This document shows positions 1 to 64,000 of a stretch of 64,000 nucleotides of DNA, piece after piece. Origin of the DNA: a virus. The DNA is taken from IMG/VR virus record IMGVR_UViG_3300045988_184153. One strand, 5' to 3'. The first letter of the stretch is position 1, and each line of letters starts with the position of its first letter. The notes under the pieces were generated by a model. It was not told the DNA's origin, did no database searches, and saw nothing but the letters and a program-made list of their open reading frames with translations. The position numbers were made by a program, and so were the translations under genes.

Positions 1-1
1 G

Positions 2-181
2 TTTGGATTTATTGCTTCTGTTATCAGCTTGTTCGTTAAGAAGATGTCTACTTGGAAATATCTCTCAGGAGCTATTCTTTCATTGGTTATCTTTTACGGA
101 TGTATGTCATTCTTAGGAGTTAGTATTTCTGCTACAAACAATCCAATTGTTGATTTAGTAAGTTACCTATTCCACGGATAA
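2..181 (+). CDS. 3' end of a membrane protein gene (partial; start lies upstream of the window)
   Basis: Open frame from position 2 to TAA at 179-181. Translation is hydrophobic (FGFIASVISLFV...LSLVIFYGCMSFLGVSISA). A terminator follows immediately. Confidence 0.5.
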   Translation, partial: FGFIASVISLFVKKMSTWKYLSGAILSLVIFYGCMSFLGVSISATNNPIVDLVSYLFHG

Positions 182-190
182 TAAATAAAA

Positions 191-220
191 AAGACTGAAT
201 TAATCAGTCTTTTTTTATTT
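191..220. terminator. Rho-independent terminator, bidirectional, between convergent genes
   Basis: Hairpin AGACTGAATTAATCAGTCT followed by T-run TTTTTTTATTTTT. Lies between the + gene end (181) and the - gene end (226). Confidence 0.7.
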
Positions 221-225
221 TTAAT

Positions 226-534
226 TTAGTGCGATAAATAAACCACCTTAAGATCCTTTCTGAAGGATAAATTCTCCAATCTTTCAATAACCTTATCTGT
301 AACAATTCCGGAACCTTTTACTATAACAAGTAAAGGCTTTGAGGTGTTGCTGAAGTTGATAAAGTCAAAGAAATCTTTGTCGCTTAAAATTTTTAAACCG
401 AAGGTGTTCCCCTCAAACAACCGACTAATTTCATCTACTACGTCAGAGTATTGCGGGACATCTTCAATAAGCACAGATCCTTCCTGGTTTGTGTTTATTT
501 GATTTCTATATTTGTAATCAATTCTTAAAATCAA
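226..534 (-). CDS. Hypothetical protein (102 aa), TTG start
   Basis: ORF track. GGAGG sits 8 nt upstream of TTG. Forms an operon with the small upstream membrane-protein ORF (6 nt gap). Confidence 0.55.
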   Translation of the reverse strand: MILRIDYKYRNQINTNQEGSVLIEDVPQYSDVVDEISRLFEGNTFGLKILSDKDFFDFINFSNTSKPLLVIVKGSGIVTDKVIERLENLSFRKDLKVVYLSH

Positions 535-539
535 ACTGA

Positions 540-719
540 TTAACCTCCAAAATTTTCTTCTAATCGGTTGTTTTCTCTGATTGCCAAACTTTCATAAGTA
601 GCTCTGACAACCCAGTTGATGATTCCGAATGTTAACGATAATGCAATCGACCATCCGATGACAACAGCTCCCAAACAAACCATAAAGATTACTGCCATCA
701 CTAATAAATCTAATAACAT
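540..719 (-). CDS. Small hydrophobic membrane protein (59 aa), not in the ORF track (below cutoff)
   Basis: Manual translation: MLLDLLVMAVIFMVCLGAVVIGWSIALSLTFGIINWVVRATYESLAIRENNRLEENFGG. The stop is 6 nt from the start of 226..534. Confidence 0.4.
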   Translation of the reverse strand: MLLDLLVMAVIFMVCLGAVVIGWSIALSLTFGIINWVVRATYESLAIRENNRLEENFGG

Positions 720-910
720 TTTTTTATACCTTTTTCTTTTTCTTAAAATAATCTCTTTCTTAATAACTATTTTATATTAAAATATATTATCTTTATATAA
801 GCATTAATAATATATTATTTTTTCGAATTATAGCAGAAAGTTTGTTTTTTGTCAAGTAAAAACTTTTATAATTTTTAAAAAAATACCTAAAAGGTTAGAA
901 AGAAGGTTTT

Positions 911-2347
911 GTGATGAAAATTACAAATTTAAAAGAAGTTAAAGATATCTTATTGAAGTTTGCGAGAGATTCTGCTCATATTTTTATTGTCGATTTGACA
1001 GATAAACGAGAAATGTTGAATGATTTAAAGCAGTATGGAGATCCTACTGGAATTATTTCAGAAGCGATTGAATTTGAATTGCTAGGTAAAAAGCGGATTC
1101 CTAATTTAAAGAATGAGGAGCTTTTATCTCAAGAGTTGAAGATGATTTTTAATTCGGATTCAGATTTGTTAGCAGAGGAATTTCTTTGTTCTACATTTTC
1201 CTTTGAATCAATCAATAAAATGAACAAAAGAATCGTTGAGCTCCAACTAGAGTATTCTACTGGAAATAAATATAGCAAAAAAATTGATTTCAAAGCTGGA
1301 ATTTTCGAAAATATTGTTGAATTTAATTTTCTTAACATCTACGGGGATTTGGTTTGGGGATTCTTGAATGACGAAAACGAAGATGAAGAATATACAGACA
1401 AGCTGATTTCAGAAACGAAAAAAGAATTGGTTAATTTATTGATGAATCAATTTGATGAGCGTTTAAATAAAATTGAGAAAGAGAAACCACTTGAAGAATT
1501 GATGGCTCTTGTAACACCAGGTATGAGTGACGATGATTATATCAAAGCAGTATCTGACATTGATATTTTTCTAAAAAGTGACCTATCACCTGAATTTATT
1601 GTGAATGACAAAATTGTTCTAAATTTCTTGAAAACAGCTGTTGAAAAAGACTCGTCTAATTTAACAACTTTGAAAAATATTTCTGGCAATTTGTTGAGAG
1701 TTATTAAATTACCAAAGATGAATCGGGATATGATGGATTCGGTTATCAAGTGGTATGTTGACGATGAAATCAAACGTGGTCTTTTCTCTCCGGTAGATCC
1801 TTGCAACAATAAAGTTGTTCTATCGTTCGAGCTCGATTTACTTTCAAAATTGTTGAACGGATATCTCAACAAGGAAAAGGCAGAGAAATTAGGTTCGTTG
1901 ATTGCCAAAGAGTTTAATAAAAACTCAAACCTAAGTTATCTCCAAACTTTTAAAATCGAAGAAGAAGACGCTCGTGATATCTTCTCTATCAATCGAGGAA
2001 TGAGATTGACGAAATCAGACTTGTTGTCTATCTTATCTCAAAATAAAGCTGTAGCAAAAGATTTTGTTCGAAAATTTAATGAAATTTCTGACAAAAAGGC
2101 GGTTATTGGATCTGAAGTAAAAATTGTCAACATTCCAAAGGATGTAGATCTATCTTTTTATGACAATCTAATCAACTTGGTTAATAATAACGAAGATTTT
2201 ATTATCAATTGCAGTCCAGATGAAAAGAAAAACATTAAGCGATCTCTAGAACGATTAATGTTGGTTTCTTACAAGGGAATCAATGCGGAAATTATCAAAA
2301 ATATTTTATCTTGCGTTGAATTTGACCTGATTTTGTTTGATATTTAA
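911..2347 (+). CDS. Hypothetical acidic cytoplasmic protein (478 aa; ATG at 914 may be the true start)
   Basis: ORF track. Upstream cassette variant TATAATTTTTAAAAAAA...AGAAAGAAGG. Terminator hairpin at 2361-2381. Confidence 0.7.
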   Translation: MMKITNLKEVKDILLKFARDSAHIFIVDLTDKREMLNDLKQYGDPTGIISEAIEFELLGKKRIPNLKNEELLSQELKMIFNSDSDLLAEEFLCSTFSFESINKMNKRIVELQLEYSTGNKYSKKIDFKAGIFENIVEFNFLNIYGDLVWGFLNDENEDEEYTDKLISETKKELVNLLMNQFDERLNKIEKEKPLEELMALVTPGMSDDDYIKAVSDIDIFLKSDLSPEFIVNDKIVLNFLKTAVEKDSSNLTTLKNISGNLLRVIKLPKMNRDMMDSVIKWYVDDEIKRGLFSPVDPCNNKVVLSFELDLLSKLLNGYLNKEKAEKLGSLIAKEFNKNSNLSYLQTFKIEEEDARDIFSINRGMRLTKSDLLSILSQNKAVAKDFVRKFNEISDKKAVIGSEVKIVNIPKDVDLSFYDNLINLVNNNEDFIINCSPDEKKNIKRSLERLMLVSYKGINAEIIKNILSCVEFDLILFDI

Positions 2348-2360
2348 AATAGATAAACTA

Positions 2361-2381
2361 AAGAGGCTTTAGCCTCTTTTT
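2361..2381 (+). terminator. Rho-independent terminator
   Basis: AAGAGGCTTTAGCCTCTT hairpin followed by TTT. Confidence 0.7.
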
Positions 2382-2476
2382 AATATATAAAAAGATATCT
2401 CAACTTTACTATATAATAGTAATAGATTGAATTTAAATTTTCTAATTTAAAAATAAAAAATGGAGGAATTGACTCC

Positions 2477-4768
2477 TTGAATCAGGAAACAAGTAAAAAT
2501 AAAAAGAAAATTGCTGTTATCACCCTATTCTCTGCATTAGTTTTAGGAGGTGTATCAGCAACAGCTTATTTGATGACGAAACCGTCAACAAATAATGATA
2601 GACCTCAACATCTAACAGCAACAGACTCTTCAAAGGGATCTGAAGTTGAATTTGTTGAATCATCCGATGATGGTAGTACAACATCTAAAGATAAAGAAAA
2701 GAGTAAAGAAAAAACCTCAAGTTCATCATCTTCTGATGAGAAAAAAGAGACTGCAAGCTCATCATCTTCGCAAGCCAACAACTCTAATAGACGTGAAGGT
2801 GCTACGCCGATTGATTCTTCTCGTGTAGCAAATACTCGTGAAGAAGGCGCTAACTCTATCGCACCAATCACTCAAGTTCGTGATATTATTAATCGAGCAG
2901 CTTCTTCAAATAGATCAATTTCAACGGGAAGCAATTCTATTACAGCTTCAGAGAAAAAATCTAAAGAACAAGAAGAAGAAGCACGTCGACTTGCTGAAAT
3001 CGAGGCTAGACGTAAACCTAAGACAGATAACACGAATACAATTCCGACATCACCAGCGATTCCAACTGTTCCTACATTGCCAATTGCACCAGTGATTCCA
3101 ATTGTGCCAAGTGTTCCACCAGTAATTCCTATTCCTACGCCAGCACCAGTTGTTCCAGAACCAGTTGAAGAGGAAAAACCTGCTGAAACTAAGCCAGCAG
3201 AACCAGAAACTCCGACTAAACCTGTTGAAGAACGTCCTTCTGAAATTAAACCTTCAGATATTGAAAATCCAACTAAACCTGTTGAAACTAAACCGGTCGA
3301 AGAAAAGCCTACTGAAACTAAGCCTACTGAAACTAAGCCTACTGAAACTAAACCAGAGGATAAGAAGCCAGAAGAAAAACCAGTAGATAAACCTGCTGAA
3401 ACTAAACCAGAAGATAAGAAACCAATTGAAACAAAACCAGTAGAGGAAAAACCTACTGATACAGCTAAAGAAGAGCAGAATGTTACTGCAACCATCCGCA
3501 CCCAAGAGGATCTAAATTCATACTTGAAGAAAACTGGTCGTGATCTTACAGGGGATACGGTTAACTTCTTGTTGAGCGAGGATGTTAAGTTCCCTAAAGA
3601 AACATACAAGATTTTAGGGAAAACAACCTTTAACTTCCCAGCAAATCCAGAAGGACACACACTTGATTTTAACGGATCTTCATTCTTGGTAGGTACTAAG
3701 AGTATCTTTAGATTCGACGCAACAGGTAAACACGGTAAAGATGATTCTGATTACTTAACAATCAAAAACTTTGTTGTTTACGGAAGTATCGAAGAAGAAA
3801 CGGATAAAGATGGAAATATCATTATAAAATCTCTTAATAAAGATATTTTTGAAGGTGACGGTCGATTCTCTGCCCGTATTGCAAAAGCTTCAAATATGAA
3901 ATTTGAAAATGCAACTTTCAACAATGCGCACGGTGCAGGATCTCACCTATTTGACGTTGCGGGATCTGACCACATTGTGTTTGAAAAAATTACAGCAGCT
4001 GGCTTTGGAGGAAAAGACCTATCTGAAGAAGAAGTTGAAAGACGATTCAACAAAGATCCACACTCTGTATATTCAGAAGCTATTCAGATTGACTCATTCC
4101 TTCCAACTTCATACGGACATATCTCTAATCTTAAAAACTCCATTCTTTCAAATCTAGAGGTTGACAACAAACCTTCTAGCGATATCACAATCACTGGCTC
4201 AACTTTCACAAGTTACGTTGGATTCACAGGACAAGATATTGCTGACGGTAATACCGCAAAACCTATCGTTCGTAACTTTGGTGCAACGGTCGGATCTCAT
4301 ACAGAGGGTTCTGATAAGTACAAGAATATCACAATTACGAACAACAAATTCGAAAACACAATCGGATTTGGTAGTCAAAATGGAGATAAGGATTGGGCGT
4401 CTAGGTTAGCGTACCCAATTCACCTAAAAGGTATACCTGAAGACTTATCTACTATCAAAGTTGAAGATAATACCTTTAATGATAAAGTATTTGCTAGAAC
4501 AAGTATCGGTAAATTTGTACACGGTATTTATTCAGTTAGTAAGGAGTTGATCTCTCCTGCTAAACCAGAAGATAAGAAACCTACTGAAACTAAACCAGCG
4601 GAAGAAAAACCTGCTGAAACTAAACCAGTAGAAAGTAAACCGGCAAATCCTGAATTACCAACTAAAGAACCTGAAGCTCCCCGAGAGAAGAAAGGTGATG
4701 ATAAGGGGAAGGATACAGGTAAAACAGACAAAGACAATTCTGAATCCGGAAAAGCCGATAAAAGATAA
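2477..4768 (+). CDS. Large surface protein (763 aa): N-terminal TM/signal anchor, Ser/Thr-rich linker, PTETKP-type proline repeats, central globular domain, second PT-rich region; no sortase motif
   Basis: TTG start with GGAGGAA upstream. KKKIAVITLFSALVLGGVSATAYLM hydrophobic segment. Tandem 15-nt repeats. Terminator at 4772-4800. Confidence 0.7.
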   Translation: MNQETSKNKKKIAVITLFSALVLGGVSATAYLMTKPSTNNDRPQHLTATDSSKGSEVEFVESSDDGSTTSKDKEKSKEKTSSSSSSDEKKETASSSSSQANNSNRREGATPIDSSRVANTREEGANSIAPITQVRDIINRAASSNRSISTGSNSITASEKKSKEQEEEARRLAEIEARRKPKTDNTNTIPTSPAIPTVPTLPIAPVIPIVPSVPPVIPIPTPAPVVPEPVEEEKPAETKPAEPETPTKPVEERPSEIKPSDIENPTKPVETKPVEEKPTETKPTETKPTETKPEDKKPEEKPVDKPAETKPEDKKPIETKPVEEKPTDTAKEEQNVTATIRTQEDLNSYLKKTGRDLTGDTVNFLLSEDVKFPKETYKILGKTTFNFPANPEGHTLDFNGSSFLVGTKSIFRFDATGKHGKDDSDYLTIKNFVVYGSIEEETDKDGNIIIKSLNKDIFEGDGRFSARIAKASNMKFENATFNNAHGAGSHLFDVAGSDHIVFEKITAAGFGGKDLSEEEVERRFNKDPHSVYSEAIQIDSFLPTSYGHISNLKNSILSNLEVDNKPSSDITITGSTFTSYVGFTGQDIADGNTAKPIVRNFGATVGSHTEGSDKYKNITITNNKFENTIGFGSQNGDKDWASRLAYPIHLKGIPEDLSTIKVEDNTFNDKVFARTSIGKFVHGIYSVSKELISPAKPEDKKPTETKPAEEKPAETKPVESKPANPELPTKEPEAPREKKGDDKGKDTGKTDKDNSESGKADKR
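3304..3351 (+). repeat. Three exact tandem 15-nt repeats (AAGCCTACTGAAACT) encoding KPTET; part of a longer degenerate PT-repeat tract (about 3170-3470, similar tract 4560-4640)
   Basis: Direct reading of the sequence. Confidence 0.85.
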
Positions 4769-4771
4769 AAA

Positions 4772-4800
4772 AAGGGAGCAACAAGCTCCTTTTTTTATTT
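4772..4800 (+). terminator. Rho-independent terminator
   Basis: GGAGCAACAAGCTCC hairpin followed by TTTTTTTATTT. Confidence 0.7.
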
Positions 4801-4862
4801 GATTTTTGGATGAAGAAATGATAAAATAAAACTAAAAATACAAAATAGAAAGAAGTAATAAA

Positions 4863-5690
4863 ATGTTAAAGACAAGCAACTCTAAAAACAAAAACTTGGG
4901 TGACTTTAGAACAAAACAGACTGAGATGATTGAAAAACTAATCGAAGACTCTGATTATACCCCTATCTACCAGCGTTACGTTTGCGGTATGTTCACAAGA
5001 AGCACCGACGTTAGATACAAAGATAATATGATTATCGCTGCTGAAGGCGGACAGATTTTTATGTGTTCAATTAGTGAACTGAATACCAGAAACAGTCCTG
5101 TTGTAATTCTTAGAAAGACAAAACATCTCTCTGATTTTTTAGTTAACAAATATGCTGATTCTACGGCAAAAAAATTTCCTTGTTTTGATGAGTTTTGCGA
5201 AGATACTAAGAACTGGCTTCTTGAGAATTGGAAAATCCAATCTTATTCAAACTCAATGGAAGAGAGTCCGATTAATGCTTTCAAGTCCGGAAACTTAAAT
5301 ATCACTCCACTTACTGGTCGTATGATTTTTGAATATTTAGTGTCGGAGGAAAATTTTGATCCTCAAATGTATAATTTGGGCTTGGCGAAACCTGGATGGT
5401 TTGTTAGAAAGTACTTCTTTTTATCCGAAGAGGAACGTTTAGATTTGAAAGAATATTCGCTGGAACAGTTACAGAATGGACGTTTCTCGTATGTTTTATA
5501 CATTATTGTATTTTTGGATCCTAAATTTTGGGCGGACGATTTCAAACAGGTTCTATCAAAATCCCCAATAGCTCATAATATTCTAAGTGATATGATTCGT
5601 GTTGCCAGAACTATCAGGAATGATAGTTTGATTTTCTCAGGAAAATTATCCGATGAAATCGAACGTAACATCTTAAAGATTGACGAGTGA
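4863..5690 (+). CDS. Hypothetical protein (275 aa)
   Basis: ORF track. AGAAAGAAG is upstream. Ends at TGA, immediately followed in the same frame by the next ORF. Confidence 0.6.
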   Translation: MLKTSNSKNKNLGDFRTKQTEMIEKLIEDSDYTPIYQRYVCGMFTRSTDVRYKDNMIIAAEGGQIFMCSISELNTRNSPVVILRKTKHLSDFLVNKYADSTAKKFPCFDEFCEDTKNWLLENWKIQSYSNSMEESPINAFKSGNLNITPLTGRMIFEYLVSEENFDPQMYNLGLAKPGWFVRKYFFLSEEERLDLKEYSLEQLQNGRFSYVLYIIVFLDPKFWADDFKQVLSKSPIAHNILSDMIRVARTIRNDSLIFSGKLSDEIERNILKIDE

Positions 5691-5696
5691 GGTGAG

Positions 5697-6197
5697 GTGA
5701 TGTTGATGATCGTTGAGGTGCAACACGTATCCAATTGGGTATGTTCCGTTTATAAAAAAACAACTGGAAGGTTCTTTGTTAGTCAAGCTAAAATTAACCT
5801 ATTAACCTACATTGTCTTTCAAGAATATTTGAAAATGAAGGAGTTATCACTTTGCGATTGCGAGTGGTATTTATCAAAGGAGGGCCTCCCCGTCAACAAA
5901 AAAATCGTTGATATAAATAGTAAATTTCCGAAACCTTATTTTAAAATAAAGGATAATGTAAAACGACCATCGTGGCTTGGTTTTATATCTAAAAAATATG
6001 ATTTAGATTTTAAATTTACTAAAGACGAGATTTATTTCGAAAATCTTATTTATAAATATAGAAACTACTCAGTTGAATCGCTAACTAATCGAATCCTAAT
6101 GAACACAGCCCTACAATTTTCTGAATTAAATCCAGGAGATAAGATTGACTCTGACTTGATTTATAACAGCAAATCATTCTTAAATAATAGTTGGTGA
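5697..6197 (+). CDS. Hypothetical protein (166 aa); possibly the C-terminal part of an interrupted gene together with 4863..5690
   Basis: ORF track. GAGGTGAGGTG RBS. Same reading frame as the upstream ORF, separated by a single TGA. Confidence 0.5.
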   Translation: MMLMIVEVQHVSNWVCSVYKKTTGRFFVSQAKINLLTYIVFQEYLKMKELSLCDCEWYLSKEGLPVNKKIVDINSKFPKPYFKIKDNVKRPSWLGFISKKYDLDFKFTKDEIYFENLIYKYRNYSVESLTNRILMNTALQFSELNPGDKIDSDLIYNSKSFLNNSW

Positions 6198-6307
6198 AAC
6201 AAGGTTGATTCTGACGAACAATCTTGTTTTTGTATATTAAAATATATAATATAAATCTCTATAATTAAACAGAGTAAAGTTAGAATAAATCAAGGAGAAT
6301 AAATACT

Positions 6308-9127
6308 TTGCAAAGTAAAAATAAAATTCTAAAACGTTTAGTTGGTTCATCTGCTATTCTAGTTACAGCTTTAGGTACTGTATCAACAATGCAACCAGCA
6401 TTTGCGAATCAAAATGTTGAAGTTCAAAAACAAGCAGGTGAAAACTTATCATTTGATGGAAGAACAGATACTGACAAAATTGTAAACCCTACAGCCGGAA
6501 GTAACACTCCTGACGCAGACGGCTACTATAATAGCCAAATCAAGGATATAACAGTCCTTTCTAAAAATGAAAACGACAATAGTGTTCGTTATCGTATCAC
6601 CTTTAAAGATGGATTTTCTATTCCGAAGGGTGGTCAAATCAGATTTTTGATGAGTTCAGCAAATCAATATGCTCCTGCAAAAGATCTTTATATGGGTAAA
6701 ACGAATGTTGCTACAATCTCAACTGCAAAGACAACAGATACCTCAAAAGAATTTATTGATAATTTAAAATCAGAAAATACTCTTGCTGGATATCGTTCTA
6801 AGTTAGATAAAGCTACTAGCGTTGATGTATTCGGTACTACAGAGTGGAAAATGACTTTTAACGAAGAGTTTGAGAAATTGAATAAAGATCGTTATGTCGA
6901 ATTTGTTGCAAGCAACTATATTGGACCAATCGAAAACAAGAAACTTCCAATTCTTTATATTGACGGTCAAGAAAAAGCTAAGTTGTTTGCGGATGATACA
7001 ATTTACAAAAAATATGAAAATAAGTTAATCATTCCATCTGTAACAGATAAGGCTTTAGCTGCTCCATACCTAAAATTGAAATATCCAATTTCAGATACAA
7101 GAGTAAAACTTATTGATCAACCTAACTACACAAGTGGATCTATTTTTGGATTAACAACAAACCCTGGATCTACAAAAAAACTACCGCTTTACCTATCTGA
7201 CGCACATTTCTACACATCTTACATCATTAAATCCGTTGGGGGAGAAGACGAAGAACACCGTGTAATTGAAAGAAATAAAGTTAACGGTCAAGAATTTTTC
7301 CTTAAAAAAGGCGATAAGATCAAAATGAACGTCCCAGAGGGATCTAAGCGTTTACTTGATATTAAATCTACAAACAAAGTTGGAGATATTATCGAGGGTG
7401 CTAACGTAGAAATTTTCTCTAGACCTGATAAAGACGGTGATCGCTTTACAGACTCAAATCTATACGAAAAAGATCGTCCTCTAACTAAAAAAGATGTTCC
7501 TGTAACTCTTAAGCTTTCAAAAATTAGTGAGAGTGGTGTTGAATACGAAGTTATGACAGATGTTCCGCTAGAAAACAACGCATTTGCTAAGTTTAGTTTT
7601 GGGGCTGCTTCAAAAGGTCTTTCTGTTGAGTTGAGAGAAAACTGGTTAGATGAATACGGTGCTGATAGACTCAAGGACTTTTTGTCAAGTAACAAGCTTT
7701 CTGATGAGTTGACTAAGAAAGATGGTTTTGGATTTGAAGTTAAATTGTCTAGAGAAGATAAAGATTTAGCTAAATTTGATAGATCAGTTAAATTGGTTAA
7801 AAACCCTAACTTAGCATTTGGTGAATCAACAAAAGGAACTATTAAAGTTAAATTTGTTGACGAAAAAACTGGTGAGGAAATCAAAGGCAACCCTATCGAA
7901 GTTGTCGCAAAAGATAGACCTTGGTACGAAACAGTTAACATTAAACCTAAGAAGATTGCTGATTACACGTATGTAAGTGCTGATGGCCCACTATCTACAA
8001 TCGTAGGTTCTGGAGAACAAACAGTTACACTTAAATACAAGAAGAATGTTCCTGATAAACCGGTAACAGATGATACAGATCCAAAAGATAAGGATCCTAA
8101 GACAACAGAAGCGCCTAAGACAACGGAAGCGCCTAAGACAACGGAAGCGCCTAAGACAACGGAAGAACCTAAGACAACAGAGGCTCCTAAGACGACAGAA
8201 GCGCCTAAGACAACGGAAGCGCCTAAGACGACAGAAGAACCTAAGACAACGGAAGCGCCTAAGACGACAGAAGAACCTAAGACAACAGAAGCTCCTAAGA
8301 CAACAGAAGCTCCTAAGACAACAGAAGTTCCTAAGACAACAGAAGTTCCTAAAGAAGTCACCACAACATTCAAGGATGATAAGGGTAATATCATTAAGAA
8401 AGAAAAGGGTACAAAGGACAAGGAAGATATCCCTGGATACAAATATATCAGAACTGAAAAGGATAAAGATGGCAACACAACTCACATCTATCACAAGATC
8501 GTAACACGTCATATTGAAAACAAAGAGGGTAAAGTAATTCTCCTTAAAGAAGAGGATGGAAACAAACCTAAAGGAACTTTCCCGGGTTATGATTTTGTAG
8601 AGACAAAAGTGAATCCTGAAAACGGAGATGTAACACATATCTATAAAGCTACTCCGGAAAAACCTGCTGAAACACCTAAAGAAGATATCACTACATTCTT
8701 CAAGGATGATAAGGGCAATGTCATTAAGACAGAAAAAGGTAATAAAGACAAGGAAGATATTCCTGGCTACAAATACCTAAGAACTGAAAAGGATAAAGAT
8801 GGCAATACTGTCCACCTATACCACAAAATTGTTACACGTCACGTTGAAAACAAAGATGGAAAAGTTATTGTTCTTAAAGAAGAAGAGGGCAATAAACCAA
8901 AAACCAACATCAGCGGATATGATTTTGTTGAAACAAAAGTTGATCCTGAAAATGGAGATGTAACACATTTCTACAAAGCTAACAACAAATCACCTGAGAA
9001 AAAAGACGCTGTTAAGACAGGGGCTAACGCTTCCTCAATCATTACTCCACTTATCGCACTAGTTGCTGGTGGTGGTGCAATCGGTGCAGCTACATACATC
9101 TCAAAACGCAAACGTAACGACAAGTAA
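6308..9127 (+). CDS. Cell-wall-anchored surface protein (939 aa): signal peptide, large N-terminal region, about 14 PKTTEA repeats, two about 100-aa duplicated adhesin-type repeats, C-terminal sorting signal AVKTGANAS + TM + KRKRNDK
   Basis: TTG start with AAGGAGA upstream. Signal peptide KILKRLVGSSAILVTALGTVSTMQPAFA. C-terminal LPXTG-like variant, hydrophobic stretch, basic tail. Terminator at 9146-9180. Confidence 0.8.
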   Translation: MQSKNKILKRLVGSSAILVTALGTVSTMQPAFANQNVEVQKQAGENLSFDGRTDTDKIVNPTAGSNTPDADGYYNSQIKDITVLSKNENDNSVRYRITFKDGFSIPKGGQIRFLMSSANQYAPAKDLYMGKTNVATISTAKTTDTSKEFIDNLKSENTLAGYRSKLDKATSVDVFGTTEWKMTFNEEFEKLNKDRYVEFVASNYIGPIENKKLPILYIDGQEKAKLFADDTIYKKYENKLIIPSVTDKALAAPYLKLKYPISDTRVKLIDQPNYTSGSIFGLTTNPGSTKKLPLYLSDAHFYTSYIIKSVGGEDEEHRVIERNKVNGQEFFLKKGDKIKMNVPEGSKRLLDIKSTNKVGDIIEGANVEIFSRPDKDGDRFTDSNLYEKDRPLTKKDVPVTLKLSKISESGVEYEVMTDVPLENNAFAKFSFGAASKGLSVELRENWLDEYGADRLKDFLSSNKLSDELTKKDGFGFEVKLSREDKDLAKFDRSVKLVKNPNLAFGESTKGTIKVKFVDEKTGEEIKGNPIEVVAKDRPWYETVNIKPKKIADYTYVSADGPLSTIVGSGEQTVTLKYKKNVPDKPVTDDTDPKDKDPKTTEAPKTTEAPKTTEAPKTTEEPKTTEAPKTTEAPKTTEAPKTTEEPKTTEAPKTTEEPKTTEAPKTTEAPKTTEVPKTTEVPKEVTTTFKDDKGNIIKKEKGTKDKEDIPGYKYIRTEKDKDGNTTHIYHKIVTRHIENKEGKVILLKEEDGNKPKGTFPGYDFVETKVNPENGDVTHIYKATPEKPAETPKEDITTFFKDDKGNVIKTEKGNKDKEDIPGYKYLRTEKDKDGNTVHLYHKIVTRHVENKDGKVIVLKEEEGNKPKTNISGYDFVETKVDPENGDVTHFYKANNKSPEKKDAVKTGANASSIITPLIALVAGGGAIGAATYISKRKRNDK
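8095..8350 (+). repeat. About 14 tandem 18-nt repeats (CCTAAGACAACGGAAGCG and variants) encoding PKTTEA/PKTTEE/PKTTEV
   Basis: Direct reading. The antisense ORFs 7963..8478 and 7991..8638 are artefacts of this array. Confidence 0.9.
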
Positions 9128-9145
9128 TATTTGTTAAATAACAAA

Positions 9146-9180
9146 AAGGGTTTCTGATAAATCAGAAACCTTTTTATTTT
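9146..9180 (+). terminator. Rho-independent terminator
   Basis: GGGTTTCTGATAAATCAGAAACC hairpin followed by TTTTTATTTT. Confidence 0.8.
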
Positions 9181-9257
9181 ATCATTTATCACGTAAATTA
9201 TCATTCTTCTTGATAAAATACAGATAAAATGATAATTCCACTGTAATTACTTTAGAC

Positions 9258-9286
9258 TTGACTAAATTCTGAATTTATGATAGAAT
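9258..9286 (+). promoter_or_regulatory. Sigma-A-type promoter (TTGACT-17 nt-TAGAAT) upstream of 9330..10439
   Basis: -35 TTGACT, 17-nt spacer, -10 TAGAAT read directly. Confidence 0.5.
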
Positions 9287-9329
9287 GAAATATAAATAAA
9301 AAATAATAAAAAGAGAAGAGGTTAAAAAT

Positions 9330-10439
9330 TTGGCAAATAAAATCTCCAGAAATTTCAGTATCGTACCATCCGGACACCACAAGGGTGCTGGTCAAGCAAA
9401 AGATAAGAATGTACCAGATGATAGCGGTATCATTACATTCACATCATCACTAGGGTTCTTATATCGAAACAAAGAGGCTCGTGCAAAAACCAATAAATCA
9501 GGATCTTACCTTTTGGGAGTGCTTAATTGTGAACAAGGTTTAGATTCTGTTAAAAAACGACTAAATTTTTATGGTTGGTTCGGAAAAGCAGCCCAAAATA
9601 ATCCTGACAAGAAATTCACAGATTTTGATGTAACTTCTATCTTCCTATTTGGAGGAAAAGTAACTAAATATGAAAGTGGTAAATTAGATAAATATATCAC
9701 AATGTTAGAGCGTCATCTTGGCGATGAAAATGCAACTGTGAAAAATCATCGACAAAGCCCTAAATACAAAGAAGCTCTAAAAGAAGCTGAAAATTCACAA
9801 ATTATTGTGACAGCGAAATTTGACAATCAGTACTTTAGTGTTGACGATAATGATGAAACTCGTGCTAGTATCTCACTCGGTTACGTAACTTTTAATACAG
9901 GTAAAAAGCCTATTGTTACTAATTTGGAGCCATCAGACTCGGATAAACTGGTAGACTTGGTTATTCGTGATGTAGAAAAGAAAGGTGATCCAGCTGAAAA
10001 AGCTTCAGTAGCATTTTCTGTGACCCGCTCCTACCTTAAAAACTTCGGTGGAAGTGATAAGGACAATCTTCGTATGTTTACCTCATCAAAAGATAACGCA
10101 CAGTTTTGGAGTGCTACGATGGGAAGTTATGAGGTTTCAGAACTCCCGACAGACTTCTTCCTAAACTTCTCACAAGAAATGATTGATAAAATCTTGGAAC
10201 AAGATCGTGTGCGATTCTCAATGACGTTCAAGAGTGGTCAGGATATTGATAAAATTCTAAACGTTGATAAAGTTGGAGACGCCATTCTTGTTGTTAATGG
10301 ACAAATTAATTGTGAATTTGATGAAGATTCAAAACGTATTCAGTTTTATGAGTCAGAGCCTAATGAGGATGGCGAAATCTTCAAAACTGTAACATTCCAG
10401 ATCAACCAAGGCACTTTGTACACACAAAAATTGTTGTAA
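9330..10439 (+). CDS. Hypothetical protein (369 aa), TTG start
   Basis: ORF track. AGAAGAGG upstream. Terminator at 10443-10473. Confidence 0.65.
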   Translation: MANKISRNFSIVPSGHHKGAGQAKDKNVPDDSGIITFTSSLGFLYRNKEARAKTNKSGSYLLGVLNCEQGLDSVKKRLNFYGWFGKAAQNNPDKKFTDFDVTSIFLFGGKVTKYESGKLDKYITMLERHLGDENATVKNHRQSPKYKEALKEAENSQIIVTAKFDNQYFSVDDNDETRASISLGYVTFNTGKKPIVTNLEPSDSDKLVDLVIRDVEKKGDPAEKASVAFSVTRSYLKNFGGSDKDNLRMFTSSKDNAQFWSATMGSYEVSELPTDFFLNFSQEMIDKILEQDRVRFSMTFKSGQDIDKILNVDKVGDAILVVNGQINCEFDEDSKRIQFYESEPNEDGEIFKTVTFQINQGTLYTQKLL

Positions 10440-10442
10440 AAT

Positions 10443-10473
10443 AAGGTAAGGATACTTCCTTACCTTATTTTTA
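10443..10473 (+). terminator. Rho-independent terminator
   Basis: AAGGTAAGGATACTTCCTTACCTT hairpin followed by ATTTTT. Confidence 0.8.
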
Positions 10474-10479
10474 GAAAGG

Positions 10480-11990
10480 AGTTACAAAACATTTGTCAAA
10501 AATATTGACAAATGTATTAATATATGTCATCATATACTTATGATTAAATTGAATGATTATTCACGTTTTCTCTTGTTGAATTTATGGTTTAAGGAAGTAT
10601 AAAATGGGGTTGCTGAAAAATGAAAGCTTATAAAACAGAAATAGATCCAACAAAATTTCAAATTGAGCTGATACACAAAACCTTTGGATGTACTCGTTAC
10701 GTTTACAATCAGTTTGTATTTGAAAACTTGGAAAATCTACGATTAGGTAATAAATTCATATCTGCTTTTGATTATTCAAAGAGAACCAATAATGATCCCG
10801 AAACTCCTAGTTGGTTGAAGGAGGTTCCGAGTAAAGCAATAAAGCAATCTTTAATTTATGCTGATCGTGCTTTTAGAGATTATTTTTCTAAACGTAAAGG
10901 AAAACCCAAATTTAAAAAGAAAGGCTCGAATGAAAGTTTTTACCTTATAGGAACTATAAAAGTTGAACGTCATCGTATATTTGTACCAGTTTTAAAATGG
11001 ATTAAGTTGAAAGAATTTGGGTATATTCCTAAGAATATTAGTTCTGTGACCATATCTATGAAAAATGGAAGATATTATATTTCTTGCTTATGTAAAGATG
11101 AAGTAGATGAACGTATACCTTTATCTAACTACATTATGGGGATCGATTTTGGCCTAAAAGACCAGTTTATCACAGAAGATAGAATTATACCATCAATTAA
11201 TAGAACCCCACGCATTAAAAAACTGGAGAAACGTTTACGCAGAGAGCAAAGAAAACTTTCTCGCAAATATGAAGCAAATATTGTCGATAAGGTTTTTTAT
11301 AAAACGGGCACTAAAAAGGGGCAACTTAAGTCTTACAAGCGGTTGAAACCTTTGCCTGATTGTAAGAATATTCAAAAGCAGAAATTGAAAGTTGCTCATA
11401 TTTATGAGCGTTTAACTCGTATTCGGACGGAATATAATCGGAAGGCGCTACATTCTTTAGTGTTAGAGCGAAAACCAAGCTCTATTGTTATAGAAAACTT
11501 AGCAGTGCGAAACTTGATGAAAAACCGTCGTTTGAGTAAAACCATCTCGAAAGCTCAGTGGTATCAGAGTCGATTGTATTTAGAAAATCTATGTAAAAAG
11601 TTAGGCATAGAACTAAGATTAGTAGACAGATTTTACCCGTCTAGTAAACTATGTTCTGATTGTGGTTTTAAGTATAAAGATTTAAAACTGAGTGAAAGAT
11701 TTTGGACTTGTTCTAATTGTGGTAGTGAACACGATAGAGATAGAAATGCCGCTATCAATTTAGGACAATGCAAACAATATACTGTGTTGACAGCAGTTTA
11801 AATATCGTCTCTACCGTGGGTTACACGGGAAGTTAAGCTTGTGGACTGTTATATCAAATGAGAGTAGACTTTATATTTCAAAGTATAAAGACAAAATCAG
11901 ACAGGTTGAAGCAAGAAGAATTTTTAAAAATAATTTAGAAAGGATCGTAAAATATACATTTTGGTATATTTTATGTAACAGTTTTATATT
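10480..11990 (+). mobile_element. IS200/IS605-family element carrying only tnpB (IS1341-like, non-autonomous), with structured flanks
   Basis: tnpB CDS. Upstream perfect 10-bp inverted repeat ACATTTGTCA-7nt-TGACAAATGT at about 10488-10514. Downstream 190 bp with several hairpins (CCGTGGGTTACACGG, CTTTATA..TATAAAG, AAATATAC..GTATATTT) consistent with a right end and omega-RNA region. No tnpA nearby. Boundaries are approximate. Confidence 0.55.
10620..11801 (+). CDS. tnpB: TnpB (IS605 OrfB family, RuvC-like RNA-guided endonuclease), 393 aa, catalytic motifs intact
   Basis: RuvC-I GIDFGLKD, RuvC-II IVIENL, zinc finger CSDCG...CSNCG, RuvC-III HDRDRNAAINL. These are family-defining motifs. Confidence 0.85.
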   Translation: MKAYKTEIDPTKFQIELIHKTFGCTRYVYNQFVFENLENLRLGNKFISAFDYSKRTNNDPETPSWLKEVPSKAIKQSLIYADRAFRDYFSKRKGKPKFKKKGSNESFYLIGTIKVERHRIFVPVLKWIKLKEFGYIPKNISSVTISMKNGRYYISCLCKDEVDERIPLSNYIMGIDFGLKDQFITEDRIIPSINRTPRIKKLEKRLRREQRKLSRKYEANIVDKVFYKTGTKKGQLKSYKRLKPLPDCKNIQKQKLKVAHIYERLTRIRTEYNRKALHSLVLERKPSSIVIENLAVRNLMKNRRLSKTISKAQWYQSRLYLENLCKKLGIELRLVDRFYPSSKLCSDCGFKYKDLKLSERFWTCSNCGSEHDRDRNAAINLGQCKQYTVLTAV

Positions 11991-11995
11991 CTCTA

Positions 11996-12820
11996 ATGAA
12001 AAAATTTTTAAAACGACTATTATTCGTTGTGGTTATTCTTGGAGTTTTTTCCGGTCTGGGATGGTACTCTTATAAAAGTGGTTGGCTAGAGAAAAAATTA
12101 TCCACTACTTCGGTTCCTTTTGAATTTTTCAGGACTTATAATAACAAATCAATCAATGAAATGACGGTTAAAAACGAAGGGAATCGTTCAGCAGAGACTC
12201 TTAAAAAGGAACTCTATGGATTAACATCAATATTCAATTCTGATACTGTAACAAAACCAGACATCAGCTCTACACATTTGACAGATTCAGGAAAGGATGA
12301 GTTAAACAAAATTCTAGAGCCTATTTATGGTGTAGAGAATCAATTCGTAGGTGAATCTCACGTAACAGGATTTGTTCAAGACAAGGACGGTTGGAATCCA
12401 ATCGTCACCTTTAGTGTTTTTAATGATACATCATCAATTCAGAATATTAGTTATAAACTTGTTAAAGCAGATGGTGTTTGGAGCTTATCGGATAAGATTT
12501 CTGAAACAACAGATGAGTTTGCATATTCGGAATTACCAGATGATTTTAGCGTGACTTATTTGGATCAGATCATCGCTCAAGATGATAAGTTTTATAAAAA
12601 TAAACAGTGGCAAAATCTCACATCAACAGTTCCAGAAGAGGTTACTGAATTACTTTCAAAAAACTATCCAAATACAACTTCAAGAATTGTATATTTCGAT
12701 TCAACAGCAATGGTTAAAATTTACCACGCTGTAAGCACTCCTGAGAAGATTAAGTTTATTGTTAGAACTCAATCACTAGACAGTGCAAACTCTTCAGTTT
12801 ATTCTTTGAATATTGAATAA
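11996..12820 (+). CDS. Membrane-anchored or secreted hypothetical protein (274 aa)
   Basis: ORF track. N-terminal hydrophobic segment LLFVVVILGVFSGLGWY. Confidence 0.6.
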   Translation: MKKFLKRLLFVVVILGVFSGLGWYSYKSGWLEKKLSTTSVPFEFFRTYNNKSINEMTVKNEGNRSAETLKKELYGLTSIFNSDTVTKPDISSTHLTDSGKDELNKILEPIYGVENQFVGESHVTGFVQDKDGWNPIVTFSVFNDTSSIQNISYKLVKADGVWSLSDKISETTDEFAYSELPDDFSVTYLDQIIAQDDKFYKNKQWQNLTSTVPEEVTELLSKNYPNTTSRIVYFDSTAMVKIYHAVSTPEKIKFIVRTQSLDSANSSVYSLNIE

Positions 12821-12843
12821 TTATTAAAATTAAAATCTAATTG

Positions 12844-12925
12844 TTGACAAAAATATTTTTTTCAACTATAATAATAGTAGCGATAAAACGCCCTTCGCTA
12901 CAAAAAATTCAAAAAGGGTTTTTGT
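12844..12925 (+). promoter_or_regulatory. Perfect-consensus sigma-A promoter plus conserved leader element, copy 1, upstream of 13040..13816
   Basis: -35 TTGACA (12844-12849), 17 nt, -10 TATAAT (12867-12872). Then TAGCGATAAAACGCCCTTCGCTACAAAAAATTCAAAAAGGGTTTTT, with stem TAGCGA/TCGCTA and GCCCTT/AAGGGT+U-run. Second copy at 29611. Confidence 0.6.
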
Positions 12926-13039
12926 CTTTCTAGCAACATACTGCGATGACTTCAACCATCGTCGCACGTCTCTTGCATTCACACTGAGGGGATTGTGCAA
13001 ACGATCCCTTCTTTTAATTAAGAATCGAGGTATTTTTTT

Positions 13040-13816
13040 ATGAAACAAGTCCTAAAACGATTACAGGATGGAATTGACAATGGGTCAATCAGTATTGATG
13101 AGGCTCGCTCACAATTGGGGCCAACAAGTGTTTATTTTGACACTTGCGATTTGAAACTTTACACAAAACTAAAAAAATCAATTGATAAAAATGTTGGTTA
13201 TAACCACTTATTCTTGTTTGATCAAGATGTTAAAGAAAAGATTCCGGTTGATGTTTATAAGGATTACATCAAAAAGGCTTGCGACCATATCGAAGCGCTT
13301 TTGCACGATAACCCTAAAATGGGTCAGCGAATCGAGCTTGTGAAGAAAAATTGGCTTAGTTTAACAATCATCACATCTTCAATTGACGAAGAGTTCGAAC
13401 TTTTTAAATCCATTCGGGCCTCCTATTCGGATATCGAATTTAACGCAACCTTTGGTCAACGATACGAAGAAGATTTTAAAAACTACATTTACAAAGAACT
13501 TCGCTCAGAAGCCAATTCCAAAAAGGATTCTTCAGATCTTGGAAGTGCAACTAACTTCCTTTATAAAACAAACATCGTAAAATTCTTTGGCGGTGAAATT
13601 GCAGCAGAATTACTTTGCTCGCTAACCGGAAAATCACGTGAACGTTACGTTCTACAAGGTAAGATTACATCGGATTTTCTCAGAAGCCCTCACACAGTAG
13701 CAAATTTCTTCTCTTTGGAACAAATCGAAAAAATCGAATCTAACTTAGAGGAATATAGTATCTGGAATAATCAAATTCTAGATTTATTGAATATTGCTAA
13801 GAAAAAGCTTAAGTAA
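13040..13816 (+). CDS. Hypothetical protein (258 aa)
   Basis: ORF track. Preceded by leader copy 1. Terminator at 13823-13860. Confidence 0.65.
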   Translation: MKQVLKRLQDGIDNGSISIDEARSQLGPTSVYFDTCDLKLYTKLKKSIDKNVGYNHLFLFDQDVKEKIPVDVYKDYIKKACDHIEALLHDNPKMGQRIELVKKNWLSLTIITSSIDEEFELFKSIRASYSDIEFNATFGQRYEEDFKNYIYKELRSEANSKKDSSDLGSATNFLYKTNIVKFFGGEIAAELLCSLTGKSRERYVLQGKITSDFLRSPHTVANFFSLEQIEKIESNLEEYSIWNNQILDLLNIAKKKLK

Positions 13817-13822
13817 TTAATC

Positions 13823-13860
13823 AGAGACTGTTTTTATTGAAGACAGTCTCTCTTTTCTTT
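13823..13860 (+). terminator. Rho-independent terminator
   Basis: AGAGACTGTTTTTATTGAAGACAGTCTCT hairpin followed by CTTTTCTTTT. Confidence 0.75.
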
Positions 13861-13922
13861 TATAATTTAAGAAATTTGTAAAATATCTGAATTAATTTCA
13901 GAAAGGAAAGAAGGAAATTTTA
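13861..13922 (+). promoter_or_regulatory. Canonical promoter/5'UTR cassette: TATAAT-TTAAGAAA, inverted repeat TCTGAATTAATTTCAGA, extended SD AGGAAAGAAGGAAA, then ATG
   Basis: Direct reading. The same architecture recurs more than 30 times in the window. Confidence 0.7.
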
Positions 13923-15446
13923 ATGGTAAAGCAAACTAATGTTAGTTTTGAATCAAAATATTTGCGTATGTTGAATAATATTGCGAAAAGGATGGTTGAG
14001 AATAGCTTCGAAATTAAAGTTGACGAATCTTATTTGATAGATAATTTATCAAAAACCTCAATGAATAAAAATAGATTATCATTATCGATCAATGGCAATG
14101 GATGTCAGCTAATTATTTTCGGGGATGAGGGGGCAGATTTTAATAACATAAACTATTGTAATTTTGAAAATATTTTTACAGGGATTGTTATTAAAGATTT
14201 GAATATCGAGAAATATCTCAGAGAAGAGACTAGATATGGTAAGTTCTATGGTCATAATCTATCAAAGGTAATTGGCAAAACTTTGCTAGATGAATTATCT
14301 GATTTAAACTCAAATAATGACTTCACAAACCATCAAACTTTGAATTTAATTGATAATCTAACGCCAGGACTTGCTTTGTTAATTTATGTTAAATTAATGG
14401 AGATTGGTTCTCGTTACAACAATTACGATTCTCACGAGATCAAATACTACATTGATGACAAAGATGTTAACGAAGGTATTTATAGAGATCTTGACCTTTG
14501 TAAGTTCTTACTAGAAGATGTGAAAAATTATTTTTCAGAAGACGTTTTGGTTGATCGAGTTGCGAATGCTATTTCTGAGTATATTTCTGATGATGAAGAT
14601 ACGTATGAAAACGTAAACTATTTCTGTATTTCAAATTCGAGATGTAAAACTTTTTTTGATACAATTGTAAAATGTTTCGGCAAAGATGTATTTGTGAGTG
14701 CTATCCAAAAATTATTGAGTAGCGAACATCATAATTTAAATGATTGTGACTGCGATCATCTGCGTAATAGTGAATTAAAATCTCATTTTGTTTTCGCAAA
14801 ATCTATTCTTAAATTTTTAAAGGAAGGAGATTTCAGTGAATCACAAAAGAAAATTCTTTTTGATGAATTGATGTTTGTTTTTTTTGAGAAAGATGAACAT
14901 TCAGAATACACACTTCATCAAAAATGGCAACAGATGTTTGATGTAGCTCAAAAAAAATCTGCTTTTGATTTTCGTTTAAATGATTTTAAAGAACGATTCC
15001 AAGAAGCGTTTGGTATGTTAATTGATTACCTAAAAGAAAACAGCAATACTGATAGAACTTTATTTATCAACGCTCCAACTCATAGCGGGTGTGATTTGAA
15101 TATTTTCAAGCAAGAAAAAATTGATGATGAAGAGTTTGATATTTTTAATCCTTATCTGAAAAACTTTTTAAATTTCTTTGATTTTGCTACAAAAATTATC
15201 ACTGACCACAAGTCGGAACATCTTTTCAAAATAGTAACACTATCATACAATGATGAGTTTATAACACTAGACGAAAATGAAGATTTAAGTTCCTTGAGAA
15301 AAACAAAAGACTATCGTGAACTTCTAAATCTATCTTTGGATGTTTTTAGTGAAACTTCAGATAAATTCGATGAAGGATCGAAGCAAGTTTTAAATAAACT
15401 TATCAACAGCACAATATTCAGATTATCTCAAATTGATTCAAAATAA
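13923..15446 (+). CDS. Hypothetical protein (507 aa), starts MVKQT
   Basis: ORF track. Canonical cassette upstream. Bidirectional terminator at 15449-15476. Confidence 0.7.
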   Translation: MVKQTNVSFESKYLRMLNNIAKRMVENSFEIKVDESYLIDNLSKTSMNKNRLSLSINGNGCQLIIFGDEGADFNNINYCNFENIFTGIVIKDLNIEKYLREETRYGKFYGHNLSKVIGKTLLDELSDLNSNNDFTNHQTLNLIDNLTPGLALLIYVKLMEIGSRYNNYDSHEIKYYIDDKDVNEGIYRDLDLCKFLLEDVKNYFSEDVLVDRVANAISEYISDDEDTYENVNYFCISNSRCKTFFDTIVKCFGKDVFVSAIQKLLSSEHHNLNDCDCDHLRNSELKSHFVFAKSILKFLKEGDFSESQKKILFDELMFVFFEKDEHSEYTLHQKWQQMFDVAQKKSAFDFRLNDFKERFQEAFGMLIDYLKENSNTDRTLFINAPTHSGCDLNIFKQEKIDDEEFDIFNPYLKNFLNFFDFATKIITDHKSEHLFKIVTLSYNDEFITLDENEDLSSLRKTKDYRELLNLSLDVFSETSDKFDEGSKQVLNKLINSTIFRLSQIDSK

Positions 15447-15448
15447 AA

Positions 15449-15476
15449 AAAGACCCAACCCGGGTCTTTTATTTTT
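15449..15476. terminator. Bidirectional Rho-independent terminator
   Basis: AGACCCAACCCGGGTCT hairpin flanked by A-run and T-run. Shared by 13923..15446 (+) and the small ORF 15469..15582 (-). Confidence 0.75.
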
Positions 15477-15582
15477 GTGTTTTTTTGTAATAAAGTTTCA
15501 CTCCAATTACAAATAGTGTCAATATAACGGCGAACGCCCCTACAAAAACTGAAAACACTATGTTAAAAAATAAATTTTTCAT
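15469..15582 (-). CDS. Small membrane protein (37 aa), not in the ORF track
   Basis: Manual translation: MKNLFFNIVFSVFVGAFAVILTLFVIGVKLYYKKTQK. Preceded by GAAAGAAGGAAAAAATG, which matches the window-wide SD. Confidence 0.45.
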   Translation of the reverse strand: MKNLFFNIVFSVFVGAFAVILTLFVIGVKLYYKKTQK

Positions 15583-15612
15583 TTTTTCCTTCTTTCAAAA
15601 AAGATATTTTTT

Positions 15613-16443
15613 CTAATTATAATATTCAGTTAGCTTTAAAATATTTTGTGGATTGTCGCTCAAATCAACACGGCTACGTAATTTTGGATAGCTATTAATC
15701 GTACCACCTGAAATTTGAACTGGATGTGCAACTGCGATAATGTCACCAGAGTATCGAATATCCTCCTGTTCGACTGGATCCACTTGGTTGATGTTCACAA
15801 TGTTTAATTTATAAACCTGACCACTTTTTTGTGCGAAATCTGCAAGAATACCAAGAGATTCTGATAACTTATCCTCTTCAGATCCTGGGTTGTAATAGAT
15901 CGTGATATCCAAAAACAAACCGGATAGATTTTCAGACAAATTCTTACTCTGATTTTTGTAAATTAAGTGCGCTTTTCCAGATTTTGAGGATAATAATGAG
16001 ATTCTAGAAGCAGGATCCCCGACCTTAAATTGATTAAGAACATTTTTTGTTTCTTTATCAAATTCAGACTGATTATTCTCTAAAACTTTGACAAAAGAGT
16101 TTTCGTTTTGCGTTAGATCTGATAGCGACTCATCAAACAATAAGGTGGTGTTACCCTCTGAATTGTAATAGAATACGTTGTTTAATGAGCTTAGTTTTAA
16201 AGGAATCAAAGTAGAGTATTTATCCTTATATTTTTTTAGAAAATTAATCAGCTGAACTTCTTGACTTACACTTGAATCAGATTTGTTCTGTTTGGATACA
16301 AACTCTGATCTATTTGCCTCACTTGTGCTTATTTCTCTATTGTTTGGGGTACGATCGCCAAAAATGTAAAAAAGCATAAAGAAGAGCGCTAAAATTGGGG
16401 CTAAAACTCCAATAACTGATCCTATTCCATTATTTTTATTCAT
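15613..16443 (-). CDS. Membrane-anchored protein, member 1 of a tandem triplet family (276 aa)
   Basis: N-terminal TM GVLAPILALFFMLFYIF. Shares a C-terminal about 150-aa domain with 16567..17565 and 17651..18547 (HLIY..Y.P..E.D....L....A...G....L.I..N......ED..YSGD..AVA). Own cassette at 16444-16510 with palindrome ACAGTTATAACTGT. Confidence 0.7.
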   Translation of the reverse strand: MNKNNGIGSVIGVLAPILALFFMLFYIFGDRTPNNREISTSEANRSEFVSKQNKSDSSVSQEVQLINFLKKYKDKYSTLIPLKLSSLNNVFYYNSEGNTTLLFDESLSDLTQNENSFVKVLENNQSEFDKETKNVLNQFKVGDPASRISLLSSKSGKAHLIYKNQSKNLSENLSGLFLDITIYYNPGSEEDKLSESLGILADFAQKSGQVYKLNIVNINQVDPVEQEDIRYSGDIIAVAHPVQISGGTINSYPKLRSRVDLSDNPQNILKLTEYYN

Positions 16444-16566
16444 AATAAATCCTTCCTTCTAACAGTTATAACTGTTTTTATTATTTCCTAAATTATAAAG
16501 AAATAAAAAAACGCCCGTTTGATAACGAGCAATTCAATTAATTTTTATTCAAAGTTAATGGGATTT

Positions 16567-17565
16567 TTAATTATTAAAATAATAGGTTATATTATTGATA
16601 TCTTCTGCATTATCAGTGATTTTCACTTTACTTCTTTTCCTGTACTCATTGTATATTCCGTAAGGCTTTGTAACCCTAACCTTTTCTGCAACAGCAACAA
16701 CATCTCCCGAATATTGAACATCTTCCAAAATTGCGGCGTTCTCGTCATTAATGTCTATAATATCAAAAGTTAAGATGTTTCCACGATCTTTTGCGTATTC
16801 AATCACATAGTCTAAAACTTTAGCTACAATATCCTCGTCTTTCTTCGGATCATAATATAACTTTAATATTAAATAATCATTATCAAACCAACTATCATAA
16901 CCCGGATCACCGTGATATCTGTATATGAGATGAGTTTTTCCACGATCACTTGATAGCAAATCGATCTTCTTTTTATTACTTCCAGACTGAAATTCTTGAA
17001 GTACAGATATACTTTCTTGATCAAATTCAGACTGTTGTTTTAATAGATAGTTTACAACCTCACTCTCATTAAAGTCTAAATCTTCAAAGTACAATTTCTT
17101 CGGAACTACATCTTTCGTTCCATCTTTTTTGTAATAAATAATATCATTAGCAGATTCTAAACTATGGAGTGATAAGTTCGGCAATTTGTTTTTATATTTT
17201 GTAACAAAATTTCGAATATCCACTTCGTTCTGATAAGAGTTCTTTTCAAACAAAGGGGAATCATTGTAAGTTCTGTATATTTCTTTCTCTTTATCCTCGT
17301 GTTTCTTTGATTCATAATTACTTTTTGGCAATTCTCTTGTGAAAACGTATTTTATCTTATCATAAAATGAAGTATTTTCAACACCGTACTCATTAAACTT
17401 TTCTGGAATAACAAAAGTGAAGACGAATGCAACTGATAGGATAAATATTATGTGCAATAATATAAAAATAAAAAATAACTTCTTTTTTCTACTTTCCTTT
17501 TTTAGATTATTCTTTCTTGTTTTGTTATTTAACGAAAATCGATTCTTTCTTTTAAAATTATTCAT
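16567..17565 (-). CDS. Membrane-anchored protein, member 2 of the tandem triplet family (332 aa)
   Basis: N-terminal TM FFIFILLHIIFILSVAFVF. Conserved C-terminal domain. Cassette plus upstream terminator at 17566-17650. Confidence 0.7.
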   Translation of the reverse strand: MNNFKRKNRFSLNNKTRKNNLKKESRKKKLFFIFILLHIIFILSVAFVFTFVIPEKFNEYGVENTSFYDKIKYVFTRELPKSNYESKKHEDKEKEIYRTYNDSPLFEKNSYQNEVDIRNFVTKYKNKLPNLSLHSLESANDIIYYKKDGTKDVVPKKLYFEDLDFNESEVVNYLLKQQSEFDQESISVLQEFQSGSNKKKIDLLSSDRGKTHLIYRYHGDPGYDSWFDNDYLILKLYYDPKKDEDIVAKVLDYVIEYAKDRGNILTFDIIDINDENAAILEDVQYSGDVVAVAEKVRVTKPYGIYNEYRKRSKVKITDNAEDINNITYYFNN

Positions 17566-17650
17566 AATTTTCCTCCTAAATTTTGTTAATTTTTGAAAAA
17601 TTATATTAGAGAAAAAGAGCCCACTAACAAATGGACTCTTTTTCTAATGG

Positions 17651-18547
17651 CTAATCTTCATTTTTCGGAATCACGTTGTTTTGAATAAATTCTTCAAAAT
17701 TAGATTTATTGAAATAATCAACCAAATCAATGATGTGATCTGGATTTTTCGTTAAACTAATTTGATGTCGATTTTCTTTGTTTTCAAACATACCATATTC
17801 GGCTGTAACACGTATAGGATAAGCCACGGCTGTAACATCTCCAGAGTAATTGATATCCTCCAAAACAACGGCATTTTCCTTGTTAACATCAATTAAATTC
17901 AAACGAAGAATATTTCCCTTATCCTTTGCCTGTTTTCTCAGGATATCCAAGGATGTTGCTAGGTTATTTATATCTGATTCTGAATTTGGATTGTAGTAAA
18001 TTTTTAAAACCAGGTAATCCCCGTTCAACCAGCGCTCGTAGCCCGGATTCCCGTTGTAACGATAAATTAGGTGCGCCTTTCCACGCTCAGTAGACAACAA
18101 ATCTACTTTTGATTTTGCGTCACCCTGCTGAAATTCTTCAAAAACAACCTTACTTTCCTGATCGAAGTCTTCCTGCTTATCTGATAAGAATTTAAGGACA
18201 TCATTTTCTTTTCCTTTTATATCAGTTCCGTATAGTTCTTCCGGGACTAAATTCATATAACCATCTTTTTGATAGTAAATAATCTTATTTGTATAGTCAA
18301 AACTGTTCATTGATAATACAGTAAATTTATTTTTATTTTTTGCTACAAATTCAAGCACTTCACGTTTTTGTTGCCACAATGAAGGTTCTGATTTTATTCT
18401 TTCAACATAGTTTCTAACTCCGAAAGGATCATTGTTTCTTTTGTGATATTCTGAAGAAAAAAAGAGATAACCAAAGAAAAGAAAAAGTAATGTTAAAAAT
18501 GTGAAAAATGAATATAGCCAATCGCTATTATTTTTGTTGTTTTCCAT
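17651..18547 (-). CDS. Membrane-anchored protein, member 3 of the tandem triplet family (start moved to MENNKNN; the ORF-track N-terminal 30 aa read through the promoter cassette)
   Basis: Cassette TATAATTAATAAAAATATAAATCCAGTAAAAACTGGTAGAAAGAAGGTTGTT-ATG sits on the minus strand upstream of 18547. TM LTLLFLFFGYLFF. Confidence 0.65.
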   Translation of the reverse strand: MENNKNNSDWLYSFFTFLTLLFLFFGYLFFSSEYHKRNNDPFGVRNYVERIKSEPSLWQQKREVLEFVAKNKNKFTVLSMNSFDYTNKIIYYQKDGYMNLVPEELYGTDIKGKENDVLKFLSDKQEDFDQESKVVFEEFQQGDAKSKVDLLSTERGKAHLIYRYNGNPGYERWLNGDYLVLKIYYNPNSESDINNLATSLDILRKQAKDKGNILRLNLIDVNKENAVVLEDINYSGDVTAVAYPIRVTAEYGMFENKENRHQISLTKNPDHIIDLVDYFNKSNFEEFIQNNVIPKNED

Positions 18548-18633
18548 AACAACCTTCTTTCTACCAGTTTTTACTGGATTTATATTTTTATTAATTATAA
18601 TTAAAATAAAAAATAAAGAAAGAAGGTGCCTTG

Positions 18634-19224
18634 ATGGCAAAATTAAAAGAATTAGAAAAGAATATTTTCTACAAAAAAGAACTTGTTGAGACTGGATCTC
18701 AACTGGACTTGGTTAAGTGGCGGTTTGATGAACTCGGGATGAACTTATCTGATTTGACAAGAATCGTTTACGAACATCAACACACATACTATTCTTTCCT
18801 TGATAAGAAAGAATGTGAGAATGCAATCCGAAAGGTTCTTAAGAAGCGTGAAATCCAACAAATTCTCATCACTGCAATTAACTTAGACGTTCTATGTGAA
18901 CAAGGATTATTGTTAGAACCACTCCAAAGTATGGTATGGAAAGATGAGGGCACGTTCGGGGTAGATGAAGTTTTGATTCACTCTGCACAATTGTTTGGAT
19001 CAATCGGTATCGCAAACGCCTATAATCTTGACAAAGAAAAACCAGGAATTATTGGTGTCACTGACAAGGTTGGCAAGAACTCCAAGTACTGTAACACATT
19101 CTTAGATGACGCACTTTGTGTTGTCTGCGGTGCTGCAATGGGGAAAATTGCCCACTCTTACGGTCTCGAAGCTCAGGAGAAACTATCAGGAGCTCTTGAC
19201 GATAACTTGCTAGACATTCTATAA
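18634..19224 (+). CDS. Hypothetical protein (196 aa) with CxxC (CVVCG) near the C-terminus
   Basis: ORF track. AAAGAAAGAAGGTG SD. Shares a palindromic TAATTATAATTA -10 region with the divergent gene 17651..18547. Terminator at 19230-19255. Confidence 0.65.
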   Translation: MAKLKELEKNIFYKKELVETGSQLDLVKWRFDELGMNLSDLTRIVYEHQHTYYSFLDKKECENAIRKVLKKREIQQILITAINLDVLCEQGLLLEPLQSMVWKDEGTFGVDEVLIHSAQLFGSIGIANAYNLDKEKPGIIGVTDKVGKNSKYCNTFLDDALCVVCGAAMGKIAHSYGLEAQEKLSGALDDNLLDIL

Positions 19225-19229
19225 CAATT

Positions 19230-19255
19230 AAAGGGACTAAATAGTCCTTTTTCTG
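19230..19255 (+). terminator. Rho-independent terminator
   Basis: AAGGGACTAAATAGTCCTTT hairpin followed by TTCT. Confidence 0.7.
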
Positions 19256-19256
19256 T

Positions 19257-19313
19257 TATAATTAAAGAAATTAAAATTATCTGAAATTATTTCAGTGGAA
19301 AGAAGGAAAAAAT
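19257..19313 (+). promoter_or_regulatory. Promoter/5'UTR cassette (TGTTATAATTAAAGAAA, CTGAAATTATTTCAG, GGAAAGAAGGAAAA)
   Basis: Direct reading. Extended -10 (TGnTATAAT). Confidence 0.7.
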
Positions 19314-20828
19314 ATGGTAATTAATACAAAATCGAATATCCAAATAGAGGCTGTCATTAATGACGATATTAATTCTGTGATTTGGGTATATCTAAAAAAA
19401 TTATTAAAATCATTAAAAGAAAATGATTGGTCAACTTGGAAGGTTACTATTGGTAATAGACTAATATATCCAGATGGCTGTTTTGGTGCAAATATCCTTG
19501 GTTTTGATTTGATAAATAAAACCATAATTTTGTCAGCTGATAATTTTTCGTCAAAAGAAAAATGCGAGTTGTCAAGTGATACTTATTTATACAAAAACCT
19601 TTGGATGAAGTGTGATTTCAAATCCAAATACACCTGCAAGAAAAATATTAGTTTTAAAGCAATGGCTGATTCTATCAATGTAGAAGATTTAATTCAAAAG
19701 ATTTTGGGCTTTATTTGTGAACTATACATTGATAATGATATGTTTAATTCAACATTTGAATTTTGGAAACAAATTTCTCTAGATAGAAATTTAAATTCTT
19801 ACAATAATCTTTTTGATTATATAAAAGACAAAAAGTTGTCAAAAAATTCTGATTTATTTTTAAAGGATCTTTTAACTAAATATTTCGTTGAATATTCTAA
19901 GAAGAATATTAAATGTATTAAGGAATCTGCTTACGAATTTGGATACGACCTTAAAGAATTTGAGAAAATTGTGCCTGGGATCATCACCAAAGATTTCATC
20001 AACGATATAATGGATTACAACAATTATGAATATAACAAACTTTATCAAGATAGCTTGTCTAAATCCGGTAAAAATTCTCTAAGTCTATTCAAATTCTTTT
20101 TAACAAACTATTATTTATTTAAGGAGAGTGTTTTGAATCGAGAGGATTCAAATTACAGAGATAATTTGCTAGTATTATCCACTATTTTATTCTTGGTAGA
20201 AGAAAATAGGTTTTCAAATTCATTAACATTTTCGCCTAAAATCTCAGCTTTGTACCAGTCTGACACAAGTGCTTATAATATTGCAGCAAAAGACCTCCTT
20301 AATTTATTAAAGGAAGAGTTTGGCACTGTAATTGTAAGAGTTGATTGCATTCGCTATCTTATTTACAGTAAGGAGATTCGTGATATCCACTTATCTTTAG
20401 GAAAGAACGATTTTTCTATCAGAAATTTTTCATCTTTGTTGAAAAATATTCGCTCTTTAGGTAAAGATAATTTTGAGCTTGTAATGAAATACAATAATCG
20501 TATAAGTGCAACCCCAGATAACGTTTTACTGATAAGTAAACACAAAAACGTTCCAACCCTTTTGATGGAAGTTAATTATTTTAAAGAATACAAATATTCA
20601 ATTAGAGAAGAATATCTGTATTACAGCAATTTAATTGATGTTGCTAAAGACACAAAAGAGTTGTTATCTGAATCATCTAGAGATAAGATTGTATTGCTAG
20701 ATGATTTTCAGAAGGAGTGTGGTGAACAAATCCAGAAGATGGGGTACAATCGTTTTTTAGGATTTTTTAGAAAAATCTTATCAAAATTAAAATCAGAAAA
20801 AATAAAATCAATTTCTGATTTTCTATGA
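19314..20828 (+). CDS. Hypothetical protein (504 aa), starts MVINT
   Basis: ORF track. Canonical cassette upstream. Confidence 0.7.
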   Translation: MVINTKSNIQIEAVINDDINSVIWVYLKKLLKSLKENDWSTWKVTIGNRLIYPDGCFGANILGFDLINKTIILSADNFSSKEKCELSSDTYLYKNLWMKCDFKSKYTCKKNISFKAMADSINVEDLIQKILGFICELYIDNDMFNSTFEFWKQISLDRNLNSYNNLFDYIKDKKLSKNSDLFLKDLLTKYFVEYSKKNIKCIKESAYEFGYDLKEFEKIVPGIITKDFINDIMDYNNYEYNKLYQDSLSKSGKNSLSLFKFFLTNYYLFKESVLNREDSNYRDNLLVLSTILFLVEENRFSNSLTFSPKISALYQSDTSAYNIAAKDLLNLLKEEFGTVIVRVDCIRYLIYSKEIRDIHLSLGKNDFSIRNFSSLLKNIRSLGKDNFELVMKYNNRISATPDNVLLISKHKNVPTLLMEVNYFKEYKYSIREEYLYYSNLIDVAKDTKELLSESSRDKIVLLDDFQKECGEQIQKMGYNRFLGFFRKILSKLKSEKIKSISDFL

Positions 20829-20976
20829 TTTTTTTGTTAGATCTTTTAATAAAATTTATAAAAAGGGTATCTAAAAGACGCTCTTTTTATTTTTTATTAC
20901 AATATATATAAAAATATATATTAAAAAGTTATATAATACAAAGGAGTAAAGAAAAAAAATACGGGGGAAATGTTTT

Positions 20977-22878
20977 TTGAGAAACAATAAAAAAATTCTA
21001 AATAGGATTGCAGGATCATCTGCTATTGTTATTACAGCTCTAGGTTCTGGAGCTGGTGCAGTAGCAACTCAGATTCCTGGAATTATGAGTACAGTTCTTG
21101 CTGAAGAAGCTAAGAACGTCAATGCAACAGCAACCCTTGATGTAGGTATTCAAGAAAATAGTAATTTTGGACGAACTGATAAATTCGAAATCAGTGCCGA
21201 AGTAAAACAACCAGTCAAGGAAGGCGATACTGTAACATTTACAGCTCAAGGTATTAGTGCTACAGCCTTAAATAATCAAGAAGTTAAAACTGCTGATGGT
21301 ACTGTAATTGGTGTTATCAAGGCTAAGGTGGGAGTTGGTTCTCCGACAGGACCTGACTATTGGAAAACTGTTTATTATAAAGATAAAAACAACCTCTCAA
21401 AAGAAAACAAAGACTTGAAACCTACAGACCAAGAAGTTTCTGAGATTCAAGTTGTATTCAACAAGAAAGCAGAAGAGTTCCAAAATCTATCCTTTAAAGT
21501 TGGATCAAATAATAATCGAACAGTTATCACTGTGCCAGTAAAAGATAAGGTTGAAAAAATCAATATCAAGCTTGGTGAAAAAACCCTAGTTGAAAAGGAA
21601 AATAAAGTTTCTGCTGCTAAAATTGTTCCAAATAATTTAAATAAAAATTATTTTGGAGTTATTAGTGAAACATCGAATATCTACAACACAGAGAAAGGTT
21701 TAGGTGGTGGTGTTTCCACATTCGGCTCAGTGCCAGCAAAAAACAAAGGTTTTAAGACGGGTGATAAATTCACAATTGAATTACCTAATGATGCTGGAGT
21801 AAAAGTTGATGTTAATCGTGCCTATAAAGTTGGAGAGGTTATTACACTAAGTCACGGTAGACTTTTAAGGGAAGAAGTTACAACAGTGAACACTAACGGT
21901 GTTATACTTACACAAAAAAATGATATTAAAGTCAAAGTTGTGGAGATTAATGCTGATAAAGCTGTTTTTGAAGTTGTTGATCAGCCAAACTTTTATTACG
22001 AAGATGTTAACATTCCATTGGCTGTTGTTGCAACAGACGTAAGTAAAGTTGATCAAGCAAACAACCGTGTTAATGTTAAGTTCAAAACATCTTTCGAATC
22101 AAAATCAGATCCAACTTTAAATACTACAGAAGAATCAAAAGACGCTTACATTCCAATTCGTGGAACAAGCCTTTCTTCTACTGGTGTTAAATTAGAGTTT
22201 AAAACAACACAATGGCGTGACGTTGATACGAATAAGAACCTGAAAGCTTCTAAGGTTGACACAAAGACTTATCCAGCTGATAAGATTGAAGGTTACACTT
22301 TTGTTCGTACAGATACAGATACAAAAACTGGTAACGTTATCCACTTCTTCAAGAAGGTTGGTGATACAGGATCACGTGATGATGTAAAGGATATTAAGAC
22401 AACACGTTTCCTTGAAAAAGGAACAAATAAGGTTCTTAAACCTGAACAAAAAGGTGATAAATTCTTAGAAGCCGGAACAATAGATGGTTATACTTTCGTA
22501 AATTCTGAGGTAAAAGGTGATATCACAACTCACTTCTTTAAGAAAGCTGAAGAACCTAAAAAGCCAGAAGTTCCTAAAACTACAGAACAACCTAAGACTA
22601 CGGAAGTTCCAAAAACAACTGAAGAGCCTAAAACAACTGAAACTCCTGCAACAGAGGAGCCTAAGAAACCAGAAGCTCCAAAAACAACAGAGGCTCCTAA
22701 AACGGAAGAACCTAAAAAGGTAGAAAAACCTAAAACTGCCGACGTTAAAACACCAGACAAAAAAGACGCTGTGAAGACAGGAGCTAACGCTTCTGTTGCA
22801 TTCGCTCCACTTATCGGGATTGCCAGCGGTGTTGGTGCTATTGGTGCCGCAGTCTACGTCGTAAAAAAACGTAAATAA
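20977..22878 (+). CDS. Cell-wall-anchored surface protein (633 aa), TTG start, signal peptide, C-terminal P/T/E-rich repeats and AVKTGANAS sorting signal
   Basis: Signal peptide ILNRIAGSSAIVITALGSGAGAVATQ. C-terminal VKTGANAS...TM...KKRK. Its last about 200 nt before the repeats are near-identical to 23034..25028. Confidence 0.8.
   Translation: MRNNKKILNRIAGSSAIVITALGSGAGAVATQIPGIMSTVLAEEAKNVNATATLDVGIQENSNFGRTDKFEISAEVKQPVKEGDTVTFTAQGISATALNNQEVKTADGTVIGVIKAKVGVGSPTGPDYWKTVYYKDKNNLSKENKDLKPTDQEVSEIQVVFNKKAEEFQNLSFKVGSNNNRTVITVPVKDKVEKINIKLGEKTLVEKENKVSAAKIVPNNLNKNYFGVISETSNIYNTEKGLGGGVSTFGSVPAKNKGFKTGDKFTIELPNDAGVKVDVNRAYKVGEVITLSHGRLLREEVTTVNTNGVILTQKNDIKVKVVEINADKAVFEVVDQPNFYYEDVNIPLAVVATDVSKVDQANNRVNVKFKTSFESKSDPTLNTTEESKDAYIPIRGTSLSSTGVKLEFKTTQWRDVDTNKNLKASKVDTKTYPADKIEGYTFVRTDTDTKTGNVIHFFKKVGDTGSRDDVKDIKTTRFLEKGTNKVLKPEQKGDKFLEAGTIDGYTFVNSEVKGDITTHFFKKAEEPKKPEVPKTTEQPKTTEVPKTTEEPKTTETPATEEPKKPEAPKTTEAPKTEEPKKVEKPKTADVKTPDKKDAVKTGANASVAFAPLIGIASGVGAIGAAVYVVKKRK
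22375..22580 (+). repeat. About 200-nt near-identical (about 97%) segment shared with 24522-24727 (encodes RDDVKDIKTTRFLEKGTNKVLKPEQKGDKFLEAGTIDGYTFVNSEVKGDITTHFFKKAEEPKKPE)
   Basis: Direct alignment by eye; only a few synonymous differences. Confidence 0.85.
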
Positions 22879-23033
22879 TAAAAACTTAAATAAAAATAAA
22901 AACTAAGATCGTTGCGAAATACATTCGTGGCGGTCTTTTTTTTTTGTATATATATAAGAATATAGTTGCAAATATCCTATAATACAAAAGAGTGAAGAAT
23001 GATAAACAATAAAAATTTCGTGAGGGAATAAAT

Positions 23034-25028
23034 TTGACAAATAAGAAAAAATTAATGAATCGTATTGCTGGTTCCTCTGCAATTTTAGTAACCGCATTAG
23101 GTTCTGGAGTTGGAACTGTATTAACTCAAGCACCGAGCTTATCTAACACTGTATTTGCAGCAGAAGGTAGAGCTGTAACAAATATAGAGGGTACTGGTAA
23201 ACTCGAGATCCTTACAAAACCGAAAGTTGAGGGTACAAAAATTTACAGAACACCACAATTCGATACCAACCAAAGTTACGAGTTTACGGTGAACGACAGT
23301 AATCTTAAGGAAGGCGATTATATCCCAATTCAAGGTGAAGGTTTGAATCTCTTACCAGATGACGTTCGTGTAGGCGAAACTGTTGTTGGAAAATTGGTTT
23401 ATGATAAGACAGATTTGAATCTTCCTAAATCAGGAAACTGGAATGCGAGCGAAGATAATGTGAATGACTCGACACATAAACTTTTAGGAACTCAACATTG
23501 GAAGATTGTGTTTAATAAAGAAATCGAGAAATTCCAAAATCCAAAAATAAAACTTGATATTAAAAATAAACGTATTGAGGGTCACAAGAATTACAAACCT
23601 AACGGTGGAGCTGACGTCACGCTATCAATGAAATTTGGTAACAAGATGTTGATAAACGAAACTGTTAAGGTTGAAGGTTTGGATAAACCACAAGAAAAAA
23701 ATGGCATTTACTTTGGTAGTGGTGATGGTTGGTGGACAACTACACTTGAAACAAGTGGAAAGCTCGTCAGCGATAATTTCTTTCCAATGGCAGTTACTAC
23801 ACCACTAAACGAATCAGGGCAACCAAACTTTGAAGTTGGAGATTTAATTGAATGGAACTTTGGTGAAGGAAGTGAAAACTTCGTCGTAACTCCGAAAGAT
23901 TATGTAAAACTTGGTAGCGAATTAAAACACGTTGACACATTAGATAATTTCAATCTAACTTCTTACAAAGTAAATAAAAATACAGGTGCTATCTTAGTTG
24001 ATGATAACAATGTAAAAGTTAAGCTTGTCGAAGCTGGTAAGAATAAAATTGTGGTACAAGTCGTTCGTGCAGGAGCCCCTGGTACAATCTCAAACTTTGG
24101 AAATGATTTCAAGGCAGAACTTACATCAACTAAAGGTGTGGACTTAAACAAGATGGTTGCGCCACCCGTCGCAGTAAACACAAAACTAATCCGTAACGGA
24201 AAAGTTTTAGCAGAGCAAAACAGAAACTTTACTCCTAAAATTTCAGGCGTAGCAATCGGTGCCAACGCTAATTTAGTTAAACGTGGATCTGTTGTAGTTA
24301 CAGGTGTTGATGAACAAGGTAAGAATCTATTCAAAGCGGTTGTTGCTGTAAACAACGAAAAGGTTGGTACAGACTACAAGGTTGATGAATCCAAATACAA
24401 CAAAGTTGAAGGATACACATATTCTGGACTTAAACAAGGATCTGCACCAGTTTCAGGTAAAATTATTGAGGGAACTCAAACAGTTACACTTCTATTTAAG
24501 AAAAATCAAGATGAGAAACCTCGTGATGATGTAAAGGATATTAAGACAACACGTTTCCTTGAAAAAGGAACAAATAAGGTTCTTAAACCTGAACAAAAAG
24601 GCGATAAATTCTTAGAAGCTGGAACAATCGACGGTTATACTTTCGTAAATTCTGAGGTAAAAGGTGATATCACAACTCACTTCTTCAAGAAGGCTGAAGA
24701 GCCCAAAAAGCCAGAAGCTCCTAAAACAACTGAGACCCCTAAGACAACTGAAGAACCTAAAAAAGTAGAAGAACCTAAGACCACCGAGATTCCTACGACA
24801 GAAGAACCTAAGAAACCAGAACAACCTAAGACAACAGAAGAGCCTAAAACGACAGAAGAGCCTAAAAAGGTAGAAAAACCAAAAAACCCTGATGTTAAAA
24901 CATCAGACAAGAAAGAAGCTGTTAAGACTGGAGCTAACGCTTCTTCTACAATAGCTCCACTAATCGCTGTTGCTATTGGATCTGGCGTAATTGGTGCTTC
25001 ACTATATGTTTCTAAAAAACGTAAGTAA
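23034..25028 (+). CDS. Cell-wall-anchored surface protein (664 aa), TTG start, signal peptide, AVKTGANAS sorting signal
   Basis: Signal peptide LMNRIAGSSAILVTALGSGVGTVLTQAPSLSNTVFA. C-terminal repeats and anchor as in 20977..22878. Confidence 0.8.
   Translation: MTNKKKLMNRIAGSSAILVTALGSGVGTVLTQAPSLSNTVFAAEGRAVTNIEGTGKLEILTKPKVEGTKIYRTPQFDTNQSYEFTVNDSNLKEGDYIPIQGEGLNLLPDDVRVGETVVGKLVYDKTDLNLPKSGNWNASEDNVNDSTHKLLGTQHWKIVFNKEIEKFQNPKIKLDIKNKRIEGHKNYKPNGGADVTLSMKFGNKMLINETVKVEGLDKPQEKNGIYFGSGDGWWTTTLETSGKLVSDNFFPMAVTTPLNESGQPNFEVGDLIEWNFGEGSENFVVTPKDYVKLGSELKHVDTLDNFNLTSYKVNKNTGAILVDDNNVKVKLVEAGKNKIVVQVVRAGAPGTISNFGNDFKAELTSTKGVDLNKMVAPPVAVNTKLIRNGKVLAEQNRNFTPKISGVAIGANANLVKRGSVVVTGVDEQGKNLFKAVVAVNNEKVGTDYKVDESKYNKVEGYTYSGLKQGSAPVSGKIIEGTQTVTLLFKKNQDEKPRDDVKDIKTTRFLEKGTNKVLKPEQKGDKFLEAGTIDGYTFVNSEVKGDITTHFFKKAEEPKKPEAPKTTETPKTTEEPKKVEEPKTTEIPTTEEPKKPEQPKTTEEPKTTEEPKKVEKPKNPDVKTSDKKEAVKTGANASSTIAPLIAVAIGSGVIGASLYVSKKRK
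24522..24727 (+). repeat. Second copy of the about 200-nt near-identical segment (see 22375-22580)
   Basis: Direct alignment. Confidence 0.85.
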
Positions 25029-25142
25029 TATTTTAAAATAAAAGATTATCACTAAACTTATTTAGTGATAATTTTTTTATAAAAAACTTATTTTTATTAA
25101 GCTATAATAGAGAGAGAAATAAAAAAAGGAATGGTATTTATC

Positions 25143-26963
25143 TTGAATAAAAGAAAATTGTCATCTATTTTGGCTACTGGTGCATTAATGGTAACGGTGG
25201 CCCCTGCATTAGGAACATTTGTACAAGTAGGTAATAATATCGCACACGCAGAAGTTTTCAAAGCCGGATCTACTGGAACACGAACGATTAAATTTAATGT
25301 AAAAGCTGGAGAATCAGTGACCTCAAAGACTGAAACTGTTACAGAGCCCGTTGACTTGATTCTCGTTGTAGACGGATCAGGATCCTTCACTGAGCCTTTT
25401 AATGATGGTAAAAACCCATCTCGAAGAAAATTCCAAGCTGCTCTTATCGACGCTGCGAAATTAGTTGAATCTTTACCAGAGGGATCTCAGGTTATGATTG
25501 CTTCCTATACTTGGAATACGACAGAATCGTACACATCTAACAGAATCACTAATTTAATTCCAAAAGCAGACGCCGCTAGAATTTTGAAAGATATCCTAAA
25601 TAAACCATCTGATTTAGACTGGTATACAACTTGGGAAAGATACTTATCTGATGTCGATAAAAAGATTTACAGCTCTTACGAAAAATTACCATACGAAGAA
25701 GCTTATGAAAAATCTAAAGCAAACAAAAATAAATATGTTTCTGTAGTGCAATTCACCGATGAATGGGTGCCAAATGAGGATATTGATACTTCTTTTGCTG
25801 AGTGGTCTAAGAAGAATGCAAAGACCTTTATGAGTGTAATTTATAACAAGACTGATAATGCTGCAATTTCTGAAGCTCAGATGAAGAAAATTGGACACCC
25901 AAATATTTACAACGCACGTGGAAAAACTGATGATCAACGTCAAAAGGACATTATTGAAAAATTCAAAACATCAGGTTTAAAAACAACAGTTATTAAAAAT
26001 CGAGTCTCTCCAGAGGGTGTTGTGACAGTTAAGGCCGAAAAGGGTATTGATATCACTGAAGTTGAATTAGTATCTCCTAAAGGAGTAAAAGAAAAACTTG
26101 AAAAACAACCAGGTGACGCAATCTCTTGGTCTTGGAAGGGTAAATTTGCTGAAGATGGAGAATATACTCTAAACTACAAGTTTACTGGAACACCTTCAGA
26201 AACAAAATCAATTACTGGTACTGTTCAAGTCTCAAATAAAGAGGTAGCGAAAGCTATTGATACCATTGAACCAAACAAATCTTCCGCTGTTGATACAGCT
26301 AAAGAGGACATTCCTTTCAAAACAATTGAAGAAAAGGATCCTACACTTCCATTTGGTGAACGTAAGGTTAAAGTTAAAGGGGTTCTAGGTGAGCGCACGA
26401 TTACAAAGACATACGATGTTCTTAATGGAAAACGTGTAGGTGATCCTAAAGTTGACACTAAGGTTACAAAAGAACCAGTTGACGAAGTTGTTCTTGTTGG
26501 TACCAAAGTAGAAGAGAAAGTAACTTATAAGACAATTCACAAGGGTGATGATGGTAAGGTTCTCAAAGAAGAAAACACTGCTGCTGAAAAGTCAGAGTTT
26601 GAAGGTTACAAGTACGTTAAAACTGAAGCTGATAACTCAGACAAGTTAAACGTCGTGACAACTCACTATTACCATAAGCTAATCACAACCTATAAGGGTG
26701 TGGATGAAAACGGCAAGGAAGTTGTTTTAGAAAAAGTAGACGGAACTAAGGACAAAAAAGATTTCAAGGGTTACATCTTCGAAAAGACAGAAAAATTAGA
26801 TAACGGTGACGTTGTTCATCACTACAAGGCTAAAAAGGCTGATGAGAAGAAAAAACCGGTAGAAACCGGAGCTAATGCTGGATCAATGTTACTTCCGCTC
26901 GGAGCGCTGGGAGCCTCTGTTGCTCTTGTTAGCGTCGCTAGATTTAAGTCTAAAAGAAAATAA
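25143..26963 (+). CDS. vWA-domain surface adhesin, tandem paralog 1 (TTG start at 25143 preferred over the ORF-track ATG 25131); C-terminal PVETGANAGS sorting signal
   Basis: MIDAS-like DLILVVDGSGSF motif. Signal peptide NKRKLSSILATGALMVTVAPALG...AHAE. AAGGA sits 12 nt before the TTG. C-terminal about 530 nt are about 90% identical to paralog 2. Confidence 0.75.
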   Translation: MNKRKLSSILATGALMVTVAPALGTFVQVGNNIAHAEVFKAGSTGTRTIKFNVKAGESVTSKTETVTEPVDLILVVDGSGSFTEPFNDGKNPSRRKFQAALIDAAKLVESLPEGSQVMIASYTWNTTESYTSNRITNLIPKADAARILKDILNKPSDLDWYTTWERYLSDVDKKIYSSYEKLPYEEAYEKSKANKNKYVSVVQFTDEWVPNEDIDTSFAEWSKKNAKTFMSVIYNKTDNAAISEAQMKKIGHPNIYNARGKTDDQRQKDIIEKFKTSGLKTTVIKNRVSPEGVVTVKAEKGIDITEVELVSPKGVKEKLEKQPGDAISWSWKGKFAEDGEYTLNYKFTGTPSETKSITGTVQVSNKEVAKAIDTIEPNKSSAVDTAKEDIPFKTIEEKDPTLPFGERKVKVKGVLGERTITKTYDVLNGKRVGDPKVDTKVTKEPVDEVVLVGTKVEEKVTYKTIHKGDDGKVLKEENTAAEKSEFEGYKYVKTEADNSDKLNVVTTHYYHKLITTYKGVDENGKEVVLEKVDGTKDKKDFKGYIFEKTEKLDNGDVVHHYKAKKADEKKKPVETGANAGSMLLPLGALGASVALVSVARFKSKRK

Positions 26964-27092
26964 AAACTAACTTATAAGTTATAAAAAAGGTATCCAAATT
27001 GGATACCTTTTGGAATTTTTAAAATCACTAAGAATATCAAGATACGATAACCTATAATAGATAAAGAAATAAAAAAAGGATTGGTACTTATT

Positions 27093-28919
27093 TTGAATAA
27101 AAAATTATCATCTATCTTAGCTACTGGCGCATTAATGGTTACTGTATCGCCAGCACTTGGAACTTTTGTTCAGGTTGGCAACAACATCGTACACGCAGAA
27201 GCCTTTAAAGCGGGATCTACCGGGACACGAACATTAAAATTCAATGTTAAAGCTGAAGAAAAGATAAATACGAAAACTGAGACTGTAGCTGAACCAGTTG
27301 ATTTAATTATGATTATCGACGGATCTGGATCTTTTATTGTTCCTTTTGATAGTGGAGATAATCCACAGAGACAAAAAGTAAACGTGGCATTAAGTGACGC
27401 CTTGAAACTTGTAGAATCTCTTCCTGAAGGATCACAAGTTATGATTGCCTCTTACACTTGGAACTCAAAAGATTCTTACGCAGCGAAAGGTGTTAGTAAT
27501 TTAATTTCAAAGGCTGACGCCATCAAAACTCTTAATGATATCAAGGACAAATCAAAACTATCTGATTTTGACTGGTACACAACTTGGGAGAATTATCTTA
27601 AGACTGTAGATTCAAAAATTTACAATAAAAATTCTGAAACTCTTCCATACGAAGAAGCATACGAAAAGAGCACAGCTAAAAAGAACAAGTACGTATCTGT
27701 AGTTCAATTTACAGATGAGTGGATTCAGAACGAAGACATCGACACCTCTTTTGCTGATTGGTCTAAGAAGAATGCGAAGACTTTTATGAGTGTCATTTAT
27801 CCTAAAATTAATGGAAGTACAAAGTCTGAAGAGCAGATGAAAAAAATCGGACACCCTAATATTTACAACGCTCGTGGAAAAACTGACGCAGTACGACAAA
27901 AAGATATTATTGAAAAATTCAAAAGCTCTGGTTTGAAAACAACTGTCACCAAGGATCGTATTTCTCCTGACGTGGTTGTATCTGTTAAAGCAGAAGACGG
28001 TGTAGATTTGACGGAAGTTGAGTTGGTATCTCCTACTGGAGCAAAGAAAAAACTTGAAAAAAACTCCGGTGACGCAACATTTTGGTCTTGGAAAGGCAAA
28101 CTAGAAGAAGATGGTGAGTATACACTTAATTACAAATTTACGGGTACACCTTCTGAGACTAAAACTATTACAGGAAGTGTGCAAGTTTCAAATAAAGAAG
28201 TGGTAAAATCAGTTGATACGATTGAGCCTAACAAGTCAAGTTCTGTAGATAAATCAGAAGAGGATATTCCTTTTAAAACGATTGAAGAAAAGGATCCTAC
28301 ACTTCCACTGGGAGAACGTAAGGTTAAAGTTAAGGGTGAAATCGGTAAGAAATCCACCACTAAGACTTACAATATGGTGAACGGTAAACGTGTGGGTGAT
28401 CCTAAAGTTGATACCAAGGTTACAAAAGAACCAGTTGACGAAGTTGTTCTCGTTGGTACCAAAGTAGACGAAAAAGTAACTTATAAGACTATTCACAAGG
28501 GTGACGATGGTAAGGTTCTTAAAGAAGAAAACACTGCTGCCGAAAAATCCGAGTTCGAAGGATACAAGTACGTTAAAACAGAATCTGATAATTCGGATAA
28601 GTTGAACGTCGTGACAACTCACCACTACCATAAGCTCATCACTACCTACAAGGGTGTGGATGAAAACGGCAAGGAAGTTGTTTTAGAAAAAGTTGACGGA
28701 ACTAAGGACAAGAAAGACTTCAAGGGTTACATCTTTGAAAAGACAGAAAAATTAGATAACGGTGACGTGGTTCATCACTACAAGGCTAAAAAGGCTGATG
28801 AGAAGAAAAAACCAGTAGAAACTGGAGCTTCAGCTGGATCAATGTTACTTCCAATTGGTGCACTAGGAGCCTCTGTTGCTCTTCTAGGAGTTGCTAAGTT
28901 TAAATCTAAAAGAAAATAA
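27093..28919 (+). CDS. vWA-domain surface adhesin, tandem paralog 2 (TTG start at 27093 preferred over 27081); PVETGASAGS sorting signal
   Basis: DLIMIIDGSGSF motif. Matching signal peptide. Conserved C-terminal half (THHYHKLITTYKGVDENGKEVVLEKVDGTKDKKDFKGYIFEKTEKLDNGDVVHHYKAKKADEKKKPVETGA). Confidence 0.75.
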   Translation: MNKKLSSILATGALMVTVSPALGTFVQVGNNIVHAEAFKAGSTGTRTLKFNVKAEEKINTKTETVAEPVDLIMIIDGSGSFIVPFDSGDNPQRQKVNVALSDALKLVESLPEGSQVMIASYTWNSKDSYAAKGVSNLISKADAIKTLNDIKDKSKLSDFDWYTTWENYLKTVDSKIYNKNSETLPYEEAYEKSTAKKNKYVSVVQFTDEWIQNEDIDTSFADWSKKNAKTFMSVIYPKINGSTKSEEQMKKIGHPNIYNARGKTDAVRQKDIIEKFKSSGLKTTVTKDRISPDVVVSVKAEDGVDLTEVELVSPTGAKKKLEKNSGDATFWSWKGKLEEDGEYTLNYKFTGTPSETKTITGSVQVSNKEVVKSVDTIEPNKSSSVDKSEEDIPFKTIEEKDPTLPLGERKVKVKGEIGKKSTTKTYNMVNGKRVGDPKVDTKVTKEPVDEVVLVGTKVDEKVTYKTIHKGDDGKVLKEENTAAEKSEFEGYKYVKTESDNSDKLNVVTTHHYHKLITTYKGVDENGKEVVLEKVDGTKDKKDFKGYIFEKTEKLDNGDVVHHYKAKKADEKKKPVETGASAGSMLLPIGALGASVALLGVAKFKSKRK

Positions 28920-28941
28920 TGAGTTAATTAATAAAAACAAA

Positions 28942-28966
28942 AAAGGTATCTAACCCAGATACCTTT
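28942..28966. terminator. Bidirectional terminator between convergent genes
   Basis: AAAGGTATCTAACCCAGATACCTTT hairpin flanked by A-run and T-run. Confidence 0.75.
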
Positions 28967-28967
28967 T

Positions 28968-29519
28968 TTAATCTTCTGCCGCAGCTAGTACAGCCAGTAC
29001 ATCATCAGCTACAGCATTGACCACATCATCGAATGTAGCTTTATCAAATGCAAAGTCTACAAACAAATGACTGTTTGTGGGGTGGTCGAAATCGATGATA
29101 ACCTCATCAATTAGGTTATCAGAAACGGTTACATCCCAACCCCAAGAAGCTACTGCAAGAGGCTTTCTTGACACGAAGCTAAAGAAATCCTTTCGGAACT
29201 TAAGCTCGTCATTTGGGTTCTTGATGACCCATAATGATTTGCTATGGTTGACTTTTTTAAAGTCCATCAAAGCTTTAGCCACAACATCTTTATCAAAGAT
29301 GTCAGCCTCTTTCGCTTTAGCAACAATAGAAATTGGATCATTGCTGTTCAAAAAACTAGTAGTACGTCTGTTAGTTCTAATATTTTGAACATTTACAATA
29401 TGATCAACTCGACCTTTAAGAGAGCTGATCATTTTTGTTGCTGTAGTTGATTTATTCAAGAAATCAACTACTTCTTCTTTTGTGAATGTTGTTTTCATAT
29501 TTTTCTCCTTCTTTTCCAA
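28968..29519 (-). CDS. Hypothetical protein (183 aa), paralog of 59603..60103 (shared acidic C-terminus)
   Basis: Shared C-terminus ...FDHPTNSHLFVDFAFDKATFDDVVNAVADDVLAVL versus ...FDNKDHSDLFIDFAFNKNGVGFDDVIDALADDVVKLM. 5'UTR hairpin CCAAACATAGATGTTTGG plus AAAGAAGGAG. Confidence 0.65.
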   Translation of the reverse strand: MEKKEKNMKTTFTKEEVVDFLNKSTTATKMISSLKGRVDHIVNVQNIRTNRRTTSFLNSNDPISIVAKAKEADIFDKDVVAKALMDFKKVNHSKSLWVIKNPNDELKFRKDFFSFVSRKPLAVASWGWDVTVSDNLIDEVIIDFDHPTNSHLFVDFAFDKATFDDVVNAVADDVLAVLAAAED

Positions 29520-29610
29520 ACATCTATGTTTGGTTTTTTATTATTATTTGTAATAATTATATTTATTAATTTATTTTATTACAAAAAATAAAAATAATAA
29601 AAAAATTCTA

Positions 29611-29775
29611 TTGACAAAAAATATTTTTTTTACTATAATAATATTAGCGATAAAACGCCCTTCGCTACAAAAATTCAAAGAGGGTTTTTTCTAGTAAAGT
29701 GGTGATGGCTACCATACATCACCCTATCTCTTACATTTATATTAAGGGGTTGCTTTGCAGCCTCTTTTTTTTATT
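29611..29775 (+). ncRNA. Candidate small RNA: perfect sigma-A promoter (TTGACA-17-TATAAT), conserved about 80-nt leader (copy 2 of the element at 12844), unique about 50-nt 3' part, terminator hairpin plus U8; no downstream + strand gene
   Basis: TTGACA 29611-29616, TATAAT 29634-29639. The conserved TAGCGATAAAACGCCCTTCGCTACAAAAATTCAAAGAGGGTTTTTT. Hairpin GGTGATGGCTACCATACATCACC. Terminator GGTTGCTTTGCAGCC followed by TCTTTTTTTT. Flanking genes are on the minus strand. Confidence 0.5.
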
Positions 29776-29833
29776 TATATTGAAAGTAAAAAAAAGACCG
29801 GCTAGGTCTTTTAATTATCTAAATTTGATTTCG

Positions 29834-30379
29834 TCACAAGCAATAAGATTTGATTTCCTCTATAAATAATTCAGTTTGAAGTTCATCAAATAGAATTTTT
29901 GTATTGGTGAGATTATTGTTAATAACTCCGCACTCATCGTAACTAATAAAGAACAACAAGGTTTGTACAGTTTTAACATCCGTCTTAGACAAATCTCCCT
30001 TAATAAACTTCTTTATCAAAACTTGCGAAGCAACTCTCATTTTATTAAAAAATAAGGAATTGTCACCGGAATCAAATCCTGGAACAGAAAAAGAGATCCC
30101 GGTTCTGAGCAATGAATCAGAACTCTCAATTTCTGGTACAGAATATTTGTTCTTGATGACGAAACATCTTTTACTTGGAATGTAATAAAGCTCCAAAGTG
30201 TCATCAGTTGGAAGTTTTAAATTTTCGATTTCATCAATATTGCTTGAAGAATCACATTGCAAGAATGATAATCCACCAGAATCAATGCTAATGATAGTAC
30301 CTTCAGAAATGGAATCAATATCTTCCAAAAGTGATTCGAAACCAATAAATTTATTGTTATTATTTAAAGTTTTAATCAT
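29834..30379 (-). CDS. Hypothetical protein (start moved to MIKTLNN at 30379; the ORF-track N-terminus is the translated RBS)
   Basis: GGGGAAAGAAGGAGAACAAA-ATG on the minus strand. TATAAT plus inverted repeat TCTGATATAATTTCAGA upstream. Confidence 0.6.
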   Translation of the reverse strand: MIKTLNNNNKFIGFESLLEDIDSISEGTIISIDSGGLSFLQCDSSSNIDEIENLKLPTDDTLELYYIPSKRCFVIKNKYSVPEIESSDSLLRTGISFSVPGFDSGDNSLFFNKMRVASQVLIKKFIKGDLSKTDVKTVQTLLFFISYDECGVINNNLTNTKILFDELQTELFIEEIKSYCL

Positions 30380-30508
30380 TTTGTTCTCCTTCTTTCCCCT
30401 TCTAAAATTCATTTAGTTTTTATCTCTCTCTGAAATTATATCAGAATCTTCTTTTTCTTTTATAATTTGAGAAAGATATTTTATATTAAGAAAGAAGGTA
30501 TTATATTA

Positions 30509-31117
30509 ATGAAAAAATACAATCGTATTGCAATCGAGGGTGGGGAAGGCGTTGGTAAATCAACTGTCTTAAACATCCTCAAGAAAAATCTTGACCCAGA
30601 AACAACTCTATTTGTGAAAGAACCTTACGAGAAGTCCTCAGTCGCTGGTGACATCATTCGTTGGCGAAAAGGTGAGCTTGATTTGGATGAGATTGAACAG
30701 ACTGAACTTATGGCAAAATCCCGAGCAGAACTAAACAATCAGGTTGTTATTCCGGCAATCAACGAAGGGAAAATTGTTGTTTTTGATCGCTCCATTATCT
30801 CAAACTTGGTTTATCAATTGACGGGCACACATCTGACTCGTAATGAAATCATTGACATCAATTTGGAAGAAGATGAGAATATGGCACTTCCAGATTTGTG
30901 TGTGTTAATCGACGCTGATCCTCGTGCTGTACAAGATCGACTAAATCAAAACGGTCGTGAGCGTGACGCCATCGATTCGAAACCCTTGGAGTTTCATTAT
31001 CAAATTCGAGATGAGTTCTTGAATCTCTCAGAAGACTTCCCCTGCGATTTTCTAATCCTATCCGGATTTGACGATCCTGAAGTTAATGCAGAGAAGATTC
31101 TTGAATTGCTGAAATAA
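30509..31117 (+). CDS. P-loop nucleotide kinase, thymidylate kinase / deoxynucleoside kinase family (203 aa; start moved to ATG 30509 after the cassette SD)
   Basis: P-loop IAIEGGEGVGKST. DRS/DRY-type motif VVFDRSIISNLVYQLTG. These are family motifs of Tmk and dNK. I cannot assign it to one of the two. Confidence 0.65.
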   Translation: MKKYNRIAIEGGEGVGKSTVLNILKKNLDPETTLFVKEPYEKSSVAGDIIRWRKGELDLDEIEQTELMAKSRAELNNQVVIPAINEGKIVVFDRSIISNLVYQLTGTHLTRNEIIDINLEEDENMALPDLCVLIDADPRAVQDRLNQNGRERDAIDSKPLEFHYQIRDEFLNLSEDFPCDFLILSGFDDPEVNAEKILELLK

Positions 31118-31265
31118 AAATAGAAAAAGCACCGCTGAAATAATTGCAGTGCTTTTTCTATTTATTTGTTTTTTTACAATTTCTTAAATTTTTATTAAAA
31201 AACTATTGCTATTATTTTTTTTATCTGATATAATGTAACTATCATAAATATAGGAGGAGTCATAT

Positions 31266-32750
31266 TTGGACTTAGGTATTATTTTTTGGATTGTTGGGGG
31301 ATTAGTTGGATTCCTTGTGCTATTATCATTGTTTTACGCAGGGTACGTAATTGCGCCACCTAACCAAGCCGTTGTTATTACCGGTGGAGGTAAACAGCGA
31401 GTACTACTTGGTGAAGCAGGATGGATGATTCCATTTCTCTCTACACGAAATTACATCTCAGTAGAGCAATTCAAAACTGATGTAAAAACATCAAACTTTG
31501 TTCCTACGAAAGATTTCATCAACGTTAAAGCTGACGCAGCAGTAACTCTTAAGATCGGAACATCAAAAGAAATGCTTGCCGCAGCTGCTGAAAACTTCTT
31601 GAACTGGAATACGGAAGATATTTCTGCACAAGTAACAGACGTTCTTGAAGGTAATCTTCGTGAAATTATCGGCCAGATGAACTTGCGTGAAATGGTAAAT
31701 AACCGTCAAGAATTTGCTGGTAAAGTACAAGAAAATGTTAGTCCCGACCTTGCCAAGATGGGTATTGAAGTTATCGCCTTTACAGTTCAAAGTTTCGAAG
31801 ATCAAAACAACGTAATTCTAGACCTCGGTGTTGATAATATTGTTGCGATCAAGAAAGACGCTGCGATTGCACGTGCTATTGCAGAGCGTGAAGAAAAAGA
31901 AACTAAAGCTGAACAAGACCGTCTCGCTAATGAGGCACGTGTCACAGCTGACCTTGAAATTTCTAAACGTCAAAATGAACTAAAAATCAAGCAAGCAGAA
32001 CTTCAAGCGGTATCAGACGCAGAAATTGCTAAGAGTGCCGCAGTTCTTGAGATTGAAACAGAGCGCCAACGTAAAACTATCGAGTTCGAGCGTTCACAAG
32101 CTGATATCACGAAACAAGAACAAGAAGCGATTATCGCCCAAAAAGGCGTTGAAGTTCAACGTCAATATTTAGCTGCCGAAGTTGAAGCTGCTGCCGACGC
32201 AGAAAAATACAAACGTGAACGTGAAGCTGAAGCACAACTTGCACTTAGTCAACGTGAAGCTGAAGCTCAATTGTACCGTGTACAAAAAGAAGCTGAAGCT
32301 CAAGAACGCCGTGCTGAATCTAATCGCCGTCAAGCTGAAGAAGAAGCTAAAGGTATTGAAGCTAAAGGTCGTGCTGAAGCGGAAGCCATTCGTCTTCGTC
32401 TAGAAGCTGAAGCTGAAGGTTTAGAGAAGAAAGCAGAAGCCCTTGCTAAAATGGATCAGGCTGGTATTGCTCAAATGTACTTCGAGGTTCTTCCTCAAGT
32501 TGTTGCAGCGGCAACTCAACCACTTGCTAACGTTGATAGTATCACAATGTACGGAGAAGGTAACAACTCTAAGATGATTGGTGATATTATGACAAGTATC
32601 AGCACCATCAACGAAGGTTCTGGAATGGACATCCGACAACTTCTAAGTGGATTGGTTGGAGCCAACATCACTGGAAATGCGATTGGAAGACAAATCAAAT
32701 CTGCAACAGTTGAAGAAGTTCCAGCAACTCCTGAAGTTGTTTCAGAATAG
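31266..32750 (+). CDS. Flotillin-like SPFH/band-7 protein (FloT/YuaG-like), 494 aa, TTG start
   Basis: N-terminal membrane hairpin GIIFWIVGGLVGFLVLLSLFYAGYVIA. SPFH-like core. Long EA-rich coiled coil (AEAQLALSQREAEAQLYRVQKEAEAQERRAE...). TAGGAGGAG RBS. Terminator at 32759-32787. Confidence 0.75.
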   Translation: MDLGIIFWIVGGLVGFLVLLSLFYAGYVIAPPNQAVVITGGGKQRVLLGEAGWMIPFLSTRNYISVEQFKTDVKTSNFVPTKDFINVKADAAVTLKIGTSKEMLAAAAENFLNWNTEDISAQVTDVLEGNLREIIGQMNLREMVNNRQEFAGKVQENVSPDLAKMGIEVIAFTVQSFEDQNNVILDLGVDNIVAIKKDAAIARAIAEREEKETKAEQDRLANEARVTADLEISKRQNELKIKQAELQAVSDAEIAKSAAVLEIETERQRKTIEFERSQADITKQEQEAIIAQKGVEVQRQYLAAEVEAAADAEKYKREREAEAQLALSQREAEAQLYRVQKEAEAQERRAESNRRQAEEEAKGIEAKGRAEAEAIRLRLEAEAEGLEKKAEALAKMDQAGIAQMYFEVLPQVVAAATQPLANVDSITMYGEGNNSKMIGDIMTSISTINEGSGMDIRQLLSGLVGANITGNAIGRQIKSATVEEVPATPEVVSE

Positions 32751-32758
32751 TAGAATTA

Positions 32759-32787
32759 AGAGAATCCAAACGGGTTCTCTTTTTTTC
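32759..32787 (+). terminator. Rho-independent terminator
   Basis: AGAGAATCCAAACGGGTTCTCT followed by TTTTTTT. Confidence 0.8.
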
Positions 32788-32837
32788 TCTTATAATTGAA
32801 GAAAATAAGTTTAATACTTTTAGAAAGAAGGAAAATA

Positions 32838-34085
32838 ATGGTAAAAAACACAAAGGATAATAATTTCTTTATCCTAAATCAAGCTGAAAAAGCAATTGAT
32901 GATTGCAAATTTATTTTTGGCGATTTAGAGGTTTTGAAAGAAAATGTAGATACCGATTTAGTTTCTGTACATTATTCTCGATCTTTAAATTCTTATTTGT
33001 TTAGGAGTGAGAATAGACCGTATCGTCAATTTATTGATAACTTCACAAGATTCAATTCTGACTGTACATCTCTGGGTATACACTTGAATGTTAAATTTTT
33101 AGTTGATTATCAAATTGATAAAAAGAAAGATATTTTAAATAAACTTTTAAAAAAGATGTTAAAATATTTCACTTTAAACCAACTAACAAAAGATATTATC
33201 GAAGCTATTCAATTAGAAGCTGATATAGATAATCTGGAGTTTGATGTTTCACAATATACAGATTCTATTTATGTAGATAACTACGATGAACTTTTAGAAG
33301 CTATCTCAAAAAAAAGTAATGATTTTTTGGATCAGTTAAGAGATTGGAGTAATGAAAAACATTATTATTTTTCCGATTATTTAAAACTATTGCACAGCAA
33401 AGAAGAATTAGAAAAAAATAATCTCTTTGTTGACGAAGAATATTTAAAATGGGTCGAGAAAATTTCTATTGAGGATATTAAAAAAGATTTATCTAGAATA
33501 ATCTACCATAATTATTCTCCACAAGATTGGATAAAATGTGAGAACGGAATTAAGCTTTTATCAAAAGATTATATTTCAAATAATATCTTGAAACCGGAAT
33601 ATGCAAACAAGATTAAGTTAGATTATGGTTTGGTTCAGTTGATATACAAGTATCACGGATTCGAATGTGCACCGGATGAGTTTTGGAAAAATTTTCAAAC
33701 AAAACGACAACAAGCCTTTGTTCACGACTTTTATTTTTGCAACTATGAAGATAAAAATGATTTCATTGATATGATTGTAGATATTGAAAATGAATTTGGT
33801 GTGAAAAAACAAATTACTCTCAATACTCTGGAGTTTAGAGAATTATCGAAGGCTAAAGTCGAAAATAGTAGGAGTTCTTTTATGACTCGTCTTGTATCAG
33901 TAATGGATACCGCAATTTTACTCGAAAGTGAAAAGTTCTTTGATATGATTCAAGGTAGCAATCGATTATTTAATTTCCTATCTGAATTTTATATAGCAAT
34001 GGAGGAATACGATTCTTTAATTGTTAAAGATGAGAATTACGATAAGATTATCAAAGCAATCGAGGCTTTATCTAATTTGAAATAA
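32838..34085 (+). CDS. Hypothetical protein (415 aa; start moved to MVKNTKD after the cassette SD)
   Basis: TATAATTGAAGAAA...AGAAAGAAGGAAAATA-ATG cassette. Confidence 0.65.
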   Translation: MVKNTKDNNFFILNQAEKAIDDCKFIFGDLEVLKENVDTDLVSVHYSRSLNSYLFRSENRPYRQFIDNFTRFNSDCTSLGIHLNVKFLVDYQIDKKKDILNKLLKKMLKYFTLNQLTKDIIEAIQLEADIDNLEFDVSQYTDSIYVDNYDELLEAISKKSNDFLDQLRDWSNEKHYYFSDYLKLLHSKEELEKNNLFVDEEYLKWVEKISIEDIKKDLSRIIYHNYSPQDWIKCENGIKLLSKDYISNNILKPEYANKIKLDYGLVQLIYKYHGFECAPDEFWKNFQTKRQQAFVHDFYFCNYEDKNDFIDMIVDIENEFGVKKQITLNTLEFRELSKAKVENSRSSFMTRLVSVMDTAILLESEKFFDMIQGSNRLFNFLSEFYIAMEEYDSLIVKDENYDKIIKAIEALSNLK

Positions 34086-34124
34086 AAAAAAGAAAAGGGG
34101 CAAAACCTCTTTTCTTTTTGTGTT

Positions 34125-35039
34125 TCAGACAAATACCACCATCGCCTTGTAGCAATCCGGTTTGTCCGGGAAGCGAACTAGCGACACCTCCTTGTTTGTA
34201 ATCCTTCGTGTGCTAAACTTGATATTTTCAAAGCTACTCTCATCTAAGTAAACGACGTAAAGTCGGTTACAGATATCACCCTTTTCAAGTCGGTAAACAT
34301 CTTGATTTTCAAATAGACTTTGTGCAAGTTTATTTGGATTTTTGCGTGCAGCCTTCACAGCCTCATCGTGCGATTCATAATCCTTTTCAAACATAGCTCC
34401 GAGGCTACGGGAAACCTTTTGGTCGTATGGTACGCCATCAACAAAATAGTCCAAACCAGCACTATGCTTCAGCGTTGGGAACACTTCCGAATTGTTTTTA
34501 AAAATCTCATACTCGATAAAATCATTTCGTAGTGCGTTGAAGTGTGTTACGCTAAGTTGATTAAGTGCCATATCCACTACTAGTTTCTCACGTGTTCGGC
34601 GAGAAATACAGTAACGGCGATTAATTTGCTGAATGGTTTGATCCAAGTTTCCTTGACGATTGGCCCAGAAATTATCCTGTTGCGATTCCAAACGATAATT
34701 TCGCTCTGCCGTTCGATACTGATTGTACTTGTCATACTTGTACTTGCCGTTGGGCAATACTGTCATCAGTTCATTTCGTGCGAACTGGAGTGCAATATTG
34801 TAGTCCCAATGTTCGATAATGATATCGTATGCTTTAGCTTTCGGAATCCGAAACAGACCCTTATTCTTTCCAGTTTTTAGTTTATAAGGTTCCTGATCGC
34901 CACCGGCAAGAATAAACAACTTTTCAGCCAAATCCTTTGCAGTTTCAGTTGTAAAAATCTTTTTAACCGTGTATCGATTGATTTCTTTCTTAATATTCTG
35001 GGACAGTTTCTTCTCTTCTGTTTTACTCATCAGAATCAC
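34125..35039 (-). CDS. Hypothetical protein (304 aa), overlaps the upstream primase-like gene by 17 nt (operon)
   Basis: ORF track. AAGAAGGGAAG RBS sits inside the end of the upstream gene. Confidence 0.6.
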   Translation of the reverse strand: MILMSKTEEKKLSQNIKKEINRYTVKKIFTTETAKDLAEKLFILAGGDQEPYKLKTGKNKGLFRIPKAKAYDIIIEHWDYNIALQFARNELMTVLPNGKYKYDKYNQYRTAERNYRLESQQDNFWANRQGNLDQTIQQINRRYCISRRTREKLVVDMALNQLSVTHFNALRNDFIEYEIFKNNSEVFPTLKHSAGLDYFVDGVPYDQKVSRSLGAMFEKDYESHDEAVKAARKNPNKLAQSLFENQDVYRLEKGDICNRLYVVYLDESSFENIKFSTRRITNKEVSLVRFPDKPDCYKAMVVFV

Positions 35040-36012
35040 TTCCCTTCTTAATCAATTTAAGCAAATCATTCCAATCTTTAACTGGTACAGTTCGTGAATC
35101 CGGTTTTTCTCTGATAGCTCCAGAAAAATGTTCCTTAAACAAATCATAAGCACCATTACCCGCTTCATCATTATCAGTTGCGATGATTAGCTGTAATTCT
35201 TTAAGATTCAAACCAAATCCAGTAGTTAGTTGTTCGATGATTCGTTCAACCTTTGTTAATGATCCACCGATTGCAACATACATAGTTTTAGATTCGGATT
35301 TTGGAATATTGTAAGGAATCTTATCTCGTACAGAATCAGAATAGCCGATTAGTTCCACATAGGATAATAGATCTATAACACCCTCGCAAAAGACAATCCG
35401 CTCTACATCTTTAAGAGAATTACAGTCCTTTCCAAGGATATAAAAGAACCCTTTAGATCCCGGCATATTTAATCGAATACGATTACCATCTTTGTCAGGA
35501 TGTGTCCCGATAACCTCAGCTCCGATACGATGTCCGTCCTTATCCAGTTGCAAAAAGACTAAGTTTCCAGAGGCGTTTTCTAAAATAAGTCCTCGTTTGA
35601 ATACAACATCTACCAACATCTCGTTTAGTTTACGTTCATCAATCAGATACTCCTTAGTTTGCCAAGCGTTCGGGTCATACACAATCTCGTCGAAGTTAGA
35701 ATCTTCTGCAATTTTCAGATCAACTTCTTTAAGTTTGTAAGACTTTCCGTTTGTCTTTCCGCCTAAGAAATTAAGCGCTGCTTTTTTGTCAACGATTCCC
35801 TGTTTCATCAAATAGGTCACAAGAGTATCGACCCCACGGCCACCTTCTTTTGTTGACCATCGGAACCAAGCGTCTTTGTATTCACCTTCAAGAGTGATTT
35901 GAAGTGAGTCGTGATCAACTAACTGAGCATTTCGTCCTTTCACAATATACGGAACTCCAAGGATGTCAAGTGCTGCTAGTGTTTTTGAAAATACTTTCTT
36001 TGTTTTTACCAT
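35023..36012 (-). CDS. Toprim-domain primase-like protein (DnaG/TraC-primase type), start moved to MVKTKK
   Basis: Toprim signatures IVFCEGVIDLLS (conserved Glu) and LIIATDNDEAGNGAY (DxD). Cassette TATAATTTTAGAAA, GAGTGTATACCGCACTC, AGAAAGAGGGAAGAAA-ATG on the minus strand. Confidence 0.65.
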   Translation of the reverse strand: MVKTKKVFSKTLAALDILGVPYIVKGRNAQLVDHDSLQITLEGEYKDAWFRWSTKEGGRGVDTLVTYLMKQGIVDKKAALNFLGGKTNGKSYKLKEVDLKIAEDSNFDEIVYDPNAWQTKEYLIDERKLNEMLVDVVFKRGLILENASGNLVFLQLDKDGHRIGAEVIGTHPDKDGNRIRLNMPGSKGFFYILGKDCNSLKDVERIVFCEGVIDLLSYVELIGYSDSVRDKIPYNIPKSESKTMYVAIGGSLTKVERIIEQLTTGFGLNLKELQLIIATDNDEAGNGAYDLFKEHFSGAIREKPDSRTVPVKDWNDLLKLIKKGSDSDE

Positions 36013-36072
36013 TTTCTTCCCTCTTTCTAGAGTGCGGTATACACTCAATATCAATATTTCTAAAATTATAGA
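36013..36072 (-). promoter_or_regulatory. Promoter/5'UTR cassette for the primase-like gene, back-to-back with the + cassette at 36090-36140
   Basis: Direct reading of the reverse complement. Confidence 0.6.
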
Positions 36073-36089
36073 AGAATAAACAAGTCTGT

Positions 36090-36140
36090 TATAATTAAAG
36101 AAAAATAGTAACTGAAATAGTTACAGAAAGAAGGTAAATA
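36090..36140 (+). promoter_or_regulatory. Promoter/5'UTR cassette (TGTTATAATTAAAGAAA, GTAACTGAAATAGTTAC, AGAAAGAAGGTAAATA)
   Basis: Direct reading. Confidence 0.7.
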
Positions 36141-37709
36141 ATGAAAGAAACTAAAAACAGCGTTTTGTATTTATATCTAAAGAACATCAAAAATTTGGTT
36201 AAAATGTTAGAAAAACCAGATGATTGGAAGTTTGTTGTTGGAGATACAAGGATCATTGATGATGGGGGCAGAGAAAGATTATATTTTATCAATGAAATTT
36301 CAAAAGAAATTGAAATTGCTATTTATAAAAAAAATATAACCTCAAGTTCGAAATACAATATTAATGAATTAGAATCCCTATTTACAGGTTTGGCTGTTGT
36401 TGCTGATTTATCTAAGTCTCTTAATAAGAATGAACGAATCAAAGAATTGAAAAATATTTTAATTCGAGAATTAACTGAGGTAAAAGTTGAAGATGTATCA
36501 TTTGAAAATGATGGCTTAAATAAACAATATATTTCACTCAATAAAAATCAAAACTATGTAAATCTATTAACAAAATTCTATACAATAGAAAATTTGATGA
36601 ACAAAAACAAAAAACTATCAGGTTTAGAAGAGATTGTTTTAGATAAATTAAAAAACATTTTTGAATTAGATCCGGTTAGTTCTTGGTGGAAAATTCTCAA
36701 AAAAACATATAACGAATATGAAACTAATTACAATGCCAAAGTGTTGATTTCATCTTTTTCAAAAGAAAGTTTGGTTAATTCTCTACAAAAATATATTGAA
36801 CATCATATCGAAGAAAAAATTAGATTTAATAACAGTGATGTTGTTTATGTTCTCAAGTATATCAATATTTTCTCGAAAATAAACAAAAACGATAAAAACG
36901 AATTTGAAAAACTGTTAGATTTTTGTTTTTACAACTTTGCAAAATCTATGATTTCTGAGTTTGGTGAGATGGAAAATGAGAGGGTTCGTTTTAATATAGA
37001 TTTGATTCGATTATTTAATTTTATTGAGTTTAATCCAAACTCCTTAAATAAAGTGACCGATGAATTTTTTGATGATTTACTTCAAAGATTGGTTTTTTCA
37101 ATAAAAACAATTTTATCTGAAAACAATAAACCTGTTTACTTATCTCAAGAGTTTTACGGAGAACTTTCAAAGGATTGGGCTTACAAAGTTATCGCTGGTG
37201 GCAGAACCACAGCAACTATGGATAATTTAAGGTTGACTTTGAATGGTTTAAAAAATTTCAATAAATTTTTAGAAAAACTTATTGAAGTTAAAGATGATAT
37301 TAATTTCTTTTTTAAAGATTCCTCATTAACAGATGTTTTTGTTCTGTCAGCTTATGGAAGGAATGACGAAGGACCTTTGGGTTCTATTAACAATGAACTT
37401 CGTTACTACTCTGAATCAAAAATAGCAAAAGATTTTCTACTTGAACACCGAAATTCTTGTGAGTTATTTTCTAAATTAATCTCAGAAGAGTGTCCTGCTC
37501 TTGAACTGTACAAGATGGATGTTGATTTTCTGATGAAGAAAATTGATTTAATGTCAAGGATGAATTGTGAGAAGTTGGATCCTAAGAAAGAAAATACCAA
37601 TAATTCAAAAGATAAGGGTTTGTATTTTTCTGATGACGACTATTTTAAATTTAAAATTTCAAGTAGTTGGGATTCCATCAAGACCCTAAGAAGTAAAGTT
37701 ACTTTTTAG
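36141..37709 (+). CDS. Hypothetical protein (522 aa)
   Basis: ORF track. Cassette upstream. Bidirectional terminator at 37717-37742. Confidence 0.7.
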   Translation: MKETKNSVLYLYLKNIKNLVKMLEKPDDWKFVVGDTRIIDDGGRERLYFINEISKEIEIAIYKKNITSSSKYNINELESLFTGLAVVADLSKSLNKNERIKELKNILIRELTEVKVEDVSFENDGLNKQYISLNKNQNYVNLLTKFYTIENLMNKNKKLSGLEEIVLDKLKNIFELDPVSSWWKILKKTYNEYETNYNAKVLISSFSKESLVNSLQKYIEHHIEEKIRFNNSDVVYVLKYINIFSKINKNDKNEFEKLLDFCFYNFAKSMISEFGEMENERVRFNIDLIRLFNFIEFNPNSLNKVTDEFFDDLLQRLVFSIKTILSENNKPVYLSQEFYGELSKDWAYKVIAGGRTTATMDNLRLTLNGLKNFNKFLEKLIEVKDDINFFFKDSSLTDVFVLSAYGRNDEGPLGSINNELRYYSESKIAKDFLLEHRNSCELFSKLISEECPALELYKMDVDFLMKKIDLMSRMNCEKLDPKKENTNNSKDKGLYFSDDDYFKFKISSSWDSIKTLRSKVTF

Positions 37710-37716
37710 TTAAAAT

Positions 37717-37742
37717 AAAAACAGCTTAAAAGCTGTTTTTTA
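37717..37742. terminator. Bidirectional terminator
   Basis: AAAACAGCTTAAAAGCTGTTTT palindrome flanked by A/T runs. Confidence 0.8.
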
Positions 37743-37743
37743 T

Positions 37744-39039
37744 TTAGATAAAATTCTTCTTTTCCAAGAATCTCAGACCATCAAGAATGCCGCTAATAGA
37801 TTTTATTTTTTTACTTAAAAGAGATCTATTATTCTTGTTCTTGTTTTGCTCTTTTATTGATTTATCTTTATCAACTAGATGGCTAATTCCATCATAAATT
37901 TTCAGAAAAATATAATAATTCCAAAATTCCTTATAGCATAGCATTTTATTAATCTTACCAAATTTTTTAACATAAAAATTCTCTATTTTTCTATCTGATA
38001 AATAAGCCAGTTCTTCCGAAAGACCTTTTATTTCCAGGATACCCTCTTCAATAAATTCAGTCCAAAGACTCACGTCAATATTTTTATTATATTCCGTTAT
38101 TTTTTCGTAAATAAAATCATTTTCTTTGTCGTAATGATTTTGTAAGCAAAAATCTAGAATAAGTTTAAATTGATTTTTCTTAAACAAATCCAGATAGTAT
38201 TTATCATCTGAAAAATAAACAGATAAATAATCAACAAAAAGAGAAAAATTGAATGCGTTGAATGTTGGAGTTGAACCCTTTCTTTTGTGGTAATCGATAA
38301 ATTTATTTAAAAAATTACAAACATCATCTCTTGTCTCAAATAAATCCATCAAAATTTTTTCAACAATAATATCATCGAATGGATATCCAATTTTAGAGAA
38401 AAACGAATCCCAATTTTTTTCATTTTGTAACATTTCGAATGCTAAACCTGTTAAAGAAAAGTTTTTTGTTTCTGCATTATTATAATACCAACTGAGAGCT
38501 CCGTAAAATTCGTCTGCACACTCATCCAAGAAAAATTTTGTAAAATGATCCACAAATTTTCTCCGAATATCCTCGTTGTAAGGATATTCTGAATTTTCTT
38601 CGACGGATAAGGGAATCATCTCCAAAATCTTCATACGCTTTTTATTCCCCTCATCACTTTGGGGTGAGTTTTTAAAAGTGTTCATTAGATTAAATGCGTG
38701 CTCATCTACAATAGTCTTTAGTGATGTAGCTCGGTAATTCAATTCAACACGAAGAGTTTCGATGGATACGTGTGTGCTATTATACAGTACATCATCAATA
38801 CTGTTACCATAAGCAACTGCAACAAATCTATCAAGTGGATAACCAAAACTACTTGATGTTAGATAGAAATTATTGTCTACAAAACAAAATAAAATAATGG
38901 TTGAGTTTCCACCAACGCCAGCCTCTACTATCGATTTAGGAAAGAGATTTTCTGTTGGTAGCAATAGTTTTGCACCGTTGTTAACAGCGTCAAGAACCAT
39001 CTTGTCTATTTCCAACAGTAAATTTCCTGTTTCTTTCAT
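37744..39039 (-). CDS. Hypothetical protein (431 aa), member of a 3-gene family together with 45311..46552 and 46664..47443
   Basis: Shared N-terminal region (LLEIDK..L.....G...L..P.......G.......F......FY). Cassette on the minus strand at 39040-39096. Confidence 0.65.
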   Translation of the reverse strand: MKETGNLLLEIDKMVLDAVNNGAKLLLPTENLFPKSIVEAGVGGNSTIILFCFVDNNFYLTSSSFGYPLDRFVAVAYGNSIDDVLYNSTHVSIETLRVELNYRATSLKTIVDEHAFNLMNTFKNSPQSDEGNKKRMKILEMIPLSVEENSEYPYNEDIRRKFVDHFTKFFLDECADEFYGALSWYYNNAETKNFSLTGLAFEMLQNEKNWDSFFSKIGYPFDDIIVEKILMDLFETRDDVCNFLNKFIDYHKRKGSTPTFNAFNFSLFVDYLSVYFSDDKYYLDLFKKNQFKLILDFCLQNHYDKENDFIYEKITEYNKNIDVSLWTEFIEEGILEIKGLSEELAYLSDRKIENFYVKKFGKINKMLCYKEFWNYYIFLKIYDGISHLVDKDKSIKEQNKNKNNRSLLSKKIKSISGILDGLRFLEKKNFI

Positions 39040-39096
39040 TTTAATACCTTCTTTCTACTGAAATAAATTCAGATTTGTTATTTCTTAAATTATAAA
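39040..39096 (-). promoter_or_regulatory. Promoter/5'UTR cassette (minus strand) for 37744..39039
   Basis: Reverse complement reads TTATAATTTAAGAAATAACAAATCTGAATTTATTTCAGTAGAAAGAAGGTATTAAA-ATG. Confidence 0.65.
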
Positions 39097-39113
39097 AGCA
39101 AATCAAATTCTAT

Positions 39114-39165
39114 TATAATTTAAGAAAAATATTTTGCTGTTATTACAGCTAGAAAGAAGGAAAAA
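39114..39165 (+). promoter_or_regulatory. Promoter/5'UTR cassette (TATAATTTAAGAAA, GCTGTTATTACAGC, AGAAAGAAGGAAAAA)
   Basis: Direct reading. Confidence 0.7.
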
Positions 39166-40914
39166 ATGGTAGTAAATTCTACTTTAATAAAAGATGATCG
39201 CCGTATTCTTGCAATTAAGGAATTGTCTGGATTACTTAAAGATAAGAATTACAACTTTGACCAGGAATGTATCGATAATTTGGTTAAACGATTTAATCAA
39301 AATGTATCTAGCGGGACCGCCACTTACCCCTGTAAGAATATTAAATTTAAAACTCATTACGTCTGGTACTCTTTTAAGGAGAAAAAGTTTTTTGTTTTTG
39401 CAGAGGATTGTTACGGTTATTCTTATCCGGATCCCAAATATCTATCTTTGGATCTTTTAATGATTGGAAAATTAGATATCGATAAAAAAAGAATCAACAA
39501 GGGCTTTGTCGAGCTTTACGAAATTAAAGACTATACTTTATTTATCAAAGATGAAGAGTTGGTCGAGAGGTATGTAGAAAAACTTTTGATTACTTTCACT
39601 ACAAAGCAGTTGAAAGACTTGTCTCAAAAATTATTGTTGGAGAACTCAACATTCTATTCCGAATTGAATGAGGAAAGAACACTGGTTCCTTTAAAGGCAA
39701 TATACAATTTGAGTGGCACCAGCGTATATTATTTATATAATACACCATTAATTTTAATGACTAAAGAAGAACGTGAATCGGTTTACAATTTATTAATAAG
39801 GAAAAATATTAATAGATTACAGTTTGGAAGAAAATTTAGTTTTTCTTATACCGAGGATGAAAATTACACCTCCTCCTTTAAGGAAGAAGTTAAAAATTTC
39901 TTGGAAAATACTCGTTCTGTAATGATTGAATCTTTTGTTGATTATGGTAAAGGATATGATGAAAAATTCTCATTATTAAAAATAACAAAAGAGTTTATTT
40001 TTAATACTTACGAAGAATTGTTTTTAAATTCTAAAGTAATGGAATATTCTAAAAATGATTCCGTTTTTAAAATTAAGAATCATATTAAAGATGAACATAT
40101 TTTAAATCGGTTGTCGTTGTTTACTGAATTTTTGCAGCAGATCGGATCACACAATTTTACCAAAAATCGTGGAACATTATTGTATACGTTAATGAAATTC
40201 TTATCTGAGAATTTGGATGAATCTACGATGAATGTATTGGTTTCAAAAATATTGGATACAGAGGCTAATAATTCAACCTACAAGATGGAATCCATTCGGG
40301 AAAAACTTAAACTGTTTATAACAGAACATTTTATAGATCTGTTTTTTGGAAAACTAATTAAATCTAATAAAGAAGAATTTTTGAATGAGATTTACATCTT
40401 TGATAAAGAGAGTACATCATTTAGTTTACATATCAATAGAAATGTTGAAATGTTCAAAAAAATTAAGAGTATTTTTCATAAAAAGGTCGGATTACCTTTA
40501 AAACCTCTAAATCACCTTGACGTTATGGAATTTGAATTTCTTAATGCAAATAGTTTATATTCTAATGGAATTAACGAATGGAAAATTTGTTTCGCAACAG
40601 AATTGGGGCAGAATATTAAATTCAAAGAAAAACCGAGTGTTTCCTTATCTATATCCGGTTTTACATCTATTTTATTAGAAACATCACAGTTCCGTCTGAA
40701 CCAGAGCAAACAATGCTTGGAAACCTTTGCAGCGGTAACAAAAAATAATTTTGATGATTTGGATATCAACTTAACAGAAGAAGACGGTGGTGATTACCAA
40801 AAAGCATTTGAGTTTTTCAAATACGGTGTCGAAAATGGAACGTTATCTAACTTTACTAACACAAAATACTTATCTGACTTCATCATCAAGATGGCAGATC
40901 ATCTTAAAAAGTAA
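39166..40914 (+). CDS. Hypothetical protein, about 580-aa paralog family member 1 (582 aa), starts MVVNST
   Basis: Family-conserved N-terminal block (VWYSF.E.K....E). Cassette upstream. Confidence 0.7.
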   Translation: MVVNSTLIKDDRRILAIKELSGLLKDKNYNFDQECIDNLVKRFNQNVSSGTATYPCKNIKFKTHYVWYSFKEKKFFVFAEDCYGYSYPDPKYLSLDLLMIGKLDIDKKRINKGFVELYEIKDYTLFIKDEELVERYVEKLLITFTTKQLKDLSQKLLLENSTFYSELNEERTLVPLKAIYNLSGTSVYYLYNTPLILMTKEERESVYNLLIRKNINRLQFGRKFSFSYTEDENYTSSFKEEVKNFLENTRSVMIESFVDYGKGYDEKFSLLKITKEFIFNTYEELFLNSKVMEYSKNDSVFKIKNHIKDEHILNRLSLFTEFLQQIGSHNFTKNRGTLLYTLMKFLSENLDESTMNVLVSKILDTEANNSTYKMESIREKLKLFITEHFIDLFFGKLIKSNKEEFLNEIYIFDKESTSFSLHINRNVEMFKKIKSIFHKKVGLPLKPLNHLDVMEFEFLNANSLYSNGINEWKICFATELGQNIKFKEKPSVSLSISGFTSILLETSQFRLNQSKQCLETFAAVTKNNFDDLDINLTEEDGGDYQKAFEFFKYGVENGTLSNFTNTKYLSDFIIKMADHLKK

Positions 40915-41019
40915 AAGGAAAGCCTTTTACTTTTTTTACTTCAAGGACGCATACTTTTGCTATTATAATTTAAGAAATAATAATTCTGAATTTAATTCAG
41001 TTAGAAAGAAGGAAAAATA

Positions 41020-42825
41020 ATGGTAGTAAAAAGTAATTCGATTTCAACAGAGCGAGAATCGGAACCGGTTCGTTGGAAAAGAATTGATAAAATCAAATCC
41101 TTGATTAAGGGCAAAAACATTACAGTATCTGAAGATAATATAGATTTTTTGCTTAAATTGCTAAAAAATTTTAGTCACCCTTGGTATCCAAGAGAAAATT
41201 CACTAGATGGAGTTTGTTTTAGCAAATTTCAAATTTGGTACAGTTTCTTAGAGGATAAGATTATTTTAATCGAAGGTGAAAGGTTGGATGATATTCAACA
41301 TAAGAGCTTTTTAGATAAAGATGTCCTATATTTAGGTATTTTCAATCTAAATCAATCTAGAAAATCTAAAAAACTTATAGAGTGCTATTCATTAGTCGAA
41401 TATAAAGATTCTTGGGGTATGAAAAATAATCGTATAAAATTAACTAATGAGGATTCAGCTAAAAAATTTATCGTTGAATATTTGACAAAAAGGCTTCGTG
41501 AAAAACTTAAATTAGTTTGCAAACAACTAGTTTTAGAGGAAAATACATTTGTTGAAAAAGGACAATTAGGTTCTGACGGTCTTCTCACATCACCAGGACA
41601 GGATGTTGAATTTATTTTTAATACACCTTTATCGTTGTTGAAAAAGAATGAACGGAGATGGATGTATAACTATTTATTTTTCGAAACAAAAGATTCGTTA
41701 AAATCAACATCAAACTATGACGGAGAAATAAAGGTTATTGAATCGTATTGTTGGGATTATCTCTCAATTTTTCGTGAAGAATTTAACCAATATTTGTCGG
41801 ATATTAAAACTGATATCGTTAATATGTTTGTTCAACCAAATAGTTATGTTGGTTTTAAAACTATGTCTACACGTAGTAAACTTTTGGGACTTATCTGTAA
41901 TTGGTTTAGAAAATATTTTTTTACTGAAGAAGCTGGTGTTTTCTACCTAAAGGATTCTAGTATATGTTGTGAAAATCTTTATTTCGAAGATAGCAAGTAT
42001 TATTCTAATCAAATTAATTTGATTGAATTGTTGGGAGAAATGGCTAGATCTTCGTTCAACAGTAATACAGCAAATGTTATTTTAGGATTGGCAGAAATTA
42101 CCGGTGATCTTGCAGGTCATCGAATTTCGAACTCAGTTATGAGTACTTTGAAATTGTCATCATCGTTCTTTTTATCTACAGGAACGAAAGGGAAATTTAT
42201 TCAGCTTTTATTCGGTAAACTACTTGAATCCGCAACAAAAGATTTCAACAAAAAAGAACTCGAACTTTTAGTTTATGATTTTCAAAATGGGCTTACTATT
42301 GGTAAGTTAGGACGAGGCTCCGTATTCCTTGGAGACGGATACAATAAAAAGTTAATTTTGGAAGTGTTAGACTCATTTATCAAGGAAAAAGAGCTAGATA
42401 AATTAAGAGAATTTAACCTTGACATTGATTTGGTTTATAACCTTACAAGTAAAAATAATTCTATTACGTTTGGTCACTCAAGCGTGGATCTTGCAATTTT
42501 AAAATCTATATCCAATAACATTCCGGTTAAGATAAGTGGTTCTCTTTTTATAAGGCTTGAGTTTGAAACAATCCTTAAACTGTTAATTGATGAAGTTGAT
42601 TTTAATTATCAATCTACTATGGATCACATCAAAATAATCAAAGAAATTAGGGATAATAATCCTGGAAAAGTGAAAGTGATTCTTGAAAATTCAGAACCAG
42701 AATTGTTTTCAAAACAGATTGATTATTTGAGGGTTGGAATTGAGGATGGAATTTATGATGAGTTTGAGAAACCTAAAATTTTACTTGAGTTTGTCAACCT
42801 TATTTTAGAATTGATGAAAAACTGA
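41020..42825 (+). CDS. Hypothetical protein, about 580-aa family member 2 (601 aa), starts MVVKSN
   Basis: IWYSFLEDKIILIEGE block. C-terminal GIYDEFEKPKILLEFV shared with member 4. Cassette upstream. Confidence 0.7.
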   Translation: MVVKSNSISTERESEPVRWKRIDKIKSLIKGKNITVSEDNIDFLLKLLKNFSHPWYPRENSLDGVCFSKFQIWYSFLEDKIILIEGERLDDIQHKSFLDKDVLYLGIFNLNQSRKSKKLIECYSLVEYKDSWGMKNNRIKLTNEDSAKKFIVEYLTKRLREKLKLVCKQLVLEENTFVEKGQLGSDGLLTSPGQDVEFIFNTPLSLLKKNERRWMYNYLFFETKDSLKSTSNYDGEIKVIESYCWDYLSIFREEFNQYLSDIKTDIVNMFVQPNSYVGFKTMSTRSKLLGLICNWFRKYFFTEEAGVFYLKDSSICCENLYFEDSKYYSNQINLIELLGEMARSSFNSNTANVILGLAEITGDLAGHRISNSVMSTLKLSSSFFLSTGTKGKFIQLLFGKLLESATKDFNKKELELLVYDFQNGLTIGKLGRGSVFLGDGYNKKLILEVLDSFIKEKELDKLREFNLDIDLVYNLTSKNNSITFGHSSVDLAILKSISNNIPVKISGSLFIRLEFETILKLLIDEVDFNYQSTMDHIKIIKEIRDNNPGKVKVILENSEPELFSKQIDYLRVGIEDGIYDEFEKPKILLEFVNLILELMKN

Positions 42826-42900
42826 GGGGGAATCATTCCTCCTCTTTTATAATTTAAGAAATTAAAAAATCTGAATTTATTTCAGTAGAAAGAGGGAAAA

Positions 42901-43431
42901 ATGGTTTTAAACACAAAAACAGAAGAGTCTTCTCAGTTTGAACAGATGAAGCAAATAAAGGATATTATCCAAAAAGGAGATTATCCACTTTCAGAACAAT
43001 TTATGGATGTTGTCAGGTTGTCTATTAAGAAGCTAACTAAATATCCTTTTGTCAAAGTTAATGCCGGATCAGTAAATGAATTGAAGCTTCCTGTTTTTCA
43101 AATTTATTACTTTTTAAAAACGGATACGTTTGAAATCTTTTCAGAGTACGATGTGGAAGATCTTCCGTTTTTCACAGATGATTTGTGTGTCAACCAACCA
43201 ATTTTGCTAGGAAAGCTCAACTTAAACTCAAGTCGTGAAACTCGACAGTTTAGAGCAATTTTTGGAAAAAGTTTATTGAACGGATCAGAAAATAGAAAAT
43301 TAGAAGTTAACGATTATTATCTTGATAGATTTATAAATTACAAATTTAAAAGTTTTATTAAGAAAAATTTATTGTCAATTTATCAGAATTTTTTGAATAA
43401 CGGTGATTTTCCAAATATTATTACTCGATAG
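42901..43431 (+). CDS. Truncated member of the about 580-aa family (176 aa; N-terminal third only), possibly a gene fragment
   Basis: The IYYFLKTDTFEIF and LGKLNLNSSRETR blocks align to the N-terminal regions of the neighbouring paralogs. Own cassette upstream. Confidence 0.55.
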   Translation: MVLNTKTEESSQFEQMKQIKDIIQKGDYPLSEQFMDVVRLSIKKLTKYPFVKVNAGSVNELKLPVFQIYYFLKTDTFEIFSEYDVEDLPFFTDDLCVNQPILLGKLNLNSSRETRQFRAIFGKSLLNGSENRKLEVNDYYLDRFINYKFKSFIKKNLLSIYQNFLNNGDFPNIITR

Positions 43432-43542
43432 TAAAAAGGAGAGTTAAAGCTCTTCTTTTTTTATTAAAGATTTTATTCTCTAATCTGTTATAATTTAAGA
43501 GAATAAAAATAAAACTATTTAAATAGAAAGAAGGAAAATAAA

Positions 43543-45279
43543 ATGATTAAAACATCAGGATCCAGCAAGATGGATACTATCAAAAAAATTAAGAGTGCGT
43601 TTGAGCGTGTATCTAAATCTGATTTCAAGTTTAGCGAAGGCAATATCAATGATCTATGCTCGGCTATCTTTAATTTCAAAGATGAAGGCAACTATCTCAA
43701 CAAGCAAGAAGGGTCTTTGAAGAATTTAACATTCAAAACGATCAACGTTTGGTACTTGTTTGATACGGAAGAGTTTATCTTTGAGATGAACGGTATTCCA
43801 CGTTACAAATTAGAGCAACAAGCTATTAAGATTGGAACTATCAACTTCAATAAAAATAAGGGTTCATCCTTATTGAAGGACGCCTTTGGTTTGTCTTTGT
43901 ATAAAAATAAATTTGGATTCATTGATCCAAAAATTGATGACAAAGACACCCTGAAAAAGTTTGTTGAGAGTGCAGCTAAAAATTTTGTGGTAAAAAACCT
44001 AAAAGAGCTTTACAAACAGTTGTTAGAATACGAATCAACTTATTCTAATAATTTTCTTAAAAAGCCAGACAAACCTTGGGTTCGTTCTGGTGAATTTACG
44101 GTTCCGCTTTGTCTTTTAAGTGAAGTTGAACGAGATGAGGCTCTTGAAACTCTAATCTTCACTGAATCTACTTCAGAAAAGTGGACACACGCTTTAAAAT
44201 TATCAGTTGATGGTTTTGAAATAACAAATCAGAATCTTCTCTCTTACACAAAACCTTTCGAAGAATACGTCAAATCTTTTGTGAAGAACGAACAGGATAA
44301 CTTTGTTAATAATTTGATTACTGAAATTGGTTCAACAGCTAAATATAACAAAAAATTGAGATTGGACTATATTTCTAAATATTTGTATAGTTTGTATACA
44401 AAAGAAGATCTTTACGATAGCTTCGATGGTGAAGAAAAGTTGAATCAAAAATTGGAATCTCTTGGTATGCAATTTGAAGAGGTGTTGGAAGATACTGATA
44501 ATTTCATTCTGTATTTATTCAAGGAACTGTCAAAGCGTAGCCCAGGTTATGGTATGAAGTTTTTATTATACATCCTAGATGATGGTTATTATCATCTATC
44601 AAGCCATATATCTAAACATTCTAGAGTTGGTTATGGTTACGGTTATAATAATAAAGATTCGCAAATAAAATCTGCGTTTAACAAGATTTCTAATCACGTT
44701 CTAGATTTTATTGAAGCGAAAATTGACAGTCGTGATGACCTTCTGTCAGAATATATTGCGTTTGAAGAAAGTTCCGCTTCAAAAGAGAAAGAACGACACT
44801 ACTACGGCTCTAGAGCTGTTGATCTCGGTGATTTATTTGTTATCAAAATCAAATCAAGATACAAGGACGAGTCTTTGAAGGTTGTGAGCAGCTTCAAGGT
44901 TGAAAAGAAATTGAAGTACGAATCAACAATCCGTATTAAGAAAATCGATGATTATGAAAAACGAATACTTCAGATGATTAATTTTGGTAAAGAATTGTCC
45001 TTCTCAGAACCTGTAATTTTTGGATTCAAATTTGAAGATTTGATAAATCTAATCACTGTAAAAGTCGACGAAACTGATGATCGTGTTAAACTATTCGAAC
45101 ATCTTCTGGATCAATATAAGGATGATCTGACTGTTCTAATTCCAGACGGTGAAACATCTGAACAGTTTAAGAAGAAGATTATGTTATTCAATGAAAGTAT
45201 CGAGTCTGGTCTTTACGACGAGTTCGAATCTATCCCGGTTTTGAAGACGATCCTAAAAATCTATCTTGCAAAAATCTAA
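43543..45279 (+). CDS. Hypothetical protein, about 580-aa family member 4 (578 aa), starts MIKTSG
   Basis: VWYLFDTEEFIF block. C-terminal GLYDEFESIPVLKTIL. Terminator at 45291-45313. Confidence 0.7.
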   Translation: MIKTSGSSKMDTIKKIKSAFERVSKSDFKFSEGNINDLCSAIFNFKDEGNYLNKQEGSLKNLTFKTINVWYLFDTEEFIFEMNGIPRYKLEQQAIKIGTINFNKNKGSSLLKDAFGLSLYKNKFGFIDPKIDDKDTLKKFVESAAKNFVVKNLKELYKQLLEYESTYSNNFLKKPDKPWVRSGEFTVPLCLLSEVERDEALETLIFTESTSEKWTHALKLSVDGFEITNQNLLSYTKPFEEYVKSFVKNEQDNFVNNLITEIGSTAKYNKKLRLDYISKYLYSLYTKEDLYDSFDGEEKLNQKLESLGMQFEEVLEDTDNFILYLFKELSKRSPGYGMKFLLYILDDGYYHLSSHISKHSRVGYGYGYNNKDSQIKSAFNKISNHVLDFIEAKIDSRDDLLSEYIAFEESSASKEKERHYYGSRAVDLGDLFVIKIKSRYKDESLKVVSSFKVEKKLKYESTIRIKKIDDYEKRILQMINFGKELSFSEPVIFGFKFEDLINLITVKVDETDDRVKLFEHLLDQYKDDLTVLIPDGETSEQFKKKIMLFNESIESGLYDEFESIPVLKTILKIYLAKI

Positions 45280-45290
45280 AATCAAAAAAA

Positions 45291-45313
45291 AGAGGCTTTC
45301 AAACCTCTTTTTA
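45291..45313. terminator. Bidirectional terminator
   Basis: AGAGGCTTTCAAACCTCT followed by TTTTTATTTTT. Overlaps the stop codon of the convergent gene. Confidence 0.75.
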
Positions 45314-46552
45314 TTTTTGATTAATACTTATAAGTTGTTCTGAAATACCTAGCAAATTTTCGGAAGTCTCCTTGGATATTTTTATTAGCAAAATACGTTC
45401 ATCTTTGGATAATTGATCCGTAAATAAATCAAGAGTTTCCAAACCAACAAAGAAATAAGCTTCTTTTTGATTGAAATCAGAAAACATATCTTTAAATTTT
45501 GATTTATCTATGTCTGTTTTATTCAATCCCTTTAACAGATTTGATTGAAAGCTTTTTAGGTATTCTAAATAACTTTCCATCTTACTCAATAAAGTTGAAA
45601 CTTTATCAATTTCAATCTGTTTTTTTCTGACAAGTTCACCGAATCGACTTTTAAAACTTTTATCATCGATATTTTTGAAATTCACTTCATCAAAATAAGG
45701 TTCTACTTTGAGATTTACGTTTGAATTTTCAAACAATTCAAAGAAACTATCTCCTAACTTATTAGCAATTAAAATTAGTTTGTCTGCCGATATAGTTTTA
45801 TGATTTGACAACAACCCCTTATAAAAATTTAGCATATTTATATTTGGATTTTTATTCAAAATTGAGGATAATAACTTTCTCTCTTCAATACCAAATGGAT
45901 CGTTTAAATTATTGAAGAAGAATAATAACTTTTTCTCATCATCTACAAAATCCAGCAGAAACTTTTCCACCCTAGTACCCAAATTATTTTTTGTGTTTTC
46001 AAAGTAATTAATCATAACTCTTCCTTCGCTTCTGAAAAAAACATCGAAAACAAAATCTTTAAGTTCTTTTTCAAAACAATCGTTGGTATTCGAGAGTTCA
46101 TATTTTCTTATATCGTAACCTAACATCACCTCATCAACTTTGTTTGTAGGTATTGTTTTAATTCTGTTATACTTATAGATTACTTTATAAAAGTCATCAA
46201 AAGTGAATAAACCAAAACTATTTTTAGAAAACCTATCAAGTAAAATTTTCTCAACAACTTTTGAATCTAAAACTGAAGGGAAAGTATCACCACGATTTTC
46301 CTCACTGAATATTGTTACAAACTTATCTTTTGGAAGAAGTTTTCTGCTTGACAAAAGATAAAATTTTCCATTCTCAATAGAAAAAACAATTCTTGAAAGG
46401 TAATTGACTCGAATCTTTACACCCTCTTCACCAAAAATCTCTTTATCTGGTAGGTTTAAAAATTGATCACCCGATTCTGCATATTTGTGAATTGATCTTA
46501 AGATTTTTTGCTCTAATCTTAATAAAAAATCACCTGTATTAGTTTCAATCAT
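45311..46552 (-). CDS. Hypothetical protein (413 aa), 3-gene family member
   Basis: N-terminal similarity to 46664..47443 and 37744..39039. Cassette TATAATTTAAGAAAATAAATAAATAAAAAAGAAAGAAGG on the minus strand at 46553-46615. Confidence 0.65.
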   Translation of the reverse strand: MIETNTGDFLLRLEQKILRSIHKYAESGDQFLNLPDKEIFGEEGVKIRVNYLSRIVFSIENGKFYLLSSRKLLPKDKFVTIFSEENRGDTFPSVLDSKVVEKILLDRFSKNSFGLFTFDDFYKVIYKYNRIKTIPTNKVDEVMLGYDIRKYELSNTNDCFEKELKDFVFDVFFRSEGRVMINYFENTKNNLGTRVEKFLLDFVDDEKKLLFFFNNLNDPFGIEERKLLSSILNKNPNINMLNFYKGLLSNHKTISADKLILIANKLGDSFFELFENSNVNLKVEPYFDEVNFKNIDDKSFKSRFGELVRKKQIEIDKVSTLLSKMESYLEYLKSFQSNLLKGLNKTDIDKSKFKDMFSDFNQKEAYFFVGLETLDLFTDQLSKDERILLIKISKETSENLLGISEQLISINQK

Positions 46553-46615
46553 CGTATAATAATCCTTCTTTCTTTTTTATTTATTTATTTTCTTAAATTA
46601 TATCTCTAATCAAAA

Positions 46616-46650
46616 AAACAAGAGGAGTTATATAACCGCTCTTGTTTTTT
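46616..46650. terminator. Bidirectional terminator
   Basis: AACAAGAGGAGTTATATAACCGCTCTTGTT flanked by A-run and T-run. Confidence 0.7.
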
Positions 46651-46663
46651 TCTTATTTTCTAA

Positions 46664-47443
46664 TTATGGACTTTTTTGTAGGAAGTTTTGTTTAAAATTT
46701 TCTTTATCAAAATTAAATAGACTATTCCACTCTTTTTCTAAATAATCAAATGCCCAATCTCCAAAAGTTGATTTCCCTAAACTCTGAAGAAATTCCAGGA
46801 GCTTATTTTCATCTGTTACAAAATCAGATAAAACTTTTGAAAAATCAGAGTTTGAGTTTTTATTCAAAGTCTGAGAGTATGGTTTTGATTTAAGGTGTTT
46901 TACAACAAGACTGTCAGAACCTTTGAAAAGTAGATTGTAAACGAAATTTTGCAAGTTAAGTTTGTAATCACTATCTTTGTCTGAAAGTTCGTAAAATCTA
47001 TACAAAAATTCACGTGCCTCACGCTTAGAGGTTTCTCCTTTAATCATATATTCATAAAGGAATCCGTATATTTTGTCGTAATAAAATGTATTAAAACTGT
47101 AATTTGCTATGCGATTAACAATAATCTTCGCAAACTCCTCGGCGTTTACTACGATATCAGTCATCTCTTTTTGAAAATCAAGACTAGAATCGTAAAGTGT
47201 TACAAACTGATCAATTGGTAACATTTCCACCGAGTTTACACAGTAGAATTTGTCATTAAAAATACAGAATACAATTTTCGAACTTCTGTGCCCAACCCCG
47301 ATTCGCATTTTATCAGGAGGAAACACGCCCTTTTCCGGAAAATTAAGGAATTGATCTCCAGATTTTGAATATTGATTTAGAACCTTAATAATGTGCTTTT
47401 CTAATTCTAAAAGCAAATTATTATTTTTGTTTGTTGCAATCAA
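46664..47443 (-). CDS. Hypothetical protein (259 aa), 3-gene family member, TTG start
   Basis: ORF track. Cassette TTATAATTTTAGAAAAAAATAAACTTTTACAGTTTTAGAAAGAGGG on the minus strand. Confidence 0.6.
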   Translation of the reverse strand: MIATNKNNNLLLELEKHIIKVLNQYSKSGDQFLNFPEKGVFPPDKMRIGVGHRSSKIVFCIFNDKFYCVNSVEMLPIDQFVTLYDSSLDFQKEMTDIVVNAEEFAKIIVNRIANYSFNTFYYDKIYGFLYEYMIKGETSKREAREFLYRFYELSDKDSDYKLNLQNFVYNLLFKGSDSLVVKHLKSKPYSQTLNKNSNSDFSKVLSDFVTDENKLLEFLQSLGKSTFGDWAFDYLEKEWNSLFNFDKENFKQNFLQKSP

Positions 47444-47589
47444 ATAACTGCCCTCTTTCTAAAACTGTAAAAGTTTATTTTTTTCTAAAATTATAAAAGA
47501 TGACTAGAACCTCCCCCTCTTTTTTGTTGCAGAAAATTCAATTTTTTGATATAATATAAGAAACAAAAATATAGAAAGAAGGAATTAAA

Positions 47590-48147
47590 ATGGTTTTAAA
47601 GTCTGAGATTTTATCTCAAGAAAAAGATGTCATTTTTAAAGAACGTCTGAAAGAACTTCTGGAATTGTCTCAGAAAGATGATATCCTGAATTTAATTCAG
47701 AATTTAAATCGACGCTATTCCACTTGGGAAAAAATTGCGATTAAAGTGATGAAAAAAAATAGAAAAATGATGAAGGACGATCGAACTGAATATTTGTCTA
47801 TGTTTATTTTTTTATTCACCTATCACCCAAATAATAAACAAAAATTAAGAATTGAATTGAAGCCGTTCTTTCACAATGGACTTTTATCATCAACTAACGG
47901 ACAAAAGTTAACCGTTTCAAAATTGAAGAGTTCTTCTAACGAGATAGTTTTGGGGGTTCTTCCAATGAGCTTTCCATTATCCAGCGAAAATCATCCAATT
48001 CTAACTCTTCGGCAGCTTGAATATCTAAAGGAATTTGTTAAAAATAGATTAAAGGATATTTTTGATGAAATTTCGGAAGATTATTTGAATCCAGAGAACT
48101 CAACAGGGTCAAAAGATATTTTGAAGAAATATATTCCTTATAATTAA
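47590..48147 (+). CDS. Hypothetical protein (185 aa)
   Basis: ORF track. Cassette variant ATATAATATAAGAAA...AGAAAGAAGGAATTAAA. Confidence 0.65.
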   Translation: MVLKSEILSQEKDVIFKERLKELLELSQKDDILNLIQNLNRRYSTWEKIAIKVMKKNRKMMKDDRTEYLSMFIFLFTYHPNNKQKLRIELKPFFHNGLLSSTNGQKLTVSKLKSSSNEIVLGVLPMSFPLSSENHPILTLRQLEYLKEFVKNRLKDIFDEISEDYLNPENSTGSKDILKKYIPYN

Positions 48148-48189
48148 GGAAAGTAAAAATAATATAGAAAGAAGGGAGGTAATCAAATT

Positions 48190-48816
48190 ATGATTATCGA
48201 AAACCAAGAAAAGCGTCAAGCTGGTATTGTGGTGATTACTGGAATTTCGGGTTCTGGTAAGACAACTTTATCAAAAATTTTTGATGATGAACACACGTTG
48301 ATTTCGTATACCACACGATCCCCACGACCCGGGGAGGTAGACGGAGTTGATTATTATTTTCTTTCAGAAGCTCAAGCAAAAGAACTGTCTGAGTCCAACT
48401 CGGTTTTTGAGGAAACAAAATTCCAAGAAAATCTTTACGGTGTTACGAAAGATGAGGTTGTATCGAAGACCGATAATTTCACCAATCACGCTGTATTAGT
48501 TGCAGATACGAATTTCTACTCACACGTATTTCAAGATCAGGGTGATCTGTATTACGAGTATGGTGGTTTACGTGTGAAGGTATACCCTGTTATTTTGAAT
48601 CTACCTATTGATGTTGCTATCGAGCGTATCAAATCTCGTGGTGGAGACGAAGAACAAATCAACGGTCGTATCGAACGAGTTCAACTCGAACAGGAACGGG
48701 TATCAACCATTCAAGACTTGTTCTGCTTGCCAGTTTTCAACGTTCTTCCTGACGTGTCACTCGATGGCAACGTCGAACGATTTGTTGAATTTTTGGATGA
48801 AACGTACAATATCTAA
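48190..48816 (+). CDS. gmk: Guanylate kinase (Gmk-like), 208 aa
   Basis: GISGSGKTT P-loop. SYTTRSPRPGEVDGVDYYF signature. FEE..F.ENLYGVTK. Lid region RIKSRGGDEEQINGRIE. Strong SD AGAAAGAAGGGAGGTAA. Confidence 0.8.
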   Translation: MIIENQEKRQAGIVVITGISGSGKTTLSKIFDDEHTLISYTTRSPRPGEVDGVDYYFLSEAQAKELSESNSVFEETKFQENLYGVTKDEVVSKTDNFTNHAVLVADTNFYSHVFQDQGDLYYEYGGLRVKVYPVILNLPIDVAIERIKSRGGDEEQINGRIERVQLEQERVSTIQDLFCLPVFNVLPDVSLDGNVERFVEFLDETYNI

Positions 48817-48908
48817 AAAAGAAGAGTGAATATTTCACTCTTCTTTTATAATTTAAGAAAAAAATATTTTACTGAATTATTTTCAGTTAGAAAAGAAGGA
48901 AATTTATA

Positions 48909-50336
48909 ATGAAAAGAACTGATGAACCAACAAAGAGCCAATCTTTGGAAGGTAAGTTTTATTTAAAAGCAGTAGCTAAACTTTTATCTGAAAAACCGGA
49001 AGATATCTCAGTTATTGATTTGGGTGGATCTTTATTCAATTCTCGTGTTGCTTACTACGATGATAGCACAAAAACGATTTATTTAATCGAATCATCTGAT
49101 GGTGGAATCAATCTAATCAATATAAAGATGATGAAAGAAAAACTTGAAAAACCACTGAATATTTACAACCTAATACCTGTAACTGCTTCAGTGAAGATTC
49201 AACAAAATGAGGATGAATTTAAAAGATTACTGTTTAATTCTATCAGAAAAGATTTTGAAGATTCAACCTTATCTGATAATTTAAAAAAGGATGACTTTGT
49301 TCCTTTTGTAAAAAATTACCTAAAATCAATAAATATTAAAGGTGATGAGGGATACAAATCGATTTTGTTCTTATTGGAACTCGGATTGAAAGCAAAAGAT
49401 GTCCGAAAAAGTGAAAATTTTATGAAATACTTACAAAAAGTTACACTGGAACAATTTGGTTACTTAAAAGAAAATCCTTTGGATAATAGATTCTTCTTCC
49501 CATCTATCTTAATTTTGTTTGAGATTGACGATATTGTGAGTGGCAATTTACCAGACGAGGTAGTTAAGTTTGTTGAAAAATCTGGGATCAAAAAACTTGT
49601 GGAGAGTGATTGGTTTGGTATTGACATCCAACTAAACTTTATCTTGAAGGAGATGACACAGCTTGGATATTTGAAGAAGAAATATTTTTCTAATAATCCG
49701 GAACGTGTTATTTTAACAGAAAAAGCTACAAAGTACCTCAATACAGCTGAAAAATATGAGTTGATGGATTACAACTTTTTGAAAGAATCACCATTTTATC
49801 GCAGTGATATTTACACTTTTTTTAATAAGAAAGAAGAGTTACCGGATATTTTTTATAAATTCTTCAAAGAAGAAAAGAAAATTTTGGGGAAAAATCGTTG
49901 TATTAGATGTTGCGATTATTTCAGTAAAGAAAACAAATCCTTATCGCTCCTTGAATTACACAAGAAAAAGATTTTCAGTGTAACCTTTGATTATGAGGAA
50001 GGAAATCCACTAAACGAAAGCGGAGCTCTTTCTGAAGTATATCTTAAAGAAAATGTACTATCAAAACTTAAGGATAAAGGCGCTGTATTTTCGGACGTGT
50101 TAAAGAAATATTACGAGTTGATTTCTAACGAATACATTGACTTTTTCCTTTATAAGTATGATCAGAGTGATCTTCGTGATATGATTAATGGACTTATCGA
50201 GGAAGCCAAGTCTGACTTGCGAGAGGAATTAGAAAAAGAATTTTCTTTAGAACGTGAAGAATTTGAACGAATTATTGAAAATAAGAATGATGAGATTTTT
50301 TACTTGACTCAAGAAATTGATGATCTTCGAGATTAA
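48909..50336 (+). CDS. Hypothetical protein (475 aa)
   Basis: ORF track. Canonical cassette (ACTGAATTATTTTCAGT). Terminator at 50359-50381. Confidence 0.7.
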   Translation: MKRTDEPTKSQSLEGKFYLKAVAKLLSEKPEDISVIDLGGSLFNSRVAYYDDSTKTIYLIESSDGGINLINIKMMKEKLEKPLNIYNLIPVTASVKIQQNEDEFKRLLFNSIRKDFEDSTLSDNLKKDDFVPFVKNYLKSINIKGDEGYKSILFLLELGLKAKDVRKSENFMKYLQKVTLEQFGYLKENPLDNRFFFPSILILFEIDDIVSGNLPDEVVKFVEKSGIKKLVESDWFGIDIQLNFILKEMTQLGYLKKKYFSNNPERVILTEKATKYLNTAEKYELMDYNFLKESPFYRSDIYTFFNKKEELPDIFYKFFKEEKKILGKNRCIRCCDYFSKENKSLSLLELHKKKIFSVTFDYEEGNPLNESGALSEVYLKENVLSKLKDKGAVFSDVLKKYYELISNEYIDFFLYKYDQSDLRDMINGLIEEAKSDLREELEKEFSLEREEFERIIENKNDEIFYLTQEIDDLRD

Positions 50337-50358
50337 GCATAAAAGTAATAGCTTATAA

Positions 50359-50381
50359 AAAGAGGAATAAACCTCTTTTTA
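50359..50381 (+). terminator. Rho-independent terminator
   Basis: AAGAGGAATAAACCTCTT followed by TTTATTTTTTTT. Confidence 0.75.
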
Positions 50382-50475
50382 TTTTTTTTGCTTTAGTTTT
50401 TTTATTTCTATATATTTTACAAAATAAAATAAATCCAAACATTTATGTTTGGTCGAACAGAAGGATAAACAAAAA

Positions 50476-50508
50476 AACAATCCCTGGGTTAGGGGTTGTT
50501 TTTTTTGC
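50476..50508 (+). terminator. Hairpin plus T8 with loop CCTGGGTTAGG; upstream twin of 50985-51018
   Basis: AACAATCCCTGGGTTAGGGGTTGTT followed by TTTTTTTT. Confidence 0.65.
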
Positions 50509-50586
50509 GCTCTGTTTTATTAGATTCTATAATTATTACAAATAATAAAAAACACCTGATTCAATCAGGAAAGAAGGAGAAATAAA

Positions 50587-50952
50587 ATGAAAAAAACTAT
50601 AAAGCTTGGTCTAACTGACCGACACGCTGACGGAATGCCTGCCCTTGACGGGTACGTATTCCCATCAGTTATTAATGATGTAACTGATGTCAAAGCAATG
50701 GACAAGATGGCAGCTGAAGCTATCTTGCCATTACTCCAATTTAAAAAAGTTGCTAAGGAGGCCTTAGCAAACGCTGATATGGGCGACCAAGTCCTATGGC
50801 AATCTGATAAAGGGATTGACCTATACGTGACTGGGCTTACGTCCCTCACAGCTGCTGTTATCAAGTTGGCAGCTTACGAGGGTATTGCCCTAACTTTGTG
50901 GCACTTTGACCGTGCTACAAATACATACTTCCCACAAGTTATTTTTAAATAA
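50587..50952 (+). CDS. Hypothetical protein (121 aa) in a markedly GC-richer segment (about 43% GC against about 28% background); likely horizontally acquired
   Basis: ORF track. Cassette TATAATTATTACAAATAATAAAAAACACCTGATTCAATCAGGAAAGAAGGAG. Composition contrast visible by eye. The antisense ORF 50565..50864 was rejected. Confidence 0.6.
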   Translation: MKKTIKLGLTDRHADGMPALDGYVFPSVINDVTDVKAMDKMAAEAILPLLQFKKVAKEALANADMGDQVLWQSDKGIDLYVTGLTSLTAAVIKLAAYEGIALTLWHFDRATNTYFPQVIFK

Positions 50953-50984
50953 TTGTGGGGAGTATATCTTATCTTGCAAGATTA

Positions 50985-51018
50985 AAATCGACTCCTGGGT
51001 TAGGAGTTGATTTTTTTA
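50985..51018 (+). terminator. Hairpin plus T7 with loop CCTGGGTTAGG; downstream twin of 50476-50508
   Basis: AATCGACTCCTGGGTTAGGAGTTGATT followed by TTTTTTT. Also the palindrome ATCTTGCAAGAT at 50969-50980. Confidence 0.65.
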
Positions 51019-51063
51019 TATTTTAAAAACAAAAAAGGAGTTTTTAAAACCCCTTTTTCTTTA

Positions 51064-53058
51064 TTAAATCCAGTGAGAATATACATTCTCAATCAAATCC
51101 AGGTAAGCCTGTTTGTTGAGATTCTTTGGTAGTTCTTCTGGAAGTTTATCGTTATAGAGTGTAACTGGAGATTCAGGTACGTTTATTACCTTGTTAAGTT
51201 GACCAGTTTTCATATTATAACTCTGAACTCGTTCGCCAGATTCGGTTAGCAGGAATCGATTGATACGAGGTGCTAACTTCAAATTAAAAACAGTTCTAGT
51301 TTCTCGTTGCGCTTTTGATACAAATGCAAATTCTGAAACATTTCCAGATTTGATTTCTTTCTCTAACAAATCAAGCAACTCTTCCTCCGGATTCAAAAGT
51401 TTTTGTAGAATAACTTTATCAACAACCCGAGGTTTTGTTCCGAGTTTTTTGAGGTTTGAAAGTTGATGGTGAACTAGATCATCGCCTTTAGCCTCAACCA
51501 AGACACCATCGTTTACTAGGATACGATCATTATCTGATTTTGCAATATACAAGTCAATCATTTCAGATCCAATCTTCATACCCCAGAACTCTTCCCATTC
51601 ACGAACAACACTTGTGATATCTTTCTCAGAAGTCCAAAACACACCATCTGTGTTAGCACTCCAAACTTCACCACCTGCACGCAGGATACGTGTCACTAGG
51701 TTAAATAGAAGAATTTGAAGGATGATACGTCCTTGAATCATACCGATTGGGTTGTAGATTGGTGTTCCGTTACGGTCTGCATTTCCGGTAGGTTCGTTAG
51801 TTGCTAATTTGCTTGACTCAACACCTTCATTAATTACAGTCACGAGATCTGAAATTGTTTTAACAGATTCTTCGATATCGATACCAAAATCTTTAATCTG
51901 CTCTTTTAGCTCAAACAAATCCAGGAATCCTTCGCTATTCGCTTTATCGATAAGTTTCTTTGCTTTTTTGTAGGCAAACTTATCCTCTTTGTATCCACGA
52001 TAAATTCCGGCGATTTCAGGACTGAAGATGTCCTTCGCTAGAATAATTTCAGTATAAGCGCCTTCCACGTCATCGTGATGAACATTTTTCTTACGGACAC
52101 AAACGGTGTCTAGTCGTTTAGTATGTAAGCCACCACCGGAAGATGAAATTTCCAATTTATTATCAATTGTAAATTTATAGCTTGGGAAAGAAACTTCTTT
52201 GAAAACCTTTTCAGCTTCGAAAATGTGTCCACCTGAAGCAATAATTTCCAAGTATTTATCCATCGCAGCTTCCATCTCAGCTTGATAACGCTTCAACTCT
52301 TCCTTCCAGCCGTCAGGAATAAAATCCAATACGTTGCGACCATTAAATTGCCAGTCAAACTTCTTATCCTTGTGGTTTTTGAATTGTCCGTTGCGTGTGA
52401 TACCTTCAGTTGCTAATTGAGCTCCAGTTTTAGAAAATAGGTGTTCTTTTCCATCAAGGTATCGGTCAATCATTGCAAGATGTTGTTTGTAACCCGCTGT
52501 AATATAAGGATGTTTAAATACAACCTTCATATTTGAAGAACGGTTCATTGAATAAAGAACAACTTTTAAAAGTTTTTCTTCGTTCAACTTTTTCTTTGTC
52601 TTCAAATATACATCAGGTTCAGAAATTGATAACCCCATACGACCAGCAACCTCCTCTAGGGTTGTGCCTTGTTGTAATAAGTTTGCAATATCAAAGAAAC
52701 CGTATGTTTGTTTTGGAGCCGGTGTTAGTTTCCAAGGTTTTACACGTTTAACAGTGAGTTGATTGTGCAACCAATCAATATCACTTTGATTTTTTCCTTG
52801 AGAAACAAGTGGCAAAATGTAAGAATCTAGGAACTTACCATTCCAGAAAACTACACGTTTGTTGTACAGGTAATTGTACAAGGCTTTGGAGTCTAAATAT
52901 TTAGCTCCGTTCTTGTAAATCTCCGCTTGTTTAATTTTTCCACCAATTACAGACACGTACTTCTCATCTGAATCAAGTTCAGAAAATGTTGTGACTGTAT
53001 GATGTTTCAGTAGAATGATATCTACAAAAATAATTGGTTTGTTAATGTCTTTAGCCAT
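51064..53058 (-). CDS. Divergent family-B-like DNA polymerase / nucleotidyltransferase candidate (664 aa)
   Basis: My tentative motif reading, in PolB order: Exo II-like FWNGKFLDSYIL; motif A-like HDDVEGAYTEII; motif B-like KLIDKANSEGF; motif C-like SANTDGVFW. Canonical Exo I DxE is absent (FVDIIL). Motif C has N in place of the first D. The assignment is weak. Confidence 0.35.
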   Translation of the reverse strand: MAKDINKPIIFVDIILLKHHTVTTFSELDSDEKYVSVIGGKIKQAEIYKNGAKYLDSKALYNYLYNKRVVFWNGKFLDSYILPLVSQGKNQSDIDWLHNQLTVKRVKPWKLTPAPKQTYGFFDIANLLQQGTTLEEVAGRMGLSISEPDVYLKTKKKLNEEKLLKVVLYSMNRSSNMKVVFKHPYITAGYKQHLAMIDRYLDGKEHLFSKTGAQLATEGITRNGQFKNHKDKKFDWQFNGRNVLDFIPDGWKEELKRYQAEMEAAMDKYLEIIASGGHIFEAEKVFKEVSFPSYKFTIDNKLEISSSGGGLHTKRLDTVCVRKKNVHHDDVEGAYTEIILAKDIFSPEIAGIYRGYKEDKFAYKKAKKLIDKANSEGFLDLFELKEQIKDFGIDIEESVKTISDLVTVINEGVESSKLATNEPTGNADRNGTPIYNPIGMIQGRIILQILLFNLVTRILRAGGEVWSANTDGVFWTSEKDITSVVREWEEFWGMKIGSEMIDLYIAKSDNDRILVNDGVLVEAKGDDLVHHQLSNLKKLGTKPRVVDKVILQKLLNPEEELLDLLEKEIKSGNVSEFAFVSKAQRETRTVFNLKLAPRINRFLLTESGERVQSYNMKTGQLNKVINVPESPVTLYNDKLPEELPKNLNKQAYLDLIENVYSHWI

Positions 53059-53154
53059 AATAGCTACCTTCTTTCTATCTCTAGCTTTGCTAGGAATTTT
53101 TTATTAAATTATAAGAAAAATAAAAAGAATAGAGGCATAACTCTCTATTCTTTT

Positions 53155-54198
53155 TTAAAAAGGAAGAATACTATCCATTTCTTCTAATATTTCAGAAACA
53201 ATCTGAATAACCCTATTTTTTTGTTCAGGATCGCATTTTAATTGAAACATATTTATTAATTTCAGCATTGAATCATTGTCTAACAATCCAGATTTTAATT
53301 CTTCATCACTTATAAGCCAAATCGGTTGGCTACCAGATAGAAAATCTTTAAATTCAAAGCGATCATCAGAAAGTAAAATTTTTTTGTAAAATTCTTCAAA
53401 ATCTTCCTTTGCTTTTTGAGCATAATATTTTAAAATATTTTCATAACCTTCACCACGAGGATCGATTAACATCTGGATTAAATTTTTATTCATCCAACTT
53501 GTTGAAAAATCCTTGGTTGATAGTTTTATATTATGCTGACCAACTTTAGAAGAATCTCTTGTATGATAAAGTGATAGTTTACTATCTGAATCAATATAAA
53601 ATTCTATTTTGTTAGAACCTAAATTTGAGTCTAAATCCAATTGATTAAAAATTGATAATTTTTTTGTGAGGTATTGTGAAATTCTCTTGATAGTTTCTTC
53701 TCTATCAAGTTCAACACTAGGCTTTCTGGTATTAATAAGGTTATTAAAAATATACGCCGTTTCAACCTCAAGTTTCCTAATATTTTTTGTTAAAAACAGA
53801 TACATTTTTTTGTTAATATCCTGTGGAACTCCTGTAATATTTAATTTCGTGATTTCCAATAGATATCTATGTTCTCTACCAAATTTACCACCAGGTTTGA
53901 AATTTGTTTTTGAATCAAAAAATCTATAATCAATATCAAAAACTAAATTTTCGAGTATCTCGTCGTGTTGAATGATGAGGTGAGGATTGTTTGCGAACAA
54001 ACGAATATCTCTATTATTACTATTAGTTTTAAATTTCGACTTAATTTCGCACAAAACTTTTTTTATTAGTAAATTAAATTTTGCGTCCTCTCTTAAACTT
54101 TCAATAAATTCAGTTATATCAGATTTTGCTAGATTTTTTGCAGCATTCATCAAATTAATAATTTGATTATTGTTTTCTTCTTTTGTTTTTACTACCAT
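53155..54198 (-). CDS. Hypothetical protein, about 320-aa paralog family member (347 aa), starts MVVKTKEE
   Basis: Family blocks NRDIRLFANNPHLIIQHDEILENLVFDIDY and C-terminal DPEQKNRVIQIVSEILEEM. Cassette on the minus strand. Confidence 0.7.
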   Translation of the reverse strand: MVVKTKEENNNQIINLMNAAKNLAKSDITEFIESLREDAKFNLLIKKVLCEIKSKFKTNSNNRDIRLFANNPHLIIQHDEILENLVFDIDYRFFDSKTNFKPGGKFGREHRYLLEITKLNITGVPQDINKKMYLFLTKNIRKLEVETAYIFNNLINTRKPSVELDREETIKRISQYLTKKLSIFNQLDLDSNLGSNKIEFYIDSDSKLSLYHTRDSSKVGQHNIKLSTKDFSTSWMNKNLIQMLIDPRGEGYENILKYYAQKAKEDFEEFYKKILLSDDRFEFKDFLSGSQPIWLISDEELKSGLLDNDSMLKLINMFQLKCDPEQKNRVIQIVSEILEEMDSILPF

Positions 54199-54266
54199 AA
54201 TTTCCTTCTTTCTAAAAATTCTATTTTTAAAAATTATAAGAAAAAGAGTAAGTAATTGAAAATTAC

Positions 54267-55286
54267 CTACTCTTGTAATAATCTGGATACAGCCTCCGCA
54301 AATCTTTTTCTCTGTTCAGGATCCTTTTCGTACTGGATTAGAGATTTCAAATGATCGAATGCGCCATATTTTTTGATTTCATCCTCTAACTTTCCTTCAC
54401 TTAAAATTCCAAGTCCGTACTGTCCATTTTTAACATTATTAAGGGTGAAATTATTCCCCTCTAATAATAATTTTGACAAGTAGTTTTTGGCCTCTTGTTT
54501 GATTATCTTAGCGTAATAGATAACGATATCGTCATAAGAATCTCCATACCTGTCGTCCAACATTTTAATATAGGATGTTCTTAAAAACAATGAACTTCTT
54601 AAAGACAAAGATAAATCTATATATCCGAAAAATGTATTCTCTGGTGTGTGGGATTCGGTGACATTTCCTAAATTTCCATCGCTATCAACAAACAAGATGA
54701 AGGCGTTTGATATTGCTTCGTTTCCAATTAATATCTTTAAAGATGACAACTCTGTTTTGATACTTTTAGATACGAACGAAATGACGTCATCATTGGTTAT
54801 ATCTTTATCCGGCTCATCACCGAATGGATTGTTATTAATATCTATTTTCTTTATAATAGAAACTTTTTTCTTTGCCATTTCAATCCGTTTTTCAAGAGAT
54901 AAATTCATTTTCTTATTGATGTTTGATGGAATATTACCCACTAAAAGATTTTTGACCAAAATTGTTTCGTAAGTATCATTACTCCAGGGAGATGATATAA
55001 TAGAATACGGTCCGTCTTCAAAGTCACAAGAAAATTCAAGGTTATCCACAATATTTTCATATTCTAGAATAAGATGATGATTATTCGCCAATAAACGAAC
55101 ATCCCTATTTCTTGAATTTGTTTTTAAAGATGAACGTAAGTATTTCAAAATATCATCAATGGCATTATTAAACAACTCGTGATCAAGTAAATCTTCGTAA
55201 ATTTCCTCAACAGTCTTATTGGCAAGATTCTTCATCCTATTAACCAAATTGATAAAGTTCGTTTCATCTTTGGTAGTCTTTACCAT
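54267..55286 (-). CDS. Hypothetical protein, about 320-aa family member (339 aa), starts MVKTTKDE
   Basis: NRDVRLLANNHHLILEYENIVDNLEF and C-terminal DPEQRKRFAEAVSRLLQE. Cassette at 55287-55343. Confidence 0.7.
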   Translation of the reverse strand: MVKTTKDETNFINLVNRMKNLANKTVEEIYEDLLDHELFNNAIDDILKYLRSSLKTNSRNRDVRLLANNHHLILEYENIVDNLEFSCDFEDGPYSIISSPWSNDTYETILVKNLLVGNIPSNINKKMNLSLEKRIEMAKKKVSIIKKIDINNNPFGDEPDKDITNDDVISFVSKSIKTELSSLKILIGNEAISNAFILFVDSDGNLGNVTESHTPENTFFGYIDLSLSLRSSLFLRTSYIKMLDDRYGDSYDDIVIYYAKIIKQEAKNYLSKLLLEGNNFTLNNVKNGQYGLGILSEGKLEDEIKKYGAFDHLKSLIQYEKDPEQRKRFAEAVSRLLQE

Positions 55287-55343
55287 TTTTTCACCTTCTT
55301 TCTAAAACTATTACAGTTTTCAAATATTTCTTAAATTATAACA
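55287..55343 (-). promoter_or_regulatory. Promoter/5'UTR cassette (minus strand) for 54267..55286, directly abutting the 3' flank of the tnpB-like gene
   Basis: Reverse complement reads TGTTATAATTTAAGAAATATTTGAAAACTGTAATAGTTTTAGAAAGAAGGTGAAAAA-ATG. Confidence 0.65.
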
Positions 55344-55597
55344 GAACTGACCGACATTGATGTGGTACAAGAATTATGAAATATTGTCTACTCCGTAATT
55401 CAAGATTTTTTTTCGTCCGTGACCACAATGACTATTTCATCTTGAAGCAGATGAATATTCTAATTTCATTATCTTATCTGTTTCACCACAGAGGAATTGC
55501 AACATCAAAGACGATGAAAAGTTATTTTAATTTGAATTTCCACACAGAGCCAGACGTCAATCACTTGGTCTTATTCTGGTTAAGTGGAAATACTATG

Positions 55598-56950
55598 TTA
55601 TTTTATTTTATCTGTTAAAGACATACCTCTTCGAGCAATAACATAAGAGGCTCCTGAATGTATGTTTAATTTCATTTTAGGACAATATTTTTGTTTTGCA
55701 ATCCAACTAGTCCAAGCAGGATTAACCTTATGTAAGAAGATTTTATTTTTAACGCATTTAGAAGTTATGATAGAATCAAATTTAGAGTAAGCGAGAGATG
55801 ATAACATCTCATTATACTTCATACCCTTTTTACTAATTAAGTCATCTTTCTTTTTGTTAAAATTAAGTTTTTCTATAACTAAATCTTTTCCGGATTTTAA
55901 ACAATAATCTTTTAATTTAGTTGCTATATATTGAAAATCGATTATTGTTTGATTGCCTTTGCCATATTTATAATATATATTAAAATTATTTATTAGATTA
56001 CCATATTTATCGGTTTCACTAACTGAAACAAAACCCTTGTTAAAATCAACCCCCACCACACCATAACTATTTCTAGTAATACATAAATCCTTATTATGTT
56101 TAAAGTTGTACATAATTTGAAGAAATACTCTATTGTCTTTAATCTTAATTCTATAAGTTAAGGCACTTTCTTTTGTTTTAAGTAGATTCTTCAATAAATT
56201 AGTATAACTTTTATTATTGAAATAAAATTTTCCGTAAACAAATTTGTCATTTTCTAAGTCAATTTCTTTTCTAATTTTAAAATAGAATTGATTTGTTTTC
56301 GAACTGTATTTAACTTGAAAATTGTTATTACAGGTAATATCACCAGATCTACCTATAAAATAGATTTCGCTATCTCGCCTCTTAACAAATTCTTTATAAT
56401 CTTTTTGTAATAATTTTTTAGTTCCAAAACAAACTTTATATTTACCTGTTTTAATTTCATTTAAAATATTGTTTAGCTTTTGTTTCTTAGTATTTAACCT
56501 GTTTTGTTTCCAGTAAATTTTAATTTTTAGATTTTTATATTTAGTAGAATTGAAAGCGCTAGGATTGTTTTTTAAATCGATTCTTTGTAGAGCTCTTTCA
56601 TCTTTTAATTTAATAATCTCTTTTTCAAGATTGTGTATTTTTCTTTCTAAACTCTTTCTTTCAAAATTTTTTAATTCTTTAATAGATTCATATCGACCAA
56701 ACATATTACTCAATATTGCGTCTACCGCTCTACTTGTCAGGTTAAACTCCTCTTTTAATTGAGCGTGAATAATATTTTTATCCTTTTGAGTGACCCTACC
56801 GCTCTTTATATAATAATTTTTAATTCTATGGAAGGTTAATCGTTGAATTTTATTGAACAGTTCAATGTAATCAGAAATGTATTTTCCAACCAACTGATTG
56901 TATTCCCTATTTATTTTTAATTCAGTTGTTATCGTAAATACATTACTCAT
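55598..56950 (-). CDS. TnpB-like protein (450 aa) with degenerate zinc finger and His in place of the RuvC-III Asp; possibly nuclease-impaired
   Basis: RuvC-I-like GVVGVDFNKG. RuvC-II-like DLVIEKLNF. DPAYTSQ-like VNPAWTSWIAKQKYCPKM, with only one Cys where the CxxC...CxxC finger should be. C-terminal NIHSGASYVIARRG aligns to nADxNAAxNIarrG with D replaced by H. Long coiled-coil insertion in the N-terminal half. Own TAAGGAG RBS, not the standard cassette. Confidence 0.6.
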   Translation of the reverse strand: MSNVFTITTELKINREYNQLVGKYISDYIELFNKIQRLTFHRIKNYYIKSGRVTQKDKNIIHAQLKEEFNLTSRAVDAILSNMFGRYESIKELKNFERKSLERKIHNLEKEIIKLKDERALQRIDLKNNPSAFNSTKYKNLKIKIYWKQNRLNTKKQKLNNILNEIKTGKYKVCFGTKKLLQKDYKEFVKRRDSEIYFIGRSGDITCNNNFQVKYSSKTNQFYFKIRKEIDLENDKFVYGKFYFNNKSYTNLLKNLLKTKESALTYRIKIKDNRVFLQIMYNFKHNKDLCITRNSYGVVGVDFNKGFVSVSETDKYGNLINNFNIYYKYGKGNQTIIDFQYIATKLKDYCLKSGKDLVIEKLNFNKKKDDLISKKGMKYNEMLSSLAYSKFDSIITSKCVKNKIFLHKVNPAWTSWIAKQKYCPKMKLNIHSGASYVIARRGMSLTDKIK

Positions 56951-57169
56951 TATTTAATAACTCCTTATTCCTTTTTTATCTAAAACATAACTATATCTTT
57001 CAAAAGATATAATACATTTGTTATCACATTTTTTGACTGCTTGATAAAAACTTAAAATGAATCAACAAATTTATTGATTGTATAATGGTTTTATTTATAT
57101 TCTTTTTTTTGTAAAAAATATTTTCCCTTTTATATCATATTATAAATAAATAATATAAAAAAGTCAAAT

Positions 57170-57214
57170 AAACTATGTAGAATAATTTAAATACATAATC
57201 ATTCTACATAGTTT
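57170..57214. terminator. Perfect 14-bp-arm palindrome (AAACTATGTAGAAT ... ATTCTACATAGTTT) with flanking T-runs; terminator of 57260..58219 within a 310-bp AT-rich non-coding region
   Basis: Direct reading. Confidence 0.6.
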
Positions 57215-57259
57215 ATTTATATTTATTTTTCGGTCTGTTAAAAACTTAAATTGATATAG

Positions 57260-58219
57260 CTATTCTAGCAATAATTCTGTAATAATGTCAGCGAAACGCT
57301 TCTTGTTTTCTTTTGATTCGTTATACAAAAGTTCTTTAATAGCACAAAAACTATTATTGTAACGCAATTCGCTTTTTATTTTTTTATCAGTGAAATAATC
57401 TAGTGAGGCTGTTCTAGCCTCCAAATCTTTAAAGGAAAAGATATCCTCTTCAATTAAAAATTTTGCACTTAATTCTAGAGCCTTTTTTCTAATTTTATCA
57501 CAGTAATCTTTTAATAAAAACTTTTCATCTTCATCGTCAATAAATGATTTTAAAAATAACTTATTATCTCGAGATAAAAAATTGGTTTTATCGTTAATGC
57601 CAATTTTCAAGTTTAACAAATCAATAAGATGATTTTTAAAGCTAAGAGATAATTTTTTATTTTTATCAAGATAAACAGTGGTTGTTTTGAGACGGTGGTG
57701 TGACGATTTTTCAGAATGATAGATGTGGTTAGCAAAGGATAATTTTTCTTTCAAATACTTAGATAAAGAAGTTGCAACTTTATCTTCAGATTTGCATTTT
57801 GAGTCAACACGAAATGAAACTGTAAAGTATTCCCAACTAGATCCATTAGAAATTTTCTTAACTTTAGTATTAATTTTATCCTTAAATTCTTTCTTGATTT
57901 TTTCTGGAAATATTACAGAAACATACTTACCAACCTCAAAAGTATTGCTTGAGTTTTCGACGATATTAAAATCAAATTTTAAATCCTTAACCGCCTTCTC
58001 ATACTCAAAGATTAATTCCGGATTTTCCGCAAACATCTTTGCAAAATCATCAGTGTAATTCAATCGTGCGTACAAATCAGCAAATTCATCATAGATTTCT
58101 TTTACAATTTTAGCCTCACCTATTTTGGATAAAATATCCTCATCACTCATTTTTGCAATATTCTTAAGCGACAAAGATAGTTCTAAAACTTCATTATTAT
58201 TATTTTTCGAACTTTTCAT
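57260..58219 (-). CDS. Hypothetical protein, about 320-aa family member (319 aa)
   Basis: ENPELIFEYEKAVKDLKFDF block and C-terminal ENKKRFADIITELLLE. GAAAGAAGGTG SD. In an operon with 58249..58554. Confidence 0.65.
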   Translation of the reverse strand: MKSSKNNNNEVLELSLSLKNIAKMSDEDILSKIGEAKIVKEIYDEFADLYARLNYTDDFAKMFAENPELIFEYEKAVKDLKFDFNIVENSSNTFEVGKYVSVIFPEKIKKEFKDKINTKVKKISNGSSWEYFTVSFRVDSKCKSEDKVATSLSKYLKEKLSFANHIYHSEKSSHHRLKTTTVYLDKNKKLSLSFKNHLIDLLNLKIGINDKTNFLSRDNKLFLKSFIDDEDEKFLLKDYCDKIRKKALELSAKFLIEEDIFSFKDLEARTASLDYFTDKKIKSELRYNNSFCAIKELLYNESKENKKRFADIITELLLE

Positions 58220-58248
58220 TCGAGCACCTTCTTTCTTTATTTAAATTA

Positions 58249-58554
58249 CTACAAATTGTTAACCAACAACTCTTTTACCAAAAGGAGTCTATTTTCAGTC
58301 TTTTCCAACCACTCCGGCAAATCATCATCAGGTTGCCACGAATATTTTTTCTCTAGCAAGGATAGTTGTGCTTTGTCTCCAAACTCCATATTCTCGGACA
58401 ACCAACGGATGAAATCTGTATCAGATAAAGTGTAAATCATTACAGTTAAATTTTCTGGGTTGATTTCTGTTCCAAAATTAGGCCAGATAACTTTTAAAAA
58501 GTCATAAACTTTTTCTGGAGCAGCAGGTTTTGTATTATCTTTCGATTTTTTCAT
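58249..58554 (-). CDS. Hypothetical protein (101 aa)
   Basis: ORF track. Cassette TTATAATTAAATAAAAAATATACGAAAGAAAGAAGGTATTCGA-ATG on the minus strand. Confidence 0.6.
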   Translation of the reverse strand: MKKSKDNTKPAAPEKVYDFLKVIWPNFGTEINPENLTVMIYTLSDTDFIRWLSENMEFGDKAQLSLLEKKYSWQPDDDLPEWLEKTENRLLLVKELLVNNL

Positions 58555-58646
58555 TCGAATACCTTCTTTCTTTCGTATATTTTTTATTTAATTATAAAAG
58601 AGAATTGACTACAAAAACCAACTCTCTTAATCTCTGTGTCTACTTC

Positions 58647-59510
58647 TTAGGAGAGAACTTTTTTAGCTTCTTTTTTGAAGATTTTTATTAACTTCAACAA
58701 GAAATCATCTTCTGAAATTTTTCCAAAAGTATAGTCAAAGAAATCATTGTTGATATCTGGGTCGATTGGGTTAATTTCGAATCTTGGAATGTGACGGGCA
58801 ACGGATAAATAAAAATCTAAAATCGTTTTGCGATTTTTATTGTTTGTAATAAATAATTTACCATTCTGATCAAAAGAAAGCGTGACTCTCACAGAATCAA
58901 TAGCACGATGATCAAAAATCAAATTAACAACATTTCCTTGATTGCTAATCATTGAACGAACAGATTCAAGAATACGTGAATACTCATTTTGTTCGAATGG
59001 TGAATAATAAAATGTTCGATCACTCAGCAAAAAACCCTCGTCAAGTTCTTTTAGGTTGTTTGAGATATAATCGATATATTTGCAAAGATTAGGATTTGTA
59101 TTTTTGGGAAAAATAAGTTTAATGTCATCAATTTTGTATACAGGTATTCCCATCTCAAAACTATCTAAATTATTACCTTTGATAATCTCTGATTTAAAAC
59201 GAATTTTATTCAACATAGGAAGAACCAGTTCGTCATTTTGGTAATCAACTTCAATTTCCATTTTTTGGATAGTTTCAAAAAATTCAAAAATTAATCCAGG
59301 ATTTTCGTGAAACATAATGATTCCATCATCACCATCTCGACTTTTATCTAATCGAGCACGCTCTTTAGCCTCTTTGAAAACCTCATCGAATTTTTTTCTA
59401 ACAGAACCTAATCGGTTGATAAGAGCCTTATTCTTCTTGAACTCTTTCAGGAGATCCTGCTCGCTTCCACTACGTAAAAATTCTAGTTTTTCATTAAGTT
59501 TAGTTGTCAT
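58647..59510 (-). CDS. Hypothetical protein, about 320-aa family member (287 aa)
   Basis: FHENPGLIFEFFETIQKMEIEVDY block. Cassette on the minus strand. Confidence 0.65.
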   Translation of the reverse strand: MTTKLNEKLEFLRSGSEQDLLKEFKKNKALINRLGSVRKKFDEVFKEAKERARLDKSRDGDDGIIMFHENPGLIFEFFETIQKMEIEVDYQNDELVLPMLNKIRFKSEIIKGNNLDSFEMGIPVYKIDDIKLIFPKNTNPNLCKYIDYISNNLKELDEGFLLSDRTFYYSPFEQNEYSRILESVRSMISNQGNVVNLIFDHRAIDSVRVTLSFDQNGKLFITNNKNRKTILDFYLSVARHIPRFEINPIDPDINNDFFDYTFGKISEDDFLLKLIKIFKKEAKKVLS

Positions 59511-59602
59511 TATAAAACCTTCTTTCTTTTTATTCTTTTAATTTATTATATCAAAATTCGTACTTTTTTTCAATAAAAAAAAGAGGGTGCCGCCCCTCAT
59601 TT

Positions 59603-60103
59603 TTATTTATTCATCAACTTGACAACATCGTCAGCTAATGCGTCAATAACGTCGTCAAACCCGACTCCGTTTTTATTGAATGCAAAGTCGATGAACAAGT
59701 CAGAATGATCTTTGTTATCAAAATCGACAACAATTGATCCGAGGAGTGGGTGTAGGCGGTTAACAACATCGCCATCACGAACCACGCCGAAAAATGGATT
59801 TGTGATTACTTTGACCATTCCATTAACAGACATTAAAAATAATGTCTTTGTGGTTCCAAGAGGACCCTTGGAGTCTTTTAGCGCTTTTGCTAAAAGACCC
59901 GCACCAATGTTGAAGTTGGCGTCGGTTGCGGCATAACCGATAATAAACATTGGTGAATTTGTGTGACTTTTCACCACTTTAGACTTATTAAAGTCATTAG
60001 TGACGTTAATCACACGATTACGCATAGCCATAACAGCTTTGCGGACAGCTGTTGAGTTCTTCAACATATCAACAGCTGTTTTTTTAGTTAATTTGTCAGT
60101 CAT
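59603..60103 (-). CDS. Hypothetical protein (166 aa), paralog of 28968..29519
   Basis: Conserved C-terminus (see 28968..29519). Cassette with ATCCGATAAAAATCGG hairpin and GGAAAGAAGGGACAATA-ATG. Confidence 0.65.
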   Translation of the reverse strand: MTDKLTKKTAVDMLKNSTAVRKAVMAMRNRVINVTNDFNKSKVVKSHTNSPMFIIGYAATDANFNIGAGLLAKALKDSKGPLGTTKTLFLMSVNGMVKVITNPFFGVVRDGDVVNRLHPLLGSIVVDFDNKDHSDLFIDFAFNKNGVGFDDVIDALADDVVKLMNK

Positions 60104-60204
60104 ATTGTCCCTTCTTTCCCCGATTTTTATCGGATTTTTTTAAATATCTGAATTAATTATAGAGAAAAAATAAAAGGACATACTAATGTCCCTTTTTATT
60201 TTGC

Positions 60205-60750
60205 TTATAAAACTTCAAAAATGATATCGAAGTTTTCTTTTTTGATTGGGTAAAGTTCACCCTTCACCCCACGAGCAAGGATATCTGTTGGAAACAGATT
60301 TTCCTTACCTTCTAAAGTATCAATTGCGATATGCCCAACTTCTTTGACTGATTCAGTTGTTTGAGCTGTTTCTCCAATAAATTTCAGAACATCCTGAATA
60401 TCTTCATCTTTTAAAGATGAAAATTCAATCACGTCAATTTGAATGGGTACTTTTTTATAAGTATCCCCCTCAACTTTTTCGTATGTTTTAGAGAAAATTT
60501 CAGGATCGACAGACCAGTAAGATACGCCATCAACATCCAATAACATCCAGTTATTCACCGGTAATAAAATTGGTTGTTTTGTATCACCAAAAGTTTTGGT
60601 AATCAAAATAGTTTTTGATTTTTCTTCAAGAACAGCCGGTTCAGATTCATTTTTATTTAACAAATCCAATACCAATTTGGTGTTAGAACCGTCATACTGC
60701 ATAGCGAATGTTTCGATCGCTTTCTTTTGTGCTTTAAAGTTTTGTGTCAT
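60205..60750 (-). CDS. Hypothetical protein (181 aa)
   Basis: ORF track. Cassette with CTGAGCCAAGCTCAG hairpin and GAGGAAGAAGGAGATTAAA-ATG. Confidence 0.65.
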   Translation of the reverse strand: MTQNFKAQKKAIETFAMQYDGSNTKLVLDLLNKNESEPAVLEEKSKTILITKTFGDTKQPILLPVNNWMLLDVDGVSYWSVDPEIFSKTYEKVEGDTYKKVPIQIDVIEFSSLKDEDIQDVLKFIGETAQTTESVKEVGHIAIDTLEGKENLFPTDILARGVKGELYPIKKENFDIIFEVL

Positions 60751-60834
60751 TTTAATCTCCTTCTTCCTCTGAGCTTGGCTCAGTAATTTATTTTTAAAAT
60801 TATAGAAAAAAGAAAACCGATTAATTCAGTTTTC

Positions 60835-61839
60835 TTAAGAATTACCCTTTAACAATTCTGCAATAATTTCAGCAAAGCGTTCAATCTGTTTCGGATCTTT
60901 TTCATTCTTGATAAAATCTTTGAGCCCCAATACATTGTGATTAAATTTAAGCCCCTCTTTTATTTTTTTATCAGAAATCAATTCAAGTTTAGCGTTACCT
61001 TTTCGAACATCATCAATTGTAAAAGGATCATCCAAAACTAGAACTTCAGAGGCTTTTTTTATCGAAGCTTTGATTATCTTTTCAGCATAAAATTCTAACA
61101 AGAGTTTTTTATTAGAATCAATATTATTACATAAATAATCAAAGAACAGGCCATTTGTTTGAGAAGAGTATTTTCCAAGAGTATCTAATCCAACTTTTAG
61201 ATTTCCAAATTTAATACATTCTTTTTGGTACTTATAACTCTTGTCTGTATAAAGTTGGCCATCCTTATCAATCAAAAGCGGCATAATTTTTGTAGTTGTT
61301 TCAATCCACTGATCCCGAAAAATAATATTAAAAGGATACAATTCTCTTTTGATTTTCTTAAGTAAAAATTTTTCAATTTCACTTTCCTTTGCTTTCCGGA
61401 TATAACTTTTTGTGATATCGTAAAGATTAATCTCTAATAGATTACCTTTTACCTTTGAAAATCTTTCTGTAATTATTGTTTTGATATTAGGATTTGTATT
61501 TTGGGGAATGTTGATCTTTAAATTTTTAATTTCGTAAACGTAAGAATGATCACCGGTTACAATTCGTTCATCAAATGAAATCGTGATTTCACTAACTGCT
61601 TTTTCTAGTTTGGGAACTAAATCTAAATTTTCAACAAGCAATCTTCCTTCTTCAGTATCAACTTTTTTGACATTCAAAAAATAAGAACAATTTTTAATTA
61701 GAGTTTTTAAAACACCCATAAAAGACTCGTCACTTTCCAAAATTTCTGCCACATCACTGACAGATTTTTTTGAAAAAGTTTGCAGTTGTTTAAAAACATC
61801 AATTTTAGGATTGTCAATTTCTTTTGACTTTTTAACCAT
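60835..61839 (-). CDS. Hypothetical protein, about 320-aa family member (334 aa), starts MVKKSKE
   Basis: C-terminal DPKQIERFAEIIAELLKG. Cassette TGTTATAATATAAGAAAGAATTAAATGCTGAAATAAATTCAGTTAAAAGAAAGGAATTTAATA-ATG. Confidence 0.7.
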   Translation of the reverse strand: MVKKSKEIDNPKIDVFKQLQTFSKKSVSDVAEILESDESFMGVLKTLIKNCSYFLNVKKVDTEEGRLLVENLDLVPKLEKAVSEITISFDERIVTGDHSYVYEIKNLKINIPQNTNPNIKTIITERFSKVKGNLLEINLYDITKSYIRKAKESEIEKFLLKKIKRELYPFNIIFRDQWIETTTKIMPLLIDKDGQLYTDKSYKYQKECIKFGNLKVGLDTLGKYSSQTNGLFFDYLCNNIDSNKKLLLEFYAEKIIKASIKKASEVLVLDDPFTIDDVRKGNAKLELISDKKIKEGLKFNHNVLGLKDFIKNEKDPKQIERFAEIIAELLKGNS

Positions 61840-61962
61840 TATTAAATTCCTTTCTTTTAACTGAATTTATTTCAGCATTTAATTCTTTCTTATATTATAA
61901 CAGAAATAAGCCTATATATCAAATTTAAAAAAGGAATATCAAACTTGATATTCCTAGTTTTA

Positions 61963-62913
61963 TTACAGTGAATAATATTCTTGTAAACTTTCGTAACTTG
62001 GTTTATAATCGCCATTAAAGGCTGACCATTTGTATTTATACTTTCTATCATTAATCCAGAATTTCATCTTCTCCAAAAGATAATCTGAAAAAATAAGGTT
62101 CGTTAACCCACCAATCTTAATTTCATTAATAGATAAAATGTCTTTTACAGACCTAACAGAAAAACCTTGCTCTTCAGACATTTCTGAAACTTTTCTGCAA
62201 AATTTACATTTCTTAAATAAGAAAAACTCATAAATCAAAAAGAAAGATATACTACCTAAACCATAATAGAAGAACATTTCTTCGGATAGCATAACAATTC
62301 CAATACCGATCCCAAAAACAACCGCAAAGGGTGTTGGTATAACCGGGAAAAACATTTTTTCTTTTGCGTGCTTGAAGAAATTAATCTCCCAAGAACGCTT
62401 ATCCAACAAGGTTAAGTAAGACTCGAGGTCATAACCTTTGTACCAGGAAAGATTTTTTAAAACCTCTTCCAGTTTTGGATCAAAAACGTTGTCAATCTTT
62501 TCAATATCTACAATATTGTTATCAGCAATTCTAGACTTTGTTGAATCATTTGCAAAATCAACCAATTTACTGATAACAACTTCGTACTCTTCCACTGAAA
62601 TAAATTCAGAGAGTTTCTGTGCTTGACTGAAATACATTTCAGTAGATGGAATCTTCTCTTGACTAACGAAAGTATCACCTTCGTTATCTTTCAAGACCTT
62701 CATACGATTTCCTGAAACAGTTGAAACTGTGGATCCGCCATCTTCGAGCTCTAATTTTACTTTTCCATCAGAAATATTGATAAAGATGTTTGTTTCTCCA
62801 GTTGAAAATTGAGCTCCAACACTATTATGACCTTCCTTTAGTTTGGAGCTATAAATATCATTAATTTTTAGCAACTTATCTAAATAAATAGCCAATTCTT
62901 TTGTTAATGTCAT
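61963..62913 (-). CDS. Membrane protein (316 aa) with C-terminal TM helices, co-transcribed downstream of the helicase gene
   Basis: ORF track. Hydrophobic segments FFPVIPTPFAVVFGIGIGIVML and GLGSISFFLIYEFFLF. The start is 24 nt after the helicase stop, with AAGAAAGGATAAAAAAAACAA-ATG. Confidence 0.6.
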   Translation of the reverse strand: MTLTKELAIYLDKLLKINDIYSSKLKEGHNSVGAQFSTGETNIFINISDGKVKLELEDGGSTVSTVSGNRMKVLKDNEGDTFVSQEKIPSTEMYFSQAQKLSEFISVEEYEVVISKLVDFANDSTKSRIADNNIVDIEKIDNVFDPKLEEVLKNLSWYKGYDLESYLTLLDKRSWEINFFKHAKEKMFFPVIPTPFAVVFGIGIGIVMLSEEMFFYYGLGSISFFLIYEFFLFKKCKFCRKVSEMSEEQGFSVRSVKDILSINEIKIGGLTNLIFSDYLLEKMKFWINDRKYKYKWSAFNGDYKPSYESLQEYYSL

Positions 62914-62936
62914 TTGTTTTTTTTATCCTTTCTTAA

Positions 62937-64000
62937 TTACAGACGCTCTTTAATCAAACTAACACGTTCTAAGTTTGAAATATCAGTTAATGATTCATTA
63001 AGAGTTTCGACTTGACCAATGATAACATTTACTTCCCTTGTCCTTGTGTATCCGGTGTAAACAAGCGATCTGTTCAAAGTTCTTCGTTGTGTTTTATCCA
63101 CAATCTGAATAACGACCTTAGCTTCACTTCCTTGAGACTTGTGGCAAGTTATTGCGTATGCAATGTTGATATCGTAAATACTGTACCCTGAATACTCAAC
63201 AACCCGATTTTCATCGACAGTATCGCCCTCAAACGTTACCTCCAAAACCTTTTTCCCATCATCTCTAATAATAATGTCAGTCACGATTCCGGTTTCTCCG
63301 TTAAAGACTAAATTGTCATAGTCGTTCACCATTTGAATAATTGGATCACCAACATAAAATGCAGAATTGTCTTCCTTGCGAATAATAACCGGCTCATCTT
63401 CTGGATGTTCAAACGTTCTCTGGATCTCTCGATTGATATTTAAGGTTCCCAACTCACCTTTCTTTTGGGCAGACAGGATTAAAATATCGCTATGGTCGAA
63501 TCCTAGCTTTAAAAATCGCTTATAGGATTTAATGAGTGCGTCGATCCCCTCTTGAGTGTTTTGTGTATTGATAAAATAAGAGTCCGAAATTCCACCGTCA
63601 CTTCTCTTTTCGTTGAAAACAAGCCCGTTTTGGTTTTCTTTGTTATAACCAACACCAGATTTCATAAGATGTGCGTTACTAACCAATCTCGATCCGTCAG
63701 CTTGACGAAAAACTTTATTTAAAATTACAGTTTCTACCTTTTTAGATTCAATCAAATCTCTTAAAATCAAACCCGCACCAACAGAAGGCAATTGGTTCTC
63801 GTCGCCAACAAGTAAAAGGTTTGAATTTGGTGACAATGCACTTAAAAGTTGAGAGAATAGGTAAACGTCAATCATTGAGGATTCATCCACAATAACAAAA
63901 TGCTCCTCAATCTTCTTAACATTTTCCTCTCGACCAAAACCCTGAAGATGTAGTTTTCGGTGGATAGTAGAAGCAGGAAATCCCAGAACTTCTGCAAGGC
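62937..64000 (-). CDS. recD2: RecD2-type SF1B DNA helicase, C-terminal portion (the gene continues beyond the window end; the ORF-track Met is internal)
   Basis: The frame stays open to position 64000. Translation there reads LAEVLGFPASTIHRKLHLQGFGREENVKKIEEHFVIVDESSMIDVY, the RecD2 motif Ia/II region. Then LLLVGDENQLPSVGAG, ITCHKSQGSEAKVVI, VYTGYTRTRE (motifs III, V, VI). Confidence 0.8.
   Translation of the reverse strand, partial: LAEVLGFPASTIHRKLHLQGFGREENVKKIEEHFVIVDESSMIDVYLFSQLLSALSPNSNLLLVGDENQLPSVGAGLILRDLIESKKVETVILNKVFRQADGSRLVSNAHLMKSGVGYNKENQNGLVFNEKRSDGGISDSYFINTQNTQEGIDALIKSYKRFLKLGFDHSDILILSAQKKGELGTLNINREIQRTFEHPEDEPVIIRKEDNSAFYVGDPIIQMVNDYDNLVFNGETGIVTDIIIRDDGKKVLEVTFEGDTVDENRVVEYSGYSIYDINIAYAITCHKSQGSEAKVVIQIVDKTQRRTLNRSLVYTGYTRTREVNVIIGQVETLNESLTDISNLERVSLIKERL

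Follow-up and report, generated by a model that had tools for sequence, protein, structure and literature searches.

Between the 3' part of a RecD2-type helicase gene and a phage-type DNA polymerase gene, the window (the whole 64-kb stretch of viral DNA that was analysed) carries five open reading frames of about 320 codons on the minus strand, all present as the original prediction had described them and here called m1 to m5. The genes and control regions of this interval are as follows.

51064..53058 (-), phage-type DNA polymerase, 664 aa, matching phrog_1252 'DNA polymerase' (E 2.5e-38); downstream border of the array
53155..54198 (-), m1, 347 aa, adjoining the DNA polymerase gene; orthologues in related loci are 56-99% identical
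54199..54266 (-), m1 leader: m2 terminator hairpin, T-run, TATAAT, then AGAAAGAAGG RBS
54267..55286 (-), m2, 339 aa; orthologue classes at 95, 73-75 and 50% identity; modelled with AlphaFold
55287..55363 (-), m2 leader: right arm of the split m3 terminator hairpin, TATAATTTAAGAAA, small hairpin, AGAAAGAAGG RBS
55364..57229 (-), mobile insertion of ~1.87 kb in the loop of the m3 terminator hairpin, carrying a 450-aa tnpB-like ORF (55598-56950)
57260..58219 (-), m3, 319 aa, with only an RBS in the 29-nt spacer after the DpnD_N gene
58249..58554 (-), DpnD_N-domain gene, 101 aa (Pfam PF23117, E 2.8e-32), lying between m4 and m3 but outside the family
58647..59510 (-), m4, 287 aa, divergent, ending ~60 residues early and lacking the C-terminal motif
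59511..59602 (-), m4 leader: terminator, TTGAAA-17-TATAAT promoter, RBS
59603..60103 (-), 166-aa gene separating m5 from m4; a paralogue lies at 28971-29537
60205..60750 (-), 181-aa gene whose C-terminal half matches phrog_419
60835..61839 (-), m5, 334 aa, a family member by ORF, BLASTP and orthologues
61840..61962 (-), m5 leader: terminator, TTGATA-17-TATAAT promoter, small hairpin, RBS
61963..62913 (-), predicted membrane protein of 316 aa, separated from the upstream helicase gene by 23 nt
62937..64000 (-), RecD2-type helicase, 3' part (Pfam SH3_13, AAA_30, UvrD_C_2), running off the window; upstream border of the array

The helicase is 791-823 aa long in relatives, with full-length genes in loci L001-L005, and the polymerase has distant tblastn matches to crAss-like and Leuconostoc phage polymerases. 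The 316-aa protein contains the strongest hydrophobic stretch of the cluster (KD19 2.25). The DpnD_N gene is absent in L005; neither this gene nor its 181-aa neighbour provided informative context, and the literature on DpnD yielded nothing relevant.

The five genes constitute one protein family. BLASTP aligned m1 with m2 over their full length (117 bits), and the pairs m1-m5 (65 bits), m1-m3 (62), m2-m5 (66), m3-m5 (70) and m2-m3 (41) were likewise aligned end to end. An HMM of the remaining four members gave the divergent m4 22.2 bits, compared with 9.2 bits for the best of 1000 m4 shuffles, and no other ORF of the 64-kb window scored with the family HMM. These values support the homology originally proposed, at a mutual identity of 14-31%. 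The family was shown to have arisen by an old tandem duplication, each paralogue forming its own orthologous lineage. Two shared motif blocks had been described. The C-terminal block, D[PK][EK]Q..RF, holds for m1, m2, m3 and m5 and is missing from m4, which ends ~60 residues before it. The N-terminal block is looser than was written, with N-P-x-L-I and a few other positions being all of it that is conserved across the five orthologue groups. The 101-aa ORF after m4 was considered as a detached m4 C-terminus and ruled out, being the DpnD_N-domain protein. Across the five orthologue groups, conservation is limited to about 25 positions. Of the polar residues D201 alone is invariant, N69, N122 and N124 each being kept in four groups, and none of the positions was found to have a conserved H, C or S. 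The family also lacks Walker A, CxxC and HExxH motifs and, at the level of sequence, conserved catalytic-type residues.

An RBS precedes all five copies and a promoter four of them. The separate cassette predicted for each member, here a terminator/promoter/RBS unit, is therefore present for four and fails for m3, which has no promoter of its own and, judging from the gene spacing, is probably co-transcribed with the upstream DpnD_N gene. A uniform promoter had also been put forward as a trait of the family. However, the promoter-leader unit stands before ~30 of 49 genes; the terminator/-10/hairpin/RBS arrangement is the standard of the whole element, common to most genes and not family-specific.

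The insertion of a tnpB-like gene between m2 and m3 was confirmed by comparison with L001 and at least 17 further related loci, all of which have the site empty. Its description as degenerate is not supported, since the 450-aa ORF is intact in three elements, with copies of the insertion at three different positions (the window, L007 and L021). As a polymorphic ~1.7-1.9-kb insertion with a single ORF it resembles TnpB and the IS200-IS605 accessory proteins, and residues 342-431 of the protein resemble the TnpB C-terminal region. Unlike these proteins, however, it scored below threshold with TIGR01766 (31.3 bits, cut-off 32), NF040570 (30.5 bits, cut-off 100) and Pfam TNB (14.8 bits, cut-off 26.3). 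It contains no CxxC zinc-finger pairs and has no detectable similarity to the canonical TnpB encoded at 10620-11801; there is no tnpA in the insert and no Rfam RNA beside it.

Related loci were collected using the polymerase as anchor. The order RecD-316-m5-181-(166)-m4-DpnD-m3-m2-m1-Pol is fixed in 20-odd loci, distant ones included, and is held in lineages whose polymerases are only ~50-56% identical. This search of relatives, which the original prediction had proposed, returned one-to-one orthologues of the members, with their order kept in almost every related element. Retention of m1, m2, m3 and m5 is nearly universal; m4 is absent in L002 and L016 and was not detected in L023, and the array of L007 is reduced to two members, three having been lost. 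The whole 20-kb neighbourhood is syntenic in related elements, and several other paralogous families occur elsewhere on the element. The related elements measure 337-393 kb and derive from human oral or saliva metagenomes, the PRJEB6997 cohort among them. No relative of the polymerase was present among 185,579 GTDB species genomes, and no relative of the family in phage and plasmid collections. The family was shown to be restricted to one lineage of ~340-390-kb oral elements, which bears out its designation as an ORFan family.

The host element very probably belongs to the Inocles, giant extrachromosomal elements of oral Streptococcus described in 2025 (Kiguchi et al., 2025; PMC12340149). These are ~290-395 kb long, were obtained from human saliva, have a GC content of ~32%, carry a RecD-like helicase and ISs, are absent from isolate genomes and are reported in most human mouths; they also encode VirB4 and VirD4 (PMC12340149). 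The present element agrees with them in size, oral source, GC (~31-33%), RecD-like helicase, IS/TnpB content, absence from isolate genomes, LPXTG-type surface proteins and hypervariable regions. GC within the window ranges from 0.25 to 0.39 and is mostly ~0.31-0.35. The Inocle marker InoC, a protein of ~454 aa with a replication-relaxation domain (PF13814; PMC12340149), did not turn up in a Pfam scan of 30 ORFs of the window outside the family cluster, the window representing 64 of ~374 kb, and the published Inocle_004 PCR primers do not occur in the 64-kb window. Most Inocle protein families are unannotated, and the present family is not described there (PMC12340149).

Profile searches and structure prediction, both suggested at the outset, gave no known relative. 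Pfam, PHROGs, NCBIfam and PDB sequences contained no match to the family, no weak Pfam or PHROG match recurred across 14 members, and no member or neighbouring gene matched PADLOC models at E up to 0.1. Comparison with the neighbours by hhalign (the 316-, 181-, 166-, 475-, 185- and 121-aa proteins, DpnD, the polymerase and gk) gave probabilities of 1.2% or less throughout. Two of the five members, m2 and m4, were modelled. The AF2 model of m2 (pLDDT 86.6, pTM 0.80) and that of m4 (pLDDT 75.9) agree in topology, with the same order of secondary-structure elements, m4 ending after the first long C-terminal helix. The predicted family fold would comprise an N-terminal five-helix bundle, a central antiparallel sheet with packed helices and a C-terminal helical bundle; it has no match among PDB and BFVD folds.

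Two known types of replication protein were considered. RepA_N initiators of Firmicutes plasmids are ~310-340 aa long and combine conserved domains at both ends with a variable, iteron-containing middle. The family resembles them in length, in its conserved ends and variable middle, and in its neighbourhood of replication genes on a Firmicutes plasmid-like element, but the absence of a Pfam match, iterons and a fold match ruled out RepA_N-like initiators. A clamp-loader-like or AAA+ five-paralogue assembly was ruled out by the lack of a Walker A motif and of an AAA+ fold.

Signal peptides, transmembrane segments and LPXTG or WXG motifs are absent from m1-m5, and there was no Pfam LXG or WXG100 match. 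With peak 19-residue hydropathies of 0.7-1.4 and pI values of 5.2-8.9, the proteins were shown, as far as such sequence features indicate, to be soluble and cytoplasmic. To our knowledge, a type IV secretion signal is not recognisable from sequence.

Selection was assessed gene-wide and by thirds (N-terminal, central and C-terminal). Gene-wide dN/dS for the family was 0.04-0.5, mostly 0.1-0.3, and the value per third was 0.06-0.27 in every member, as estimated from unsaturated pairs (dS 0.02-0.6). Since every third of each member falls within this range, selection acts on the protein sequence, and the family is under purifying selection; no region of any member had a dN/dS near or above 1, and diversifying selection, for which a test had been proposed, is not supported. 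Values for the family are 3-5 times those of the replication enzymes (helicase, polymerase and guanylate kinase, 0.01-0.07) and comparable to those of the 166-, 181-, 185- and 475-aa genes of the element (0.1-0.35). Variation between orthologues of m2 and of m4 is concentrated at residues ~100-245. Mosaic alleles occur on near-identical backbones; in L021, for example, the polymerase is 100% and m3 99% identical, and m2 only 74%. However, the polymerase has a divergent allele class of its own (83% identity, dS ~1.6; L007, L015 and L016), and the mosaic is therefore attributed to general recombination between lineages and not to a trait of the family. A dS of ~1 for m2 versus 0.2-0.4 for the polymerase could suggest that the alleles of the family predate the backbone, but the dS of ~1.6 of that polymerase class weakens this argument. 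Searches for features that would enable switching revealed no relevant tandem or inverted repeats, no iterons and no invertible segments.

With low confidence, we take the family to consist of cytoplasmic proteins that bind partners and have no enzymatic activity, serving either in conflict between element and host or in the replication and maintenance of the element. The helical ends, which are conserved, would supply a shared frame, and the central alpha/beta domain, the most allele-variable part in m2 and m4, may contact a partner that differs between paralogues. Host or rival-element proteins would be the favoured class of partner, implying an anti-defence, exclusion or host-takeover role, and we tentatively prefer binding or adaptor proteins directed at such partners while giving them less than an even chance. 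Counting towards the binding-protein reading are the lineage restriction, the lack of a database match, the agreeing models, the missing catalytic motif, the lack of membrane and export features and the fixed synteny, together with a dN/dS above that of the replication genes, the central variation of m2 and m4, the mosaic alleles and the polymorphism of m4 and of the L007 array. By analogy, the array may be compared with tandem anti-defence or host-takeover arrays (anti-restriction and anti-CRISPR clusters), which it resembles in its lineage-only, individually promoted small genes of the same orientation, its presence/absence and allelic polymorphism and the other small unknown genes interleaved. 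It differs from them in having no homology to them, in the larger size of ~320 aa (known anti-defence proteins are mostly smaller), in an order fixed over five lineages and in the lack of a positive selection signal. Against a conflict role, four or five copies are kept almost everywhere, which is more like a core than an accessory function, and the divergence matches that of other small unknown genes and may simply reflect weak constraint. The absence of any region with dN/dS near 1 is a weaker signal than expected for an arms-race interface.

An accessory-subunit role in the element's own replication or maintenance machinery is almost as likely, though also doubtful. The paralogues would assemble, perhaps as hetero-oligomers joined by their conserved helical ends, with the RecD2-type helicase, the phage-type polymerase or the element DNA. 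This proposal agrees with purifying selection, with the near-universal retention of m1, m2, m3 and m5, with conserved N- and C-terminal helical parts that could be oligomerisation surfaces, and with the position of the array between helicase and polymerase, on the same strand, in all sampled lineages down to ~50-56% polymerase identity. This adjacency weighs little, however, because the whole 20-kb neighbourhood is syntenic; moreover, searches revealed neither a nucleotide-binding motif nor a DNA-binding or clamp/loader-like fold, the pI is near neutral, m4 is dispensable, L007 keeps two members, and the replication enzymes have a dN/dS 3-5 times lower. Weakly constrained, largely dispensable 'filler' ORFans with no specific shared role, their diversity reflecting relaxed constraint and recombination, are an unlikely explanation. 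The tolerated IS insertion, the losses of m4 and of three members in L007, the further paralogous families on the element and a dN/dS like that of its other small unknown genes would fit, but the low dN/dS in each third denotes selection on protein, and five paralogues at 14-31% identity have been kept intact, with a well-defined predicted fold and in an order conserved over deep divergence. That the proteins are element-specific expression regulators, sigma-like or anti-terminator-like, recognising the TATAATTTAAGAAA/hairpin/AGAAAGAAGG unit is improbable: a leader unit used so uniformly invites a dedicated factor and both protein ends are helix-rich, but recognisable helix-turn-helix, sigma or other nucleic-acid-binding folds are lacking, the leader is nearly invariant whereas the proteins have strongly diverged, and they show no positive charge bias. 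Most improbable is a repertoire of the variable or effector-like kind initially proposed, secreted or displayed at the surface and shaped by diversifying selection. A lineage-only multigene family with separate promoters and high allele divergence might suggest one, as might the many surface proteins encoded elsewhere on the element and the VirB4 and VirD4 of Inocles (PMC12340149). Yet export and surface motifs are lacking, dN/dS is far below 1, there are no switching repeats, the C-terminal motif is missing from m4, and the paralogues are distinct lineages with one-to-one orthology, arranged alike in nearly every related element.

The family is thus a well-documented new lineage-specific orphan family, stably kept rather than fast-changing, and not a mechanistic discovery. 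It may, although we consider this rather unlikely, represent a new fold and an Inocle-specific machine, either a hetero-oligomeric adaptor between helicase and polymerase or a set of inhibitors each directed against a different host defence or competence function. As one of the few unannotated families that are multi-copy, well conserved, confidently foldable and located beside replication genes, it is a concrete target for replication and defence experiments, and such a machine, if real, would explain the persistence of a ~370-kb element in oral streptococci.

The five minus-strand ORFs that the original prediction had grouped as a family of about 320 residues, here m1 to m5, are all present at exactly the predicted positions:

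53155-54198, minus strand, m1, 347 aa
54267-55286, minus strand, m2, 339 aa
57260-58219, minus strand, m3, 319 aa
58647-59510, minus strand, m4, 287 aa
60835-61839, minus strand, m5, 334 aa

m1, m2, m3 and m5 align end to end, with pairwise scores of 117 bits (m1-m2), 62-70 bits (m1-m3, m1-m5, m2-m5 and m3-m5) and 41 bits (m2-m3). m4 is far more divergent and scored 22.2 bits against an HMM of the other four, compared with 9.2 bits for the best of 1000 shuffles under the same HMM. Against this HMM, all remaining ORFs of the 64-kb window stayed within noise. Judged by sequence comparison, the predicted homology stands and the family is real, with five members within the window. In the multiple alignment m4 ends ~60-70 residues short of the other members and therefore lacks the C-terminal DP[EK]Q..RF..I..ELL block; this motif, proposed for all members, holds for m1, m2, m3 and m5. 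The proposed N-terminal block is shared in its N-P-x-L-I core but is looser than first described, the conserved core over the five orthologue groups comprising N-P-x-L-I and about 20 scattered positions.

The AlphaFold2 model of m2, obtained with a 9-sequence alignment (pLDDT 86.6, pTM 0.80), consists of three parts:

residues 6-81, five N-terminal helices
residues 84-117 and 192-227, an antiparallel sheet packed with helices 125-141 and 165-187
residues 233-338, a C-terminal helical bundle

The m4 model (pLDDT 75.9) shows the same order of elements and stops after the first long C-terminal helix. This predicted three-part fold is confident and finds no counterpart in either the PDB or BFVD. 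Members m1-m5, with pI values of 5.2-8.9, lack signal peptides and hydrophobic segments, and none has a Walker A, CxxC, HExxH, LPXTG or WXG motif. D201 is the sole invariant polar position across the five orthologue groups, while N69, N122 and N124 are each kept in four of the five. The proteins look cytoplasmic and apparently non-enzymatic, of a binding or scaffold type.

The array lies on one strand, in the order helicase, 316-aa membrane protein, m5, 181-aa gene (phrog_419), 166-aa gene, m4, DpnD_N gene, m3, insertion, m2, m1 and 664-aa polymerase, so that the helicase and polymerase genes flank it. Among its neighbours are:

62937 to beyond the window end, minus strand, RecD2-type helicase, 791-823 aa in relatives
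58249-58554, minus strand, stand-alone DpnD_N domain protein (PF23117, E 2.8e-32), embedded in the array
55598-56950, minus strand, 450-aa tnpB-like ORF, the sole ORF of a mobile unit of ~1.7-1.9 kb

The 664-aa protein matched the PHROG 'DNA polymerase' family 1252 at 2.5e-38, with distant matches also to crAss-like and Leuconostoc phage polymerases, and has no relative in 185,579 GTDB species genomes or in IMG/VR. A tblastn search of PLSDB plasmids with the DpnD_N protein found nothing. Over 41 nt spanning the RBS and opening codons, m3 (58198-58238; protein start MKSSKNNN) and the DpnD_N gene (58533-58573; MKKSKDNT) share 88% identity, suggesting that their 5' end may be common or recombined. 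The 166-aa gene belongs to a paralogue pair, 28971-29537 with 59606-60139.

Nothing similar to the family was found in phage and plasmid collections. Among 5.8 billion proteins, a word-indexed search returned close relatives only, on metagenome contigs of up to 340-380 kb originating from human oral metagenomes; one contig of 374,225 bp carries all five window proteins, identical at every residue and annotated only as 'hypothetical protein'. When 1.84 billion cluster representatives were searched exhaustively with a HMMER profile, 32 proteins came back, with no distant relatives at that sensitivity. Five of these are full-length clusters (347, 338, 334, 319 and 287 aa) corresponding one-to-one with m1-m5, and the other 27, at 31-160 aa, are evidently fragments. 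Relatives of the element do carry the family, in oral-metagenome contigs of its own lineage only. Pfam, PHROGs, NCBIfam and PADLOC, queried with single members and with 14 members, yielded no match up to E 10. Against PDB sequences, the profile matched solely a designed helical bundle, and every probability was ≤1.2% in profile-profile comparison with nine neighbouring genes.

The element resembles the Inocles, described in 2025 as giant extrachromosomal elements (PMC12340149), in contig size, oral source and GC content (~31-33% here). A RecD-like helicase, TnpB/IS elements and sortase-type surface proteins also occur here, and both are absent from isolate genomes. As InoC, the defining Inocle marker, is not among the scanned ORFs of the window (64 kb of the 374,225-bp contig), it is very probable but not proven that the window belongs to an Inocle. 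Other features of the window are:

15616-18712, a three-protein paralogous family, no Pfam domains
20950-28916, SSSPR-51/MucBP/G5 surface-protein family
37747-39054, 45314-46576 and 46667-47458, minus strand, three paralogues, no Pfam domains
39124-45276, three ~590-aa paralogues, no Pfam domains

Convergent genes meet at 50950-51064 (plus strand to 50952, minus strand from 51064), with a bidirectional terminator at 50984-51059 and a cumulative GC skew peak at about 50-52 kb; this is possibly a replication terminus, or merely a strand-switch point.

Across 23 related loci (L001-L023), m1-m5 stand in identical order in nearly all, also in lineages where polymerase identity drops to about 50-56% (long-read errors account for part of the low value in L022). 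Because the same five recur in the same order, each paralogue represents an old orthologous lineage, and the array is not a shuffling repertoire. L002 and L016 lack m4, which also went undetected in L023; L005 lacks the DpnD_N gene, and L007 retains only m5-like and m2-like copies.

Identity to the window in related loci (%); classes for m1-m5, most loci for the enzymes
m1: 98-99; 83-90; 56
m2: 95; 73-75; 50
m3: 96-99; 88-91; 59
m4: 98; 68-70; 60-62
m5: 99; 93; 79-85; 59
Polymerase: 96-100
Helicase: 97-100

Since the identity classes combine differently from element to element, the region is a recombination mosaic. Allele differences in m2 and m4 are concentrated at residues ~100-245, the central domain. 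Synonymous divergence between allele classes is about 1 for m2 and 0.75-0.95 for m4, against 0.2-0.4 for the polymerase in the same elements; however, the polymerase has a divergent class of its own (dS about 1.6 in L007, L015 and L016), so that old, recombination-reassorted alleles are a property of the region and not of the family alone. In two long-read contigs (L018 11239-13426, L022 11211-13343) an extra stretch of about 2.1-2.2 kb breaks the polymerase gene after residue ~400-413; it could be an IS, intron or intein-like insertion.

Selection was estimated by the Nei-Gojobori method. The dN/dS values of the five members, mostly 0.1-0.3, indicate that they encode proteins under purifying selection. 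Values were 0.01-0.03 for the helicase, 0.01-0.07 for the polymerase, 0.02-0.04 for the guanylate kinase and 0.1-0.36 for other small genes without annotation on the element; relative to the replication enzymes, constraint on m1-m5 is weaker by a factor of about 3-5. Diversifying selection, raised in the original prediction, gave no regional signal: with genes cut into thirds and unsaturated allele pairs only (dS 0.02-0.6), dN/dS was 0.06-0.27 in every third of every member. Saturated comparisons gave values up to 0.2-0.4 for the central domain.

A single intergenic design precedes about 30 of the 49 window genes, on both strands: the terminator hairpin and T-run of the upstream gene, a TATAAT box (often within TATAATTTAAGAAA), a short variable hairpin, AGAAAGAAGG and the start codon. 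The -10 motif TATAATTTAAGAAA has 27 matches with ≤2 mismatches (7.4 expected) and the RBS motif AGAAAGAAGG 19 exact matches (0.37 expected). Examples between 13.8 and 62 kb are:

39081-39127, leader unit
40964-40977, leader unit
46589-46602, leader unit
48847-48860, leader unit
55327-55340, leader unit

A small 5'-UTR hairpin directly before the RBS is conserved in these units. The family is expressed from this generic unit of the element, and a uniform promoter is not its hallmark. Each member had been credited with its own cassette, which is true of m1, m2, m4 and m5; m3 is the exception, starting 29 nt after the DpnD_N gene behind a spacer with an RBS only.

The m3-m2 spacer in L001 measures 106 nt and holds a perfect terminator hairpin, CTGACCGACA-TTGA-TGTCGGTCAG; about 1866 nt (roughly 55364-57229) interrupt the loop of this m3 hairpin in the window. 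The site is empty in at least 18 related loci, and the unit recurs, with 87-89% nucleotide identity, at other positions in L007 (3221-4828) and L021 (3750-5420), giving three sites in three elements. These observations together confirm the proposed insertion between m2 and m3. Next to its copy, L007 lacks the 181-aa gene, most of m3 and the DpnD_N gene. All three copies keep an intact 450-aa ORF, which is better called highly divergent and apparently still mobile than 'degenerate'. Its likeness to TnpB models is limited to residues 342-431, with scores below the model cut-offs; it has no CxxC pairs, and no similarity between it and the canonical TnpB (10620-11801) could be detected. By eye, NIHSGAS replaces the usual RuvC-III aspartate context. 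The unit may be a nuclease-inactive TnpB derivative still mobilised in trans. Directly after the canonical TnpB gene lies a RAGATH-18 RNA (11838-11917, plus strand, 72.5 bits), the guide-RNA-type motif that an IS605-family element is expected to carry.

The family comprises five paralogues confined to this element lineage, held in a fixed place between the helicase and polymerase genes and under purifying selection. A variable or effector-like repertoire, as first proposed, is not supported: the orthology of the five paralogues is fixed, their dN/dS is low, secretion signals are lacking and the promoter unit is used across the element, all of which speak against it. Regulators or secreted effectors are likewise less likely than the readings that follow.

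We infer that m1-m5 would act as binding or adaptor proteins, with the conserved helical ends as a shared frame and the central domain, which varies more, making contact with a paralogue-specific partner. Tentatively, such proteins might serve at the interface with the host or rival elements, in anti-defence, exclusion or host takeover. Somewhat less likely, they would be accessory parts of the machinery that replicates or maintains the element, next to whose genes they lie, and a little less likely again, weakly constrained genes without a specific common role. It is well supported that m1-m5 are a new family of orphan proteins, carried by a giant oral element discovered only recently; at present the family holds no mechanistic surprise, but it merits a line in Inocle annotation and a targeted experiment.
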